This document shows positions 1 through 64,000 of a DNA stretch of 64,000 nucleotides, one piece after another. This stretch comes from a virus. The stretch covers positions 2,610 through 66,609 of the IMG/VR virus record IMGVR_UViG_3300025168_018236; one strand, written 5' to 3'. How positions within the stretch are numbered: position 1 is the stretch's first letter; each line of letters begins with the position of its first letter. Both the position numbers and the translations under genes were made by a program. Below the pieces are notes generated by a model. That model searched no databases and had not been told where the DNA came from. It saw only the letters and a program-made list of their open reading frames with translations.

Positions 1-1
1 G

Positions 2-1243
2 ATCTATCTTGATGCTGGTCTTACCATGTTTACCCGTGGTGCAAACGGACTTCCCGGTGGACCTGCAATTAAGGTTGATGAAACTGCCAAACTTCATGTC
101 GCTGGTATTTCTACAGATGCCGGAATCACCTTTGCAGACGGAACTCATGTAAGCACTGCGTCTGGTCTTGTTGGAGCAACTGGAGCAACTGGAGCAACAG
201 GTGCGGCAGGTAACAATGGTACAAATGGCAACACTGGTGCAACAGGGTCGGCAGGTAATAATGGTACAGATGGCAACACTGGTGCAACAGGGTCGGCAGG
301 TAATAATGGTACAGATGGCAACACTGGTGCAACAGGTGCAGCAGGCAATAATGGTACAGATGGCAACACTGGTGCAACAGGTGCAGCAGGAGATGCAGGT
401 GCCGCTGGTGCGACAGGATTCCCTCCCGGACTTCCTTACATTGCACTGACAGGCGCACTTGATGCAATTAACGCTGCCGGAAAATCTAAATTCCTATCAA
501 ACTCTGCTTCTTTCTTTAACACAGACAGTGATGGTTCGGGACTAACTGGATACTTTAATGGTGCCACTCGCGGTCGGTTGCATGTAGTATCACAAACCAA
601 CCCATCGAGTTTCCTTCTTTATGATTACATAAGTGTTGCTGAAGCATCCAACATATACACATTTACTGGATCTGTAGTTGCCGACAATGGTTTCAATCTT
701 GGAATTTCACCTTTCAATACCGGCAACTGTAGAATATTCTATGTAAATGATGGAGCAACAGGATCAACTGGTGCAGCAGGTAATAATGGTACAAATGGCA
801 ACACTGGTGCTACAGGTGCAGCAGGAGATGCAGGTGCCGCTGGTGCGACAGGAGCAACTGGTGCAGCAGGAGAAAATGGTGGAAATGTTGCACACTTTGT
901 AATCCAAGCATCATCTGGTATTTCTTCGGGTGCTAAGACAACAGCGTTACATTATGTTCCGTTCACATCAACTGCAACACAAGCAGGGATTCGGACAGGA
1001 AGAACAGGTGGAATCACTGCTTCGTTTGTCGTGGCAAATTACGGAGATCCGTTTGGAGATCCGACATCATCGACCAGAACAATTGCTACAGTTAATGCCG
1101 CAACCGCGTCACATGGAGCAACTACATCTACTATGAGTAGTGCATCCATTACAGCAGGAAGTTATATTTACATGAACATCGATGGAATATCATACCCCGG
1201 TATAACAGGGATTCAGGGATTCTTAGTTTATGGGAGAGATTGA
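2..1243 (+). CDS. Collagen-like tail-fibre/virion protein, probably 5'-truncated by the window edge
   Basis: The frame is open from nt 2 up to the ATG at 26. It has two G-X-Y tracts rich in GAT/GNT and a GIS.D.GITF.DGTH motif shared with the 57885 fibre. Confidence 0.7.
   Translation: MYLDAGLTMFTRGANGLPGGPAIKVDETAKLHVAGISTDAGITFADGTHVSTASGLVGATGATGATGAAGNNGTNGNTGATGSAGNNGTDGNTGATGSAGNNGTDGNTGATGAAGNNGTDGNTGATGAAGDAGAAGATGFPPGLPYIALTGALDAINAAGKSKFLSNSASFFNTDSDGSGLTGYFNGATRGRLHVVSQTNPSSFLLYDYISVAEASNIYTFTGSVVADNGFNLGISPFNTGNCRIFYVNDGATGSTGAAGNNGTNGNTGATGAAGDAGAAGATGATGAAGENGGNVAHFVIQASSGISSGAKTTALHYVPFTSTATQAGIRTGRTGGITASFVVANYGDPFGDPTSSTRTIATVNAATASHGATTSTMSSASITAGSYIYMNIDGISYPGITGIQGFLVYGRD
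209..388 (+). repeat. Four tandem 45-bp repeats encoding collagen units (GNNGT[N/D]GNTGATG[S/A]A)
   Basis: Near-identical ggtaataatggtacagatggcaacactggtgcaacagg units at 209, 254, 299 and 344. A further copy plus the GDAGAAGATG flank recurs at ~779-853. Confidence 0.9.
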
Positions 1244-1246
1244 TAG

Positions 1247-2389
1247 ATGGCACTGACTAATTTTTTCCTATCACCAGATGGAGCAGGATCGAAAGACGGT
1301 TCGGATATCGATAACGCATTCCAAGCGATTACCAGTGGAGATTGGACCTCTAGTCTCGATTCACAGACATTGCAAGATCGAAAGTGGATATGGTTAGGGG
1401 GAACGTACAACTGTACGACTCAACTTGTTACTTCGGCAACTGCTCCTACTGCTGCCGCACCAATGCAATGGGTTGGTGCTGATTCGTCTGGTAATATTCT
1501 TCGTCCAAAGTTTGATGAAACTGGTATGAGTCTAGATCTTACCAACTACCCAAAATTTATTTGCAGTGAAAATGTAGAAATGATTTTCACCCATGAACAT
1601 ACTTCGTATAAGTGTTTATCTTTTGAAAACACAAGTGCGTCTTTTAGTAAAAGTGGTATCATAGAAAATACCGCTGGTGATCTTGATGTTCAATTATGGA
1701 CTGGTTGCTTTTTCAAAGTCGCAACATCAAACAGCACTGGTGTCGAGGTCTTAACAATGAGTAACTCAAATTTAAGCATGTGTGAAGTTGTGTTGGATTC
1801 CGGACCATTTTCTTCCTTGGCACGCTTACTTAGCGGTGGAATGTGTGAGAATTGTCGCTTCAGGGGACCGGGGACTTCGTCCGATAGTGGAAACGAGGGT
1901 GGTATGAGGATAAATAGTGGTAATATTAACATAACAAACACGGTAATTTATAATGTTCCGGGATCAGGTATATTCCATGAAAGCACAAACGATAGACAGT
2001 CAATTCAAGTTCAGGGTTGCTCTATTATAAACTGTGGTGAAAATGGTATCGATACCACCAGTATAGACGGTACAAACATTGCATCAAGAGGAGCGGCGAT
2101 GGAGTGTTGTATTATTTTTAACTGTGCAAATGGAATCGTTGCCGCTGCTGAAGATGGCAGGCAACCCGGCGCACAATACGCTGCGATGGGATCTAACACT
2201 GCTAACTTTAGCAACATGGATTCATATGAAGACTTCGTTGATGTCGTTGCAATCACCACTGCTGATTTTGTTGATTATGCCAACAATGATTTCAGAATTA
2301 GAAGAGACTCTGTTTTATATAAGATTTTGGGAGGTAAGAATATGGGTGCGTTACAAAATGAAGATTACGAATTTGTGGGTGTATCATGA
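1247..2389 (+). CDS. Right-handed beta-helix (pectin-lyase-like fold) protein, possible tailspike/depolymerase
   Basis: N-terminal FLSPDGAGSKDGS...NAF, repeated N/C-I-x-N ladders (NTVIYN, GCSIINC, CCIIFNC) and C-terminal FVDYANNDFRI...MGALQ, all typical of beta-helix proteins. Confidence 0.6.
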   Translation: MALTNFFLSPDGAGSKDGSDIDNAFQAITSGDWTSSLDSQTLQDRKWIWLGGTYNCTTQLVTSATAPTAAAPMQWVGADSSGNILRPKFDETGMSLDLTNYPKFICSENVEMIFTHEHTSYKCLSFENTSASFSKSGIIENTAGDLDVQLWTGCFFKVATSNSTGVEVLTMSNSNLSMCEVVLDSGPFSSLARLLSGGMCENCRFRGPGTSSDSGNEGGMRINSGNINITNTVIYNVPGSGIFHESTNDRQSIQVQGCSIINCGENGIDTTSIDGTNIASRGAAMECCIIFNCANGIVAAAEDGRQPGAQYAAMGSNTANFSNMDSYEDFVDVVAITTADFVDYANNDFRIRRDSVLYKILGGKNMGALQNEDYEFVGVS

Positions 2390-2652
2390 AACCAGCAGCA
2401 AGAGTAGGTGATCAGTGTGCTGGTCAGATAGTCACAGGAGCAAATTCTGTTTTTATAGAAGGGATGCCTGCCGCACACCTTGGTAGCATGGTTTCACCTC
2501 ATCCATATAAAGATCACATTCACACCGTGAGTATTGTCACAGGTTCAAACAGTGTTTTTGTGGAAGGAAAACCACTCGCCCGACTAGGAGACCAAGCGGG
2601 ATGTGGAGTACATAAAATAACATCAGCAGCAAGTTCTGTTACAGGAGATTAA
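2386..2652 (+). CDS. PAAR spike-tip protein (T4 gp5.4-like)
   Basis: PAARVGD, PAAHLG and PLARLGD repeats with His/Cys metal ligands; lies near gp25. Confidence 0.93.
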   Translation: MKPAARVGDQCAGQIVTGANSVFIEGMPAAHLGSMVSPHPYKDHIHTVSIVTGSNSVFVEGKPLARLGDQAGCGVHKITSAASSVTGD

Positions 2653-2654
2653 AT

Positions 2655-3494
2655 ATGCCAGTTTTTACAAGACCACTATTAGACGTTACAGGATGCGACA
2701 TTCCGTCGCTCGATTTATCGACCGCCGAGAAATCAATCATGGAATTGGTTGGTTCTGAAGATGGTGCATTTCAAAATCCAATCGAAGACGCGATGAGTAG
2801 CGTTCAAGGTTCTATTGGGAATGCTCTCGCAGGAATCAATACCGGTCTGGGTGTTACCTTCACTGATGGTAGCGGTAGTCCAGTAACCGACGCGAACGGG
2901 AACCCACTGACCACTTTTGGATTTTTATCACAGGAACTAGGAACACTCAACGGACAAGTTGATTCCTTCAGGATTCATAGCGACCGACTCAGTGGGGTGA
3001 GTATCGCAGATGCCTTTGGTTCTGACACATATGGACCCGGTGGTATCCAAGGCGAGTATCCCGGTCTAGGTGGTCTTCACTCCGTTGCATCACAATTCAA
3101 TACACTAAAAGAAACATTAAGGGATCCTGCTCAGGCGGCAGAGGATCACTACTCCCCCATCTTCAACAGTTTGTTTGGACCGGGAGATGACATGATGAGA
3201 TCCATACAATCTCTGGTAGACGGAGACGTTGCAAACTTTATGACAAATTTCCCAACCGGAGGAAATGATTCCCTCGCAGAACTTTCATCACTCGGAGCAA
3301 ACATTGCAGATCTCCAAGCAAGTATTCCAGCGTTAATCAACGACGATAATCTACAATTTGAGTTCGCATTGGACTTTATTGCAAAACAAACAACCGGACT
3401 TAGCGTTCTATCCATGTTGGATGAACCATGTTTCGGAACTCGCCTGTTAGGAAAAATAGGTAGTCCAGATTTTAAAGGTATTGCTGGTTTATAA
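2655..3494 (+). CDS. Hypothetical protein in the baseplate region
   Basis: 279-aa ORF between PAAR and gp25; no recognised motif. Confidence 0.6.
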   Translation: MPVFTRPLLDVTGCDIPSLDLSTAEKSIMELVGSEDGAFQNPIEDAMSSVQGSIGNALAGINTGLGVTFTDGSGSPVTDANGNPLTTFGFLSQELGTLNGQVDSFRIHSDRLSGVSIADAFGSDTYGPGGIQGEYPGLGGLHSVASQFNTLKETLRDPAQAAEDHYSPIFNSLFGPGDDMMRSIQSLVDGDVANFMTNFPTGGNDSLAELSSLGANIADLQASIPALINDDNLQFEFALDFIAKQTTGLSVLSMLDEPCFGTRLLGKIGSPDFKGIAGL

Positions 3495-3496
3495 AG

Positions 3497-3504
3497 CATA
3501 GATA
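3497..3504 (+). promoter_or_regulatory. Putative late promoter CATAGATA
   Basis: Variant of T4 TATAAATA, 7 nt upstream of the gp25 ATG; similar motifs precede other late genes. Confidence 0.5.
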
Positions 3505-3511
3505 CTAAGAC

Positions 3512-3892
3512 ATGGCAAAATATAGCGACATAGATTTAAACTTTTTGAGGAACCCCGTCACGAACGATGTGTCTATCCTTCAGGATGCTGCGTCTATTAA
3601 GGCGGCGGTGAAAAATTTAATTCTGACAGATGCAGGTGAAAGACCATTCAATCCGACACTGGGTTCTTCTATCCGAGGACTTTTATTTGAACCAGCATCG
3701 CCAATTATTGCGAGTGAAATTGAAGCAAGAATTAGAACTGTTCTAAGAAACTTTGAACCTAGAGTTAAGATACTTCAAGTTAATGTCGTAGCAATATTTG
3801 ATAGAAATGAATTTGAAGTAACTATTGGATTTAGAATGACTGGCGATACGAGAACTACGGTAGTTCCAATAACACTTAAGAGGTTAAGGTAA
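3512..3892 (+). CDS. gp25: Baseplate wedge subunit gp25
   Basis: YSDIDLNF..NP, GERPFNPTLGS and FEPRV motifs; synteny. Confidence 0.93.
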   Translation: MAKYSDIDLNFLRNPVTNDVSILQDAASIKAAVKNLILTDAGERPFNPTLGSSIRGLLFEPASPIIASEIEARIRTVLRNFEPRVKILQVNVVAIFDRNEFEVTIGFRMTGDTRTTVVPITLKRLR

Positions 3893-5811
3893 TGGCGACA
3901 AACAGAAAAAACTTATCAGTTAACTCTATAGAATTTGAAGATATTAAAACGAACCTAAAGAATTTTCTCAAAGGTCAAACCGAGTTTAAAGACTACGACT
4001 TTGAGGGATCTGGTATGGCAGTCCTCATTGATCTTCTTGCATATAACACATACTACCAAGGTTTTTACAACAATGTCGTCGCTAACGAAATGTTCTTGGA
4101 CAGTGCTGTCAAAAGAGCATCAGTGGTATCACTTGCAAAGAGTCTTGGTTACACACCAAACTCAAAAACCGCACCAACAGCAATTGTAGATGTGACTCTC
4201 GCAGAAGATCCAGTATCCAATATTCTCCTTCCGGGCGCACAATTCATTACAACCGTGAACGGCAAATCTTTTACTTTTGTAAACACAAAATCAGCAGAAA
4301 TTAACTGGACAAGTGCAACCACTCCGGCGATCACAAATCTAAACATCAAAGAGGGATCTCTGTCTAGTGCAACTTATGTTGTTCCTGACACCGATAACAA
4401 TAGAAAGTATAAAATCAATGATATCGACGCTGACATATCCACAGTAAGTGTAAGAGTCCAAAACTCCCAGACAGATACCACTGGTCTCACAGACACATGG
4501 TCGAGGGCAGGTGATCTCACTGAAATAACCAGTTCATCAAAAACATACTGGATAGAGGAAAACACATCCGGAGAGTTTGAGATTTATTTTGGCGATAATG
4601 TTATTGGAGAAAAACTAGAAACGGGCAACCTAATAACAATCACATATTTAATTACAAATTCCACTGCTGCTAATGGGGCGGGAAATGGAGATAGTGCAAC
4701 TAGTAGAGCGTTTAGTTACCTTAATGCGGCAAACACCGTAGAAGTTAAATCAATTGCCTCTGGAGGAACTGATTTAGAAACAGTTGATGCTATCAGATTT
4801 AAAGCACCCAGAGCATTTACCTCACAGAATAGAGCAGTGACAAAAAATGACTACTCATCTCTTGTAGAATCGAACTTTACTGGTTTTGATTCTGTCTTCG
4901 TGTATGGAGGAGAAGAAGCAGATCCGCCAACATTTGGAAGTGTGTTTATAGCACTCAAACCCAGTATTGGTACAATTGTCAGTGACGCTGTTAAAAATGA
5001 AGTAAAAAATTTCTTAAAGACAAAAGCAGTTTTATCAATCACTCCTACTATTGTTGATCCAGATTACACTTATCTTAGATTAACAGCGGATGTTCTTTAT
5101 GATAGCACAAAAACAACATTATCGGTAGATTCGATCAGTGCTGCCGTTCGTAGTAATATAATCACTAATCTACAAAACAACTTAGGAAAATTTGATCAAT
5201 CCTTCGCAATATCAAAACTTCTAACAGATATTGATTCTGCATCATCCGCGATTGATTCGTCCGCAATTGAAGTGTTGATGGAAAAAAGAATTCTTCCAAC
5301 ATCAATCAAAAATGTATCATATATTCTGTCTTTCGGAAATTCGATAGATCACCCACACGATGGGCATAAAAATGTTGTTACCTCTAACACGTTTAGATAC
5401 TTAGATCCAACGGACAGCGTAACCAAGGACGTTTTTGTAGGAGATGATGGATTTGGAAATATATCTTTCTTTACCAAAGACGGTGTTACTAATGTATTAG
5501 TTTTACAGAATGCTGGAACAGTTGATTATGGAAATGGGATTGTTAGGATAGATCAAGTTCAAATATCCTCTCCTGTAGATTCCCCAGAAATCAAAATATT
5601 TGCAGTAGCAAAAAATCAAAGATATGTTTCTGTCCGCGACAAAATTATTTTTAATGATTACGCCATTGACACCTCTGCCATAACAATCAGAACAAACGGT
5701 ATTGTTCAAACCACATCAACCAGAAGTTCAACTTCAAGCACTCTCGGATCCTCACAGACGAATTCGTCTAGCACCTCAACGTCTAGCAGTTCAAGTGGTT
5801 CTGGGTATTAA
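3892..5811 (+). CDS. gp6: Baseplate wedge subunit gp6
   Basis: FKDYDFEGSG, LAYNT, EMFLDSA, LGYTP and QNRAVT..DY motifs. Confidence 0.95.
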   Translation: MATNRKNLSVNSIEFEDIKTNLKNFLKGQTEFKDYDFEGSGMAVLIDLLAYNTYYQGFYNNVVANEMFLDSAVKRASVVSLAKSLGYTPNSKTAPTAIVDVTLAEDPVSNILLPGAQFITTVNGKSFTFVNTKSAEINWTSATTPAITNLNIKEGSLSSATYVVPDTDNNRKYKINDIDADISTVSVRVQNSQTDTTGLTDTWSRAGDLTEITSSSKTYWIEENTSGEFEIYFGDNVIGEKLETGNLITITYLITNSTAANGAGNGDSATSRAFSYLNAANTVEVKSIASGGTDLETVDAIRFKAPRAFTSQNRAVTKNDYSSLVESNFTGFDSVFVYGGEEADPPTFGSVFIALKPSIGTIVSDAVKNEVKNFLKTKAVLSITPTIVDPDYTYLRLTADVLYDSTKTTLSVDSISAAVRSNIITNLQNNLGKFDQSFAISKLLTDIDSASSAIDSSAIEVLMEKRILPTSIKNVSYILSFGNSIDHPHDGHKNVVTSNTFRYLDPTDSVTKDVFVGDDGFGNISFFTKDGVTNVLVLQNAGTVDYGNGIVRIDQVQISSPVDSPEIKIFAVAKNQRYVSVRDKIIFNDYAIDTSAITIRTNGIVQTTSTRSSTSSTLGSSQTNSSSTSTSSSSSGSGY

Positions 5812-5824
5812 TAGGAGATAACCC

Positions 5825-8314
5825 GTGCCTTTAAACATTTTTGGTGGGTCACTTCTCCTACCGTTAAGAATTGATGGATACACTTTTGATAAACTTCCGT
5901 ATGATCCGGCAGTTGATGAACGCTTTTCTACACAACTAAAAGACCAACTTCCAGATTTCGTTCTAGAAAACTACGAGACATTTGTTCAATTTGTAGAAGC
6001 GTATTATGAGTGGTCTGAGCAACATGGAAACCCAAGAGCAGAGGGTGTAAGATTAGGAACATACAGCGATATTGATGAAACACTTGATAGTTTCTTAGAA
6101 TATTTCCGAAACACATATATCAAAGATTTCCCTTATCAGTTGGCAGACGGCACCAACGAAAAAACTCTAATCAAAAATGTTGGACACATGTATAAAGCAA
6201 AGGGTTCCAAAGCATCCTTTGACTTATTATTTCGTGTTCTGTTTAACACAACAATTGAAGTTGACTACCCCAAAGATAGAATTTTAAAATTATCTGCAAG
6301 CACTTTTGATGACAGACAGTTCATAAGAATTGCTCCTATGTTTTCTGTAGAAGAAGCACTAACAATAAAAAATAGTTTACTTGTTCAGAAAAGTCCAATA
6401 AATAAAGAAATCTATGCGACTGCTTTAATTGATAATGTCAATTATGTACATGAGGGATCGGTTGATTTCTTCTCTCTTGCTGTACAAGACATATCAGGAA
6501 CTTTTACAACAGAAAACCCAGTAGAAGTTACCACATCAGGGTCAACCTCTGCGGCATATACCATTCCAGTTTTACCAACTCTCGATTCTTTAAGAATTAA
6601 TACAGGCGGAACGGGGTATGAACTTGGTGATGATGTTACAGTCAGCGACCAATACGGAAACGCACTACTGAGAGCAAGTATCAATAACGTCGGACCACGC
6701 GGAGATATTCGTGGGTTCGAGTACAAAGAAAACTTTGGAGTATATCGATCAAACGAAAGTCTTGCATTTTCCTTTGAAACTTTCAGCGGAACAGGTGCAA
6801 GTTTATCTGGTCTAGGTGAAGTTGTTCTTACTGATGGACCTGACACATACAAAGATGATACCGGAAAACTTAGTGGTCGTTCCTTCATACAGGATAGTTT
6901 CTTCTATCAAAACTATTCTTATATTATCAGAGTCAATAAGAGTTTACAACAATTTGCCGACGCAGTTCGTCGCTTAGTTCACCCATCAGGAACTTTGATG
7001 TTTGCGGAATACATCAACGAGGTTTCTATGTCTGGTGATGCGGGAGTGACTTCAGATTCGTTCACAAGACACACTCCGATAATTGGTCACTACTTACCAC
7101 ACACATTCGGGACCACCATTGACCCAAGAGGATTTACATTCACAACCGGTGCAGGTTCAACTTTCTTTGATTTTTATCCCCTTGGATATAATGGACAAGA
7201 TGGAAGCACGACAGAAGACTTTTTCCAACTCGCACTTTCAAGTGGAACATATGGAACTCCTCACCTTTTTCCTGAAAATGAAATCATACACGCTCCAGAC
7301 ACAATTCGTGTTAGAAATCATAACGCATCGTTCGTTTCCCAAAGTGCCGAATGGGATAAGGCAGAAATCAATAGAATTCAGGCGGGCGGAGCATTTGGAT
7401 GTACAGGATACATCGGAGCAACATCAGATTCAAACGGAGAACATGTCGGTTTGTTTGGATTTTTCCCCGTAGGAAGTTCAAGAACAAACACCATAAACAC
7501 CAACAGCACCAGATTCGGAACATATGTCAAACACTATGGAGGTTATACTTCCCCAAGTGAGACCAGTTTGTCTGGTGGATTCTCTGGTGGACAAGTTACT
7601 ATGGTTGGTGGGACCGACTCCGCAACTGCTGATTACTGGATTGTACACAGACACCCTGCTCACCTTGAGTTACCGACTTTGGGTCCGACCGGCGAAAGAA
7701 ATATTGTTAGTATTCCAATGAAACCAGTGCTAGTTGGGAATGAAACCATATCCACAATCACACCAACGACTGATGGATATTATTATAATATAGGAAGAGG
7801 ACTTACTCTAAACGGAACACCATATCAAATTGGAGAAGTTGTAACACAAACTAGAAACAATGAACCAATCGCAATAGGTAGAGTAATTAATTACACTGCA
7901 TCAGCATCCCACCAAGGGAACGGCGAACAATATTTCAATATAGGAATTGACACATTAAACATTGAAGTATTGAATGGTCGGTTTACAAAGGGTCTGTTAG
8001 CGGCAGACTTCAACCAAGATGGCAAAGTAGATGGAGCAGACCTTGTAGGTGTTCTCTCTGCATACGGAGATACTGGTGGAACCGCCGATCTTAACAAAGA
8101 TGGATTGGTGGATGGTGGAGATCTCGCTCTTCAATTATCGGCATGGTATCAGACACCAACACCAATAATTGGTGAGACTTCAGGTGGAGCAAGACTCGTC
8201 GATCCCTCATTCGATGGCACACTATATACTAGTATAACGCATGATACAAGTTGGATGGATGTTCCTATCAGCATAATGGTAAACGATATCGAATACAGTA
8301 ATACAACAAACTGA
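5825..8314 (+). CDS. Baseplate wedge protein, gp7-like, with an inserted dockerin-like tandem
   Basis: QLPDFV..Y..FV.F..AYYEW, YKAKGS..SF..LFR.LF and IQDSFFYQNYSY...LVHPSG motifs; lies between gp6 and gp8; GTG start after AGGAG. Confidence 0.8.
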   Translation: MPLNIFGGSLLLPLRIDGYTFDKLPYDPAVDERFSTQLKDQLPDFVLENYETFVQFVEAYYEWSEQHGNPRAEGVRLGTYSDIDETLDSFLEYFRNTYIKDFPYQLADGTNEKTLIKNVGHMYKAKGSKASFDLLFRVLFNTTIEVDYPKDRILKLSASTFDDRQFIRIAPMFSVEEALTIKNSLLVQKSPINKEIYATALIDNVNYVHEGSVDFFSLAVQDISGTFTTENPVEVTTSGSTSAAYTIPVLPTLDSLRINTGGTGYELGDDVTVSDQYGNALLRASINNVGPRGDIRGFEYKENFGVYRSNESLAFSFETFSGTGASLSGLGEVVLTDGPDTYKDDTGKLSGRSFIQDSFFYQNYSYIIRVNKSLQQFADAVRRLVHPSGTLMFAEYINEVSMSGDAGVTSDSFTRHTPIIGHYLPHTFGTTIDPRGFTFTTGAGSTFFDFYPLGYNGQDGSTTEDFFQLALSSGTYGTPHLFPENEIIHAPDTIRVRNHNASFVSQSAEWDKAEINRIQAGGAFGCTGYIGATSDSNGEHVGLFGFFPVGSSRTNTINTNSTRFGTYVKHYGGYTSPSETSLSGGFSGGQVTMVGGTDSATADYWIVHRHPAHLELPTLGPTGERNIVSIPMKPVLVGNETISTITPTTDGYYYNIGRGLTLNGTPYQIGEVVTQTRNNEPIAIGRVINYTASASHQGNGEQYFNIGIDTLNIEVLNGRFTKGLLAADFNQDGKVDGADLVGVLSAYGDTGGTADLNKDGLVDGGDLALQLSAWYQTPTPIIGETSGGARLVDPSFDGTLYTSITHDTSWMDVPISIMVNDIEYSNTTN

Positions 8315-8321
8315 AAGTAAT

Positions 8322-10268
8322 ATGGCAGATCTATCAAGTAATCTTAAAGTTTTTCTCGCACGCGAACTCCAGAGACAATTTTCGTCTTTAGATAATAGCG
8401 TTGCTTTATTCATTTCTGGTGCCAGTAGCACTACCACTAAGGGTTCTCTTGCTAGTGGACTAGTGGATAATAGTATTGAAAAAGAACTAGACACCCGAAG
8501 ACAACTACAAACTGCCAAAATATTAACCGACTCCTCAATCGCATTGATGATCCCACGGGTCAATTGGACATCAGGCATAATCTATCAAACCTATTCACTT
8601 AGTGCGGATAATTCAACTAGAAACTTTTACGTTTATACAACAGATGGAAATATCTACGTTTGCATCTCCAATGGTGGAGGAAAACAATCATTAGAGGAAC
8701 CAACCAGTACAGGAACTAGTTTAGAATATCTCGGAAACGGATATGTTTGGAAGTTTATGTGTAAGGTTCCATCTGATCTTATTGATTTTATAGACTCCGA
8801 ATATATTCCAATTAAAGAATTACCCATATACGACAATAAACCGTTTGCATATGGTTCCGAAGACAAACAATTACAATATGCGGTACAGTACACTTCTAGT
8901 GGGAGTGTTGTTGACTCTATAGATGTATCTACACAAGGAAGTGAATATGCCCAAACGATAAAATCATCGAATGGTCATATAGCAGTCCGCTCCGACATAA
9001 ACACTGTTACCCTTGATAACCGAGCAAGCGGAAGCAACGACATATACAATGAATACACGATTAGAATAGTAAATGGAACTGGTGTTGGTCAGTTTAGAAA
9101 AATTACAGCATATGATGGTTCACTGAAAATAGCAACCGTAGAATCAAACTGGAGTGTTCTCCCAGATTCTACTAGTTTATATGAAATAATTCCCACAATC
9201 AATATAACAGGTGACGGCACCAATGCAACTGCCTTTGCAAAAATGCATTCATACGCAGCAAACACAATAGACGCAGTAGTCGTTGCAAATGGAGGTTCTA
9301 ATTATAGCACTGCCTCCGCCACGGTTTCTCCAACAGCAAGTCCTACTGCAACTGTTCTTTCTGTTTACGTCAATCCCATTGGGGGTGTTGGTCGTGATAC
9401 TGTTTTTGATCTTCTGGCAAAAAGAATTTCTATTCTTATAAAAATCGATGGAAGAGAAAATTTTCGTGCCGTTCTTGGAAATGACTATAGAGAGTATGGA
9501 CTTTGGTTGTCTCCCAAAATTGGAGCGGGTTACACAAAAGCAGGAAAAATTGCTGGAACTGATGCATATATCAGAACCACTGTAGATCTAGAGTCAAGCA
9601 CCGGACAAACATTTGATGATATATTCACATCGGGTGGAGAATTTTTATTCGGAACCGAATCTTACAATACCGGCAAAGTTGCAAACGTAACGAATGCATT
9701 TACAAAATTTAGTCCCACTCTTGGAAAAGTTATACTAGATGGATTAAATTCTAGACTAAAAAACGGAGAAACCATTCACACGTTTACAACAGACTCCTCT
9801 TCGGGTGGGTATACCTTTACTGGAAAAACGGCAAAAGTTAAGAACACTTTATTAGAGGACTCTATTAGATCTTCCTTCACTGAAGTATACAGGTGTTCAC
9901 ATAAACTAGGAGTTAGTAGAACAGATGGATTCTCATTCGATCCCGGAACACCCTACACATCCATACCTTTCGATGCAGCAGCAACTGGGGGTAGTGGTGG
10001 GAGAGGAATCGTCCTTGATTTCACCAACATAAATGGTGGCAGTGGGGATGTTTTCTTAAGTAATGTTGTTTCCGGATCTTCATCTAATACAACCGGTTTT
10101 ATTGCTGGAGAAACTTTAGCAGTAAATAATTTAGAACTAGATATTACTAGTGTTTCTCCCCCAGAATTGAATTTGTTTTCTGGGAAAATGTTATACATAA
10201 ATGATATAGAACAAGTAACAAGGAACGCAGAGCAACTTGATTTGTTTAAAATTAATTTTGACTTCTAA
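8322..10268 (+). CDS. gp8: Baseplate wedge subunit gp8
   Basis: IPRVNWTSG..Y, FYVYT...YVCISN, GYVWKFM and C-terminal SGKMLYIND...R motifs. Confidence 0.88.
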   Translation: MADLSSNLKVFLARELQRQFSSLDNSVALFISGASSTTTKGSLASGLVDNSIEKELDTRRQLQTAKILTDSSIALMIPRVNWTSGIIYQTYSLSADNSTRNFYVYTTDGNIYVCISNGGGKQSLEEPTSTGTSLEYLGNGYVWKFMCKVPSDLIDFIDSEYIPIKELPIYDNKPFAYGSEDKQLQYAVQYTSSGSVVDSIDVSTQGSEYAQTIKSSNGHIAVRSDINTVTLDNRASGSNDIYNEYTIRIVNGTGVGQFRKITAYDGSLKIATVESNWSVLPDSTSLYEIIPTINITGDGTNATAFAKMHSYAANTIDAVVVANGGSNYSTASATVSPTASPTATVLSVYVNPIGGVGRDTVFDLLAKRISILIKIDGRENFRAVLGNDYREYGLWLSPKIGAGYTKAGKIAGTDAYIRTTVDLESSTGQTFDDIFTSGGEFLFGTESYNTGKVANVTNAFTKFSPTLGKVILDGLNSRLKNGETIHTFTTDSSSGGYTFTGKTAKVKNTLLEDSIRSSFTEVYRCSHKLGVSRTDGFSFDPGTPYTSIPFDAAATGGSGGRGIVLDFTNINGGSGDVFLSNVVSGSSSNTTGFIAGETLAVNNLELDITSVSPPELNLFSGKMLYINDIEQVTRNAEQLDLFKINFDF

Positions 10269-10276
10269 GGAATAAA

Positions 10277-13200
10277 ATGGCAAAATCATATAGAAAAGAC
10301 TTCCACGGCAAAAATCCATATTACGATGATTTTGATCCAAACAAAAAGTTTGTACGAATCATGTCTCGTCCCGGTTATCCTCTTCAAGCGAGAGAGGTTA
10401 CTCAATTACAGACTATTCTCCAAAATCAAATTGAAAGAATCGGTGATCACTTCTTTGAAGAAGGAGCGTCAGTTCGCGGTGGAGAAATCACAGAGTCGAG
10501 TGGTATTGCTCTACGACTAAACAGTACCTCTTTTGATACAGAAACACTAAAAACTTTCCGTAACAAAACAATCAAAAACGTAACAACTGGTGTTGAGGCA
10601 AGAGTTATTTCTTACTCTGATGTAAGTCCTGACCTGACAGACGACAATAGTCAAATTCTTTTTGTTAATATGTCAACATCTGGTTCATTTTCTGCTGGAG
10701 ACAAGTTGGTGATTTTAGGGACTCTCCCTGAAGTTTCGGTTGAACTTGTCCCCTCAACGAACACCGCCCCGGCGGTCAGTGTTGCTACCAATATTATCGG
10801 CATCGGATCTGGTATATACTATGCTGATGGTTTCTTCATAGAAACAAACAGCGAGACAATTGGTATCGCTGGTGTCACCGCGACATATAGAACTTTTGAA
10901 AACCCCTCAGCATCTGTTGGTTTTCAAATTAAAAGAGATCTTATCAGTTCTGAGGAAGATGATAGTCTCAAAGACCCCTCCTTTGGTTTTTATAACTTCA
11001 ACTCACCGGGAGCAGATCGATATAAAGTAAGTCTTGAACTAAGCACGAAAGAAATCTCAGGTGAAGGTTCTACTTTTGAAAGTGAAGATTATTTTGAAAT
11101 CATGCGAGTTATCAATGGCGAAACAACAAAACAAATTCGCTATACCGACTATGCAGTATTTGAAGATACTCTTGCAAGAAGAACATTCGACGAGTCAGGA
11201 AACTATACGGTAAGACCTTTCCAACTTACCACAGCAACACACATAGAAGCATTTGGTGTGTCCAGTAACGGAACCAAGCACGCAATTAAACTTGGAGCAG
11301 GCAAAGCATATGTTGGTGGATATGAATTTGAAACGATTGCACCAAGATATATCGCAGTTGATCGAGGACTTGATAAAAACATTGTCACTCAACAAATCCT
11401 CTCAACTCCACTGACCAATTATGTAAATGTTCTCAGAGACTCATCTTTTGATTGTCTTGTTTCTGGTGATAACCAAACAAGAGAAACATTCACAAAGAAC
11501 AAAAAAGGTATCGTTCAAAAAGTCAATGATCTTGGTGGGTTACAAATTACAACCAATATCGGAACCTGTAATATCAGGACAATTGAAGAGGACACGGCAG
11601 GAAACATAAAACTCTATCTCTTCAATATTAACATGACTGATGGGAAGTTTTCAGACTCAACACACATCGCCATAGATGATGGTAGCACAGATGATAACAC
11701 ACAGAGATATAGAATTGGCATTGAAGATACTGAAACTGCATTAGAAGATATTGGTTCTTCGAGACAAATATTCAAAGCACCAATTGGTTCTGGTTTAATC
11801 AGAGCATCGGGTTCTGGTGGGTTAAACTCCTCGTTCCTAGTCAAGAAGGCATACCCCTTTGATATGAGTTCTGGTAGTGTAACGATTACCTCAACCAAAC
11901 CATTCCTCCCACCAACAAGATCATCATATTCAATTTTCTATAGTACAAACTCATCCGGTGACGGTGCAACTCTAATGAACATCGGTACTGATATGGAATT
12001 ATCAGTTTCAAACAACCAAGCAAACCCAGTTCTTACCATAACAAAGGGTTCAAATATTCCCGATAGCGGTAAAGGAACAGTTATTGCTTCACAACAATGG
12101 CAGTCCGATGCAAGTTCTGACGTAGAAAATAATATCAGAACAAAAACACTGGCGGATGGGGCGAGAAGTGGTGTTACCGGCGATCCCAAAACTGGAATTG
12201 TAAAACTCGCACACGCAGATGTTTACTCCATGACCACGATCAACGATGGTCAACGTGATGTTACTAATAGTTTTGATCTAGAAGTAAACTCCGGAATTGA
12301 TGCATACCGAAGAAGTAGAATTGTACTTAAAGCAGGTGCAACTTGTGCGGTGGATGCCGATGGTAATCTAAATATTAACTCCGCCACATATAGATATTTT
12401 TCACACTCTGGAGACGGACCATTTACGGTGGACTCTTATCCACTAGAGCAAATAAAATATGATGATATTCCAACATTCACCGATACTGAAACAGGAGAAA
12501 CCTATAGTCTAGCAGATGCCTTTGACTTTAGACCTGTTACAACAGATGAAGAAGATACGTCGTTTGATAACGGATCTGGTGGTTCACAGGTAGTTGCTTT
12601 CAATAACGGAATTATTCTTTCTACCGTCTCATATGAACATTATCTTAGTAGAGTGGACAGCGTTGTTCTAGATAGACAAACTAGAGAATTTAAAATTATA
12701 CAGGGTGTGTCTGCTGTTTCACCCAAAGCACCTGAAGTAGATCCCCTCAATATGAACATTGGTGATCTCAATGTTCCACCATATACTAGGTTCTCATCGG
12801 ACATAAAATATCGATATATTGATAATCAAAGAACAACAATGAGTGAAATTAATGAGTTAGAATCCACCACACAATTCGACTCATATTTCACCTTCAAAAA
12901 CGATCTAGAACAAGAAGCACTAAACCGTGCCCAAAACTTCCGATCATCAAGAACAGCATTTTCAGATGGTATCTTTGTTGACACGTTCCTTGGACACAAT
13001 AATTCTATAACGTCAAAAAGAGATCACAACTGTTCAATAGACACAGAACAGGGAGAACTTCGCCCAGCATTTGAATCAACATTTATCCGAATGGGAATTA
13101 CTGGTGCTAGTCTCGGTGCCAATGTAGAACGAACCAGTGATAATATTTACCTCCCCATCAGTTCACAGGTGCGATATACATCCAACCCATTAGCAAACGA

Positions 13201-15937
13201 TGTGATTAGTGCAAACCAATTCTCTGTCGCAGACTATCTTGGAACAGTGACATTATCACCAAGTAGTGATAACTTTTTTGCTCAATCACTCAAACCAACA
13301 GTAATTGTAAATACTGTTGGTGAGGCGGATAACTGGGAGACATTTATCAATGCGTACCAGAGAGGTAGATCAAGTGGTTTTGGTTCTCAATGGAAAGATT
13401 GGGAAAGTCTTTGGTTCGGTTCTCGTAAAAGAAACGATATTAATATCGAACACGAATCATCCGGGAACGAATACACAAATCCCAGAAGATCATCATATGT
13501 CTCTAGAGTTCTTTCTGATAAACTGATTAAAAAGATCGGTAATAAAATTGTAGATTTAAGTGTCGTTCCATTCGCAAACAATAGAACTGTTGAATGTTTT
13601 ATCGACAACCTGAAACCTTTAGCAACCCACTATGTCTACTTCGATGGTCAATTTAAAAGAACTCTTGTAACAGACGTAGCAGGATCTGCTACTGGTATAA
13701 CCTTTAGTATTCCATCAAGAACACACCTCACTGGTAAAAAATTAGTCAGAATTAGTGATGTGAACGATGGTTCAGTTGCCCTTGCAACATCAAGTGCAGA
13801 TGCAATATATTATGCTGAAGGATTATTAGAAACGAAAGAAGGAGACTCTTACTCTGTACGACCAGCGATTACTAGAAGAAAAGCAAGCAACGTGGATGAT
13901 GTCTCTAGTGATTACTATGAAGCAAACTCCGCAGACAACCTATCAAGAAGTTTCAATTCACAAACACCATTCGCACAAGAAATTTTTGTGGATCCAACAA
14001 ACTATCCAAATGGAATCACTCTAAAGGATGTTGAATTATTCTTTTCATCGCTTCCCTCTGGATCATTGGATACAAGAGATCCTGTCAAGGTTCATGTGCG
14101 ACCCATGTATAATGGTTCTCCACATCCATTTAAAGTTCTTCCTTTCTCTGAGGTAACTGAAACAAATATCATCAGAAATAGAGCAGAAGATACACAAGGG
14201 AGCGGAACAACCTTTACCTTCTCTACTCCTGTTTATCTCAAACCAAACACAAGTTATGCGATATGCGTCAGTACAAACGCGGACTATAAACTATGGTACG
14301 GTGAAGTAAACGAACAAGCGGTAAATGGGGAAGCAGGATTATTTAGTGCAACACCTCAAACCATTAAACGTCCACAACTCATGGGTCCGATGCATATTCC
14401 TCTCAATAATGGTACTTCTACATCATACGATACAAGATACCTTAAAATGACTGTCAACAGGTGTGGATTTCTGGATCTTTCGACTGATGTTTCAATAAAC
14501 GCATTTTCAGAATTTACTTCCAATATTCTTAATGTTATTCCCTATCATGCTGCCTTTATTCACAGCAACGAGCAAATATCTGATGAGGTAAAACCAGTAT
14601 TCCAACTCGATAGTTTCAACTTCAATGGTGGAAACGAAACTAGACCTAAAGTTGACATCAACACAACCATTGATGATTTCGCAACCAAGAAAACTATTAG
14701 TTCCTCTCAACCTGTAAAAATTACAACTCGTTTCTTAACGGATGCAAAATCAGCAGTTGCTAGTATGGTTGATGGTGACAGATTAGGATTTCTTGCTGTA
14801 GAGTACATGGCAAACAATGATGATGCTGCTGCCATTACAGAAGAGTTGCAACCAACAGCAAGACTCGCAACGAACCGATCACGTTATGTTGGTAGAAAAG
14901 TAACTTTAACTAGAGCAGCAGATGATATTGTTGTGATAATCGATGGATCCTTCGTAGGTAATTCGCAAATTAAAGTTTATGTTAAACTACAAGGACCAGA
15001 TCAACCAAATGGTATCTTTGATGATAATAACTATGAAGAATTATTCCCAGAGGGACAAGAGGGATCAGAGGGTGTTTCTGCCAAGTTTGCAGAATTGAAA
15101 CCACAGGGAAGTGTCGGTGGTGTCATGCGATTTACCACAAACAATCTTTCTCCCGGAACCTCCACGGAATTTAATGCTTACCAAATCAAGATCCTTCTAA
15201 TGGGAGAAAATGTCAACAACGAAGGAAATGCTTCAGAGATTCCTGTGATCAATACAGTATCTGCTGTTCCCCTTCGTAGAGTTTCACAAGATGAGATTCG
15301 TAGATACACACCACCGGGATCCGTTCTTGCTTGGTCCGGTGGAGGAGTCGCTCCATTCGGATTTGTCTACTGTAACGGAACCGCTTATAACGCTGTGGCA
15401 AATCCAGAGTATAAAGTATTGTTTGAAGCAATCAGAACTCGATATAACCTTGCCACAGATCCTGTCAACAGTGATGGATCATTCTTCCGAGTCCCAGATC
15501 TCAGAGGCAGAACCATTATTGGTACGGGAACACCCAACCCCGCTCAGGGTTCTGATCTTCTCCGAACACTTGCAGAAAAGGGCGGCGAAGACGAAACCAA
15601 CCTAACGCGAGATCAGTTACCCCCGCACACACATAACATTGGTGCGAGAGATCTATCAGACCCGACGGTCATTAACAACAGCGGAGGATATAATGCTATA
15701 GCACAGAATGATGTCAGCAATATTGCTGACACCATTCCAATGTGTTCGGGTGGTTCCGGACTGTTCCCAACGGATGACGATGCCCACGGTAAGGGTGGAT
15801 TTGCAAGTGTCGCCTATACGCGACCACTCGCAGGTCCGGAACCAGATATCTTTGGTTTAATGTCAGATTCTATGGCAGGAAACAAGCACAACAACATGCC
15901 ACCGTTCCTCGTACTCGACTATATAATTAAGATCTAA
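10277..15937 (+). CDS. VrlC/DUF4815-like large virion protein with a C-terminal tail-collar domain
   Basis: PYYDDFD..K...RPGYPLQARE.TQLQTILQ.QIE, PGADRYK and LARRTFDESGNY motifs; C-terminal PPGSV..W...CNG...FRVPDLRGR collar. Confidence 0.88.
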   Translation: MAKSYRKDFHGKNPYYDDFDPNKKFVRIMSRPGYPLQAREVTQLQTILQNQIERIGDHFFEEGASVRGGEITESSGIALRLNSTSFDTETLKTFRNKTIKNVTTGVEARVISYSDVSPDLTDDNSQILFVNMSTSGSFSAGDKLVILGTLPEVSVELVPSTNTAPAVSVATNIIGIGSGIYYADGFFIETNSETIGIAGVTATYRTFENPSASVGFQIKRDLISSEEDDSLKDPSFGFYNFNSPGADRYKVSLELSTKEISGEGSTFESEDYFEIMRVINGETTKQIRYTDYAVFEDTLARRTFDESGNYTVRPFQLTTATHIEAFGVSSNGTKHAIKLGAGKAYVGGYEFETIAPRYIAVDRGLDKNIVTQQILSTPLTNYVNVLRDSSFDCLVSGDNQTRETFTKNKKGIVQKVNDLGGLQITTNIGTCNIRTIEEDTAGNIKLYLFNINMTDGKFSDSTHIAIDDGSTDDNTQRYRIGIEDTETALEDIGSSRQIFKAPIGSGLIRASGSGGLNSSFLVKKAYPFDMSSGSVTITSTKPFLPPTRSSYSIFYSTNSSGDGATLMNIGTDMELSVSNNQANPVLTITKGSNIPDSGKGTVIASQQWQSDASSDVENNIRTKTLADGARSGVTGDPKTGIVKLAHADVYSMTTINDGQRDVTNSFDLEVNSGIDAYRRSRIVLKAGATCAVDADGNLNINSATYRYFSHSGDGPFTVDSYPLEQIKYDDIPTFTDTETGETYSLADAFDFRPVTTDEEDTSFDNGSGGSQVVAFNNGIILSTVSYEHYLSRVDSVVLDRQTREFKIIQGVSAVSPKAPEVDPLNMNIGDLNVPPYTRFSSDIKYRYIDNQRTTMSEINELESTTQFDSYFTFKNDLEQEALNRAQNFRSSRTAFSDGIFVDTFLGHNNSITSKRDHNCSIDTEQGELRPAFESTFIRMGITGASLGANVERTSDNIYLPISSQVRYTSNPLANDVISANQFSVADYLGTVTLSPSSDNFFAQSLKPTVIVNTVGEADNWETFINAYQRGRSSGFGSQWKDWESLWFGSRKRNDINIEHESSGNEYTNPRRSSYVSRVLSDKLIKKIGNKIVDLSVVPFANNRTVECFIDNLKPLATHYVYFDGQFKRTLVTDVAGSATGITFSIPSRTHLTGKKLVRISDVNDGSVALATSSADAIYYAEGLLETKEGDSYSVRPAITRRKASNVDDVSSDYYEANSADNLSRSFNSQTPFAQEIFVDPTNYPNGITLKDVELFFSSLPSGSLDTRDPVKVHVRPMYNGSPHPFKVLPFSEVTETNIIRNRAEDTQGSGTTFTFSTPVYLKPNTSYAICVSTNADYKLWYGEVNEQAVNGEAGLFSATPQTIKRPQLMGPMHIPLNNGTSTSYDTRYLKMTVNRCGFLDLSTDVSINAFSEFTSNILNVIPYHAAFIHSNEQISDEVKPVFQLDSFNFNGGNETRPKVDINTTIDDFATKKTISSSQPVKITTRFLTDAKSAVASMVDGDRLGFLAVEYMANNDDAAAITEELQPTARLATNRSRYVGRKVTLTRAADDIVVIIDGSFVGNSQIKVYVKLQGPDQPNGIFDDNNYEELFPEGQEGSEGVSAKFAELKPQGSVGGVMRFTTNNLSPGTSTEFNAYQIKILLMGENVNNEGNASEIPVINTVSAVPLRRVSQDEIRRYTPPGSVLAWSGGGVAPFGFVYCNGTAYNAVANPEYKVLFEAIRTRYNLATDPVNSDGSFFRVPDLRGRTIIGTGTPNPAQGSDLLRTLAEKGGEDETNLTRDQLPPHTHNIGARDLSDPTVINNSGGYNAIAQNDVSNIADTIPMCSGGSGLFPTDDDAHGKGGFASVAYTRPLAGPEPDIFGLMSDSMAGNKHNNMPPFLVLDYIIKI

Positions 15938-15952
15938 TAAAGAAAGACACTA

Positions 15953-17758
15953 ATGGCAGGACAAGCGTTTGATAACCTGAATAAGATTTTCCTCTCGGAT
16001 ACCTTCCGGGCGTGGTTTGATAAAACAAACCAAATTGTCAATACCATGAATCCACTTGAGATTTACGGTGTCACTGCTGGGCGAGGTGAAGTTGCAGGGT
16101 TGACGATGGACTTTGGAGCGAATGGTATTGTTACCATTGGTCTTGAACTTCCTAATGCACTGACCGGTGATTTTTCATTCAACAGTGGTGTGACTTTTGC
16201 TAATTTTGTAAGTGTCACTGGTCTGACTGTAGACTTTTCTGCGAACGGAGGACATGGTGCGACTTTAACTGGTCGAGTTGTTCGTACCATCAATGGAGCA
16301 ACGGGAGATGTTGCTCTAGATTTTGTTGCTATCCCCGGAAACTCTGCGGACGGCGACATCTTGTATTACGAAAACACACCAGTCGGCGCAACATTCAGAA
16401 CATATAATTTATTCTCTGATGGAACTGCTGATAATGGAATGTTACACATCGGTGGAAGTGGTGGCGTGTTCTTTGGTATTACCGCAGGTGGAGCATCATC
16501 CGCAAACGAATTTGTAAAACTTGGTAATATTCAACTTGTGGGTTCAACCGCCTCTGGCATCTACATGGTTGACAACTCACAGGCAGCACTAAGCACCGCA
16601 AAAATTGCTGGTGCTGACATAAGATATGGGACAGACGCTGGATCTCAACTCCTATCAATCGGTGGTAGAAACATATCCGGCGTTGGACACTCGACTAAAA
16701 ATCTAATACTAGATTTTAACACACAAAGTATTGCCGTTGGTGGTGCAGCAACAGGAGATGCTTCACTAAACATCGGAGATGTCAGTAACTCAGGAAGACC
16801 GATTCTTTACACCGATGCTGGTGGGTCAACATTCGCAGTTCGTTACCTTCTTGCCAACGAAGCAGGGGGAAGAACTTCTGGTGGTTCTACTGGTATTGCC
16901 TCCTTTGGAGGAAATCCATCCACCAAAGGTCTTCAGGATGTGGATAATAGAATTAGATTAGAAAATGTGGCGGGTTCCGTTGAAATTGAACTTGTTGGAA
17001 CAGGACTAACCTCCGCGTTCGCAGTTTATGGAAAACACGCTCCATACGGAGATCTTCTTACGCCTGCTCTAGTCGCAAGACGAGATGGAAATGTCGTAAT
17101 CGGAGGAATTGCTCCCACAGACGGTGGTATCACAGGAACCACATACGGTGGACTCAATATCGCCAGTGGTAAACTATATGTCGGAGGATCTGCCGGTGCG
17201 GTTATCACATCTGGATACCAATTCCTACACTCATCAGGAACGGAAGCATCTTGGAAAAAACTAGAGCAAACATCATTTTCATTCAATGGTGATATTGGAT
17301 CGGTTGCATCTGGATCAATCTTGGAAAATACAACAACCGGCGTGTTTATATCAATGAACGCTGCTTCATCACAATCCGTTGCTATAAAATTCAGAGACAG
17401 TATTGGCACAGAAATGACAGGTCCGTTTAGTGCTACTATAAGTTTTCCCGGAATAAAACCAAACGGATCAATTGGTTCAGGTAGCAAAGGTGTATTGGGA
17501 ATAAGAATGACTTTAGATGGAGTGACTGAGGATAAATTCATCACATGGGATGATCTCATGTATAATTCAGTTGGACTAGCGGGAAACAATCCTGCTCTCA
17601 ACAACATATACAATCCATCCTTTACCTTTACAGGTAACGCTAAAACTGGTGTGAGTTTTACTCCATTCATGACGAAAGGTTCTGCCTTTACAACAAACCA
17701 AACATTTACGTTCATACACAGAGGAACATACTTAGTGGAATTCCACAAGTTAGGATAA
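15953..17758 (+). CDS. Putative fibre/whisker-like virion protein
   Basis: N-terminal SDTFRAWFDKTNQI motif of the type found on T4-like fibre proteins; Gly/Thr-rich; lies before the neck genes. Confidence 0.6.
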   Translation: MAGQAFDNLNKIFLSDTFRAWFDKTNQIVNTMNPLEIYGVTAGRGEVAGLTMDFGANGIVTIGLELPNALTGDFSFNSGVTFANFVSVTGLTVDFSANGGHGATLTGRVVRTINGATGDVALDFVAIPGNSADGDILYYENTPVGATFRTYNLFSDGTADNGMLHIGGSGGVFFGITAGGASSANEFVKLGNIQLVGSTASGIYMVDNSQAALSTAKIAGADIRYGTDAGSQLLSIGGRNISGVGHSTKNLILDFNTQSIAVGGAATGDASLNIGDVSNSGRPILYTDAGGSTFAVRYLLANEAGGRTSGGSTGIASFGGNPSTKGLQDVDNRIRLENVAGSVEIELVGTGLTSAFAVYGKHAPYGDLLTPALVARRDGNVVIGGIAPTDGGITGTTYGGLNIASGKLYVGGSAGAVITSGYQFLHSSGTEASWKKLEQTSFSFNGDIGSVASGSILENTTTGVFISMNAASSQSVAIKFRDSIGTEMTGPFSATISFPGIKPNGSIGSGSKGVLGIRMTLDGVTEDKFITWDDLMYNSVGLAGNNPALNNIYNPSFTFTGNAKTGVSFTPFMTKGSAFTTNQTFTFIHRGTYLVEFHKLG

Positions 17759-17765
17759 TATAAAA

Positions 17766-18836
17766 ATGGCATTATACAGCGGAAACATAAATGGAGAAAA
17801 AAGACTATATGTCTTTGATAGAACTACGGGGACTGGTGCCACGCAGGCAAATTTCCTCACCACAATACCAATTTCATATCCAAATCTTGCTGGGGCAACC
17901 ACGGCATATGTGACAGCGGGTGGTAAAACACACGGAACCACAGCAGAACTATATCAATATGTGGGGAATCGTGCATATGACAACTACCGAAGAACACAAA
18001 TTAAATCGTTTACTACCAATGACCCATCAGAGGGAATTACAAATACAATAATAAAGGTTACTCCTGACCCCAGAATTCAACTAGGAATCTATGCATCCGG
18101 GGGAAGTCAAAGTGGACTTACCGGAAACCACATGGACGAAATCCATGTTACTGCTAACAGTGGAATCACCTATCAAGCATTTCTTGGAAAAATAACATAT
18201 AACGAGGACAATAGTGATATTGCCACTGATCGTGCTTTGGTTGATCTGATCGCGTATGGAGTAAGTGGTGCCGCTGATTTATCTACACTTTATACGATGG
18301 GCGTTGGTGAAACACTAGCGAATAAAACAAACGGGGGTTCCTCCGTTATTAAAGTAGAGCAGACCAATTTATACGTTGATATTGATTCACACAAACAAGC
18401 GATTTTAGGTCAGGTCGGTGCAAGTTTAGATAGTCCAAACACATTTGGAACCACTATTGGAGATGCTGGAGCATCACAATCTATATTTACCGATGTGAAT
18501 AATAAAGAGTTAATTAATTTTTGTTCCACTCTTCTTCCTGCTTTTGCTAATGGCGGATCAGGCATGAATGACAGGACAGGAAGACAAGAGACTGTATTTA
18601 CACTACTAGCAGGAACAACTGGAAATCTTGATAATGTTGATTCTGCTCTATCTGGTGCAATATTTGGTGTAACATTTAACGCCGTTACAGGTGGCAGTGG
18701 TACTGTCTCTGCTTTTGAGGAATTTTGTCACACAGTGTTACACAAACATATGGAACTATTGAACAATAAGGGTAGTGTTAATAAACAAGTAATTGATGCC
18801 AAATCTATCCGAGACGTTGATGACATAGCATTTTGA
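17766..18836 (+). CDS. Hypothetical virion protein
   Basis: 356-aa Gly/Thr-rich ORF in the structural operon. Confidence 0.55.
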   Translation: MALYSGNINGEKRLYVFDRTTGTGATQANFLTTIPISYPNLAGATTAYVTAGGKTHGTTAELYQYVGNRAYDNYRRTQIKSFTTNDPSEGITNTIIKVTPDPRIQLGIYASGGSQSGLTGNHMDEIHVTANSGITYQAFLGKITYNEDNSDIATDRALVDLIAYGVSGAADLSTLYTMGVGETLANKTNGGSSVIKVEQTNLYVDIDSHKQAILGQVGASLDSPNTFGTTIGDAGASQSIFTDVNNKELINFCSTLLPAFANGGSGMNDRTGRQETVFTLLAGTTGNLDNVDSALSGAIFGVTFNAVTGGSGTVSAFEEFCHTVLHKHMELLNNKGSVNKQVIDAKSIRDVDDIAF

Positions 18837-18848
18837 TTTTTGTTCCTC

Positions 18849-18856
18849 CATACATA
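18849..18856 (+). promoter_or_regulatory. Putative late promoter CATACATA upstream of gp13
   Basis: Intergenic TANATA variant followed by an AAGGAG SD. Confidence 0.5.
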
Positions 18857-18878
18857 TATTATGGCAAGGAGCATATAA

Positions 18879-19670
18879 ATGGCAAAACCCACATCTAGAC
18901 AAGAACTCAAAGATTATGCACTCCGCAGACTTGGTTCACCTGTTGTTGAAATTAATGTAGATGACTCACAAGTAGAGGACCGTGTAGATGATGCTCTACA
19001 GATGTTTGCTGAGTATCACTTCGATGGTGTTCAACGAGCATTTTACAAGTATCAAGTAACCACCGATGACCTAAGCAAAGGTTACATTGACACCGATTCC
19101 TTAGTCAAAAATGACGGAGCGATTGGTCCTGAACTCGAAGCAGGCAATCAAATTATTTCTGTTCTTCGTATTTTTGAGTTCTCGGAAGGCGGAACTAGCA
19201 ATATCTTTAGTGTCCCTTATCAATTGGCACTAAATGATGTCTATGGTATTCGCAATCCCGGTTCTATTATCGACTATACCATGACACAATCACATATTCA
19301 GATGATTCAAGATTATCTGGACCCAGAAAAAGCAATTCGGTTTAGCAGAGTAACTAATAGAATTTATGTTGATACCAAGTGGACGGAAAACATGACCGCA
19401 GGTAATTTCCTCACGATAGAATGCTACGTCGCACTAAGTCCAACAACCTATCCAGAAATTTTTAACGATATTCTTCTTAAAAAGTATGTCACTGCTTCTA
19501 TCAAACAGCAGTGGGGAGCAAACTTGTCAAAGTATACAAATGTTACTCTCCCCGGTGGTCTTTCATATAATGGTGCAGAAATTTATCAACAGGCAACTGA
19601 CGAAATGAATCAGATCGAAGAGTCGCTTTCTGATAAGTATGAACTTCCACCAGATATGAGCGTAGGGTAA
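18879..19670 (+). CDS. gp13: Neck protein gp13
   Basis: MAKPTSRQELKDYALRRLG.PV.EINVDD, YHFDG, KQQWG.NLSKY and LPGG motifs. Confidence 0.95.
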   Translation: MAKPTSRQELKDYALRRLGSPVVEINVDDSQVEDRVDDALQMFAEYHFDGVQRAFYKYQVTTDDLSKGYIDTDSLVKNDGAIGPELEAGNQIISVLRIFEFSEGGTSNIFSVPYQLALNDVYGIRNPGSIIDYTMTQSHIQMIQDYLDPEKAIRFSRVTNRIYVDTKWTENMTAGNFLTIECYVALSPTTYPEIFNDILLKKYVTASIKQQWGANLSKYTNVTLPGGLSYNGAEIYQQATDEMNQIEESLSDKYELPPDMSVG

Positions 19671-19674
19671 ATCA

Positions 19675-20133
19675 ATGACATTTAATAAAGATATAGACAC
19701 ATCAAGTTTTGATGATTTTGATTTTGGGTTTGAACTAGTAGACAGTCCTACTCAGACTAACACCCCACAAGAGCAACAGTCAGTTTCTGTTGACACTAGT
19801 GAGATTGATGATCGACTAGAGTCGCTTGAAGGTAAAATTAATAATGTTCTTAACATTGTATCTCTTAATGATTCTGGTGATGATATCAAACAGGCAATCG
19901 AAGAACAAGGATCATGTATCAATAATGCACTGGACTCGATAGAAGAAGTCAAAGACAGTTTAGAAAAAGACTACGAAAAAAAACTAGAGGAAATTGAGAA
20001 TCTCGTTCTCCCCCTTCTAGTAAATCTTACAAAAAATCCAGAGAGAGAATTTATAAAGTGGCCGAATCGAGCAGACTCTGTTCAAGGTCACATCAACAAA
20101 ATCTTAGAGGTAACCAGAGGCAATGGCGACTAA
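19675..20133 (+). CDS. Hypothetical coiled-coil protein
   Basis: DFGF N-terminus and PLL.NL.KNPE..I.WPNR C-terminus resemble a small ORF family I recall from T4-like phages. Confidence 0.6.
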   Translation: MTFNKDIDTSSFDDFDFGFELVDSPTQTNTPQEQQSVSVDTSEIDDRLESLEGKINNVLNIVSLNDSGDDIKQAIEEQGSCINNALDSIEEVKDSLEKDYEKKLEEIENLVLPLLVNLTKNPEREFIKWPNRADSVQGHINKILEVTRGNGD

Positions 20134-20983
20134 TCCATATTTCCGCAAAGCAGTTCCAGCAGAACAAGACCTAATTGATGATCTCTCCGTAGAGGTTATT
20201 AAGATAAATGGTTTTGATATGGTATACCTACCACGAACTCTTGTGCGGGAAGATGAACTTTTCGGTGAGGATCGATCTCCTTCCAGATTTAGTACAGGCA
20301 GAGAGATTGAAATGTTAGTCGAATCAGTTGATGGGTTCGAGGGCGATGGAGAAGTATTTTCTCGGTTTGGTCTTGAGATTAAAGACAATGTTTCATTATT
20401 GGTGGCAAGAAAAAGATTTGAAAAAGAGTTTGCAGATCTTGGATTCCTATCACCAAGAGAAGGTGATCTTCTATACTTCCCAATCTCGGGAGGTATATTT
20501 GAGATTGATTATGTCGAGAGAGAAAATCCATTCTATCAACTCAACAAAATCAGCACATATAAGATAACTTGCTCATTGTTCCGATTCAGTGGGGAAGATT
20601 TTCAAACTGGGTGGAATGCTATCGACGGAGTTACATCAGACCACACACAACAATACACAACTCTCGTACTTGGTGCTGGATCTGGAAATTACAACGAAGG
20701 CGAAACAGTCATACAAGGTGCCGGATCCACCATCTCGGGTCGGGTACAAGAGTGGTTATCTGCAAGCACCACATTATATGTTACTGGCGTAACGGGAGAA
20801 TTCCAAGCAGGTATTACCGTCGAAGGACAATCTTCTGGTGTAGAATATCTCCTCGGAAGTTCTGGAGTCACCAATGAATTTGCTGTTAATGATAATAGTG
20901 AAGATAACTTAGAATTTGAAGCAGAAACAGAGAACCTCTTTGACTTTACCGACACAGATCCGTTCTCGGAGGGTGATCTATAA
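20123..20983 (+). CDS. gp14: Neck protein gp14
   Basis: MATNPYF, YLPR, SRFGLEI, P.EGDL.YFP, PFYQL and DF...DPFSE motifs. Confidence 0.95.
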   Translation: MATNPYFRKAVPAEQDLIDDLSVEVIKINGFDMVYLPRTLVREDELFGEDRSPSRFSTGREIEMLVESVDGFEGDGEVFSRFGLEIKDNVSLLVARKRFEKEFADLGFLSPREGDLLYFPISGGIFEIDYVERENPFYQLNKISTYKITCSLFRFSGEDFQTGWNAIDGVTSDHTQQYTTLVLGAGSGNYNEGETVIQGAGSTISGRVQEWLSASTTLYVTGVTGEFQAGITVEGQSSGVEYLLGSSGVTNEFAVNDNSEDNLEFEAETENLFDFTDTDPFSEGDL

Positions 20984-21834
20984 TGTTTGAAACTTTTTAT
21001 AACGAAACTATAAGAAATACAGTGGTTGGGTTTGGTTCTCTTTTCAATGAGATCTATGTTGTCCGTAAAGATAACAGCGGAAACGAAACAAGTCGATTCA
21101 AAGTCCCTATCACATACGCACCAAAAGAAAAATTCATCCGAATGCTCAACGAGTATTCTGGACTAAAGGGAACATCAAACGAACGAGACATATCCACAAT
21201 CCTTCCACGAATCGGTTTCAATATCGAGGCGATCAACTACGATGCTGAAAGAAAAAGAAACACTTTATCAAAACGGTACAGTGCTAGTTCTACATCAAAT
21301 CAAATAAAAACGGAGTATGCAGAAGTTCCATATGCGGTTGACTTCTTTCTTACCGTGGCAGCAAGGAGTATGGAAGATAGTCTTCAGATTATCGAACAAA
21401 TCCTTGCCTACTTCACACCCGAATTTACAGTCACAATGAACTTCACAAATTCTAGAAATAGAATTGATGTGCCAATTGTTCTTTCCTCTGTCGCATCAGA
21501 AATCGATTTTGAGGGTGACTCCTCAACACAACGATCTATTATTTTTAACCTTGCCTTTACTGCTCGAACATATGTGTATGGTCCTACCAAGGAAAGCAAG
21601 GTTATCACAAAAGTCGATACAACATTCTTCAATACCGACTTCGATACCCAAGGAAACCTCACAGGAGCGACTGGCGCACTTGCAAGAGTTATTGCAGGTA
21701 TCACTGGTCCCAATGGTGCAACCTCGGGTATAGATGAATATACTGGAACGAATGTGTTTGGATCTACCACTGATAGAGCAAACTCGATCTTTGAATATCC
21801 GGATACACTTGATTCGTTAGGAGCAACAATATGA
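20983..21834 (+). CDS. gp15: Tail sheath stabiliser/terminator gp15
   Basis: FYNETIR..V.GFG.LFN, VPITYAPKEKF, LPRIGF and QIIEQIL.YF.P motifs. Confidence 0.95.
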   Translation: MFETFYNETIRNTVVGFGSLFNEIYVVRKDNSGNETSRFKVPITYAPKEKFIRMLNEYSGLKGTSNERDISTILPRIGFNIEAINYDAERKRNTLSKRYSASSTSNQIKTEYAEVPYAVDFFLTVAARSMEDSLQIIEQILAYFTPEFTVTMNFTNSRNRIDVPIVLSSVASEIDFEGDSSTQRSIIFNLAFTARTYVYGPTKESKVITKVDTTFFNTDFDTQGNLTGATGALARVIAGITGPNGATSGIDEYTGTNVFGSTTDRANSIFEYPDTLDSLGATI

Positions 21835-22289
21835 GTGATAATTTAGAAAATTCTTTAAACATAGAAAAGACAGAAACAAAAAACGAAGTCGTCAGGAAAG
21901 CACCAGTCGAGATCGTAGTTTCAGATGAGTTAAGAGCGAACAAAAAACAAAACGATGCAAATAAAGACTATGCAGAAGTTCGTGATAATCTAAAGAATAT
22001 AATTGGCACAGGGTTAAATGCCATCGACGGCATTCTTTCCGTTGCTAGTGAAGGAGAGTCTCCACGGGCGTATGAGGTCGTCTCACAGTTGATTAAGAGT
22101 GTCACAGATGCCAACAAAGATCTCATCGGTCTACACGAACAGATGAAGAAACTTGATGAGGACACCGGGGGCGGATCTTCAGGTTCAGTCACGAACAATT
22201 CGATTTTCGTGGGTTCAACTAAAGAACTACAGAAACTAGTGAAAAGTAACTTTAAACAATTGAAAGATGAATCGAATGGCGAAGAATGA
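21831..22289 (+). CDS. gp16: Terminase small subunit gp16
   Basis: DY..VR.NL, SPRAYEV and NNSIFVGSTKELQK motifs. Confidence 0.95.
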   Translation: MSDNLENSLNIEKTETKNEVVRKAPVEIVVSDELRANKKQNDANKDYAEVRDNLKNIIGTGLNAIDGILSVASEGESPRAYEVVSQLIKSVTDANKDLIGLHEQMKKLDEDTGGGSSGSVTNNSIFVGSTKELQKLVKSNFKQLKDESNGEE

Positions 22290-23919
22290 ATCAACATACC
22301 TCGGTAACATAAACCTAAAACCTACTGGAGTGAACGTAGAGTTCACCAAAGAACAAGTAGAAGAATATCTAAAGTGTCAGCAAGATCCTTTATATTTTAT
22401 TAAAAATTATATCAAGATTATTTCTCTTGATCATGGTCTTGTCCCATTTGAGACTTGGGCATATCAAGACAACATGATCAACACGATCCACCGAAATAGA
22501 TTCACCATCGCTAAACTTCCTCGTCAGTCGGGGAAGTCTACTACTGTCATTGCATATCTTTTGCATTATGTTCTTTTTAACTCAGAAGTCAACGTCGCAA
22601 TCCTTGCTAACAAGCAAGCAACTGCTCGGGAACTATTATATCGTCTGAAGTTGGCATATGAAAACTTACCTAAGTGGTTGCAGCAAGGTATCATTGAATG
22701 GAACAAAGGTAATATTTCTTTAGAAAATAACTCCAAGGTTCTTGCATCGTCTACCTCATCCAGTGCGGTTCGTGGTGGTTCTTTTAATATGATTTTCCTA
22801 GACGAATTTGCATATGTCCCTGAAAATGTGGCAGATGAATTCTTCTCATCTGTCTATCCGACAATCTCATCCGGTAAAGAAACCAAAGTCCTAATTATTA
22901 GCACCCCCAAAGGTTTGAATATGTATTACAAACTGTGGCGGGATGCAGAGGAAGGAAATAACTCTTATGTTCCTGTTGAAGTACATTGGTCGGAAGTTCC
23001 GGGTCGTGATGAAAAATGGAAAGAAGAAACCATTGCGAACACATCGAAATCCCAATTTCGTGCTGAGTTCGAGTGCGAGTTTATTGGGTCACAGAACACT
23101 CTGATAGATCCGTCTAAATTAAAATGTTTGGCATATCGAAAACCGTGTGCGGAACGTGATGATGGTTTCATACAATATTATCCACCAGAACCAGATCGTT
23201 CATATTTTATGTCGGTCGATGTGTCGCGTGGACGAGAACTTGACTACCATGCTATCACGATTATTGATATTACAGAAATGCCTTACAAAATTTGTGCGAT
23301 TTATAGAAATAATGAACTTGCCCCATTGCTCCTACCCAACGTCGTAAATGCAATGGGTCACATATACAACAAAGCATGGTGTCTCGTCGAGATTAATGAT
23401 ATTGGTGGTCAGGTTGCAGATATTTTATACAATGATCTAGAATATGAAAATCTCATGATTACCAGTGTTCGTGGTCGCAAAGGTCAGACAATGGATGGTG
23501 GTTTCGGTAATTTTCAATCCCAACTTGGTGTGCGAACCAGTCCTGCGGTCAAGAAACTTGGATGTGCCTTACTTAAAGATATGATCGAAGGTGACAAAAT
23601 GATCATCGAAGATTATAATATGATCCAAGAACTTACTGCTTTTGTTGCAAAAAAGAATTCTTACGAAGCAGAAACTGGTCACCACGATGACCTAGTAATG
23701 ACATTAGTTTTGTTTGCATGGACAACTTCGCAAAACTATTTCAAAGAACTAACAGACCTAGATATAAGGACGAAACTTTATCAAGATAAGATTCGTCAAA
23801 TAGAAGAAGATCTTGCTCCATTTGGTTTTATTGACGACGGGTCGTCGGACGATACTTTCGTTGACAATCAAGGAACGCGGTGGAGTGTGGATAAAGATAA
23901 TGATAATATGGATTGGTGA
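22276..23919 (+). CDS. gp17: Terminase large subunit gp17
   Basis: Walker A PRQSGKS, Walker B IFLDEFA, RuvC-like nuclease VDVSRG and HHDDLVM; no intein seen. Confidence 0.97.
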   Translation: MAKNESTYLGNINLKPTGVNVEFTKEQVEEYLKCQQDPLYFIKNYIKIISLDHGLVPFETWAYQDNMINTIHRNRFTIAKLPRQSGKSTTVIAYLLHYVLFNSEVNVAILANKQATARELLYRLKLAYENLPKWLQQGIIEWNKGNISLENNSKVLASSTSSSAVRGGSFNMIFLDEFAYVPENVADEFFSSVYPTISSGKETKVLIISTPKGLNMYYKLWRDAEEGNNSYVPVEVHWSEVPGRDEKWKEETIANTSKSQFRAEFECEFIGSQNTLIDPSKLKCLAYRKPCAERDDGFIQYYPPEPDRSYFMSVDVSRGRELDYHAITIIDITEMPYKICAIYRNNELAPLLLPNVVNAMGHIYNKAWCLVEINDIGGQVADILYNDLEYENLMITSVRGRKGQTMDGGFGNFQSQLGVRTSPAVKKLGCALLKDMIEGDKMIIEDYNMIQELTAFVAKKNSYEAETGHHDDLVMTLVLFAWTTSQNYFKELTDLDIRTKLYQDKIRQIEEDLAPFGFIDDGSSDDTFVDNQGTRWSVDKDNDNMDW

Positions 23920-23932
23920 AAATGATTAATTT

Positions 23933-23940
23933 GATAGATA
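23933..23940 (+). promoter_or_regulatory. Putative late promoter GATAGATA upstream of gp18
   Basis: Intergenic, followed by an AAGGAG SD. Confidence 0.55.
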
Positions 23941-23965
23941 ATACAGCGTTGATAAGGAGATAACA

Positions 23966-26269
23966 ATGGCATTTCAACTCAGTCCCGGTGTTGATGTAAA
24001 AGAAATTGATCTGACAGCAATCATCCCTGCGGTGTCCACAACCAAAGCAGGATTTGCAGGACTTTTTAATTGGGGTCCAGTAGAACAAAGAATTACAATC
24101 ACCAGCGAACAAGATCTTGTAGAGAGATTCTCTACTCCCGATAATACAAACTACCCACACTGGTTTACCGCAGCAAACTACCTTGGTTACTCTAACAACC
24201 TTCAAGTTGTTCGTGTCATCGATGACACAGGCGGTATCGAAGGATCCGTGAATAGCACTACGAGGTCTTCTTCTGGTGTTTTAGTAAAGAACAGTGATCA
24301 CTTCGAGGAAACTGATGATACCCTTACGGCGGCAAATCATGAGTTCCTCGGAAAATATCCCGGAAAACTTGGAAACTCAATTTCAGTTTCCGTTTCAGAC
24401 AACACCGAAAAGAAACTAACTCCTTTTGTCAACACAACATCAACGAGAGGAGTCTTGTCGGTATCAACAACCTCATCAGGAATTGTATTTGAACACGGAA
24501 ACACAGATTCTGGCGTGTTTCTAAACAATGATCTCCTTAGACTTAAAAGGGGAGCAGCACAAACAATTACCGGTTACACTGCTGCTACGAACTTGACGGT
24601 TGGAGCAGGTTCTAACAATCGAACTATCGCTGTAGGACAGTCTGCTGGATTTTCCTTTGATGTAAGTCCCGGTGTGACTCTTGATGGGGCACAAAGTCGT
24701 TACGTCAGTATTGTTAAAAATGGTGTTCGTGGTTACGCTCCCGTTACAGGAATTACTAATGTTAACAACAGCACTTCTATCGTTCACATTGGTGCATCTG
24801 GGTTTGGTTTCGCGGAAAGTCACGGAACCACCACTGTATCCACTGGTGATAGTATTATTCTTCTCGGTCAAGTCACAACCGGAAATACATTTAACAGCAG
24901 TGACGTTGGTTTAACCGCTGCAAATGTTCTCTGGAAGTATCACAACGAGTTTGATACTAAACTACCTTCCACTAGTTCCTCCGTTGAAGCACATGGTGCC
25001 TCTTTCGATCTACTCCACGCCATTGTGATCGATGAAGACGGGGATTGGTCAGGAACAAAGGGAACTGTTCTCGAACGATTTGAATCACTTTCTAAGGCAA
25101 AGAATGCCAAACGAGAAAATGGTTCTTCAATCTACTTCAAGGACTTCATTAACGCAAACTCCAAGTATGTTTGGTCTGCGGCGGACCCCGGATACGATAC
25201 TGTCGTCGCTGGGCAATTTGCATTCGGTGCCGATTCCACCTCAGATGGCGGTACATTCGATTCGCTAAATGCAAACTACTACGAATCTTTGCGTGGTGGA
25301 AGAGATGCCGCTCCTGAAGGAGACGACTACTACACCAATGGATATGAACTCTTTGCCGACAGTGAAACTGTTGATATTTCTCTTATCCTTGGTGGACCAC
25401 AAGAAGGAATTCAAGCGAAGAATCTTGTTGATCTTGTTACATCAAGAAAGGATGCAGTTGCATTCCTCTCTCCTGCTAAGACTGCTGTTATAAACTCTAC
25501 TGGAAATGCTTCCAAGAGTGCGGCAATTGCCACGGCAAACGTCTCAGCATACCGTCAAGGACTCAACGGTTCGGATGCCGGTGGTGATGTAGACTTCACC
25601 AGCGATAACCTAAACGTATCTTCGTCCTATGCAGTTCTCGACAGTGGTTATAAGTACATGTATGACCGATACAACGATGTCTTCCGATTCGTTCCACTTA
25701 ACGGCGACATCGCAGGTATTGCGGTAAGATCAGACAACGAGACCGAAACTTGGTTCTCGCCTGCTGGTTTCAACCGTGGTCAAGTTCGCGGAGTCGTTAA
25801 ACTTGCATACAACCCACTCAAAGCACAGCGTGATGAACTTTACATTAACGGAATCAACCCCGTAGTCTCCTTCCCCGGAGAAGGTACTGTTCTCTTCGGA
25901 GACAAGACCATGCAGAGTAAACCAAGTGCATTCGACAGAATCAATGTGAGACGACTCTTCATTGTTCTTGAGAAGGCAATCGCAACTGCCGCGAAGTTTC
26001 AACTCTTTGAGCAGAACGATGCATTTACCCGTGCGTCCTTCCGACAACTTATTGAACCGTTCCTCAGAGAAGTTCAATCTCGTAGAGGTGTGATCGACTT
26101 CAAGGTTGTATGTGATGAATCAAACAACACTGGCGAGATAATTGATAGAAACGAGTTTGTTGCAGATATCTTTATCAAACCAACCCGTTCGATTAACTTC
26201 ATTACTCTTAACTTTATTGCCACAAGAACTGGCATCAACTTTGATGAAATTGGCGGGTCTTCCTCGTAA
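23966..26269 (+). CDS. gp18: Tail sheath gp18
   Basis: MAFQLSPGV..KEIDLT, WFSPAGFNRG, FDRINVRRLF and IKPTRSINFI motifs. Confidence 0.97.
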   Translation: MAFQLSPGVDVKEIDLTAIIPAVSTTKAGFAGLFNWGPVEQRITITSEQDLVERFSTPDNTNYPHWFTAANYLGYSNNLQVVRVIDDTGGIEGSVNSTTRSSSGVLVKNSDHFEETDDTLTAANHEFLGKYPGKLGNSISVSVSDNTEKKLTPFVNTTSTRGVLSVSTTSSGIVFEHGNTDSGVFLNNDLLRLKRGAAQTITGYTAATNLTVGAGSNNRTIAVGQSAGFSFDVSPGVTLDGAQSRYVSIVKNGVRGYAPVTGITNVNNSTSIVHIGASGFGFAESHGTTTVSTGDSIILLGQVTTGNTFNSSDVGLTAANVLWKYHNEFDTKLPSTSSSVEAHGASFDLLHAIVIDEDGDWSGTKGTVLERFESLSKAKNAKRENGSSIYFKDFINANSKYVWSAADPGYDTVVAGQFAFGADSTSDGGTFDSLNANYYESLRGGRDAAPEGDDYYTNGYELFADSETVDISLILGGPQEGIQAKNLVDLVTSRKDAVAFLSPAKTAVINSTGNASKSAAIATANVSAYRQGLNGSDAGGDVDFTSDNLNVSSSYAVLDSGYKYMYDRYNDVFRFVPLNGDIAGIAVRSDNETETWFSPAGFNRGQVRGVVKLAYNPLKAQRDELYINGINPVVSFPGEGTVLFGDKTMQSKPSAFDRINVRRLFIVLEKAIATAAKFQLFEQNDAFTRASFRQLIEPFLREVQSRRGVIDFKVVCDESNNTGEIIDRNEFVADIFIKPTRSINFITLNFIATRTGINFDEIGGSSS

Positions 26270-26274
26270 TACGC

Positions 26275-26282
26275 CCTACATA
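26275..26282 (+). promoter_or_regulatory. Putative late promoter CCTACATA upstream of gp19
   Basis: Intergenic TANATA variant followed by AAGGAG. Confidence 0.5.
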
Positions 26283-26300
26283 GAAAAGGAGATATAACAC

Positions 26301-26864
26301 ATGAATATCGAAAGATTTAAATCAGCACTTTCTACCGGTGGCGTTCGCCCTGCATTCTTCCGGGTGCAAGGTAACATCGGAAAGACATCGTTACCAGATA
26401 AGGTCGGGTTCCTTGTCAAAGCAGCATCTTTACCAGCATCAGAAATTGGTGAGATTCCTGTAGACTATCGTGGCAGAAATCTCAAACTGCCCGGTAAAAG
26501 AACCTACGCCGATTGGGATATCACCCTATTGGTCGATGGAGAATTCTCGACAAGAAATGCGTTTGAGCGTTGGATGAACGATCTCAATGACGCAGTTGAG
26601 AATGTTGCGGACCAAGAGCATAACTTAAACAATGTTCTTTTCCCCAACTGGAGTATCGACCAACTCGATCGTACTGGTAAACCAGTTAAAACTTATACAA
26701 TGTTCCACTGCTGGCCCAAATCGGTTTCTGCAATTGATACCGCATATGATAATGAAGCACTAGCAGAATTTTCCGTGACGCTCGCCTATTCTTACTTCCT
26801 CACAAACGATGGAACTGGTAGTAATCGAGTCCCTCTCGGTGATGCTGCGTTCCCCGGTGAGTGA
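26301..26864 (+). CDS. gp19: Tail tube gp19
   Basis: GGVRP..F.V, KAASLPAS, YRGR.LK.PG.RTY..W, R.AFERW and QLDR motifs. Confidence 0.95.
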   Translation: MNIERFKSALSTGGVRPAFFRVQGNIGKTSLPDKVGFLVKAASLPASEIGEIPVDYRGRNLKLPGKRTYADWDITLLVDGEFSTRNAFERWMNDLNDAVENVADQEHNLNNVLFPNWSIDQLDRTGKPVKTYTMFHCWPKSVSAIDTAYDNEALAEFSVTLAYSYFLTNDGTGSNRVPLGDAAFPGE

Positions 26865-26870
26865 TAGATA
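26863..26870 (+). promoter_or_regulatory. Putative late promoter GATAGATA upstream of gp20
   Basis: Same octamer as before gp18; followed by a GAGGTG SD. Confidence 0.5.
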
Positions 26871-26884
26871 ACAAGAGGTGAATT

Positions 26885-28393
26885 ATGCCAATAGATTTCT
26901 TTGGTTTTAGTATAGGAAGAAAGCAACAAACGCCTTCGCCAAATTTAGACCCTTCTTTGGGTGTGAAAGAGGCGAAGTCGTTTGTTCCTCCCCTATTAGA
27001 TGATGCAGGACTAGTCGATGCAGGTGGGTACTTCGGAGCGTACCTTGATCTTGATGGTTCTCTTAAAACAGAATCCGAATTTATTGCAAAGTATCGAGAG
27101 ATGTCTCTCCACCCAGAGGTGGAAAGTGCTATCGAGGATGTATGTAACGACGCAATTGTACTTGACGACGAACGCAAACCAGTCGAGTTGATTCTTGATC
27201 AGGTTAGTATCTCAGATCAAATTAAGAAAAAGATGTATGAAGAATACGACCAGATTCTAAGACTTCTTGATTTTAGTAATCGAGGATATGAAATTTTCCG
27301 AAGATGGTTTATTGATGGTAAGGGGTACTACCATATTATCATTGATAAAACCAATCCCAAAAAGGGAATAATTGAACTTCGACCTATTGATGCACTTAAA
27401 ATTAAGAAGATGGCAGAAGTACAAAAGGCAACAGACGAAAAAACAGGGACAAAGTATATCAAAGGTGTTAAAGAATTTTACACTTTTAGAGACAACCCAA
27501 CAGACCAAGAAGGTCTTAAACTTTCTCCTGAGTCTATTTGCTATTACCACTCAGGTCTTTTTGATCCACTCTCCAACCGTGCGATAAGTTATCTCCATAA
27601 AGCAATTAAACCACTCAACCAACTTCGTATGATCGAAGATGCCGTGGTGATCTACAGAATCTCGCGTGCGCCAGAACGAAGAATCTTTTATATTGACGTT
27701 GGTTCTCTTCCAAAGAACAAGGCAGAGGCATACGTTCGTGATCTTATGAACAGATACCGAACAAAACTAACATACGATGCATCCACTGGTGAAGTTCGTG
27801 ATGATAAAAAACACATGTCCATGCTCGAAGATTATTGGTTACCTCGTCGTGAAGGCGGTAAGGGAACCCAGATTGAAACTCTCGATGGTGGACAGAACCT
27901 CGGTGAAATGGAAGATGTTGAATACTTCTTAAAGAAACTATATAAAGCACTCAGTATTCCATCATCCCGAATGGAAGCAGAAAACGGTTTCAATATGGGT
28001 AGATCTTCTGAGATCACCCGAGATGAATTGAAATTCCACAAATATGTCGAACGACTTCGTACCAAATTCAATGGTGTCTTTACTCAACTACTAAGAACAC
28101 AATGTATTCTTAAGGGGTTGATGAAAGAAGAAGATTGGTGGAAGGTCGAACAAGATCTTAAGTTTGAATATGTTACTGATTCATACTTTACCGAACTTAA
28201 AGACTACGAGATACTTTCAGAAAGACTAGATATATTACAGAGTGTTGGTGAACACATTGGTGATTACTATTCTAGAGAATGGGTCAGGCGAAATATCCTT
28301 CAACAGACCGAAAAGGATATGAAGCGAATGGATAAACAAATTCAGAAAGAGCGAGAACTTGGACTGATTAAGGATGACTCCGGAGGATTCTAA
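26885..28393 (+). CDS. gp20: Portal protein gp20
   Basis: SYLHKAIKPLNQLRMIEDA.VIYR..RAPERR.FYIDVG and EDYWLPRREGG motifs. Confidence 0.97.
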   Translation: MPIDFFGFSIGRKQQTPSPNLDPSLGVKEAKSFVPPLLDDAGLVDAGGYFGAYLDLDGSLKTESEFIAKYREMSLHPEVESAIEDVCNDAIVLDDERKPVELILDQVSISDQIKKKMYEEYDQILRLLDFSNRGYEIFRRWFIDGKGYYHIIIDKTNPKKGIIELRPIDALKIKKMAEVQKATDEKTGTKYIKGVKEFYTFRDNPTDQEGLKLSPESICYYHSGLFDPLSNRAISYLHKAIKPLNQLRMIEDAVVIYRISRAPERRIFYIDVGSLPKNKAEAYVRDLMNRYRTKLTYDASTGEVRDDKKHMSMLEDYWLPRREGGKGTQIETLDGGQNLGEMEDVEYFLKKLYKALSIPSSRMEAENGFNMGRSSEITRDELKFHKYVERLRTKFNGVFTQLLRTQCILKGLMKEEDWWKVEQDLKFEYVTDSYFTELKDYEILSERLDILQSVGEHIGDYYSREWVRRNILQQTEKDMKRMDKQIQKERELGLIKDDSGGF

Positions 28394-29109
28394 TGCGATT
28401 TCTTATAGATCTAATCGAAAATAACGACAAGAAAGAGAGCAAGGTTCTAATCGAATCAATGATCTCTGATGTTGTTAATTCCAAATTTGCAAAACGCAGT
28501 TCTTCTATCGTAAACATTTTTGAAGAAGAGGGCGAAGCGACCCCTGAAGACATCGAAGGAACTCTCGATGACCCCATGTTGGACCCTAATTTCTCAAGAG
28601 AGTATTTCTTCAAGAGATTTAAGTATGAAGGCAAGGAGATTGTCCTCAAAAGATTAGGTCTTGGGCAAAACGCACCAACAATCACATACATCGACAAAGA
28701 GCGTTACGAGATTTTTTCTACACCCAAGCAAGCAGAAAAAGAAACAATTCGATACATCAAAGATGGTTCATTCGACGAAGCGATGAAAGAAAAAGAAGAT
28801 AAAATCGCTGCTGTTGATGCCGATAAAAAAGAAGAAGAAGACAAAAAGAAAAAAGAAGAAGAGAATCAAGAGAAAATCACAGATTCATTCGAGTATGTGG
28901 TTTCCTCTGAACGCCCCAGTATACTAACCTTCAATAGTGGAGAAGAGAAAGTTATCACAGTTTCCGAGGCGACAGACGCATTGGAAATATTAAAACTACT
29001 AAATAATGAGAACGGAATAGAATTTTTAAATCGTCTGTCTCATAGCAAAACATCTTATCTAGAAACATTAGACTTCTTTCTTGATAAGGTCCGAAAAGGA
29101 GTAATCTAA
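28393..29109 (+). CDS. Hypothetical acidic protein at the prohead-core (gp67/gp68) position
   Basis: Lies between gp20 and gp21; E/K-rich. Confidence 0.55.
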   Translation: MRFLIDLIENNDKKESKVLIESMISDVVNSKFAKRSSSIVNIFEEEGEATPEDIEGTLDDPMLDPNFSREYFFKRFKYEGKEIVLKRLGLGQNAPTITYIDKERYEIFSTPKQAEKETIRYIKDGSFDEAMKEKEDKIAAVDADKKEEEDKKKKEEENQEKITDSFEYVVSSERPSILTFNSGEEKVITVSEATDALEILKLLNNENGIEFLNRLSHSKTSYLETLDFFLDKVRKGVI

Positions 29110-29414
29110 TGGAAGTTGAAAATATTGTAAGAGCATTGGAACAAGGAAAACTCAATGATGCCAAAGACGGCATTGGTGAAGTTCTTCTTGGTAAAATTGC
29201 CAATTCACTAGAAGAAAAAAGAGAAACCCTCGGTGATACTTTAGTTACCCCAACAGATGTTCAAGAAGGTGACAAGGCAGAGTATGAGGCATTCTTTAAG
29301 AAAGCAATGAAGAAGTTTGGTATCTCGTCTCCTGCTGATCTTAAATCAGAGGAAGAGAAGAAGAAGTTCTTCGATTACATTGACAAGAATTATAAAGGCG
29401 AAAAGGAAAACTGA
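29109..29414 (+). CDS. Small prohead-core-like protein (gp67-like position)
   Basis: N-terminal helix resembles gp67-type proteins; C-terminal YEAFFKKAMKKFG..SPA.L..EEKKKFF module. Confidence 0.55.
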   Translation: MEVENIVRALEQGKLNDAKDGIGEVLLGKIANSLEEKRETLGDTLVTPTDVQEGDKAEYEAFFKKAMKKFGISSPADLKSEEEKKKFFDYIDKNYKGEKEN

Positions 29415-30061
29415 TGCTACTTATTACCGAAGTAAATGATAACGTCAACTTGATCACAGAAGGAACCGATGGTTCCAAGCAATATCATATTGAAGGTATC
29501 TTTATGGAGGCAGGTAAGAAAAACCGCAACGGTCGTGTCTACCCCCAAAAAGTTCTTTTCAAGGAAGTCAAACGATACAACGAAGACTTTGTTTCAAAGA
29601 ACCGAGGCATGGGTGAACTAGGTCATCCAGATGGTCCTACCGTTAATCTAGAAAGAGTTTCCCACATCATTAAGGAACTCAAGACTGACGGTGACAATAT
29701 TATGGGCAAGGCAAAGATCCTTGATACTCCATATGGTAAAATTGTAAAGAACCTGATCGACGAGGGCGTTAAAATTGGCGTTTCCTCCCGTGGAATGGGT
29801 TCTCTTAAAAACGTAGAAGGCGTAAACGAAGTCCAAGATGACTTCATGCTCGCCGCAGTAGATATTGTTGCTGATCCATCTGCTCCCAACGCATTTGTTC
29901 AAGGAGTCATGGAAGGCAAGGAATGGGTTTGGAACAACGGAGTTCTCAAACCTAGACATATTGAATCGTATCGTGACAGGATTCAAAAAGCATCGACTCG
30001 AAGTGAGATTCAAGAAGCGAAGTTGTATGCCTTCGCTGATTTCCTGTCAAAGTTAATTTAA
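29414..30061 (+). CDS. gp21: Prohead protease gp21
   Basis: KNRNGRVYP, GELGHP, GVSSRGMGSL and DIVADPSAP motifs. Confidence 0.97.
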   Translation: MLLITEVNDNVNLITEGTDGSKQYHIEGIFMEAGKKNRNGRVYPQKVLFKEVKRYNEDFVSKNRGMGELGHPDGPTVNLERVSHIIKELKTDGDNIMGKAKILDTPYGKIVKNLIDEGVKIGVSSRGMGSLKNVEGVNEVQDDFMLAAVDIVADPSAPNAFVQGVMEGKEWVWNNGVLKPRHIESYRDRIQKASTRSEIQEAKLYAFADFLSKLI

Positions 30062-30062
30062 T

Positions 30063-30070
30063 TATAGATA
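30063..30070 (+). promoter_or_regulatory. Putative late promoter TATAGATA upstream of gp22
   Basis: One mismatch to T4 TATAAATA; intergenic; followed by an AAGGAG SD. Confidence 0.6.
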
Positions 30071-30096
30071 ACACAGAGTTAAACAAGGAGCAGACC

Positions 30097-31260
30097 ATGA
30101 CTCGTAAAGACCCACTTGAAACAGCGAAGGCAATCTTAGAAGGTAAAACTTCGCTTATAGAAATGGACGATAAAGAAATGAAGAATGAAATGGCAGCAAT
30201 GAAGGAAGCAATGATGAAGGATTTATCCGACAAAGATGCTTCTGAAGAAGAAGTTGCTGAAATGCATGATAAGATGGAAGCAATGTCCTACAAGGAGATG
30301 AAGGAAATGATGGCAAAAGAAGGCATCAAGTATGAAACCTACGTCTCTGAAGATGACGAAGATTCTGTCGAGGAAGAAGTTTCCGATAAAGAAACCGAGA
30401 AGAAAGCAAAGAAAGCATCAGTCATCTTGGACGTTGACGACAACCAAGATGCCGAAGGCAAAAAGGCAACTGATGCCGTAAACGGCAAGAAGGTTAAGAA
30501 GGTCAAAGAAGACCTTGACGCTCTCTTCTCTGGTGAGAAACTCACCGAAGATTTCAAGGAAAAAGCAGAAATCATTTTCGAGTCTGCTATTACCCTTCGA
30601 GTCGAAATGCTCCGAGAAGAAGTCGAAGCAGAAACTGCTGCTCAACTAGAAGAAGATAAAGAAGAGTTCCGCGAAGAACTATCCGCTAAAATGGATGATT
30701 ATCTTTCCTACGTTGTCGAAGAGTGGATGAAGGATAACGAACTCGCTATTGAGCGTGGTCTTCGTAGCGACATCGCCGAGTCCTTCATGACTGGTCTCAA
30801 GGGTCTTTTCGATGATCACTATATTACTGTTCCTGATGACAAGTATGATATCCTTGAAGGTCTTTATACTAAGGTCAGTGGTCTTGAAACCAAACTCGAC
30901 GAACAGATTCAAAAGAACACAGAACTCAACAAGGATGCTATGGTTTCTCGCTGCATCAACGTCTTCTCTGAAGTCGCTGAAGGTCTTACCGACGCAGAAA
31001 ACGAAAAACTACAGTCCCTTGCTGAAGGACTAGAATACGATTCGGAAGATCAGTTTAGAGATAAACTAACTGTCCTCCGCGAAAACTACTTTAATGATGT
31101 TTCAGAAACAAACGAACTCGCTAATGAAATTGTGGGTGACACAATCAATGAGTCGGCAGAAGAGGTACACGCCCCCTCCCTCGACGGTTCTATGAAGTTC
31201 TACTCTGATATGTTAACACGGTCTGCCAACGTAGAAAAGCAGACGAACTTTAAGGGTTGA
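30097..31260 (+). CDS. gp22: Prohead scaffold gp22
   Basis: L.EDFK.KA..IFE, DDYLSYVVEEWM..N.LAIE.G.R..IAESF and LRENYF motifs. Confidence 0.93.
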   Translation: MTRKDPLETAKAILEGKTSLIEMDDKEMKNEMAAMKEAMMKDLSDKDASEEEVAEMHDKMEAMSYKEMKEMMAKEGIKYETYVSEDDEDSVEEEVSDKETEKKAKKASVILDVDDNQDAEGKKATDAVNGKKVKKVKEDLDALFSGEKLTEDFKEKAEIIFESAITLRVEMLREEVEAETAAQLEEDKEEFREELSAKMDDYLSYVVEEWMKDNELAIERGLRSDIAESFMTGLKGLFDDHYITVPDDKYDILEGLYTKVSGLETKLDEQIQKNTELNKDAMVSRCINVFSEVAEGLTDAENEKLQSLAEGLEYDSEDQFRDKLTVLRENYFNDVSETNELANEIVGDTINESAEEVHAPSLDGSMKFYSDMLTRSANVEKQTNFKG

Positions 31261-31316
31261 TACCCGGTAAATTATCTAATAAAGTATTCCAAAATAATTC
31301 AAAGGAGAATTCAAAA

Positions 31317-32780
31317 ATGGAAAAGCAATTTGTTACCGAACAACTCAGAACTAAGTGGGCACCTGTCCTCGAACATGCCGACATGCCCGCAATTTCTGAT
31401 GATTATAGAAAAAACGTCACTGCCATTCTCTTAGAGAACCAAGAGCAGTATCTCAGGGAAGCAGCACCCACCAACTCGGGTCTTGCAACCGGAACTGAGA
31501 ACACCTTCAACACTGTTAACGCATTTGATCCCGTTCTCATCTCGCTCGTTCGTCGTGCGATGCCAAACCTAATGGCATATGATGTCTGTGGTGTTCAACC
31601 AATGAACGCTCCCACTGGACTCATCTTTGCTATGAAGGCGAAGTACAAGACACAGGATGGCGTTGAAGCACTATTCAACGAAGCAAACACCTCTTTTGGT
31701 GCTACTGCTTACGGTCCCGGAAACACTCCAGTAAACCCAACTACCTCGGACCCACTACTTATCGTTGACAGCACCAACTTTGCTGGCAACTACGGTGCTT
31801 CTGCTGGTATGTCTACCGCACTAGGTGAAGCACTTGGTGATGATGCCACCAACCCATTCAGTGAAATGGCATTCGTAATCGACCGTCAGTCGGTTACTGC
31901 CAAGACTCGCGCCCTCAAGGCAGAGTACACCACTGAACTCGCTCAGGATCTCAAGGCAGTTCACGGTCTTGATGCTGAAACTGAACTCGCTAACATTCTC
32001 TCCACCGAGATTCTTGCCGAGATCAACCGCGAAGTTATCCGCACCATCTATAAGGGTGCTAAACTCGGCGCACAGCAACCCGACCTTGCACACAAGGGTG
32101 CTGGTTCAACAACTGAAATGCTGGCAGCAATCGGTTCTGATGCTATGTCCGCTGGTCTTTCGGGTGCTTCTTACCTAACTGACGGTCTTGGTGATAACGG
32201 TGGTGCTGGTCTTGGTGTCGGTGGTGTCTACGACCTAGAGGCAGACTCTGATGGTCGTTGGTCCGCAGAACGCTTCCGTGGTCTGGTCTACCAGATCGAA
32301 CGTGAAGCAAACACCATTGCTAAGGAAACTCGTCGCGGTAAGGGTAACATTCTTATCACTACTTCCGACGTTGCTTCTGCTCTCGCAATGAGTGGTTTCC
32401 TCAACCTAACCCCAACCCCACAGGTTCCCGGTTTCGCTGATGATACTGCAAACACCTTCGTTGGTACTCTTAATGGCAACATTAAGGTCTTCGTTGATCC
32501 CTACTCACAGGTCGGTAAAGACTACTGCTGCATAGGTTACCGTGGATCTTCGCCATATGATGCTGGTATGTTCTACTGCCCATACGTCCCACTCCAGATG
32601 GTTCGTGCGGTTGGTGAGAATTCATTCCAACCCAAGATTGGATTTAAGACTCGATATGGATTGGTCAACAACCCATTCGTTTCGCAACCTGATCCTTCGC
32701 TTAACGGTGCTATTCGTGAGAACCAATACTACAGAATCTTCCGTGTAGATAAACTCCACGGTGCGGTCGGCGCATATTGA
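31317..32780 (+). CDS. gp23: Major capsid protein gp23
   Basis: KWAPVL, LISLVRRAMP.L.AYD.CGVQPM, RALKAEYT.ELAQDLKAVHGLDAE and YCPYVPL motifs; ATG at 31317 follows AAGGAG. Confidence 0.98.
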   Translation: MEKQFVTEQLRTKWAPVLEHADMPAISDDYRKNVTAILLENQEQYLREAAPTNSGLATGTENTFNTVNAFDPVLISLVRRAMPNLMAYDVCGVQPMNAPTGLIFAMKAKYKTQDGVEALFNEANTSFGATAYGPGNTPVNPTTSDPLLIVDSTNFAGNYGASAGMSTALGEALGDDATNPFSEMAFVIDRQSVTAKTRALKAEYTTELAQDLKAVHGLDAETELANILSTEILAEINREVIRTIYKGAKLGAQQPDLAHKGAGSTTEMLAAIGSDAMSAGLSGASYLTDGLGDNGGAGLGVGGVYDLEADSDGRWSAERFRGLVYQIEREANTIAKETRRGKGNILITTSDVASALAMSGFLNLTPTPQVPGFADDTANTFVGTLNGNIKVFVDPYSQVGKDYCCIGYRGSSPYDAGMFYCPYVPLQMVRAVGENSFQPKIGFKTRYGLVNNPFVSQPDPSLNGAIRENQYYRIFRVDKLHGAVGAY

Positions 32781-32804
32781 TTCTGACTAACAAGTCATGA
32801 AGAT

Positions 32805-32838
32805 CAGGGGGTTCCTTCGGGAACCCCCTGTTTCTTTT
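32805..32838 (+). terminator. Rho-independent terminator after gp23
   Basis: Perfect 11-bp stem CAGGGGGTTCC/GGAACCCCCTG with a cUUCGg tetraloop, followed by TTTCTTTT. Confidence 0.92.
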
Positions 32839-32845
32839 ATACATA
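32838..32845 (+). promoter_or_regulatory. Putative late promoter TATACATA upstream of gp3
   Basis: Directly after the terminator and 5 nt before ATG 32851. Confidence 0.6.
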
Positions 32846-32850
32846 CTTGT

Positions 32851-33441
32851 ATGGCAACACCTCCAAAAAGACAAAATCCATTTGAAGGCAGTAACTTTGT
32901 CGCTGGGATGACATCTGGTAGAGAAAGTGCAGCGAAAGAGTCTGTGCTTGATCGTCAACCATCATCGCAGAACTATATCTACCCACCTTACTTTCAGTTT
33001 ATTGTTGCTGCTCTACCTCAGATGACATACTTCACAACTAAAGCAGCACTTCCTGATTTTGGATATGATTCCGCTCTAATTCAAGATAACCGATTTGCTC
33101 AGATTAAACACCCTGCCAGTAAAGTGGGATTTGCTAATCTTGATATATCTTTCTTGGTAGATGAGGATATGGGTAACTGGAGAGAGATTTCCGATTGGAT
33201 CAAGAGAACTACTGTAGTTAATGATCACTTTGATATTGATCCAAACGATAAAGATCATTTCTGTGATGGTACTCTTATAATCACAAATAGTGCAATGCAA
33301 CCAAATGTTGAAGTTACCTTTAGAAATATGTTCCCCATCTCGATCACAGGTTTTCAATTCGATAGTAGTGTCACCGAACTGACTCCTTTTGAATCTACAG
33401 CGACTTTCGCCTACGACTACTACGAAGTTAGAAAGATCTGA
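32851..33441 (+). CDS. gp3: Tail tube terminator/completion protein gp3
   Basis: RQP...NY..P..F.F, FLVDEDM.NWREI.DW and F.NMFPIS..G..F motifs; follows gp23. Confidence 0.88.
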   Translation: MATPPKRQNPFEGSNFVAGMTSGRESAAKESVLDRQPSSQNYIYPPYFQFIVAALPQMTYFTTKAALPDFGYDSALIQDNRFAQIKHPASKVGFANLDISFLVDEDMGNWREISDWIKRTTVVNDHFDIDPNDKDHFCDGTLIITNSAMQPNVEVTFRNMFPISITGFQFDSSVTELTPFESTATFAYDYYEVRKI

Positions 33442-33451
33442 TCTTTTCTCC

Positions 33452-33479
33452 TTGACTTGACTCAAATCCAGTGTACACT
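33452..33479 (+). promoter_or_regulatory. Putative sigma70-type promoter TTGACT-N16-TACACT
   Basis: Intergenic at the structural-to-replication boundary. Confidence 0.5.
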
Positions 33480-33523
33480 CTGAGTGTCAACGAAGGAAAG
33501 GGAAGAAGTATTAAGACTTTATT

Positions 33524-34435
33524 ATGATAAACTTTAGAGATTTAGACAATCTGCTTAGTAGAACAACAGCAACCGTTAAAAATAAAAAGTACACGGTGGT
33601 TCTTCGTGATTTGATACCAACAATATTGAACAAAAATATCGAAGTCCTCCCCACATCATTTGATGAGTTCTTTGATTTGTTTGATGATGATGAACTACTA
33701 CTACATTGTAGAGATCCCGAAACCGGTTTCATACACAACGATGATTCAATCACCGTTAAATCAGTTGAGGACGTTTTTGGTTTCGATTGCTATGTGTATC
33801 ACTACAATAACCATAAAAGAAATAAACAAGATCTCATAGAAGAGACACAAAAAGAAGTTCTTACTGATCCAAAGGACATGGAGCAGTTTGAGCAAACGAA
33901 TAAAAGACAATCCTTTCTGAAACGAGACATTTCATGTGTTAATGATTTACGCTCTGCTTTTATGTCTTGTTACGATCATTTCTACAAAATTGTTCTCTCT
34001 GGTAGATACATTGACAACTTAGACATAACCCAATCATGGGCAGTCCACACAAAACCGAATGATATCAATAAAGAACAACACCCCATGAAGTATCATACTC
34101 ACTACATGTCTCCCGTGTGTTCCGTTTACTATCTTCAATACGAAAAAGGGACAGGAGGACTTTTCTCTCTTGAAAATCCTATCCATAAACGCTATAATGA
34201 CATCATGCAGTTTGAGATGTTGAGTCATATAGGAATCGATTCTGGGTGCAGGATGTCGAAAGAAATTGAAATAGAGGAGGGAGACATTGTTGTCTTCCCC
34301 GGCGGTATCCGACATGCTATCACACCATACACGGGAAATCAGACTAGGATATCCATCGCCTCAAACTCAATCGTTTCTCCCATACGGAGTGGTGAAAATA
34401 AATATCTCTTTAATGTGAGTGGTTATGAACTTTGA
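33524..34435 (+). CDS. Putative 2OG-Fe(II) oxygenase (TIGR02466-like) with an N-terminal extension
   Basis: SW...HTH...SVYYL, EGDIVVFP..I.H and RISIASN motifs of the double-stranded beta-helix fold. Confidence 0.78.
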   Translation: MINFRDLDNLLSRTTATVKNKKYTVVLRDLIPTILNKNIEVLPTSFDEFFDLFDDDELLLHCRDPETGFIHNDDSITVKSVEDVFGFDCYVYHYNNHKRNKQDLIEETQKEVLTDPKDMEQFEQTNKRQSFLKRDISCVNDLRSAFMSCYDHFYKIVLSGRYIDNLDITQSWAVHTKPNDINKEQHPMKYHTHYMSPVCSVYYLQYEKGTGGLFSLENPIHKRYNDIMQFEMLSHIGIDSGCRMSKEIEIEEGDIVVFPGGIRHAITPYTGNQTRISIASNSIVSPIRSGENKYLFNVSGYEL

Positions 34436-34859
34436 TAAAATAAAGCAAATGGTTTTGCAAGATTGTGAAATCGACGAGACTCAACTGGACGCAGAATCGC
34501 TGCGACTTCCCCAGTTACACAACAAATATCTGAATATCTACTTGGACATGAAACTCATTCTAGAGAGAAAACAGAATGAATTCAATAAGTTACGTCGTCT
34601 CAAGTGGGAATATTATACAGGAAAAATGGATGCGGAGGTTCTCGAACATATGGGATGGGAACCATTTGATCTAAAAATCCTCAAACAAGATATTGCAATT
34701 TATATGGATAGTGACGATGATCTGATTACCCTACAGGAACAGGTTCGTTATTATAAAGAAATATGTGCGTACCTAGATGCTACCGTCAAGGAAGTCACAT
34801 ACAGACACAATAAGATCCGCAATGCCATTGATTGGAAAAAGTTCTTAGGCGGACAATAA
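34425..34859 (+). CDS. uvsY: Recombination mediator UvsY
   Basis: ESL..PQLH.KY, KWEYYTGK, PFDLK.LK and I.NAIDW.KF motifs; precedes uvsW. Confidence 0.92.
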   Translation: MNFDKIKQMVLQDCEIDETQLDAESLRLPQLHNKYLNIYLDMKLILERKQNEFNKLRRLKWEYYTGKMDAEVLEHMGWEPFDLKILKQDIAIYMDSDDDLITLQEQVRYYKEICAYLDATVKEVTYRHNKIRNAIDWKKFLGGQ

Positions 34860-34861
34860 TC

Positions 34862-34869
34862 CCTAAATA
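34862..34869 (+). promoter_or_regulatory. Putative late promoter CCTAAATA upstream of uvsW
   Basis: CTAAATA 5 nt before the ATG. Confidence 0.55.
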
Positions 34870-34874
34870 AAGGG

Positions 34875-36383
34875 ATGAGTGACCTTTTAATAGAGAATGT
34901 TGATACGGTAAATGTTAGGGTTCGCTGCGAACGTAGTATCGCAAAAGAACTCTCTGATTACTTTACATTCAAAGTCCCCGGTCACGCCTATATGCCTGCG
35001 TACAGAAAACGCATATGGGATGGACAAATCAAACTTTATAACATGTTCTCGCAGCAGATTTATGCTGGTCTTGAGAAGTATGTCCATCGCTTTGCAACTG
35101 AGCGTGGATATAAGGTAGAGGCAGAACCAAGAAAACCGCATTCATTCACCACAGACAGTGTTCGATCCTATATGGAAGATCATTTAACACTCTCTATTGG
35201 TGACAAACCTATCCAACCCCATGAACATCAGGTGAACGCCGTCACGCACGCTCTCAGGGACGACAGAGCGTTGCTAGTGTCTCCCACGGGTTCGGGTAAG
35301 AGTCTAATCATTTACGCTCTTATGCGTTACCATTTGGATAAAATAGAAAATAACAGAAAGATCTTGATTATCGTTCCGACTACTAGTCTGGTTTCGCAGT
35401 TATACTCAGACTTCTCGGACTATTCTAAAATCTCGGGATGGCATGTGGATAAAAATTGTCACAAAGTCATGGCGGGTGTTCCAAAAGATGATATCAAACG
35501 TAGGGTGATTATCTCTACATGGCAGAGTATCCATAAACAACCGAAGGAATACTTCGATAAGTTTGCAGCAGTATTTGGTGATGAGTGTCACCTCTTCAAA
35601 GCAAAGTCTTTGACTGGTATAATGACTAAACTAGAGGACTGTCCAGTCCGTATAGGAACTACTGGTACGTTGGATGGTTCTCTCACACATAAACTGGTAA
35701 TTGAAGGGTTATTTGGTCCTGTACATCAGGTCACAAAAACAAAAACGCTGATGGAAAGAAAACTCTTGTCAGAGTTGAAGATAGATGGTATACTGTTAAG
35801 ACATAGCGAAAGAGTTCGTAATGAGATGAAGCGAAGCACATATCAAGATGAAATTGACTTCATCGTGCGAAATCAAGAACGGAACAAGTTTATCTGTGAT
35901 CTTTCCTCGAACCTGAAGGGTAATACTCTCGTATTATTTCAGTTCGTAGAGAAGCACGGTAAACAACTGTATGAAATGATGGAAGCAAAGAATCCAGATA
36001 AAAGAGTCTTCTTTATACACGGCAAAGTCGAAGCAGATCTACGAGAAGAAGTCAGACGCATCGCTGAAAAAATAGAGGATGCAATCATTATAGCGTCATA
36101 TGGTACATTTAGTACAGGTGTGTCCATCAAAAGACTACATAATATTGTGTTCGCTTCACCATCGAAGAGTAGAATTCGTGTGTTGCAGAGCATCGGTCGT
36201 CAATTAAGAAAGTCGGAGCATAAAGATGTCGCAAAACTCTATGACCTTGCAGATGACCTATCTTGGAAAAAACACAAGAATCACACCCTTCGCCACTTTG
36301 AAGATCGACTCAAGATCTACGAAGGCGAGGGTTTTGAACACAAAATAATCAGAATCAATCTGAAGGAGGATTCACATGTCTAA
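34875..36383 (+). CDS. uvsW: RNA-DNA/DNA-DNA helicase UvsW
   Basis: WDG.I.L, SPTGSGKS, DECH, GTTGT and LQSIGR.LR motifs. Confidence 0.96.
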   Translation: MSDLLIENVDTVNVRVRCERSIAKELSDYFTFKVPGHAYMPAYRKRIWDGQIKLYNMFSQQIYAGLEKYVHRFATERGYKVEAEPRKPHSFTTDSVRSYMEDHLTLSIGDKPIQPHEHQVNAVTHALRDDRALLVSPTGSGKSLIIYALMRYHLDKIENNRKILIIVPTTSLVSQLYSDFSDYSKISGWHVDKNCHKVMAGVPKDDIKRRVIISTWQSIHKQPKEYFDKFAAVFGDECHLFKAKSLTGIMTKLEDCPVRIGTTGTLDGSLTHKLVIEGLFGPVHQVTKTKTLMERKLLSELKIDGILLRHSERVRNEMKRSTYQDEIDFIVRNQERNKFICDLSSNLKGNTLVLFQFVEKHGKQLYEMMEAKNPDKRVFFIHGKVEADLREEVRRIAEKIEDAIIIASYGTFSTGVSIKRLHNIVFASPSKSRIRVLQSIGRQLRKSEHKDVAKLYDLADDLSWKKHKNHTLRHFEDRLKIYEGEGFEHKIIRINLKEDSHV

Positions 36384-36945
36384 TAATTACAAAGTCCTTA
36401 AGTTACGAAGTGGCGATAGTATTGTCGCAGAAATCATTGAAAACTCAAAGTCTCATATTCGTGTCAATAGACCAATGGAAATTAAGTATATGCATTTCAT
36501 TGATGCAATGGGTCGCAAGCACGAAACTATGATCCTTGTAGATTGGTTAAAATCAACAACATTGAACACAGTTAAATTAGAAAAAAACTTCACTCTCGGA
36601 ATATTTACACCAAGTCCTGATGTTATTGAATCATATAATCAACAAAAAGAATTAGAAGATCATGGCGGGAAGATCCCATCAAGAAAAACATTTGGTTTGT
36701 TTAATAAACAAAACCAAGAAGGATTAGAAAGTCTAATAAACAAAATGGAAGAAGAGTTTAAAAACATAGACATGGATCGATTAGAAGAATTGATTCAAGA
36801 TCAAGTTGATGAGGGTGCAGAGGAGTTAATAGAGGAGATTATGAATAATAATCAACAAGAAAGAATGATTGACGAGACCTCAGATCCTAACTTTGGAACC
36901 AGTTATTGTGACTGGTCACCAAACATAGAAGATTATCTTTCTTAA
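36376..36945 (+). CDS. Conserved T4-like hypothetical protein (Sm-like N-terminus)
   Basis: KVLKL.SGD.IVA start; usual position between uvsW and gp55. Confidence 0.6.
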   Translation: MSNNYKVLKLRSGDSIVAEIIENSKSHIRVNRPMEIKYMHFIDAMGRKHETMILVDWLKSTTLNTVKLEKNFTLGIFTPSPDVIESYNQQKELEDHGGKIPSRKTFGLFNKQNQEGLESLINKMEEEFKNIDMDRLEELIQDQVDEGAEELIEEIMNNNQQERMIDETSDPNFGTSYCDWSPNIEDYLS

Positions 36946-36949
36946 TTAC

Positions 36950-36978
36950 TTTACAAACACTAATGTGTATGGTATACT
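36950..36978 (+). promoter_or_regulatory. Sigma70-type promoter TTTACA-N17-TATACT with extended -10 TG
   Basis: Intergenic, upstream of gp55. Confidence 0.65.
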
Positions 36979-37001
36979 TACAGTAAATAAGGTGTAACCC
37001 G

Positions 37002-37556
37002 ATGAGCGATAAAGATAGTCACTACGTTGACAACCAAAAATTCCTAGAAGCAATGTCCGAGTGGAAAGATCAGATTAAAGTTGCTGAAGAAATCGGCGAG
37101 GGTAAACCACCCGTGTCCGAATACATTGGTGAATGTTTTCTTTTGATTGCTGAGAGGTTATCAATGCGAGCAAACTTCATTAACTATCATTTCCGTGAGG
37201 AGATGGTAGGCGATGCCATTGAAAACTGTCTCATGTACGCAAGCAATTTTGATCCTGCAAAATCAAAGAATCCGTTTTCATATTTTACTCAAATCATCTA
37301 TTATGCCTTTCTTCGACGGATCCAAAAAGAGAAAAAGCAAAGTTATATAAAGTACAGAATTATTGAGTCTGCCGATCATATGGGAGACATTGCTAGAATT
37401 CTCGATCCAGAAAAAACTACAGGTAATCCATACGCAGAATTTTTCAAACTGTCAACAAAGGACATAGACAACTTTACTCCTAAAAAGAAAAAGAAGAAGT
37501 CCTCTACCAAAAAGAAAAAAACTGATGGAGATGATAAATGCGATTCGCTATTCTGA
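37002..37556 (+). CDS. gp55: Late transcription sigma factor gp55
   Basis: HYVDN..F, YIGECFL.IA, NF.NY..REEM..DAIENC and NPFSYFTQI.Y.AFLRRI.KEKKQ motifs. Confidence 0.96.
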   Translation: MSDKDSHYVDNQKFLEAMSEWKDQIKVAEEIGEGKPPVSEYIGECFLLIAERLSMRANFINYHFREEMVGDAIENCLMYASNFDPAKSKNPFSYFTQIIYYAFLRRIQKEKKQSYIKYRIIESADHMGDIARILDPEKTTGNPYAEFFKLSTKDIDNFTPKKKKKKSSTKKKKTDGDDKCDSLF

Positions 37557-38587
37557 CTGATACTCACTTTGGTGCGAGAAATGACTCGCAACAATTCTTA
37601 GATTATTTTCTTGGTTTCATTGAAAACCAATTCCTGCCAGAGTGTGAAAAACAAAACATAGACACTGTGTTACACTTGGGTGATCTTATGGATCGTCGCA
37701 AGTTTGTCAATTTCAATACACTTAATCAAGTCCGTGAAAGGTTCATTGAGAAACTTGAAGAACGAAATATTAAGATGTATTGTCTTATCGGTAACCACGA
37801 CACTTACTATAAAAATACAAACGAGGTTAACTCTTTAACAGAATTGTTTGGTAAGAGATATGAATGCTTTATCCCAATAGACAGTCCTACGGATATCACT
37901 CTTGGTGGTAAAGTCTTTGGAATGGTCCCGTGGATCAATAAAGAAAATAAAAAAGAGTGTGATGAATTCCTAAAGAATAGTAATGCGGACATTATGTGTG
38001 GTCACTTTGAACTCTCAGGATATGAGGTTCTTCGAGGTGTTAAATTTGATGGTGGTATGAGTGATAACCTTCTTCGCCGATTCAGTGAAGTGTGGTCTGG
38101 TCACTTCCACATGAGACATAGTAAAAATAATGTTCGATATCTAGGAACACCCTATCAGATTACATTCTCTGATCTCCACGAACAAAAAGGATTTTATGTC
38201 TATGACACAGAGTCTGGAGACTTAGACCACATTGAGAACGATGAGAGAATGTTCCTACATATTGATTACACAGATGAAACTAATATTGATGACTTGTCTG
38301 AATACGAAAACAAGTATTTGAAATTGTTTGTGCGTGAAAGAAAAAGTCAAAGTAAATTTGATACCTTTGTCGATAATCTTTATGACGCAAAAGTAGGCAG
38401 TCTGACTATCATCGAAAATGATGATTCCTCTGTTATAGAAGACACAGAAGTAGCAGACATGTCACTGGACACGTTGTCCTTGATTTATAAAGAAGCAGAA
38501 GATTTCTATGAAACCATAGAAGGAATTAATGTTTCTAGATTAAAGAGACTAATAGAAGAAATTTACATGGAGGCATTATCACAATGA
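37538..38587 (+). CDS. gp47: Recombination nuclease gp47 (Mre11-like)
   Basis: TDTHFGARND, HLGD, GNHD and SGHFH motifs. Confidence 0.96.
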   Translation: MRFAILTDTHFGARNDSQQFLDYFLGFIENQFLPECEKQNIDTVLHLGDLMDRRKFVNFNTLNQVRERFIEKLEERNIKMYCLIGNHDTYYKNTNEVNSLTELFGKRYECFIPIDSPTDITLGGKVFGMVPWINKENKKECDEFLKNSNADIMCGHFELSGYEVLRGVKFDGGMSDNLLRRFSEVWSGHFHMRHSKNNVRYLGTPYQITFSDLHEQKGFYVYDTESGDLDHIENDERMFLHIDYTDETNIDDLSEYENKYLKLFVRERKSQSKFDTFVDNLYDAKVGSLTIIENDDSSVIEDTEVADMSLDTLSLIYKEAEDFYETIEGINVSRLKRLIEEIYMEALSQ

Positions 38588-38844
38588 GCGAAGAATCAGA
38601 AGGTGTAGGAGACACAGTAGAAAAAATTATCACCAAGATTGGTGATGTTACCAAGATAGAATGGATCAGGAAAAAGAAGGGATGTGATGGTTGCCGTAAA
38701 CGAAAAGAGGCACTCAATAATGCATTCCCATATAAGAAATCAGAGACCACTCCAGTAGAAGCACAAGAGGAAGCACCTTGCACAGACTGTGAAGAAAAGA
38801 AAAAGAAAAAGGGTGGGTGTAGTTCCTGTGGAAAGAATAAATGA
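38584..38844 (+). CDS. Small Cys-rich protein with three CxxC motifs
   Basis: GVGDTVEKI...GCDGCRKRKEALN..FPY, CTDC and CSSC; ATGA overlaps with both neighbours. Confidence 0.65.
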   Translation: MSEESEGVGDTVEKIITKIGDVTKIEWIRKKKGCDGCRKRKEALNNAFPYKKSETTPVEAQEEAPCTDCEEKKKKKGGCSSCGKNK

Positions 38845-40565
38845 TTAGATTCCATACAGTGAAATTTAAGAATTTTGGTTCGTTTGGAAATAACAGAACT
38901 GAAATTAATTTGGACAGACATAGGTCAACTCTAGTGTCTGGAATGAATGGTCATGGGAAGTCTTTTGCTCTCCTTGACTCTATTACGTTTGCTTTGTTCG
39001 GTAAACCATTTCGTAAGATCAACATTCCACAACTCGTAAATTCAATTAACGAAAAAGATTGTTGTGTCGAAGTTACCTTTTCCGTTGGGGAAGATGAATA
39101 TCAAGTTATCCGACAACTCAAACCAAAGAAGTTTGAGATTATCAAGAACGGAAACTTGATTGATCAAAACGCAAAGGCAAAAGATTATCAACGAATGCTT
39201 GAAGAGAATATTCTCAAGATGAATTACAAGTCTTTTACTCAAGTGGTTATTCTCGGCAGTTCCTCGTTCGTTCCGTTCATGCAACTGACTGCTGCTGACC
39301 GGCGAGAAGTTATCGAGGATGTTCTAGACATTCAGGTTTTCTCTGATATGAATACTGTATTAAAGACTAGAGTCTCTCTTAAGAAAGAAGAGATCAAGGA
39401 TTTAGATAATAAAGCAGAACTTCTAAAGTCCAAGATCGAGATCGTTGAAAATCATATTGCTTCTGTTAAAGAAGCAGATGACTCTAAGATTTCTCTTCTA
39501 CAAGAAGAACTAGAAGTAACCGATGCACTGGTAGAATCAAATGAATCATTGGTCAGTGGTCTTCTGGATGAACAAAAAGAATTGATTGACAAGACAGGTG
39601 ATATTGATTCTGTTAAGTCGTCGTTGTCTAAGTTTGAGAATATGAAAACTATTATCAAGAAGACACATGACAATAACGTCAAGAAGATAACTGATATGCA
39701 AGACATGGAACAGTGTCCGACCTGTACACAGGGTGTTCCTGATTCTGTTAAATCTGAACTCATTGGAAAGTTTGAGGCAAAGCGTGATGAATTTGTTGCT
39801 GGTCTCGAAGATATTGCTAAACAAATTCAAGAGAAAAATGAATCTCTAGATGACTTAAAAAATCTTTCGACTAGAGCGAAGGAGGTACATGAGCAAATTG
39901 TTCAACGAAGAAGCGACATCGACTCAAGTAAAAAGTATTCAAGAAAACTAACAAAAGAAATACAAGATATCCAAAGTAAGTCTGCTCGAACGGACAACAC
40001 TGAAAATGCCACGGTATTGAAGAAGTATAAAAAGGATATGGACAGCGTTGGTGAGGAAAAGAACAAATTCAAAGAGGATGCTTTACTCCTTGGTTGTCTT
40101 GGAAATCTACTGAAGGATACAGGAATTAAGTCTAAGATCATTCGTCACTATCTCCCAATCATGAACAAACTTATTAATAAGTTTCTAACTGACATGGGAT
40201 TCTTCGCCCAGTTCTCCCTAGATGAAAACTTCAATGAAACAATCAAGAGTAGACACCGAGATCAATTTAGTTACATGTCTTTCTCTGAAGGAGAAAAGAT
40301 GAGAATCGATCTTGCTCTGCTCCTAGCATGGAGAGAGATCGCTCGACTTAAGAATAGTGCAAATACTAATCTATTAATTCTGGACGAAGTGTTTGATTCT
40401 TCCTTGGACTCAGTGGGGACAGAGGAGTTCATGAAGTTGATGAGCGTCCTCAGTGCGAATACGCATGTGTTTGTGATCAGTCATAAGTCTGATCAACTCG
40501 TAGATAAGTTCGATAATCAAATTACCTTTGTGAAGACGGGTAACTTTAGTAAACTAACTGGATAA
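38841..40565 (+). CDS. gp46: Recombination ATPase gp46 (Rad50-like)
   Basis: GMNGHGKS, CPTC zinc hook, SFSEGEK signature and LILDEVFD. Confidence 0.97.
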   Translation: MIRFHTVKFKNFGSFGNNRTEINLDRHRSTLVSGMNGHGKSFALLDSITFALFGKPFRKINIPQLVNSINEKDCCVEVTFSVGEDEYQVIRQLKPKKFEIIKNGNLIDQNAKAKDYQRMLEENILKMNYKSFTQVVILGSSSFVPFMQLTAADRREVIEDVLDIQVFSDMNTVLKTRVSLKKEEIKDLDNKAELLKSKIEIVENHIASVKEADDSKISLLQEELEVTDALVESNESLVSGLLDEQKELIDKTGDIDSVKSSLSKFENMKTIIKKTHDNNVKKITDMQDMEQCPTCTQGVPDSVKSELIGKFEAKRDEFVAGLEDIAKQIQEKNESLDDLKNLSTRAKEVHEQIVQRRSDIDSSKKYSRKLTKEIQDIQSKSARTDNTENATVLKKYKKDMDSVGEEKNKFKEDALLLGCLGNLLKDTGIKSKIIRHYLPIMNKLINKFLTDMGFFAQFSLDENFNETIKSRHRDQFSYMSFSEGEKMRIDLALLLAWREIARLKNSANTNLLILDEVFDSSLDSVGTEEFMKLMSVLSANTHVFVISHKSDQLVDKFDNQITFVKTGNFSKLTG

Positions 40566-41365
40566 TGCAAGAAGGTCAAAGATCAAAATCGTTGCTCCGC
40601 TATCCCGGCGGAAAGTCATACGCAATCAGTGCGTTGATGCCCTACTTCCCCGCAGATATCACTGAGATGGTTTCTCCGTTCTTCGGAGGAGGTTCCCTTG
40701 AATGGGAGTGTGCATCTAGAGGTATCACCGTTCATGGTTATGATATCTTTGAACCGTTGGTTAACTTTTGGCAGCACGTTCTTAATCACAAAGAAAAACT
40801 ACATGCTCGTATCTTAGAGTTTCCTATTCCTCTCCCCAAGGAAGAATTTTATCGTATCCAAAAAGAATATGATAACTTAGAGAACCGATTAGAGAAGGCA
40901 GCACATTTTTATCTTTTAAATCGAACTAGTTTTTCTGGGACAACTTTCTCTGGAGGAATGTCTCCTTCACAGAAGAACTGGAATCCTAGATGTATAGAAA
41001 AGTTAAAGAAATTTTCACTCGGTGGACTTTTTGGATCATCTGGTGAGGTGACAGTTGGTTGCGAAGACTTTAGTGTTTCTCTAGAAAAGCATAAAGATAT
41101 CTTTGCCTACATGGATCCTCCGTATCTTTTAGATAATTCTACTTTATATGGTGACCGAGGAAGCACTCATAAAGATTTTAATCATATGCAATTTTATAAT
41201 AGTGTAAAAGGTATGAATGGGAAGTGGGCAGTATCATACAACGACCACCCAGAACTACTGGAACTCTATAAGGACTACAATATACACACCCCGACATGGA
41301 GATATTCTATGAAATCAAAAGGCGGGTGTAAGGAATCATATGAAATATTGATTACCAATTACTGA
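40565..41365 (+). CDS. DNA adenine methyltransferase (Dam/D12 class)
   Basis: LRYPGGKS, SPFFGGGS, LNR.SFSG, YMDPPY and EILITNY motifs; target site not determinable. Confidence 0.92.
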   Translation: MQEGQRSKSLLRYPGGKSYAISALMPYFPADITEMVSPFFGGGSLEWECASRGITVHGYDIFEPLVNFWQHVLNHKEKLHARILEFPIPLPKEEFYRIQKEYDNLENRLEKAAHFYLLNRTSFSGTTFSGGMSPSQKNWNPRCIEKLKKFSLGGLFGSSGEVTVGCEDFSVSLEKHKDIFAYMDPPYLLDNSTLYGDRGSTHKDFNHMQFYNSVKGMNGKWAVSYNDHPELLELYKDYNIHTPTWRYSMKSKGGCKESYEILITNY

Positions 41366-41378
41366 TTGAATTAAGGAC

Positions 41379-41407
41379 TTGACACGAGTCTTCCTTTGAG
41401 GTATAAT
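41379..41407 (+). promoter_or_regulatory. Perfect sigma70 consensus promoter TTGACA-N17-TATAAT
   Basis: TTGACA at 41379-84 and TATAAT at 41402-07; the ATG follows 6 nt later. Confidence 0.88.
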
Positions 41408-41413
41408 AGACCT

Positions 41414-41881
41414 ATGAACATCTTCGTACTTGATAAAAATCCAATTAGAGCAGCAAAGATGGCGTGTGATAAACATGTCGTAAAAATGATTTTAGAGTCA
41501 GCACAGATGCTATGTTCGGTTCAACCAGAAGGAACCGCCCCATACAAAAGATCTTTTTATAACCACCCATGTACAAAGTGGGTGCGTGCTTCTGATGCAA
41601 ATTATGATTGGTTGATCGAACACGGACTTGCTTTGTGTCGAGAATATACTTGTCGATACCTCAAGCACCATAAAAGCGAAAAGGTAATTAAATGGTGTGA
41701 CGAAAACAGACCACAACTTCCTTATATTGGACTCACACCACATCCAACGTGTATGCCCGATAGGTATAAGGTAGAGTGTGCGATTGAATCGTACAGAAAT
41801 TATTACAATGGCGAGAAAGCATATTTTGCTAAGTGGAAGAATGTTGATACACCCACTTGGTTTACAGGAGTATTTCAATGA
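41414..41881 (+). CDS. Pyrimidine-dimer DNA glycosylase/endonuclease V-like protein
   Basis: MNIFVLD..P..AA...CDKHVVKMILESAQML, NHPCT.W and YRNYY motifs. Confidence 0.8.
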   Translation: MNIFVLDKNPIRAAKMACDKHVVKMILESAQMLCSVQPEGTAPYKRSFYNHPCTKWVRASDANYDWLIEHGLALCREYTCRYLKHHKSEKVIKWCDENRPQLPYIGLTPHPTCMPDRYKVECAIESYRNYYNGEKAYFAKWKNVDTPTWFTGVFQ

Positions 41882-42864
41882 AACATGAAACAGTGTTAGT
41901 CACAGGTGGTGCAGGGTATATCGGATCACATGCAGTCCATGCCCTACTGGCATCGGGAAGAAAAGTTGTTGTTATTGATAAAGATACTAAGGCATGTGAG
42001 AATCTAAGAAAAACATTCTCTAGACGAAAGAACAAACCACAGATACACAACTGTGACATTGATAACGATGTATGGGTCAATGGTATTCTTGAAAATGAAA
42101 AACCATCGGCAGTGATGCACTTCGCCGCAGATATATGTGTTCCTGAATCTGTTCAGAATCCTTTGAGGTATTATAATAACAATACTGCTAAGACTATTAG
42201 TTTTGTAGAAAAACTTATTAGAAATGGCGTTCATCGATTTATTTTCTCTAGCACCGCAGCAGTATATGGGATGCCGCAGAACGCAGACAACATTGTAGAA
42301 AAAACAGTGTGTCAACCAATTAATCCATATGGACAATCTAAACTAATGGTTGAGCATGTTCTAAAGAAAGTTTCAGATTCAATTCCTGCATTTGAATACA
42401 CTTCTTTTAGGTACTTCAATGTTGCAGGATCTCATATTGATGGAAAAGTTACTGATGTTCGGTGGACAGAAAAACTCAACGTAGTTCCTACCTTCATCTC
42501 ACGGATTCTCAGTGGGAGTCAAATTTATGTTTACGGTACAGATTATAACACTCCAGATGGAACTGCTATTCGAGATTATATTCATCCAGAAGATATTATT
42601 TCTGCACACATGATCGCACTTGACGCGGAAGTTACCGGTGTGTATAATCTCGGATCTGGTCAGGGATTTTCTGTGTGGAATATGATTGAAAATTTTGTTT
42701 CCGTTACAGGAGAAGAGTTAGATGTAATACATAAACCACGGAGAACAGGAGACCCTGAAGTCCTAATTGCAAACTCTGACAAGTTTAGAAATATTACAGG
42801 TTGGGAACCAAAATACACATTGAAAGAAATGGTTGCTACAGCATGGAAGGTGTATGGTAGATGA
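41878..42864 (+). CDS. galE: UDP-glucose 4-epimerase
   Basis: VTGGAGYIGSH, HFAA...V.ES, SSTAAVYG, PYGQSK, RYFNVAG and DGT..RDYIH motifs. Confidence 0.93.
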   Translation: MKHETVLVTGGAGYIGSHAVHALLASGRKVVVIDKDTKACENLRKTFSRRKNKPQIHNCDIDNDVWVNGILENEKPSAVMHFAADICVPESVQNPLRYYNNNTAKTISFVEKLIRNGVHRFIFSSTAAVYGMPQNADNIVEKTVCQPINPYGQSKLMVEHVLKKVSDSIPAFEYTSFRYFNVAGSHIDGKVTDVRWTEKLNVVPTFISRILSGSQIYVYGTDYNTPDGTAIRDYIHPEDIISAHMIALDAEVTGVYNLGSGQGFSVWNMIENFVSVTGEELDVIHKPRRTGDPEVLIANSDKFRNITGWEPKYTLKEMVATAWKVYGR

Positions 42865-43964
42865 AAATGAAACGTGATTATATTAAAAAGGCGTATGGTT
42901 CAGAACCAACTTGGGACAATGATATTCCATTGGAAGATGTTGATGCAGGAGATGTTCTTATAAGTATCAATTGGTATGTCACTACTTCAGATAAGAGAAA
43001 CTACAAGAAGTGGACTCTTGATTGGATGAAGGATAAGAGTAGTTCTTGGACGGATGAAGATATTAATCTTGCAAAAAGATCTCCTCTGAAAGAATTTAGA
43101 ACATACGGTCATTATTGTAGAATGCTTTCCCGTGGGTTTCCGCATATCAACCAACTCACGGATGTGGTTGAAACTTATATTACTAAACTGATTGGTCTTG
43201 GTAAGTCTAAGAAGGCATCTCGTTCTGAGAAGGTTGTAATCTCTCCACAAGAGAGAATGAAAAATCAAGTCACTGAACTTGCAGGAGAGATGATGGGTCT
43301 ATGTGATTCGGTCAATGAATCTCTAATGAACAAGACGGATGACCACAAGCAGATTAACATCTACAAGTGGTTGAATCAAAATAATGTTGGTTATCGCCAA
43401 GCAGAAATGCTTTCTTTGGTGTTCGCTCCTGCACTAGCAGAACTGGATGAACTTCTGAAAGGCAAAGACGAGCAACTGATGGAGGGTTATTCTTATCTTG
43501 GTAAAAGACAACAGAAGCAACTTCATAAGTTTATGACAGGTCTTGTTTCTGATTGTATGAGATATCATGCGAACAATAAAACATCACGAAAGAAGAGAAA
43601 GACTGATCCAGCGAAGGTTGTGTCTAAAGTACAATACGAAAAGTCCTCAAAGGAGTTTGGAATCAAAAGTATTGATCCAGTCAATATATTAGATTCTTCA
43701 AAAGTCGTAGTTTATAGTACCAAGTACAACACTTTGAGTGTATACTATGCATGTGTAGGACAGACTCTATCGATCAAGGGAACTACCATTCAGAACTTTG
43801 ACGAGGATAAGTCTGAGTCTCGAACAATCAAGAAACCAAAGGACATTATTAAAACAATTAAGAACCAGAGTACACTTGATAAGGTTTGGAACTCTCAACA
43901 CAGTATGGTTAAGAGTCCAAACGGAAGACTAAACGCAAACACAGTAATTTTGAAAGTTTTTTAA
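42861..43964 (+). CDS. Conserved T4-like hypothetical protein
   Basis: G.EP.W, QL.EGY..L, KGTTI.NFD and NGRLN..T.ILK motifs recalled from T4-like phages. Confidence 0.65.
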   Translation: MKMKRDYIKKAYGSEPTWDNDIPLEDVDAGDVLISINWYVTTSDKRNYKKWTLDWMKDKSSSWTDEDINLAKRSPLKEFRTYGHYCRMLSRGFPHINQLTDVVETYITKLIGLGKSKKASRSEKVVISPQERMKNQVTELAGEMMGLCDSVNESLMNKTDDHKQINIYKWLNQNNVGYRQAEMLSLVFAPALAELDELLKGKDEQLMEGYSYLGKRQQKQLHKFMTGLVSDCMRYHANNKTSRKKRKTDPAKVVSKVQYEKSSKEFGIKSIDPVNILDSSKVVVYSTKYNTLSVYYACVGQTLSIKGTTIQNFDEDKSESRTIKKPKDIIKTIKNQSTLDKVWNSQHSMVKSPNGRLNANTVILKVF

Positions 43965-44843
43965 ATGATTCTCCTCGATACGAACCAGTTGTTTCTCGCC
44001 TCTTATTTTGTACACCGAAAACTCCACGAAGAACTAGATGAATATATGCTCAGGCATTTGTTTATGAATACTATTCGTATGTACCGAAAACAATTTAAGG
44101 ATGAGTACGGAGAAGTAATTCTATGTCTTGAGTCTTCTGATTGTTGGAGGAAAGAAGTTTTTCCAAACTACAAGGCAAATAGAAAGAAGAAAAAGAAGGA
44201 TGATTCTCATGATTGGAATCAGGTCTTTGGATTGTTTGAACAATATCTTTCTGAGATCAGTGAAGTGTTTCCTTACATGCAACTTCGCGTACCACACACA
44301 GAAGCAGATGATATCATTGCCGTAGTGTGTCAGCAGTTTCATTGTGATGAAAAGATTATGATTCTGTCTAATGATAAGGACTTTATGCAACTTCAAAGGT
44401 ATCCTTCAATTAAACAGTATAGTCCGATTAAGAAGGAATTGCTTGAGTGTAGGAATCCTAAAGATTTTCTACTAGAACATATTCTAAAGGGAGATACCTC
44501 TGATGGTATTCCTAATATTCTATCTGACGGGGATACGTTTATTGTCGATGGCAAGAGACAAAAACCAGTTGGAAAAAAGCGAATGATGCAATTGATTTCT
44601 GAGGGCAAACTCTCGAAAATGGAAAATTGGAAACGTAACCAAACACTGGTTGACTTTACCTGTATTCCTGATACAATACGAGATGAAATCGTTAGGACAT
44701 ATAAGAATGAAAAAAGTATTCGAGAAAATCAACGACAAGAAATTAAGATCCGTCCGGGGCAGGGATTGTTTAGTAATGCATCAAATTTCCTCTTGGAGAA
44801 GAAGTTGAATAATCTACTAGATCTGGCAGGCGATTTTGTATGA
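43965..44843 (+). CDS. rnh: Phage RNase H (5'-3' exonuclease)
   Basis: WRK..FPNYKANR, EADDIIA, S.DKDF.QL and GD.SDGIPN motifs. Confidence 0.94.
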   Translation: MILLDTNQLFLASYFVHRKLHEELDEYMLRHLFMNTIRMYRKQFKDEYGEVILCLESSDCWRKEVFPNYKANRKKKKKDDSHDWNQVFGLFEQYLSEISEVFPYMQLRVPHTEADDIIAVVCQQFHCDEKIMILSNDKDFMQLQRYPSIKQYSPIKKELLECRNPKDFLLEHILKGDTSDGIPNILSDGDTFIVDGKRQKPVGKKRMMQLISEGKLSKMENWKRNQTLVDFTCIPDTIRDEIVRTYKNEKSIRENQRQEIKIRPGQGLFSNASNFLLEKKLNNLLDLAGDFV

Positions 44844-45040
44844 AAAAGAAGAAGAAAGATCGTCCCCCTGTAGGAGAAGGTCGTTTCGATGACCATGACT
44901 ATCATGGGTATTACAAGTCGGCAAGAAAGAGTGAAAAGCGAAATCGCAGACACAATGCAAAGAACAATGTTCGAGACATTGCCAAGGGGGGATTAACCCC
45001 AGAAGATTATGAGGACTACTACAATAATGACAACAACTGA
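44840..45040 (+). CDS. Small basic hypothetical protein
   Basis: 66 aa; ATGA overlap with rnh; fills the gap to gp45. Confidence 0.5.
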   Translation: MKKKKKDRPPVGEGRFDDHDYHGYYKSARKSEKRNRRHNAKNNVRDIAKGGLTPEDYEDYYNNDNN

Positions 45041-45041
45041 A

Positions 45042-45728
45042 ATGACAACTAAAATGAAACTATCAAAGCAATCAATCGACATTCTAAAAAACTTCAATGG
45101 AGTAAATGCAAATCTCCATATCGTTCCCGGTAGGGAACAAGTTACTGTTTCTCCCATGAAGAACATCATGGTCGAAGCAACATTCGAGGAGGATTTTCCC
45201 TCTGAGTTTGCCATCTGGGATCTTAGTAAGTTCCTCGGAACAATTTCTTTGTTCGATGATCCTGAACTAGAATTCCATGACAAACATGTAACCATCTCTA
45301 GTGGTTCTACTGACGTTGTGTATCATTATGCAGAACCGAAACTCGTTAAGGGTTGTAGACCCGACCGAGAATTTAATATGCCAGAGACCGTTGTTCACTT
45401 CGATCTTTCAAACAGAGAATTTATTGAACTTCAACGTGCGTCTGCTGTTCTTCGTCTTCCTGATCTTTGTATTACGGACAATAATGGATCTATTGATCTC
45501 ATCTCGATGGACAAGAATGATGTAACCAGTAATCGTTACTCTATCACCGTTTCGGAAGAAGCACCTGATGCTTCTTTTAAGATGTATCTTAAGAGTGAAT
45601 ATCTTAAGTTGCTCCCCGGTGATTACTCGGTCGCTATCTCAGACAAGGTTGTGAGTCGTTTCACAAATAACGATATTAATCTTACTTATTACATTGCTCT
45701 TGACTCGGACTCCGTATACAATGGTTGA
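45042..45728 (+). CDS. gp45: Sliding clamp gp45 (start could be 45054)
   Basis: MKLS...ILKNF..N, FP.EFAI.DL..FL, LKLLPGDY.V and YYIAL motifs. Confidence 0.94.
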   Translation: MTTKMKLSKQSIDILKNFNGVNANLHIVPGREQVTVSPMKNIMVEATFEEDFPSEFAIWDLSKFLGTISLFDDPELEFHDKHVTISSGSTDVVYHYAEPKLVKGCRPDREFNMPETVVHFDLSNREFIELQRASAVLRLPDLCITDNNGSIDLISMDKNDVTSNRYSITVSEEAPDASFKMYLKSEYLKLLPGDYSVAISDKVVSRFTNNDINLTYYIALDSDSVYNG

Positions 45729-45732
45729 AACT

Positions 45733-46671
45733 ATGACAGAAGAATTCTTGTGGGTTGAAAAGTATCGCCCCCAGACAATTGAAGATTGCGTTCTACCTGA
45801 AGAACTAAAAAAGTCCTTTATGGAAATCGTCGAGAGTGGGGAGATGCAGAATCTCCTCCTCTCTGGCGGTCCCGGTTGTGGTAAGACTACCGTTGCACGG
45901 GCATTGTGTGATGAACTAGATTGTGATCATATTGTAATCAACTGCTCAGAAGATGGAAACATTGATACACTTCGTACAAAGATCCGAAACTTTGCTAGTA
46001 CGATTTCTCTATCTGAACGGAAGAAGGTTGTGATCCTAGATGAGTTCGATTATTCAAATGCTCAGTCTACACAACCAGCACTTCGTGGTTTTATCGAAGA
46101 GTTCTCAAAGAACTGTCGGTTTGTTCTGACTTGTAATTACAAGAACAGGATTATTGAACCGCTTCATTCACGATGCACATGTATCGACTTCCGTTTTGGT
46201 GCGAATGAGAAGAAGCAATTGATGCCTTCATTCCTAAACCGTATTGAGTTTATTCTGAATGCCGAGGGTGTTGGTTACGACCAGCGAGTTATTGCCAAGT
46301 TGATCACTCGCTATGCTCCAGACTGGAGACGTATTATCAATGAATGTCAACGCTATGCAGTTGGTGGGGATATTGATGTGGGTGTTCTCTCTGATTCGGG
46401 CGATGTAAAGGTCGTAGAATTGATGAAGTATCTTAAAGAGAAAGACTTCACCAGTGTCCGTAAATGGGTGTCTACTAATATCCATAATGATCAGAGTCTG
46501 ATCTTCCGGAAGATCTATGACTGTCTTTATGAAAAGATGCAACCGCAATCTATTCCGAGTGCAGTTTTGATTCTTGCAGATTACCAATACAAGGCAGCGT
46601 TTGTTGCTGACGCGGAAATTAATCTAACCGCATGTCTTACAAATATTATGATGGAGTGTGATTTTAAATGA
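45733..46671 (+). CDS. gp44: Clamp loader ATPase gp44
   Basis: LWVEKYRP, GPGCGKTT, ILDEFD and PLHSRC motifs. Confidence 0.96.
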   Translation: MTEEFLWVEKYRPQTIEDCVLPEELKKSFMEIVESGEMQNLLLSGGPGCGKTTVARALCDELDCDHIVINCSEDGNIDTLRTKIRNFASTISLSERKKVVILDEFDYSNAQSTQPALRGFIEEFSKNCRFVLTCNYKNRIIEPLHSRCTCIDFRFGANEKKQLMPSFLNRIEFILNAEGVGYDQRVIAKLITRYAPDWRRIINECQRYAVGGDIDVGVLSDSGDVKVVELMKYLKEKDFTSVRKWVSTNIHNDQSLIFRKIYDCLYEKMQPQSIPSAVLILADYQYKAAFVADAEINLTACLTNIMMECDFK

Positions 46672-47261
46672 AAAAATTAAATGGCGAGTGGGGTATTGAA
46701 ACACAATACCCAGATATTAAAGGTGTTTTCTCTGAGTGTGATCAAGATGTTTGGGTGGTGGAAACTCTCGATGAAAAAGAAAATGGATACTTTCTTGACA
46801 TTGGATGTTCTGTCCCTTGGATGTGGAACAACACTGCACTACTTGAGGCAAATTATGGTTGGAGAGGGATAGCGATTGATCAGAGTTTTGAAAATAATGT
46901 TTATGTTCCTCTTTCAAAAGAACGTGGAATTGAACATGACTGGAAGAGCAGACCAAACACAATTTGTGTTGAAAAATCTGCCCTTGAAATTGATTACGAA
47001 AAGTTGCTGGATGAGCATAATGCCCCTGCGGTAATTGATTTTTTGTCCGTTGACATCGAACCCTCGGAAAAAATACTAGAGGTATTTGAAATGTTACCAC
47101 ATGACAAATATAAATTTAGAACAGTTGCCTTCGAGCATAATGATTGGTTAGAAGGATCAGAGTGGGTAGAACACACACGAAAGGTAATTGCTTCGTATGG
47201 ATACACCTATGTTAAAACAAGTATGCAAGATGATTATTATATCATGGAAGGAATAGACTGA
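46668..47261 (+). CDS. FkbM-like SAM-dependent methyltransferase
   Basis: SECDQD.WV, GYFLDIG...NNT.LLE...GW.G, IDFLSVDIE and FEHN motifs. Confidence 0.78.
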   Translation: MKKLNGEWGIETQYPDIKGVFSECDQDVWVVETLDEKENGYFLDIGCSVPWMWNNTALLEANYGWRGIAIDQSFENNVYVPLSKERGIEHDWKSRPNTICVEKSALEIDYEKLLDEHNAPAVIDFLSVDIEPSEKILEVFEMLPHDKYKFRTVAFEHNDWLEGSEWVEHTRKVIASYGYTYVKTSMQDDYYIMEGID

Positions 47262-47857
47262 TGGCACTTCGTCGTGAAACATTAAACGAAATGTACGCAA
47301 TGGAAAGTCCAGAATGTTGTTTCGTGGAGACTGGGACTGGACCAACAGCGTCCGCCACACTAATGGCAATCGATGTTGGATTTAAAAAAATTAGGACCAT
47401 AGAGTTTCAACCAACTCTATACTCCGAAAATGTTACCCGATTCAAAGACATGCCTCATGTTACTGTATATTCTGGAAGTAGTGCGAAGGAACTCTATAAC
47501 ATGTGTCATGATATAAAAACAGACATATTCTTTTGGTTAGACGCACATTATTCGGGAGGGATAACTGGTCGGGCAGAAAAAATATGTCCTCTCATCGAGG
47601 AACTGGAACATATCAAAAATCTCTCTTCAAATACCCACACCATTTGTATTGATGACGTTAGAGACATGTACAATGGGTACATGCAAGTTAGTGTTGAAGA
47701 AGTTAAAGCAAAACTATTGGAAATAAATCCTGACTATGATATACGGTTTGTTCGGGGGACTGAAGATGAACCAGAGTGGGCATTCAGAGGAAATGAGGTA
47801 ATGGTTGCCACCATTAGAGACTACTCTTCTGTTGGAGATTGTGTAAAATCAACATGA
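47261..47857 (+). CDS. Class I SAM-methyltransferase-like protein
   Basis: FVETGT, TIE, G.S, FWLDAHYSGG, P..EEL..I and IDDVR motifs. Confidence 0.68.
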   Translation: MALRRETLNEMYAMESPECCFVETGTGPTASATLMAIDVGFKKIRTIEFQPTLYSENVTRFKDMPHVTVYSGSSAKELYNMCHDIKTDIFFWLDAHYSGGITGRAEKICPLIEELEHIKNLSSNTHTICIDDVRDMYNGYMQVSVEEVKAKLLEINPDYDIRFVRGTEDEPEWAFRGNEVMVATIRDYSSVGDCVKST

Positions 47858-48231
47858 ATCTAAGTGAAGTTCTAAATTCAGTCAATTACAACAAAGAGGA
47901 TATATTTCAAGATCTGCCCGATGTGACAGAAAAAGAATATGTTCCCTTCGTTGTCAACAAGTGTTTGTCATATTTTCCTGACACAATCATACAGGCAAAC
48001 AATATGAATATGCATCATGGAATTGATCCCAAGATGCAGTACCACTATTTGAAGAATTCTATCAGGAAGAGGAAGAGATTTTCCAAGTGGAACAAGGCGA
48101 CAACTCCGGAGAGTCTGGAACTTGTCAAGAAACACTATGGATATTCTAACCAGAAAGCAGAGGAGGCACTTAGAATCCTCACTCACAAGCAATTAGAACA
48201 CCTCGAAAACCTACATAAAGGAGAATCATAG
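47854..48231 (+). CDS. gp62: Clamp loader small subunit gp62
   Basis: YVPFVVNKCLSYFPDT, RKRKRFSKW and YGYSN.KA..AL motifs. Confidence 0.94.
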   Translation: MNLSEVLNSVNYNKEDIFQDLPDVTEKEYVPFVVNKCLSYFPDTIIQANNMNMHHGIDPKMQYHYLKNSIRKRKRFSKWNKATTPESLELVKKHYGYSNQKAEEALRILTHKQLEHLENLHKGES

Positions 48232-48259
48232 TATGATTTAATTTAAAAAGGTGAAAAAT

Positions 48260-48664
48260 ATGGGTGAGAAAATAGAAGTTGAAGATCTCATCGAGGTGAC
48301 TTTAAACTCAGATGAAGACTTCTTAAAGGTAAAAGAAACATTAACACGGATTGGTGTTTCTTCTCGAAAAGACAAAAAGTTGTACCAGTCCTGTCACATT
48401 CTCCACAAACGGGGAAAGTATTATATTGTACACTTCAAAGAATTGTTTTCTCTTGATGGTCTTAAATCAGATTTTTCTGAAGAAGACGAGGGAAGAAGAA
48501 ATGCAATTGCTGGGTTGCTTGGTCAGTGGGGACTAGTTAATATAGTCGATGTGGATAAAAGTTCCGATCCAATTACCCCTATAAGTAAAATTAAGATTAT
48601 TAAATACTCCGAAAGGGATGATTGGGAATTGTGTCCTAAATATCATATAGGAAAGTCGAGATAA
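48260..48664 (+). CDS. regA: Translational repressor RegA
   Basis: DFLKVKETLTRIGV, LYQSCHILHKRGKYYIVHFKELF and W.L..KY.IG motifs. Confidence 0.97.
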   Translation: MGEKIEVEDLIEVTLNSDEDFLKVKETLTRIGVSSRKDKKLYQSCHILHKRGKYYIVHFKELFSLDGLKSDFSEEDEGRRNAIAGLLGQWGLVNIVDVDKSSDPITPISKIKIIKYSERDDWELCPKYHIGKSR

Positions 48665-48671
48665 GTTCGCT

Positions 48672-49334
48672 ATGAAAATTGATCTTTGTAATGTTCCAGT
48701 GAGGTGGATTAATGTTGATACCGCCACGGAAAACGATAAACTAATGGAAGAATTGTGTGAGCGATTATGCATGGATAATGCTAGTCGCTTTTCTGCCGTT
48801 ACCGATATCCCTCCACATGAGGGAGTCCGAGAAGGTGAAGAACACTATAGAAATTGTGCGGAGTCTCATTTTCGAGTTCTCCAAGAAGCAATCGATAATA
48901 AATCTTTTCCTCTTTTAATTCTTGAAGATGACGTAGATATTGAAGAGTCGGTATTTACTACAACCCTACAAAATATTCCAGACGATGCTGATGCCATATA
49001 CATGGGGACTTCTCATGGAGATGGTAATTATTCTGCTATTGATGTTGGCAATGGATGGATGAAAATTGAAAGAGTATTTGCCACTCATTCGATTATGTGG
49101 TTAAATGAAAAGATGGCAAAAGAAGTAATTGAAACAGGGAAGCGATGGATCTATGGAAAGAATCATCCCTTTGATGTTGGTATTGCATATGAACTACAAC
49201 CAAGGTTCAATGTATACGCACCACATGTTCCTTTCTTCTTCCAAGCAGATGCAAAGAATAATAAAAATAAATGGGAGTCAATGACAAGAACTCCTCTAAA
49301 ACAGTCAAAGAAATTTTCGGTATTCACACTATGA
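48672..49334 (+). CDS. GT25-like glycosyltransferase
   Basis: WIN..., RFSAV, C..SH, LILEDD and DAIY.G motifs. Confidence 0.7.
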   Translation: MKIDLCNVPVRWINVDTATENDKLMEELCERLCMDNASRFSAVTDIPPHEGVREGEEHYRNCAESHFRVLQEAIDNKSFPLLILEDDVDIEESVFTTTLQNIPDDADAIYMGTSHGDGNYSAIDVGNGWMKIERVFATHSIMWLNEKMAKEVIETGKRWIYGKNHPFDVGIAYELQPRFNVYAPHVPFFFQADAKNNKNKWESMTRTPLKQSKKFSVFTL

Positions 49335-50137
49335 TAACTTTCAGTAAACTTGGAAACTGGGGACGACTAGGTAACCAGATGTTCCAGTACGCAATGCTCT
49401 ATAGCGTTGCAAAAACTAACAATTTTAATTTCTGGTATCCTCATGATTTTTATCCAAATGGTATTATGTTACATGAGTGTTTCTCTGGTGTAGGTAAGGA
49501 CATTTCTGATAGACCAAATACTTTGGGTGATGTTTACGTTGAACCCGAGGGACACGTTCATTTTGATCCATTAGTTTTTGAACAACCAGACAACACAGAA
49601 TACTTTGGATATTTTCAAAACTCAAAATATTTTTCTGGTTATGAAAATGAAATTAAAAAACAGTTCGTGTTTAAGGACGAGTTTATACAAGCAGGTAATG
49701 CTATTCTTGATAGAGTCCCGAGTGGAAAGAAAAAAATCTCATTACATGTGAGAAGAACAGATTATCTAGTATTGGATAAAATTTATACCACGCTAGGCAT
49801 AGATTATTATAACTCTTGCTTAGAAAATCATGATAAATCAGATTCTTTTGTTTTAGTTTTTAGTGACGATATTGAATGGTGTGTTAAGAATTTCAAATTG
49901 GATCGACCATACGCTATCGTTGATACAAGCGAACACGGACAATGTGGAGCATATATCGACATGTACATGATGACACAGTGTGACGTTAATATTATTGCAA
50001 ATAGTTCTTTCAGTTGGTGGGCAGCATGGTTGGGTAAAAATGAAAAGGTGTACGCACCCAAAGACTGGTTTAATCCAGAAAATAAATCGGACGTAAATTA
50101 TGATGGATTTTTTCAAAAGTCATGGGAGTTGGTATGA
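49331..50137 (+). CDS. GT11 alpha-1,2-fucosyltransferase-like protein (copy 1)
   Basis: GRLGNQMFQYA, GYFQ..KYF, HVRRTDY, FSDDI.W and IIANSSFSWWAAWL motifs. Confidence 0.9.
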   Translation: MITFSKLGNWGRLGNQMFQYAMLYSVAKTNNFNFWYPHDFYPNGIMLHECFSGVGKDISDRPNTLGDVYVEPEGHVHFDPLVFEQPDNTEYFGYFQNSKYFSGYENEIKKQFVFKDEFIQAGNAILDRVPSGKKKISLHVRRTDYLVLDKIYTTLGIDYYNSCLENHDKSDSFVLVFSDDIEWCVKNFKLDRPYAIVDTSEHGQCGAYIDMYMMTQCDVNIIANSSFSWWAAWLGKNEKVYAPKDWFNPENKSDVNYDGFFQKSWELV

Positions 50138-51069
50138 GACAGATTAATACTTTCGACATTGAAAATTCACATGCACCAACATGGAAAGATGCTGGTCTTT
50201 ACTCCGGCATACGCGGAGAAGAAAACAGAGCAAAGTTTATAAAACCAAATACTAATCTTGAGTATGTACGAAACCAACCTGAGTGGGATGGTATAACTAT
50301 ATTCACAGACAGAATGTTGCCAATGGTCAAAGAAGTTGATTCTAAAATTAAAGTTGGTTTACTCATGGAATCTCCTATCGTCTGGGGTCACATATATGAT
50401 GATATAAAAAAATTAGAGGACTCCTTTGATTTAATATTCACCCACGATAAAAACCTCTTGAGTAGAGATCCACTTAAGTATAAATTTATACCGGCAGACT
50501 GGGTTTCTGTAGAAGAGGAATCTCATGGTTTGCATGAAAAGACTAGATTAGTATCTAAGATATATTCTTTAAAGGGAAAAACAGAATACGGTGGAATTGG
50601 TGATAGACCACTTCGTCACACTGTAGCAGAGAGATTTGCAGATAGATTGGACTTGTTTGGTGAGGGATCACCAAAAGGCACTCTAGATTTAAAATCAGAT
50701 TCCCTTGTTGATTACATGTTTTCTATCCCTATGGAAAATGCGATAAAAGATTACTACTACACGGAAAAGATACTGGATTGTTTTATAACGGGAAACGTGC
50801 CAATCTTTTTTGGTGCAAGAAGTGTTTCAACTTTTTTTGATGAACGTGGTATATTATTCTGGAATTCGCTGGACGAACTTGGTACAATATTGAAGAGAAT
50901 TGGACCAGAATTATATAAAGAAATGGAACCCTACGTCAAAATTAATTATGAACTAGCAACTAAATATATTGACGCAGACGACACGCTTTGTGGTTTTATT
51001 GACAAGTGTTTAGAGAACCCGAAGTATGATACTATGGAGAACTACAAATATGAGAATAGTAAAATATGA
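50134..51069 (+). CDS. GT10 alpha-1,3/4-fucosyltransferase-like protein (copy 1)
   Basis: YMFSI.MEN....Y.TEKI.DCF..G.VPI..G motif. Confidence 0.8.
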   Translation: MRQINTFDIENSHAPTWKDAGLYSGIRGEENRAKFIKPNTNLEYVRNQPEWDGITIFTDRMLPMVKEVDSKIKVGLLMESPIVWGHIYDDIKKLEDSFDLIFTHDKNLLSRDPLKYKFIPADWVSVEEESHGLHEKTRLVSKIYSLKGKTEYGGIGDRPLRHTVAERFADRLDLFGEGSPKGTLDLKSDSLVDYMFSIPMENAIKDYYYTEKILDCFITGNVPIFFGARSVSTFFDERGILFWNSLDELGTILKRIGPELYKEMEPYVKINYELATKYIDADDTLCGFIDKCLENPKYDTMENYKYENSKI

Positions 51070-51754
51070 CACTAACAAATATGACTTTAAGGGTTTAGTT
51101 CAGAGCGTCTATGACTGTGAACTAGATGCTCTTGATAACGAGGAAGAAAAAACTAATCTTACGTTAGGAACAGACACTAAGACTTCTTTTCATAAGTTGT
51201 TTTATGAAAAAATTGATTCTGGGTGGACTGATTTCGTTGATCTGTACAGAGCATTTATCCGAGAGGTTATCCATCCGATGTTTGAAGATGACGAAATGAT
51301 TTTTCAAACACTACCGGGAATTAGATTTTGTCGTCCCGGAGCGAAGGCGGTATATAAATGGCACTCCGATGGTGATCCAGATCACAAACACCCTCTAGGT
51401 GAAGTTAATGTTATTCTTCCTCTAACAAAGTGTTTTGATACCAATAGTATCTGGATGGAGTCTATTCCGGGTATGGGTGATTTTAAACCAGTGACTATGG
51501 ATTATGGTGAGTTCTTTATTGGTTATCTTAATCAATGTAGGCATGGTAATCTTGATAACGAGACGGGAAAGACTAGAGTTAGTTTTGATTTCAGAGTTGT
51601 TCCCGGTTTTGCATATGATCCAGAATGTACCCTTGAAACATGCACAACCAAGTCAAGATTTGTCGTTGGTGGGTACTATGATAAAATTACTAGAGAAGAA
51701 ACTCCCTCAATGTATGATGCAGAGGAAAACGCAAAGCGTGGAGCAGCATGTTAG
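51050..51754 (+). CDS. StrG-like Fe(II)/2OG dioxygenase
   Basis: FQ..P..R, WHSD...H...EVN..LPLT and HGN..N.T..TRVSFDFR motifs. Confidence 0.7.
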   Translation: MRIVKYDTNKYDFKGLVQSVYDCELDALDNEEEKTNLTLGTDTKTSFHKLFYEKIDSGWTDFVDLYRAFIREVIHPMFEDDEMIFQTLPGIRFCRPGAKAVYKWHSDGDPDHKHPLGEVNVILPLTKCFDTNSIWMESIPGMGDFKPVTMDYGEFFIGYLNQCRHGNLDNETGKTRVSFDFRVVPGFAYDPECTLETCTTKSRFVVGGYYDKITREETPSMYDAEENAKRGAAC

Positions 51755-52407
51755 ATCCACTTGAATATGATGAACAACTTTTATCCTACACGATGGAAAA
51801 ATATAATTGTTCTGATCCATGGGATGTTGTTGATGTCTTTGAGAAAAAACTAGCAGAATACGGTGGAAGTAAGTTTGCTGTTGCAGTTGATAACTGCACT
51901 GATGCTATGTTTTTGTGTTTGAAGTATCTGAATGCATCTGGGACTGTAGAAGTTCCGCGAAGAACCTATGTGTCTGTTCCGTGTACAATAAAGCACGCGG
52001 GGTGTAGTGTTAAATTTGTTGATGAAGAATGGTCAGGTGCGTATCCACTCAACCCACACCCAGTTTATGATTCCGCGACTAGAATGAAACGTGGAATGTA
52101 TGTTCCCGGTTCGTATTATTGTCTTTCGTTTCACAGAAGGAAACACATCCCTATAGGGAAAGGTGGAATGATTCTTACTGATGATGAGGACGCTTATAAC
52201 TGGTTTAAGGTTTCTCGTTACGAGGGTAGACATATGGATCGACTGTACAAAGATGACTCGTTTGATACTGTTGGATGGAACATGTATCTTCCCCCTGAAC
52301 AGGCAGCAAGAGGACTTTACTTGTTTGAAAATATCAAAGATGATAATCCTGACTTAGAGTCATCTGGAATACATAAAGATCTATCAGAGTTTAGGATTTA
52401 CGAGTGA
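51748..52407 (+). CDS. DegT/DnrJ/EryC1/StrS-family aminotransferase, short form
   Basis: FEKKLAEY.G..FAVAVD.CT.A, DSA and SFH..KH...G.GGMILTDD motifs; only 219 aa. Confidence 0.82.
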   Translation: MLDPLEYDEQLLSYTMEKYNCSDPWDVVDVFEKKLAEYGGSKFAVAVDNCTDAMFLCLKYLNASGTVEVPRRTYVSVPCTIKHAGCSVKFVDEEWSGAYPLNPHPVYDSATRMKRGMYVPGSYYCLSFHRRKHIPIGKGGMILTDDEDAYNWFKVSRYEGRHMDRLYKDDSFDTVGWNMYLPPEQAARGLYLFENIKDDNPDLESSGIHKDLSEFRIYE

Positions 52408-53243
52408 ATAAATTAAAAGTTTGTATTCGTGATGATTATGATCCAGAGTCATTTGAAACCACTCGTCCCAACCCAAATGATCTGTGGGTTTACGACAGAG
52501 ATAACCCTGATTTAATTATTTACATGAATGCAACCATGCCCACTAAAGACAATTCATGTGTCCTGATGACAGAATCTTATGAGGTGCAACGATACTATAA
52601 TGGAATAGATAAAAATCGATCTAGGTTAGAGGAGATTTCAAAAAGTATTCCGGTCTACTCATTTGATAAGTCACTGGGGGTAAACACCATTTGTCCCGCC
52701 ACACCCTCTTGGGTATCTGAACCACGGATGTATGAAAAAAGTAAAAAGATTAGTATGATAACCAGTCTCAAAAATATGTGCAGTGGTCATAGTCTTCGCT
52801 TATCAATTTTAACTAAACTGCAAGGAGAGGGGTGGGATGTTGAATTGTTTGGTAGAGAAATTAATCCAATAAACACCAAAGAGGATGGTCTTGCTCCTTA
52901 TATGTTTTCTATTGTGGTGGAAAATGAAAAAGTCCCCGGTTGGCACACAGAAAAAATATTAGATTGCTTCTCCACAGGGACCATTCCTCTTTATTGGGGA
53001 GATCCGTGTATTGGAGATAACTACGATACAAATGGAATCATAGATCTGGTTGAGTTTTTTGGTGATGTGAATCCAGCACATTGGGACAAAACTCGATTAT
53101 CAAATTTGACCGAAGATCTTTATAACTCCATGCTTCCGTCTACACAGAGAAATCTAGAAATAGCAAAAGATAAAAGATTAGATTACCACCTCGGCAAAAT
53201 TATTAACAAGATATGTCAGGATTATATCAATGGAAAACATTAA
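52404..53243 (+). CDS. GT10 fucosyltransferase-like protein (copy 2)
   Basis: YMFSIVVEN....W.TEKILDCF.TGTIP.YWG motif; GTG start. Confidence 0.8.
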   Translation: MNKLKVCIRDDYDPESFETTRPNPNDLWVYDRDNPDLIIYMNATMPTKDNSCVLMTESYEVQRYYNGIDKNRSRLEEISKSIPVYSFDKSLGVNTICPATPSWVSEPRMYEKSKKISMITSLKNMCSGHSLRLSILTKLQGEGWDVELFGREINPINTKEDGLAPYMFSIVVENEKVPGWHTEKILDCFSTGTIPLYWGDPCIGDNYDTNGIIDLVEFFGDVNPAHWDKTRLSNLTEDLYNSMLPSTQRNLEIAKDKRLDYHLGKIINKICQDYINGKH

Positions 53244-54432
53244 AATACTTTGTAATCAGTTGTACCCAGATCCGCATCTTTCGAGGGTAATACGGGAAAA
53301 CGGAGGACGAGGAGAACTTTACCATAGCAGCAATGGGAACTCAGTCATGTTGTTTCAAACAGAAAGCACTGGTGATCCTTTATTGGATAGTGAACAAGAT
53401 GTTTGTGGACTAAATTCTAGACCATATTTAATCACGGATCATAAGTACATACCATCCAATATAATTGAACAATTAATTTTGTGTAAGAGTGATTTCATAG
53501 AAAAGAAAAATGTCTCTTATCATATTGAGGAAGGATTTGTCGATAAAGAAATCATAATCATCATACCCCTCAAGGGACGGACTGATAACATTAGAACAGT
53601 GTTACAGTCTTTTACTAAGGACAGTTCTATTGGAGTTATTGTTGTCGAGGGGGATACAAGTAGCACTAGTATTAAAGATATCTCTATTGAAGAGGGATGC
53701 TCTTACATACACATTGAGGTGGATGAGTTTAATAAATCACAGTGTATGAATGTCGCATATTCTTTGATCTATTCAAAGACAAAGGCAGATTGGTTTGTTT
53801 TTCATGATGCTGATGTTGTTCTTTGTTCTGAATTTAAAGATCAAATAAAGGATAGAATCAAGCGAGATGATTTACCGAAGTTTTTTCAGTGTTTTGCTAA
53901 TAAATGTGTTCGATATTTCGAGAAAAATCAAAGCAAACCTCTTAGAGAACTTATATCAAAAGAGGGACCAATCTCAGGGAAAAACTATAATTCTTTTGTT
54001 GAAAGTGTCCGAGAAATTGGACGTATTAACTCTAAACCATCGCCGGGCGCACCGGGTGGATCGATTTGTATTCACCGAGATATATTTGAATCTATCGGTG
54101 GGTATGATCCCGAGTGGTGTTTGCGATATGGTCCAGAAGATTCCATGTTCTTGATTAAAGCAAATTATTTTTATGATAAAGTTTGTTATGATAAAAAGCA
54201 TGGAACCTGTGGTGTGCATCGAATTGAAACAGAAAATCTAGATTGCTTAGGTTGCCATCTATGGCACCCGACCGCAACATTCGGTGATGTTTCTCTTTTT
54301 GCAACATCAAACTTGATTCAAGATGTATTGATAAACTTAGATGAACGAGCAATTAGTCTTGTGTTAAAATCTGCAAGTTTACAACTTGATAGAATGAAGA
54401 ACATCTACAAAGAGACAGTGGAGGCGACATGA
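53230..54432 (+). CDS. GT-A fold glycosyltransferase with a galactosyltransferase (GT7 C-terminal)-like motif
   Basis: IIP..GR, FNKS...N, FHDAD and GGS.....F..IGGYD.....YG.ED motifs. Confidence 0.75.
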   Translation: MENIKILCNQLYPDPHLSRVIRENGGRGELYHSSNGNSVMLFQTESTGDPLLDSEQDVCGLNSRPYLITDHKYIPSNIIEQLILCKSDFIEKKNVSYHIEEGFVDKEIIIIIPLKGRTDNIRTVLQSFTKDSSIGVIVVEGDTSSTSIKDISIEEGCSYIHIEVDEFNKSQCMNVAYSLIYSKTKADWFVFHDADVVLCSEFKDQIKDRIKRDDLPKFFQCFANKCVRYFEKNQSKPLRELISKEGPISGKNYNSFVESVREIGRINSKPSPGAPGGSICIHRDIFESIGGYDPEWCLRYGPEDSMFLIKANYFYDKVCYDKKHGTCGVHRIETENLDCLGCHLWHPTATFGDVSLFATSNLIQDVLINLDERAISLVLKSASLQLDRMKNIYKETVEAT

Positions 54433-55208
54433 AAAATCATTTTACTATTGTCGGTGTTGGGTATAATTCCGCACCGTGGATTCGCATGTGTCTTGATAGT
54501 GTAGTAAATCAGGAGTACGATAACTATGATATTATTATGGTTGATGCATTTACTAACGATGGGACATATGATGTATTGAAAGAGTATGAAAGTAATCACG
54601 AAAACTTTACTTGTGTAAGAAAAACTGATCGGTGTTTTCAAACTGAAAATGTGAAGGACGGTGTTCATCTGTCAAAACCCGGAAGTATTATTGTCACAGT
54701 TGACTTTGATGATTGGTTGCCGGACTCTGGTGTTTTGTCTAGACTAAACGAAGTCTACTCTGATGATGTTTGGATGACGTATGGAACCTATGCCGAGTAT
54801 GTTGGTGGTGATAACTATCAAGTCTTCCCTGATGGTTTTTTTCACGAACATACAGAGGAAACCATTGCTACAAATAATTACCGTTCTGCAAGGTGGTTGA
54901 CCTCACATCTTAGAACTTTTAGAAAAGAACTCTTTATGCGGATCAAAGAGGAAGATTTCATAGACCCTGTAACAAATTCTTACTATGACACCGCAGGTGA
55001 TTTTACATTCATGATGCCAATGTTGGAAATGGCAGCAGAAAGACAACGGTACATTCCTGATGTAATGTATGTTTATAATAAAACAAATCCAATTAGTGAT
55101 GATAAAAAAGATGTCAATGGATCAGTTGGAAGTATTCACCAAGAAAGAATCGCTGATAGTATTAGAGAAAAAACAAAGTATATTAGATTGGAATCTTTAA
55201 ATGGATAG
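54429..55208 (+). CDS. GT2 glycosyltransferase
   Basis: YN...WI..CL.SV..Q.Y, VD...DGT, D.DDWL, WMTYG and SHLRTF motifs. Confidence 0.85.
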   Translation: MKNHFTIVGVGYNSAPWIRMCLDSVVNQEYDNYDIIMVDAFTNDGTYDVLKEYESNHENFTCVRKTDRCFQTENVKDGVHLSKPGSIIVTVDFDDWLPDSGVLSRLNEVYSDDVWMTYGTYAEYVGGDNYQVFPDGFFHEHTEETIATNNYRSARWLTSHLRTFRKELFMRIKEEDFIDPVTNSYYDTAGDFTFMMPMLEMAAERQRYIPDVMYVYNKTNPISDDKKDVNGSVGSIHQERIADSIREKTKYIRLESLNG

Positions 55209-56028
55209 TCATGTTATCAGCAGAGTTAAGAAAGGAATTTATCCTGATCATTTTGGTCTTGCTAATCAGTTGTTCCAAATAGCAGCGGTATACGCTTATG
55301 CAAAAAGAAATGGAATAACTGCCACTTTCCCAGATCTCACAAATACAGAAAGAAACGGACCATATCTAGACACCATTTTTAGGAATATAGAAACTGGACA
55401 CTCTGATATGGTTTCTCAATGTTTGGGTGAGGGGAGAGTTTATTATGAACCTACATTCGTTTATACAGAAATCCCCGAGGGAATGCGTGACTTTTTAGTT
55501 GACGGATATTTTCAAAGTGAAAAGTATTTTTCTGATTGTTCAGATGATATTCAGAAACTTTTTTCAATAGATGAGCAATCAAAAAATACCATCAACGAAC
55601 TCACAAAGGATATCGAAGACGGATGGGCGACTCTACACATAAGACGAGGTGATTACTTAGATTTCCCTGATGTTTTTGTTGACCTGTGTTCCACCAACTA
55701 CTATCGACGAGCGGTGGATATGTTGGAAAGTGATATCGTGTATATCGCTACGAACAAAAAAGACTGGTCTGAAGAATGGGTTGATAAAAACTTACCAAAA
55801 GACAAAGAGTATCGATGGTCAAATTCTTCGGATATTATTGATTTGTACTTGATGTCTATGGCAAAAGAGTGTATAATTGCCAACAGTTCTTTCAGTTGGT
55901 GGGGATCTTGGTTAGGTGAAAATAAGAAAACCATAGCACCTCGGAATTGGTTTTGTGAAGGACATGATGTGACGGCAGAAGGCATTTATCACTCTAACTG
56001 CACCATCATAGATACAGATATAAGATAA
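55201..56028 (+). CDS. GT11 alpha-1,2-fucosyltransferase-like protein (copy 2)
   Basis: GLANQLFQ, GYFQSEKYF, HIRRGDY and IIANSSFSWWG.WL motifs. Confidence 0.9.
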   Translation: MDSHVISRVKKGIYPDHFGLANQLFQIAAVYAYAKRNGITATFPDLTNTERNGPYLDTIFRNIETGHSDMVSQCLGEGRVYYEPTFVYTEIPEGMRDFLVDGYFQSEKYFSDCSDDIQKLFSIDEQSKNTINELTKDIEDGWATLHIRRGDYLDFPDVFVDLCSTNYYRRAVDMLESDIVYIATNKKDWSEEWVDKNLPKDKEYRWSNSSDIIDLYLMSMAKECIIANSSFSWWGSWLGENKKTIAPRNWFCEGHDVTAEGIYHSNCTIIDTDIR

Positions 56029-56037
56029 GGATTTATT

Positions 56038-57432
56038 ATGAGCAAAAGACCAAATGACATTACCGTTACACTTTGTATGATCGTAAAGGATGAAGAACAT
56101 ATCATCCATGAGTGCTTAAATTCCATGGCACCATACATCGACCGATATGATATCACCGATACAGGTTCAACAGATAGAACCAAAGAAATTATTAAAGAGT
56201 GGGGTGAAAAGAACAACATCCCCGGAACTGTGTATGATGCTCCTTGGCGTGGATTTGGTAAGTCTCGTACAGAATCCTTGAGAAACGCGGACAAGGGTGG
56301 TGCAGACTACTCTTGGGTCATTGATGCTGATGATATGATCGTAGGTACTTTTCAATATCCACCACAGTTTGGTGAACATTGTGGTTATACTCTGAAGATC
56401 AATAGGGGTGACTTTGAGTGGTGGAGAAATCAAATCTTCAAGAACAACATGGGTTGGGAGTATGTTGGTGTTATTCATGAATACGCTAATTGTCCTAAAC
56501 TAGAAGAAGAAGCGGCAGCAGGTCGTGGTAGTGCTAGACTTGCCGGTGACTACTGTATTGATGCCCGAACAATGGGCAACAGAACTAAAGAGTTTGATGT
56601 TGAACTAGGAGAAGGGGAAACAGAAGAACCCGGAAAAGAATCATGGAGAAAGAAGTATCTCGCGGATGCAGAAACTCTTCTTGATTGTATAACCAATCCA
56701 GAAAACGAAAACTACGAACCAGAAAATTACCGTTATTATTTCTACCTTGCTCAGTCGTACTTCGACGGCGGCGACTTTAATAAGGCAAAGGAGTGGTACG
56801 AGAAGAGAGCAGAAAAAGGTGGATGGGAAGAAGAACAGTGGTATTCTGTTATGCGTGTCGCCATGTGTATGACTAATCTTGGTGAAAAGTGGCAAGACTC
56901 ACAAGATGTTTTCTTGCAGGCATACAACTTAAGACACACTCGCGTTGAACCGCTATTCAATCTTGCCAGAATCCATAGACTAAATGGAAATCCTAAACTG
57001 GGATACCTGTTTGCTAAGATGGGATGCCAGATAGCATTCCCTCCCAATGACGTTCTTTTTGTTGCAAAAGACATCTATGCATGGCAAATTTACGATGAAC
57101 TCGCATCTACTGCTTGGTACACTGGAGATATGCAGGCAGGTCTCATGGCATCTAATAAACTTCTCAGTGAAAAGTTGTATCCACAAGACCAACATGAACG
57201 AATCCTAAACAACTGGAAGCAATATGTTGCATGGCATGAAGAGCAAGAAAAGCAACAAAAATCAGCAGAGGCAGAGCAAACCAAGCAAAGAATCTTACAC
57301 GAAGAAGCACAGCGAAAAGAATCAGACCAAAGAAAAATCGAAACTAAAAATCGGGAACAACAAAAGAAGATAAATAAGAGGAGACAGAAGCAAAAAAATG
57401 CGAGCAAGTCTCGTAAAGCATCGAGGAGATGA
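56038..57432 (+). CDS. GT2 glycosyltransferase with TPR repeats and a basic C-terminal coil
   Basis: LCMIVKDE, DTGSTD.T, IDADD and G..HE motifs; TPR-like FYLAQSY...A..WY.KR. Confidence 0.85.
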   Translation: MSKRPNDITVTLCMIVKDEEHIIHECLNSMAPYIDRYDITDTGSTDRTKEIIKEWGEKNNIPGTVYDAPWRGFGKSRTESLRNADKGGADYSWVIDADDMIVGTFQYPPQFGEHCGYTLKINRGDFEWWRNQIFKNNMGWEYVGVIHEYANCPKLEEEAAAGRGSARLAGDYCIDARTMGNRTKEFDVELGEGETEEPGKESWRKKYLADAETLLDCITNPENENYEPENYRYYFYLAQSYFDGGDFNKAKEWYEKRAEKGGWEEEQWYSVMRVAMCMTNLGEKWQDSQDVFLQAYNLRHTRVEPLFNLARIHRLNGNPKLGYLFAKMGCQIAFPPNDVLFVAKDIYAWQIYDELASTAWYTGDMQAGLMASNKLLSEKLYPQDQHERILNNWKQYVAWHEEQEKQQKSAEAEQTKQRILHEEAQRKESDQRKIETKNREQQKKINKRRQKQKNASKSRKASRR

Positions 57433-57435
57433 TAC

Positions 57436-57888
57436 ATGGCATCCGGAAGGTACGATATTTCTGCTGAACAAGGTGTTACTTTTAAGTTACATCTAAGATA
57501 TAGTGACTCAAATTCAGAAAATATAAATTTGGATAATTATGTTGGCAGAATGCAGGTCAGAAGATCTCCGCAAGATTCTGACATGGTTTTGTTTGTTACC
57601 ACTGGTGGTACAGGAGATGTACCAGTAGGAGGAGGAGTAACCGGCGGAGGGATCACTGGTGAATTTACATCAGGAGCAGGGATTTCTGGTTCTGGCGGAA
57701 TCACATTAAACGCATCCGCTACTGGTGGTCTTGGACATACTGGAGGCATTTTAATTGGAGTTGACGCTTCTTCTATGTCGAATGTTCCATCTGGAAATCA
57801 TTTCTACGACGTAGAATTGGTCACAGGTGATACTGTAGTTCGTGTGATAGAAGGACGATTCAGCGTCGATAGAGAAATTACCAGATGA
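57436..57888 (+). CDS. Putative fibre-attachment/adaptor beta-sandwich protein
   Basis: MA.G.YD...EQG.TF, MQVR and YDVEL.....V.R..EG.F.V..EITR pattern, typical of ORFs preceding phage fibres. Confidence 0.65.
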   Translation: MASGRYDISAEQGVTFKLHLRYSDSNSENINLDNYVGRMQVRRSPQDSDMVLFVTTGGTGDVPVGGGVTGGGITGEFTSGAGISGSGGITLNASATGGLGHTGGILIGVDASSMSNVPSGNHFYDVELVTGDTVVRVIEGRFSVDREITR

Positions 57889-60608
57889 GTAATAAAATTA
57901 GTATCAATTCTGATTCCCCTAAAAGGGTGGAGGTTACTGCCACGCCGGGGAATATCAATGTAACTGATGCTTCTGCAAAAATTCAAACTATCCAAGTAGC
58001 ACAAGGTGTCATTGCTGATGGTAAAGCGGGTGCTGACGGAGCAACTGGTACATTCCAGTTTAGTTATGGATCGTCTCCGCCCGCATCCCCTGATGTCGGT
58101 GATATTTGGTTTAATTCTGGTGATGGTGTATTTGTAATTTATCTACAAGATAATGATAGTAACCAATGGGTTGAGTGGTCTGGTAAACAAGGAGTTACTG
58201 GTCCTGCTGGTGGTATTGATGGGACTAGTTTGATTCATGCTCTAGGTATTTCTACCGATAAGGGAATTACTTTCCCTGATGGAACTCATCAAACAACCGC
58301 TGGTGGTGGGGGTGGTGCTGGTACAACAGGAACCACTGGTACAACAGGAACAACAGGAACCACAGGAAACACCGGAGAAACTGGTGCTACTGGTTCAACA
58401 GGAAACACCGGAGAAACTGGTGCTACTGGTTCTGCTGGCGGAAATACATTTGGTATTCCGGGTGGTTTCGGTTTCTTTACACGATTTGATGGAACAACTG
58501 GATCAACCATACCGGTTCCAACGGGCGGTCTCTCACAACCGGGAGGATTTAAGTTTGCGTTTGATCATGGAACAGGAACAGCAGGAACAGGAGATAGACC
58601 TAATTGGCCAAGTTCGTCCGGACTGAATTCCGAATCGTTTCCAGAAGGAACATACCCCACAGAAATCTACATAAATGAATTTGCCTATGGTGGTGTGAAG
58701 GGTACACATATTCCCAACCTCATTACACTCTTGATGGGTGCATCCGGTGGAACGATCCAGATTGGTGAGGACGGCGAGCAAGCAACTGCTGTTGCAATTT
58801 GCAAATTGACACAAATGCTGCCACATGTTCGCGGAGATGATTCCTCTAACGTAGGTCGAACTCCTAGTGAAGTATGGTTCTATGTGAAACCCGGATTGGA
58901 TCATGCCAACTCTTCGGGATCTGCGAATCACACAATTCCTATTGGTAGAATTGATGAAGGTGGTATTAGACCAGTATTCCCATCTAATGAATCTGCTGCA
59001 TCCGGTGGAACAGGAGCGGTCCAAGACGGAGATGTATTCTATCTTAGTTTCCAACCAGTCTTCGGTGTAGGGGACGGCAGCAACAGTTCGGGTGGAGGTA
59101 CTGCATATCAAGCAGGAGACGGACTCACGCTAGATGTTGCTGGTGGAACTTTTGGTATTGATCCAACTGCAAACATTCAGGTCAATGGTATCACTAATAA
59201 TGGTTCTTTCATTGAATTCAGAACCCTATCGTTCGGTGCTGGTCCCGAGATTGCGTTCCAAGTCAGTGGTACGGACAAGTTGAAAATCCGAAACAACAAG
59301 TTCCAACTAACTCAAGCAGTCGTCGTCGATGGCGGACTTTTTACTGCCAAATCAGGAGCGAGTATAACCGGTGGATTACTTGTCACGGGAAGCGGCGGAT
59401 TAACTGTAGAAAATTCTAACATCTTTGAAACAGTTCTTCATGCCAACGCAGGAATTTCTGCTGATAAGGGAATTACTTTCCCTGATGGTACTCATCAGAC
59501 GACTGCTCCCGCTTCAGCATTCCTTTCTGGCGGCGAAGGTGTAACTGGTATAACTCAGTATAGAGCAACCGATGGTATTCTTTTAGACCCTGCTGGTCAA
59601 ACATTCACACTTAATAGTGAGTACAGTGCTGAGTTTACATCATTAACAACTTCTGGAACAGTGAAATCTAATTTAGTCCTTGCTGCTGTCGGTGGTATCT
59701 CTGCGGACAAGGGAATTACTTTCCCCGATGGAACTCACCAAACTACTGCTGGTGGAGGCGGTACGCTGGCGTTCCAAGATGGTGGTGCAACTTTTGCAGG
59801 AACGGTTCATGGTGAAAAATTCCTTGATTTCGATCACGGAAACGACTCAGGAATGGCACTCGATGTCAATCATGTAGTGTCACTTGTTGCCGCTGGGACG
59901 ATTGGATTGAGGACACTTAGTTCAGGAACCGAAATTAAAGGACAACTTCAACCCGAGGCAGGTATATCTGCCGATGATGGAATGACTCTGGACGGTGTTC
60001 TTAATCTGCCTGTTGGAGATGGTAGCAATCCAGCGACCGCCATCAAGATTCCCACTGGAAAAAAAATTGTTAACCAACAAACCTCTGCTGTTCCGTCTCT
60101 TCGACTTTCAACTAGCACGGTTGAACTCAGTTCATCTAGTTCAGGAACGCCGGGTAAAGTATTAGTAGAGACAGGTAAAGTAAAGATAGACAATGTTGTT
60201 CTGAATACAGAAGCGGGTATCTCAATGGATACTGTTGGCATCACCTTCCCTGATGGAACCTACCAAGATAGTGCGGCATCTGGATCTGGGACATCAACAA
60301 TCACTGACTCATATGTCGGTAATATTGAAAGTGTTTCAAATAAAGTATTTAAGATAGACCCAAGAACCGTTGCAGCAAGAACTATCACAGAGTTCTTCGC
60401 CATCGCGGTGACGGGTGGATGTACTGCCGAACTTCATGGCAACGGAAACGCCATTGGAACTATTCTCTTGCGTGATGGTGTGACTGGTGCTACCTCATTA
60501 TCTGCACTAGCGAATCAAACTCTGCCTGCTGGTTCTACATTGCAATTTACATTATCAGGAAATAGTGGTTGTAGAGACTTCCAGTTTGCGATTGGGTATA
60601 CACAATGA
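57885..60608 (+). CDS. Modular tail-fibre-like protein with a collagen tract and repeated GITFPDGT modules
   Basis: P..P..GD.W...D..S.QWV motif, GTT/GNT/GET/GAT collagen tract at ~58320-58435, and four GIS.D.GITFPDGT.Q modules. Confidence 0.7.
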   Translation: MSNKISINSDSPKRVEVTATPGNINVTDASAKIQTIQVAQGVIADGKAGADGATGTFQFSYGSSPPASPDVGDIWFNSGDGVFVIYLQDNDSNQWVEWSGKQGVTGPAGGIDGTSLIHALGISTDKGITFPDGTHQTTAGGGGGAGTTGTTGTTGTTGTTGNTGETGATGSTGNTGETGATGSAGGNTFGIPGGFGFFTRFDGTTGSTIPVPTGGLSQPGGFKFAFDHGTGTAGTGDRPNWPSSSGLNSESFPEGTYPTEIYINEFAYGGVKGTHIPNLITLLMGASGGTIQIGEDGEQATAVAICKLTQMLPHVRGDDSSNVGRTPSEVWFYVKPGLDHANSSGSANHTIPIGRIDEGGIRPVFPSNESAASGGTGAVQDGDVFYLSFQPVFGVGDGSNSSGGGTAYQAGDGLTLDVAGGTFGIDPTANIQVNGITNNGSFIEFRTLSFGAGPEIAFQVSGTDKLKIRNNKFQLTQAVVVDGGLFTAKSGASITGGLLVTGSGGLTVENSNIFETVLHANAGISADKGITFPDGTHQTTAPASAFLSGGEGVTGITQYRATDGILLDPAGQTFTLNSEYSAEFTSLTTSGTVKSNLVLAAVGGISADKGITFPDGTHQTTAGGGGTLAFQDGGATFAGTVHGEKFLDFDHGNDSGMALDVNHVVSLVAAGTIGLRTLSSGTEIKGQLQPEAGISADDGMTLDGVLNLPVGDGSNPATAIKIPTGKKIVNQQTSAVPSLRLSTSTVELSSSSSGTPGKVLVETGKVKIDNVVLNTEAGISMDTVGITFPDGTYQDSAASGSGTSTITDSYVGNIESVSNKVFKIDPRTVAARTITEFFAIAVTGGCTAELHGNGNAIGTILLRDGVTGATSLSALANQTLPAGSTLQFTLSGNSGCRDFQFAIGYTQ
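58245..60275 (+). repeat. Dispersed ~57-bp repeat, four copies (~58245, 59451, 59694, 60216)
   Basis: The first three copies share aagggaattactttccc[t/c]gatgg[a/t]actca; the fourth is more diverged. A related copy lies at 104-160. Confidence 0.85.
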
Positions 60609-61093
60609 GTCCTTTATGTCGCATGGGTGAATATAATTCTAGTCTTTTGACCTATGTTGAAACAACTCTTGGGTCATGGAATACCGGTAATGCTTGGTGG
60701 ATTGTTACCAATAAAGACTGGAGTGATGGTAACGTAATATTTTCAGGGACAGGGCAACTGTTGGTGAATGATGGTGGATCAAACGGAGAAAATGGAAGTA
60801 TTCGTATTGATCCCGGATCTGGTTATCCTGCCGGAAGTCCCGCAGGCGGTGCTAACGATTTTTATCTAGAATATCCAAACGCCATACTAATTGCCACCAT
60901 AGGAGGTCGCCCATATGGGTTTGGAGTGCAAGACCCCACGGGTAACGATGACTTTCGTTTTGAGGAAGTTCAACCTCCCGAATTTACTCTTGCTGGTATC
61001 ACGGCAGGTGGAACTGAGGGATGGGACGGAGACACAACTATAGTAATGGAATTATACTCAAGCGGTGATATTGATACAGAATTGAATCTATAA
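60605..61093 (+). CDS. Hypothetical protein, probable fibre partner
   Basis: ATGA overlap with the fibre gene; Gly/aromatic-rich. Confidence 0.5.
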   Translation: MSPLCRMGEYNSSLLTYVETTLGSWNTGNAWWIVTNKDWSDGNVIFSGTGQLLVNDGGSNGENGSIRIDPGSGYPAGSPAGGANDFYLEYPNAILIATIGGRPYGFGVQDPTGNDDFRFEEVQPPEFTLAGITAGGTEGWDGDTTIVMELYSSGDIDTELNL

Positions 61094-61096
61094 ATA
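61089..61096 (+). promoter_or_regulatory. Canonical T4-type late promoter TATAAATA
   Basis: Exact match 9 nt upstream of ATG 61106. Confidence 0.7.
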
Positions 61097-61105
61097 GGAA
61101 TAGAT

Positions 61106-61834
61106 ATGTCAGATTTCCCATCAACAAGTTTATCAATCGGTCAACAAGTAACCTTTAACAACTCTGTCTTTGAGTGGACAGGTGTTTATTGGAAGGCACT
61201 TGGAACTGTTGCTGCATCAATTGTTGGTGCTACTGGTAATAGTGGTGCAACTGGTGCTGTTGGTGCTACTGGTAATAGTGGTGCTACAGGTGCAGGGGGA
61301 ACCGCAGGCACGACAGGAAACACTGGAGAAACTGGTGCTACTGGGTTTGTTGGTTTAAGAAATGGGTTGACAATTGATGTACTTGGTAGTACACTATCCA
61401 TTGATGAAACAGCAACAATTTCCGTTGCAGGTATTTTAACATCTGGTGCAACCTTTGGTGGAACACTTGGAATGGTTGACAACGATGTAACCCGTGCAAA
61501 CTTTAAAGATTTTTCAGAAACAGTTCACAACAATGGGTCTGTATCGACAACGAGTTTTACTTTTGATTTTGAAAAAGGAAATGTTCAGACTCTCACACAT
61601 TCAGGTGGTGTCGGAACAACTTACGGGTTTGAAAATATCCCAGTCTCCGGGAGAGCAGGATCAATGACTCTAATTGTAAACAACGGGGCATCTGGGGTCA
61701 ATTGGCAGTCCTATGTTAAATGGGCAGGAGGAACAGCACCATCACTTTCATCTGGTACAGATGTCTTAGGATTTATTACAACCACTGCCGGTGCGACCAT
61801 GTTTGGTTTCTTAGGTGGAACTAACTTCTCATGA
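61106..61834 (+). CDS. Short collagen-like fibre protein
   Basis: DFP....GQ......W.G..W N-terminal module, GAT/GNS/GET collagen tract and C-terminal W...VKWAGGTAPSLS..D..F domain. Confidence 0.7.
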   Translation: MSDFPSTSLSIGQQVTFNNSVFEWTGVYWKALGTVAASIVGATGNSGATGAVGATGNSGATGAGGTAGTTGNTGETGATGFVGLRNGLTIDVLGSTLSIDETATISVAGILTSGATFGGTLGMVDNDVTRANFKDFSETVHNNGSVSTTSFTFDFEKGNVQTLTHSGGVGTTYGFENIPVSGRAGSMTLIVNNGASGVNWQSYVKWAGGTAPSLSSGTDVLGFITTTAGATMFGFLGGTNFS

Positions 61835-62640
61835 TCGGTGCAATAAGACCTGTTACATTTGGTGGAGGTGATGTTGAGTTACTCGCTTCGTTCGCTTCAG
61901 GACAGTCTGCTCCCGCAGGTTCATTTTCCATAACTGTTCCAGCACAAACGAAGTATTTTATAATTCGACTGTGGGGTGCTGGTGGTGGAGGTGCTGGATC
62001 TGCCATCGTAACTAATACTGATGGCGATACTGATTTTAATCCCGCATCGGGTGCTGGTGGTGGTCAGCATGTAGAAACTAAATTTGTTCCCGCTGATATA
62101 CAACCCGGAGATCTTTTAAACTTTACCATAGGTGATGGTGGTTTCGGTGGTGGATTGAACGGCAATGGAGGAGATGGAGACAACACATCAATTGATAGTA
62201 TTACCAGAGTGATAAATGGTGTTACTACAGTGATTGAGGAATATGGTAGTCTTACTGCCAAGGGCGGAAACGGGTCACCGGTAAACAGTGGTGCTTTCCC
62301 GCTCGCCGCCCTCGGAGGCGGTCGTTCCCTTGGTCACGGATGGGGAACTATCAACAATGTTCCCGGAAATAATGGTTCGGTTCCAGACTCTTATTCAACA
62401 GGAGACATTGGTGGTGCAGGCGGCACTGCCGGACAAACGGACATAATTGGTCCATTTGCTCAACTCGCAGCAGCGGGAGCGGGTGGAGGATCAGTCTTTG
62501 GTTTATCCCGAGTCCCCGCCCAAGACGGTACATTTCCCGGCGGCGCAGGTGGCGGTGGACATGGATCAACAGTCTTTGCATTAGATCCATCTGGTGGACA
62601 TGGACAAAGAGGTTATATTGAAGTAGAGGCATACGGTTAA
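61831..62640 (+). CDS. Glycine-rich domain virion protein
   Basis: WGAGGGG, GAGGG, IGDGG.GG and PGGAGGGG...GG.G..G motifs of fibre-associated Gly-rich domains. Confidence 0.65.
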   Translation: MIGAIRPVTFGGGDVELLASFASGQSAPAGSFSITVPAQTKYFIIRLWGAGGGGAGSAIVTNTDGDTDFNPASGAGGGQHVETKFVPADIQPGDLLNFTIGDGGFGGGLNGNGGDGDNTSIDSITRVINGVTTVIEEYGSLTAKGGNGSPVNSGAFPLAALGGGRSLGHGWGTINNVPGNNGSVPDSYSTGDIGGAGGTAGQTDIIGPFAQLAAAGAGGGSVFGLSRVPAQDGTFPGGAGGGGHGSTVFALDPSGGHGQRGYIEVEAYG

Positions 62641-62661
62641 TTAATTTAATTAGGAGATAAC

Positions 62662-63099
62662 GTGAAATTTTTTAAAATGACTACACAGGCAGTCGCACCA
62701 AAAAGGGCAACTGCTGGTTCCGCTTGTTATGATTTGTATTCTTGTGTTGGTCCGGACGGACTGACGATCAATCCCGGAGAAAGAAAAGCAATTCCGACTG
62801 GAATTGTATTGGAGATTCCTGAGCAACATGTTGTAAAGGTATTTGCAAGATCCGGACTATCATATAAAAAAGGAATAACGCTGGCGAACTGTGTCGGGAT
62901 TATAGATCACGACTACAGGGAAGAGTTGTATATTCTATTACATAATACAAGTAATGAATCATATAAAATTGAACATGGTGAACGAGTCGCACAGATGTTA
63001 CTAGAAAAAGTTTTAAACTATGAACTACTTGAAACTCATGAAAAACCTGCTACAATAGAGACACGCAACGGCGGCATTGGGAGTACCGGTAATGATTGA
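62662..63099 (+). CDS. dut: Trimeric dUTPase
   Basis: SACYDL, ARSGL, GIIDHDYR, GERVAQ and R.GG.GSTG motifs; GTG start after AGGAG. Confidence 0.95.
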   Translation: MKFFKMTTQAVAPKRATAGSACYDLYSCVGPDGLTINPGERKAIPTGIVLEIPEQHVVKVFARSGLSYKKGITLANCVGIIDHDYREELYILLHNTSNESYKIEHGERVAQMLLEKVLNYELLETHEKPATIETRNGGIGSTGND

Positions 63100-64000
63100 T
63101 CCAAATAAAATTTTAGTAACAGGCGGTGGTGGTTTGGTTGGTTCTTGTGTAACAGGAACCCACAAACCCCGATCAAGTGAAGTTGATCTCATGAACTACG
63201 ATGAGATTGATTTATATATTCGTGATAATAATATTGAATACGTTATTCACTGTGCGGCGAGAGTCGGCGGTGTCAAAGAGAACTCAGAAAAACTAGGAGA
63301 GTTCTTCTATCAGAATATGCAGATGAACCTCAATTTACTTGAGGCATGTAGGGTGAATAATGTTAAGAAGGTAGTCTCGACACTAACCACTTGCATCTTC
63401 CCTGCCGAGGCAACATACCCACTCACATATGATCAACTCCATAACGGAGAACCACATGAATCAAACTATGGTTATGCATATGCCAAGAGGATGTTGGAAA
63501 TCAACTCTAGAGCATACCGAGATCAGTATGGGATGAATATTGTAAATGTTATTCCATGTAACGTATATGGTCCGAGAGATAATTTTAATGTTCAAGAAGG
63601 ACACGTTGTTCCCGGTCTAATTAATAAAGCGTATCATGCAAAATGGAGTGGATCACCTCTCCAAGTATGGGGTGATGGTTCTCCACTCAGGGAGTTTTTA
63701 TACTCTGAAGATCTTGGGAAGATCATGGACTGGGTTCTACATAACTACAATGATACAGAACCACTAATTATTTCTCCAGATGAAGAGATTTCTATAGGAC
63801 ATGTTGCCGAAAAACTGTCGAGTATCTATGATATAAATGAATTAGTTTTTCAAAGTGACATGCCGTTGGGTCAGATGAGAAAACCATCAGACAACTCTAG
63901 ACTAAAAAGTTTAATTGAGTTTCAGTTTACACCATTTGATGTGGGTTTAGAAAAGACAGTATCGTGGTTTAATGATAATTATGAAAGTGCCAGAAAATGA
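63092..64000 (+). CDS. fcl: GDP-L-fucose synthase (epimerase/reductase)
   Basis: VTGGGGLVG, AARVGG, TCIFP, N.GYAYAKR, P.NVYG..DNF, WG.G.PLREF motifs; ends in TGA at 63998-64000. Confidence 0.93.
   Translation: MIDPNKILVTGGGGLVGSCVTGTHKPRSSEVDLMNYDEIDLYIRDNNIEYVIHCAARVGGVKENSEKLGEFFYQNMQMNLNLLEACRVNNVKKVVSTLTTCIFPAEATYPLTYDQLHNGEPHESNYGYAYAKRMLEINSRAYRDQYGMNIVNVIPCNVYGPRDNFNVQEGHVVPGLINKAYHAKWSGSPLQVWGDGSPLREFLYSEDLGKIMDWVLHNYNDTEPLIISPDEEISIGHVAEKLSSIYDINELVFQSDMPLGQMRKPSDNSRLKSLIEFQFTPFDVGLEKTVSWFNDNYESARK

Follow-up and report, generated by a model that had tools for sequence, protein, structure and literature searches.

The gp7-like baseplate wedge protein encoded in the viral DNA analyzed here (a stretch of 64,000 nt, hereafter the window), which we attribute to an uncultured marine T4-like myovirus, carries in a loop near its C-terminus a segment of 48 residues that motif and profile analyses identify as a genuine type I dockerin, i.e. 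a pair of loop-helix motifs predicted to bind calcium. Judged by its sequence, it belongs to a short dockerin variant, of the type with which Planctomycetota tag the C-termini of numerous large proteins. Its distribution among related phages indicates that it entered the loop once, long ago, and that most members of the clade have kept it since; in a few it decayed or disappeared.

The translation of the segment contains two DxNxDGxVDxxD loops, exactly as the initial annotation had written. In EF-hands the calcium ligands occupy loop positions 1, 3, 5, 9 and 12, and the residues found there are D728/N730/D732/D736/D739 in the first loop and D755/N757/D759/D763/D766 in the second. Each 12-residue loop is directly followed by a short amphipathic helix, and the translation thus reads as the two tandem loop + helix segments of ~22 residues that a type I dockerin requires (for coordinates see the table). 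The Pfam family Dockerin_1 (PF00404, gathering cut-off 22.9 bits) scores 15.7 bits in the whole protein and 26.4 bits when a 68-aa piece (7973-8176) is submitted; the same piece from four relatives scores 28.6, 34.8, 39.7 and 41.4 bits. The NCBIfam model NF041540 (dockerin_GC, cut-off 29 bits) scores the piece at 29.8 bits, the whole protein at 21 bits and the four relatives at 29.1, 18.8, 28.6 and 26.5 bits; only one of these four reaches the cut-off. A profile built from the five pieces (A1) and compared with the PDB retrieves solved clostridial dockerins: 4fl4_A (2.6e-7), 2y3n_B (6.5e-6), 1daq_A (9.7e-6) and 2mte_A (1.1e-5). When all six frames of the complete 66,609-nt contig were scanned for the motif, only these two loops emerged, and the Pfam and PHROG scans found no further dockerin among the window's proteins.

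Coordinates (in the window) of the dockerin module, its flanks and the surrounding baseplate genes
Feature	Position	Strand	Basis or remark
gp25-like baseplate wedge gene	3512..3892	+	PF04965 49.1 bits; phrog_261 2.1e-48
gp6-like baseplate wedge gene	3892..5811	+	phrog_219 1.4e-153; Gp6-like_1st 82.5 bits
gp7-like baseplate wedge protein, 829 aa, GTG start	5825..8314	+	Pfam PF23786, phrog_17744, hhalign
Upstream flank of insertion loop (..NGRFTKGLLA)	7973..8002	+	Aligned in orthologues with and without insert
Inserted type I dockerin module	8003..8146	+	Residues 727-774; Pfam, NCBIfam, PDB profile matches; clean indel vs orthologues
Ca-binding loop 1, D728-D739	8006..8041	+	Followed by helix 1, 8042-8068
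Ca-binding loop 2, D755-D766	8087..8122	+	Followed by helix 2, 8123-8146
Downstream flank of insertion loop (YQTPTPIIGE..)	8147..8176	+	Contiguous with upstream flank in insert-free orthologues
gp8-like baseplate wedge gene	8322..10268	+	phrog_438 1.2e-50

Among 16 intact sequences of the segment, the calcium ligands and the hydrophobic core show little or no change, and the exposed helix positions vary. On the side of the first loop D728, D732 and D739 as well as L740 and L744 are found in 16/16 sequences and N730 in 13/16; on the side of the second loop this holds for D755, D759, D763 and D766 and for L767, L771 and W774 (all 16/16), with N757 in 15/16. We take this pattern of conservation as a probable sign of selection.

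The assignment of the carrier protein to the gp7 family is based on Pfam (PF23786, Baseplate_wedge, 47.8 bits versus a cut-off of 27) and PHROG (phrog_17744, baseplate wedge subunit, 3.2e-52). A profile of its orthologues aligned with hhalign places residues 39-147 on residues 650-759 of T4 gp7 (probability 82%, E 1.1e-5, 96 columns only). The two proteins share the family and the gene order gp25-gp6-gp7-gp8, but the T4 protein is longer (1032 aa), only ~100 columns can be aligned, and nothing in T4 detectably matches the C-terminal half of the window protein. The gp7 profile found no match in the PDB, and the ESM Atlas offered no structure, its matches being limited to viral baseplate clusters (under 0.9). 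The gene lies between those of the gp6-like and gp8-like proteins, and the latter is followed by neck, terminase, sheath, tube, portal and capsid genes, i.e. a structural module of T4 type; a tRNA scan detected no tRNA genes. The portal and capsid proteins are only ~52% identical to those of cyanophages, the Methylophilales phage Melnitz and the pelagiphage HTVC008M. The habitats on record (20 rows from 15 studies) are mainly those of marine, seawater, sponge and brine metagenomes or of viral ones, in keeping with the adhesion reading given below.

The alignment of gp7 orthologues bears out the proposal that the two loops split a single motif: insert-free orthologues join ..EVLNGxF(T/S)x.. and ..P(I/V)xG(D/E)xSG.. 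by a short loop, with G718 and F720 of the upstream flank and P780 and G783 of the downstream flank invariant (alignment A2). The segment is an insertion and not a standard part of gp7. In 28 close orthologues from the database, the dockerin is intact at the same loop in 16, reduced to remnants in 2 (decayed in P0012, half-deleted in P0019) and absent from 10, one of which (P0028) bears another kind of module in this loop. Residues 213-289 of the gp8-like protein resemble this alternative insert (BLASTP against a database of 15 proteins: 31% over 83 aa, E 3e-8). Of seven IMG/VR relatives, four have the segment and three lack exactly these ~46 residues. When the best 150 of 5026 gp7 relatives were inspected, a full dockerin was present in P0088 and in three fragments belonging to this clade, and in no other. 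In a tree computed after removal of the insert columns, the dockerin was gained once, at the base of a clade of 21 rows (SH-aLRT 100), and its presence requires two changes (one gain and one loss) versus a mean of 9.0 after shuffling, with none of 500 shuffles as low. The insert is old, as shown by this single gain at the base of the clade and by its GC3 (0.31), which matches that of the gene (0.29). In the dockerin-free relative G410, a 152-aa ORF (19675-20133) is the only one of the window ORFs from 2655 to 32780 to have no counterpart. The dockerin thus looks like an accessory, dispensable module, and the loop that accepts it, ~55 residues before the gp7 C-terminus, seems to be permissive and, judging from the indels only, exposed.

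The planctomycete character of the segment, which the initial annotation had proposed, was upheld by sequence searches: 75 of the best 80 cellular loci among the matches listed are titled Planctomycetota and 5 carry other titles, with the reservation that these loci were chosen by patterns taken from the query and that titles of metagenome-assembled genomes may be wrong. The position as a C-terminal tag was recovered too, as 99 of the 112 domains in the best 80 loci listed end within 6 residues of the stop. The closest cellular sequences among the matches listed are 31-63% identical over ~48 aa. The gp7 piece matches 61 of 301 Phycisphaerae genomes (best 4.9e-14), and ten of these have 19 or 20 matches each, with 20 candidates scored per genome. 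In the control class (that of G003, titled Gammaproteobacteria), 12 of 301 genomes gave single matches (best 4.3e-7), a weak control because these genomes are ~1 Mb. The NF041540 model matches 18, 80 and 39 times in three Phycisphaerae genomes. A "planctosome" has been proposed for freshwater Phycisphaerae (PMC6461901). The phrase "GC-type dockerin" was not found in the literature searched, and hence the function of the cellular tag is only putative.

The origin of the module is a different matter. Its capture from the host, as initially suggested, is not borne out, since the insert is old, and other dockerin genes in related phages could equally be the donor. Median identities of the gp7 dockerins are 0.50 to selected planctomycete dockerins, 0.46 to other phage dockerins and 0.56 among themselves, and these values single out no donor among planctomycete and phage dockerins. 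The suggestion of a Planctomycetota host is likewise reduced to a lead, as no spacer-like match was found between positions 1-40000 of the window and 401 Phycisphaerae genomes; the best match of this search (43 nt, 86% identity, two candidates scored per genome) falls on the dockerin loop itself. The median GC content is 0.66 in the cellular loci (best 80 listed) and 0.40 in the phage, but this gap is a weak argument against a planctomycete host because T4-like cyanophages also have a GC content far below that of their hosts. A host link via the family A protease, a dockerin-bearing phage protein with invariant His/Asp/Ser, was tried and rejected: it matched 62 of 401 Phycisphaerae genomes, in the matches listed (150 of 185) only through its dockerin-bearing C-terminal part.

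We suggest that the dockerin may act as an accessory adhesion module of the baseplate, the most likely of the readings considered, at about even odds. In T4, gp7 is located at the baseplate periphery (PMC3004832). With six copies of gp7 at this site, six calcium-loaded dockerins would be displayed outward, where they could engage a matching socket of the host envelope, possibly a cohesin or some other receptor to which the host's own proteins with dockerin tags bind, and this would aid reversible adsorption or the positioning of the baseplate. If the adhesion reading holds, the host would most likely be a dockerin-rich marine planctomycete, Phycisphaerales-like, for which we see only roughly even odds. 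A cohesin system exists in at least one Phycisphaerae genome (G001, 8 matches to the Pfam cohesin family PF00963, 7 of them above the cut-off); no Pfam cohesin was found in the genomes G002, G004 and G005, of which G002 (marine) and G005 are dockerin-rich marine or low-GC Phycisphaerae, a point against the adhesion reading. Should the plug fit a host socket, adsorption would proceed by mimicry of a host protein-anchoring tag, which is testable, the dockerin would offer a sequence-based host clue for a widespread clade of marine phages, and the recombinant module could act as bait to label and sort host cells.

The dockerin could instead work inside the virion, as a joint that holds a phage-encoded fibre, adaptor or accessory enzyme on the baseplate, much as domains of T4 gp7 hold gp9 and gp10. 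This we consider unlikely. In its favour, the fibre adaptors gp9 and gp10 are mounted on gp7 in T4 (PMC3004832), and none of the window's proteins was assigned to a gp9, gp10 or gp11 family. Related phages have further dockerin proteins, some without signal peptides, as would be expected of scaffold-based assembly, but Pfam and PHROG scans found no cohesin among the window's proteins, and Pfam found none in G000 or in five related phage records (G406-G410, which are only 13-46% complete). Moreover, the dockerin-free G410 retains the same baseplate and tail genes, the domain has decayed or been lost inside the clade, and a lineage with 15 tandem copies (P0088, see below) is hard to square with a single defined joint.

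Less probable still is a purely structural role, in which the F-hand pair would have no partner and, in calcium-rich seawater, would serve as a staple that stabilizes the gp7 C-terminal domain. Strong conservation limited to calcium ligands and core residues, over a variable surface, fits such a staple, as does the failure of Pfam searches of the window's proteins and the phage records to find a partner. However, the fold is dispensable, being absent from the insert-free orthologues counted above and lost in one lineage, the 15 linker-borne copies in P0088 would not be expected of a stabilizer, and the same module tags unrelated phage proteins. Finally, Ig-like domains on phage capsids have been proposed to enrich phages where their hosts live, and adhesion to a marine bacterium other than a planctomycete, or to non-host material such as particles, mucus or sponge matrix near the hosts, would accord with the unassigned host (distant portal and capsid, no spacer-like match), the phage DNA in sponge and brine metagenomes and the few non-planctomycete titles among the best loci listed, but we consider it very unlikely, given that the nearest cellular dockerins among the matches listed are overwhelmingly planctomycete and that the module sits on the baseplate, an organelle of host contact, and not on the capsid.

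Dockerins are not confined to this gp7 clade. A separate gp7 lineage (P0088, L124) has 15 tandem dockerins on a linker, and its relative L125 has none; in our assessment this array was counted, as adhesion-like multivalency, for adhesion. Related marine phages encode other dockerin-tagged proteins, of which some (family A) have no signal peptide and would equally fit a virion-internal or a lysis role, a point counted against adhesion. Ten further viral proteins that bear dockerins received no name from PHROGs. A dockerin on a baseplate protein was not found in the literature searched, nor in 50,697 deposited phage records (tblastn). A broader and more tentative reading, which we hold to be rather unlikely, is that a guild of uncultured marine T4-like phages adopted the dockerin surface display of Phycisphaerales-like planctomycetes: the 1 to 15 gp7 dockerins per subunit would plug host sockets for adsorption, and two phage-made families of dockerin-tagged proteins, one of chymotrypsin-like proteases and one with signal peptides, would load onto the same sockets of the infected cell. 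If true, it would amount to a new principle of receptor recognition, in which a host sorting tag is mimicked, and to the first T4-like phages of Planctomycetota, whose phages are, to our knowledge, scarcely known.

Compared with the cellulosomal type I dockerins (PF00404), the phage segment has the same two loop-helix repeats with D/N/D/D/D ligands, and its profile finds their solved chains, among them CelS (1daq_A/2mte_A). It is shorter, with a linker reduced by 5-6 residues in HMMER alignments, and lies inside a virion protein, whereas the cellulosomal domains are terminal on secreted enzymes. The Planctomycetota GC-type tags (NF041540) share its short spacing and the ..LL..W(G) helix ends and occur in dozens of copies per Phycisphaerae genome, but in the cellular proteins the domain is at the C-terminus and in gp7 55 residues follow it. 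Accessory binding domains such as Ig-like and carbohydrate-binding modules are reportedly plugged into phage structural proteins (Fraser et al. 2006), and the gp7 module resembles them in being small, dispensable and patchily distributed in a putative surface loop of a virion protein that takes alternative modules. Phage baseplates are known to acquire accessory binding domains; the dockerin differs in being a protein-protein plug, of the high-affinity kind that has a matching socket.

In the window, part of a 66,609-nt viral contig, the T4-type structural and replication genes form a module that runs in a single direction: gp25, gp6, gp7 and gp8 are followed by a 1886-aa DUF4815/tail-collar protein, neck proteins and terminase, then by sheath, tube, portal, prohead protease, scaffold and major capsid protein, and after these structural genes by UvsY, UvsW, gp55, gp47/46, gp45/44/62 and RegA. 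The contig is classed as "provirus" in IMG/VR, with a CheckV completeness of 36%; both its ends consist of phage or sugar-island genes, and its 5' end has no visible host flank. Two collagen-repeat proteins (G-x-T/A triplets in the first) and a large sugar-modification island are also encoded (see the table). The island includes two NAD-epimerase/dehydratase-like genes, an FkbM methyltransferase, a short DegT-like aminotransferase, and glycosyltransferases of the GT25-like (one), GT11 (two, fucosyltransferase family), GT10-like (two) and GT2 (two) types.

Coordinates of the features discussed, in window positions or in positions of the named viral record
Feature	Record	Coordinates	Details
gp7-like baseplate wedge subunit	window	5825-8314	829 aa; PF23786 47.8 bits (cut-off 27); phrog_17744 3.2e-52
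Dockerin module	window	8003-8146	residues 727-774 of gp7-like protein
Small internal module of gp8-like protein	window	8958-9188	residues 213-289
152-aa ORF	window	19675-20133	between gp13-like and gp14-like neck genes
Collagen-repeat fibre protein	window	1-1243 plus 2609 nt upstream	at least 1283 aa; runs off contig 5' end
Second collagen-repeat protein	window	61106-61834	
Sugar-modification island	window	41857-57429 and 63077-64000	within replication module
Family A	L111	1423-2448	
Family A	L112	5416-6510	
Family A	L090	2750-3820	
Family A	L092	3167-4237	
Family A	L095	3191-4231	
Family A	L099	1-1014	
Family A	L093	1679-2782	
Family B	L111	302-1369	adjoins family A gene
Family B	L093	3041-3835	adjoins family A gene
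797-aa protein	L090	3934-6324	C-terminal dockerin; adjoins family A
P0088, gp7 homologue	L124	6001-12444	2148 aa; 15 tandem dockerins, residues 782-1681, Pfam 322.9 bits

The dockerin segment, whose translation in the initial annotation agrees exactly with the ORF, was analyzed both in context and as a 68-aa piece. The whole gp7-like protein scores 15.7 bits against Pfam Dockerin_1, under the cut-off of 22.9, the piece alone 26.4 bits, and the equivalent pieces of four relatives 28.6–41.4 bits; no EF-hand family matched the window's piece over its own cut-off. With NCBIfam dockerin_GC (NF041540, cut-off 29) the piece reaches 29.8 bits and the relatives 29.1, 18.8, 28.6 and 26.5, and a profile built from all five has matches to clostridial dockerins of solved structure (2.6e-7 to 1.1e-5). 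Both loops read D-x-N-x-D-G-x-V-D-x-x-D, with D/N residues at the EF-hand ligand positions 1, 3, 5, 9 and 12; a six-frame scan of the contig found no further loops of this motif.

Comparison with relatives bears out the earlier proposal that the dockerin is an insertion into gp7. The module occupies the same site in the four closest of seven IMG/VR relatives (64–71% identity), and precisely these ~46 residues are missing from the three more distant ones (34–55%). Both loops are found in 16 of 28 orthologues from a large protein collection (P0002–P0029) and neither in ten. P0012, sister to the window protein and P0003, has a decayed dockerin remnant, and P0019 half a module together with a deletion. 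P0028, one of the ten without a dockerin, carries a different module of ~90 residues in the same loop, 31% identical over 83 residues to the small internal module of the gp8-like protein (..IVNGTGVGQ..). In a maximum-likelihood tree of 29 rows, calculated with the insert columns excluded and without L003, L005 and L006 (omitted because we took these viral sequences as duplicates of database rows), all dockerin-bearing rows fall within a 21-row clade (SH-aLRT 100). Two changes suffice, one gain and one loss (on the P0027–P0029 branch), compared with a mean of 9.0 for shuffled labels, none of 500 shuffles being as low as two. The sequences thus indicate that the dockerin was gained once in this clade and sometimes lost. 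An exhaustive phmmer search retrieved 5026 gp7 relatives at E<=0.001; full dockerins are so rare in the best 150 of these (three fragments of the clade and P0088) that the module is evidently not standard in gp7. The initial annotation also suggested capture from the host, and of a recent capture we see no sign: GC3 is 0.31 in the segment versus 0.29 in the remaining gene, and the total GC of the segment (0.49) exceeds that of the gene because of its Gly, Asp and Ala codons. In 16 intact sequences (15 database orthologues and L003, with P0014 omitted as near-identical to P0013) the Ca ligands and core Leu/Trp are kept in 13–16, and exposed helix positions vary. Pairwise identity averages 0.58 for the module, against 0.64 for the remainder of the C-terminal region and 0.72 for the N-terminal region.

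P0088 belongs to a second lineage, on a T4-like contig (L124, GC 0.50) with the order gp25-gp6-gp7-gp8. Its dockerins are preceded by a Gly/Asp-rich linker, and its C-terminal domain of ~450 aa has no Pfam match. Since L125, a relative of L124, encodes a 722-aa gp7 with zero dockerins, gp7 has acquired dockerins at least twice. Among distant gp7 relatives, P0145 and P0181 carry one isolated dockerin-like loop-helix element ~440 residues in, and P0150, P0180 and P0193 have single loops near residue 440.

Related phage records contain further Dockerin_1 matches outside gp7. In family A, which is widespread among viruses (~340–365 aa; 52 clusters, 34 with precomputed PF00404), His, Asp and Ser are invariant and follow one another as in chymotrypsin-fold proteases, the Ser lying within GDSGxP. 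The family has a weak profile match to the SPATE protease Hbp (0.0028), no signal peptide, and a C-terminal dockerin, replaced in six members by another module. Family B combines a signal peptide with an internal dockerin. Family A is also present in G410, a related phage whose gp7 has no dockerin; neither family was found in the 66.6-kb contig, itself 36% complete.

When one genome per species was scanned with patterns from the five-sequence alignment, at least 135 matches were confirmed, and 75 of the best 80 loci among them are titled Planctomycetota, although these loci were selected through similarity to the query (31–63% identity) and MAG titles may mislead. Titles include Phycisphaerales, Phycisphaerae, Isosphaeraceae and Planctomycetia, among others, and by a hand count of accession prefixes 41 of the 46 underlying assemblies are Planctomycetota. 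This agrees with the planctomycete type recognized initially, as does the C-terminal position given there: 99 of 112 full-length domains in these loci end at most six residues from the stop codon. NF041540 has 80, 39 and 18 matches in three Phycisphaerae genomes, ten in a MAG titled Chitinophaga pinensis, one in a MAG titled Gammaproteobacteria, and none over the cut-off in 14 control genomes. Of 301 Phycisphaerae genomes, 61 have a match to the gp7 piece (best 4.9e-14), and in ten the matches number 19 or 20, 20 candidates per genome having been scored; 12 of 301 genomes from the class of the "Gammaproteobacteria" MAG have single weak matches, genomes of ~1 Mb being a poor control. Both MAG titles look doubtful (sampled genomes of the latter's class are ~0.7–1.3 Mb).

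The phage is marine: its DNA occurs in 20 rows, spread over 15 studies, with labels of marine, seawater, plankton, viral, sponge or brine metagenomes; two of the runs may be the source itself. The nearest dockerins speak for the Planctomycetota host proposed initially, but 401 Phycisphaerae genomes contain no spacer-like match to window 1–40000. Portal and capsid are only ~52% identical to those of cyanophages, Methylophilales phage Melnitz and pelagiphage HTVC008M, and a scan found no tRNA genes; we therefore regard this host as a lead, not a finding. The GC difference between the planctomycete loci (median 0.66) and the phage (0.40) counts for little here, as comparable gaps are seen in T4-like cyanophages.

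What could the dockerin do? We give roughly even chances to an accessory module for Ca-dependent adhesion to a socket on the host surface, a reading favoured because the module is dispensable, sits in a permissive loop, and has a multivalent form in a second lineage. The dockerin would be exposed on the virion and would then bind its socket; we infer each step from display to binding. Each window ORF in 2655–32780 has a counterpart in G410 except the 152-aa ORF, which dockerin-bearing G406 (94% identity) and G407 (75%) possess, a single contrast to which we attach no weight. On the cellular side, at least one Phycisphaerales genome encodes cohesins: G001 has eight matches, seven over the cut-off, and G002 and G005, two further Phycisphaerae genomes, have no Pfam cohesin. 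Pairs of cohesin and dockerin are the proposed basis of a "planctosome" in freshwater Phycisphaerae (PMC6461901). In G001, itself from freshwater, the cohesin-bearing ORFs (L102–L105) have a common tail at their end, which contains one Ca-loop-like motif (..ADINRDGRVDQADIVAFMQG..), and one 309-aa ORF joins a cohesin to a C-terminal dockerin. That the dockerin forms a joint inside the virion seems unlikely; six phage records, 13–46% complete, contain no Pfam cohesin. Somewhat less probable still is a purely structural calcium staple. We consider it improbable that the dockerin adheres to particles or to cells other than planctomycetes.

Judging from titles or passages of the literature, we found no description of a dockerin in a baseplate protein. 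Metagenomic literature gave none on a phage tail fiber, myovirus literature only reports unrelated by title, and the phrase "GC-type dockerin" was not found; the piece has no tblastn match at E<=0.001 in 50,697 deposited phage records. Accessory domains plugged into virion proteins are known, and the dockerin would be a variant of these. In T4, six copies of gp7 lie at the baseplate periphery, where fibre adaptors dock on them (PMC3004832). Residues 39–147 of the window protein align to residues 650–759 of T4 gp7, and the dockerin is inserted ~580 residues beyond this aligned region.
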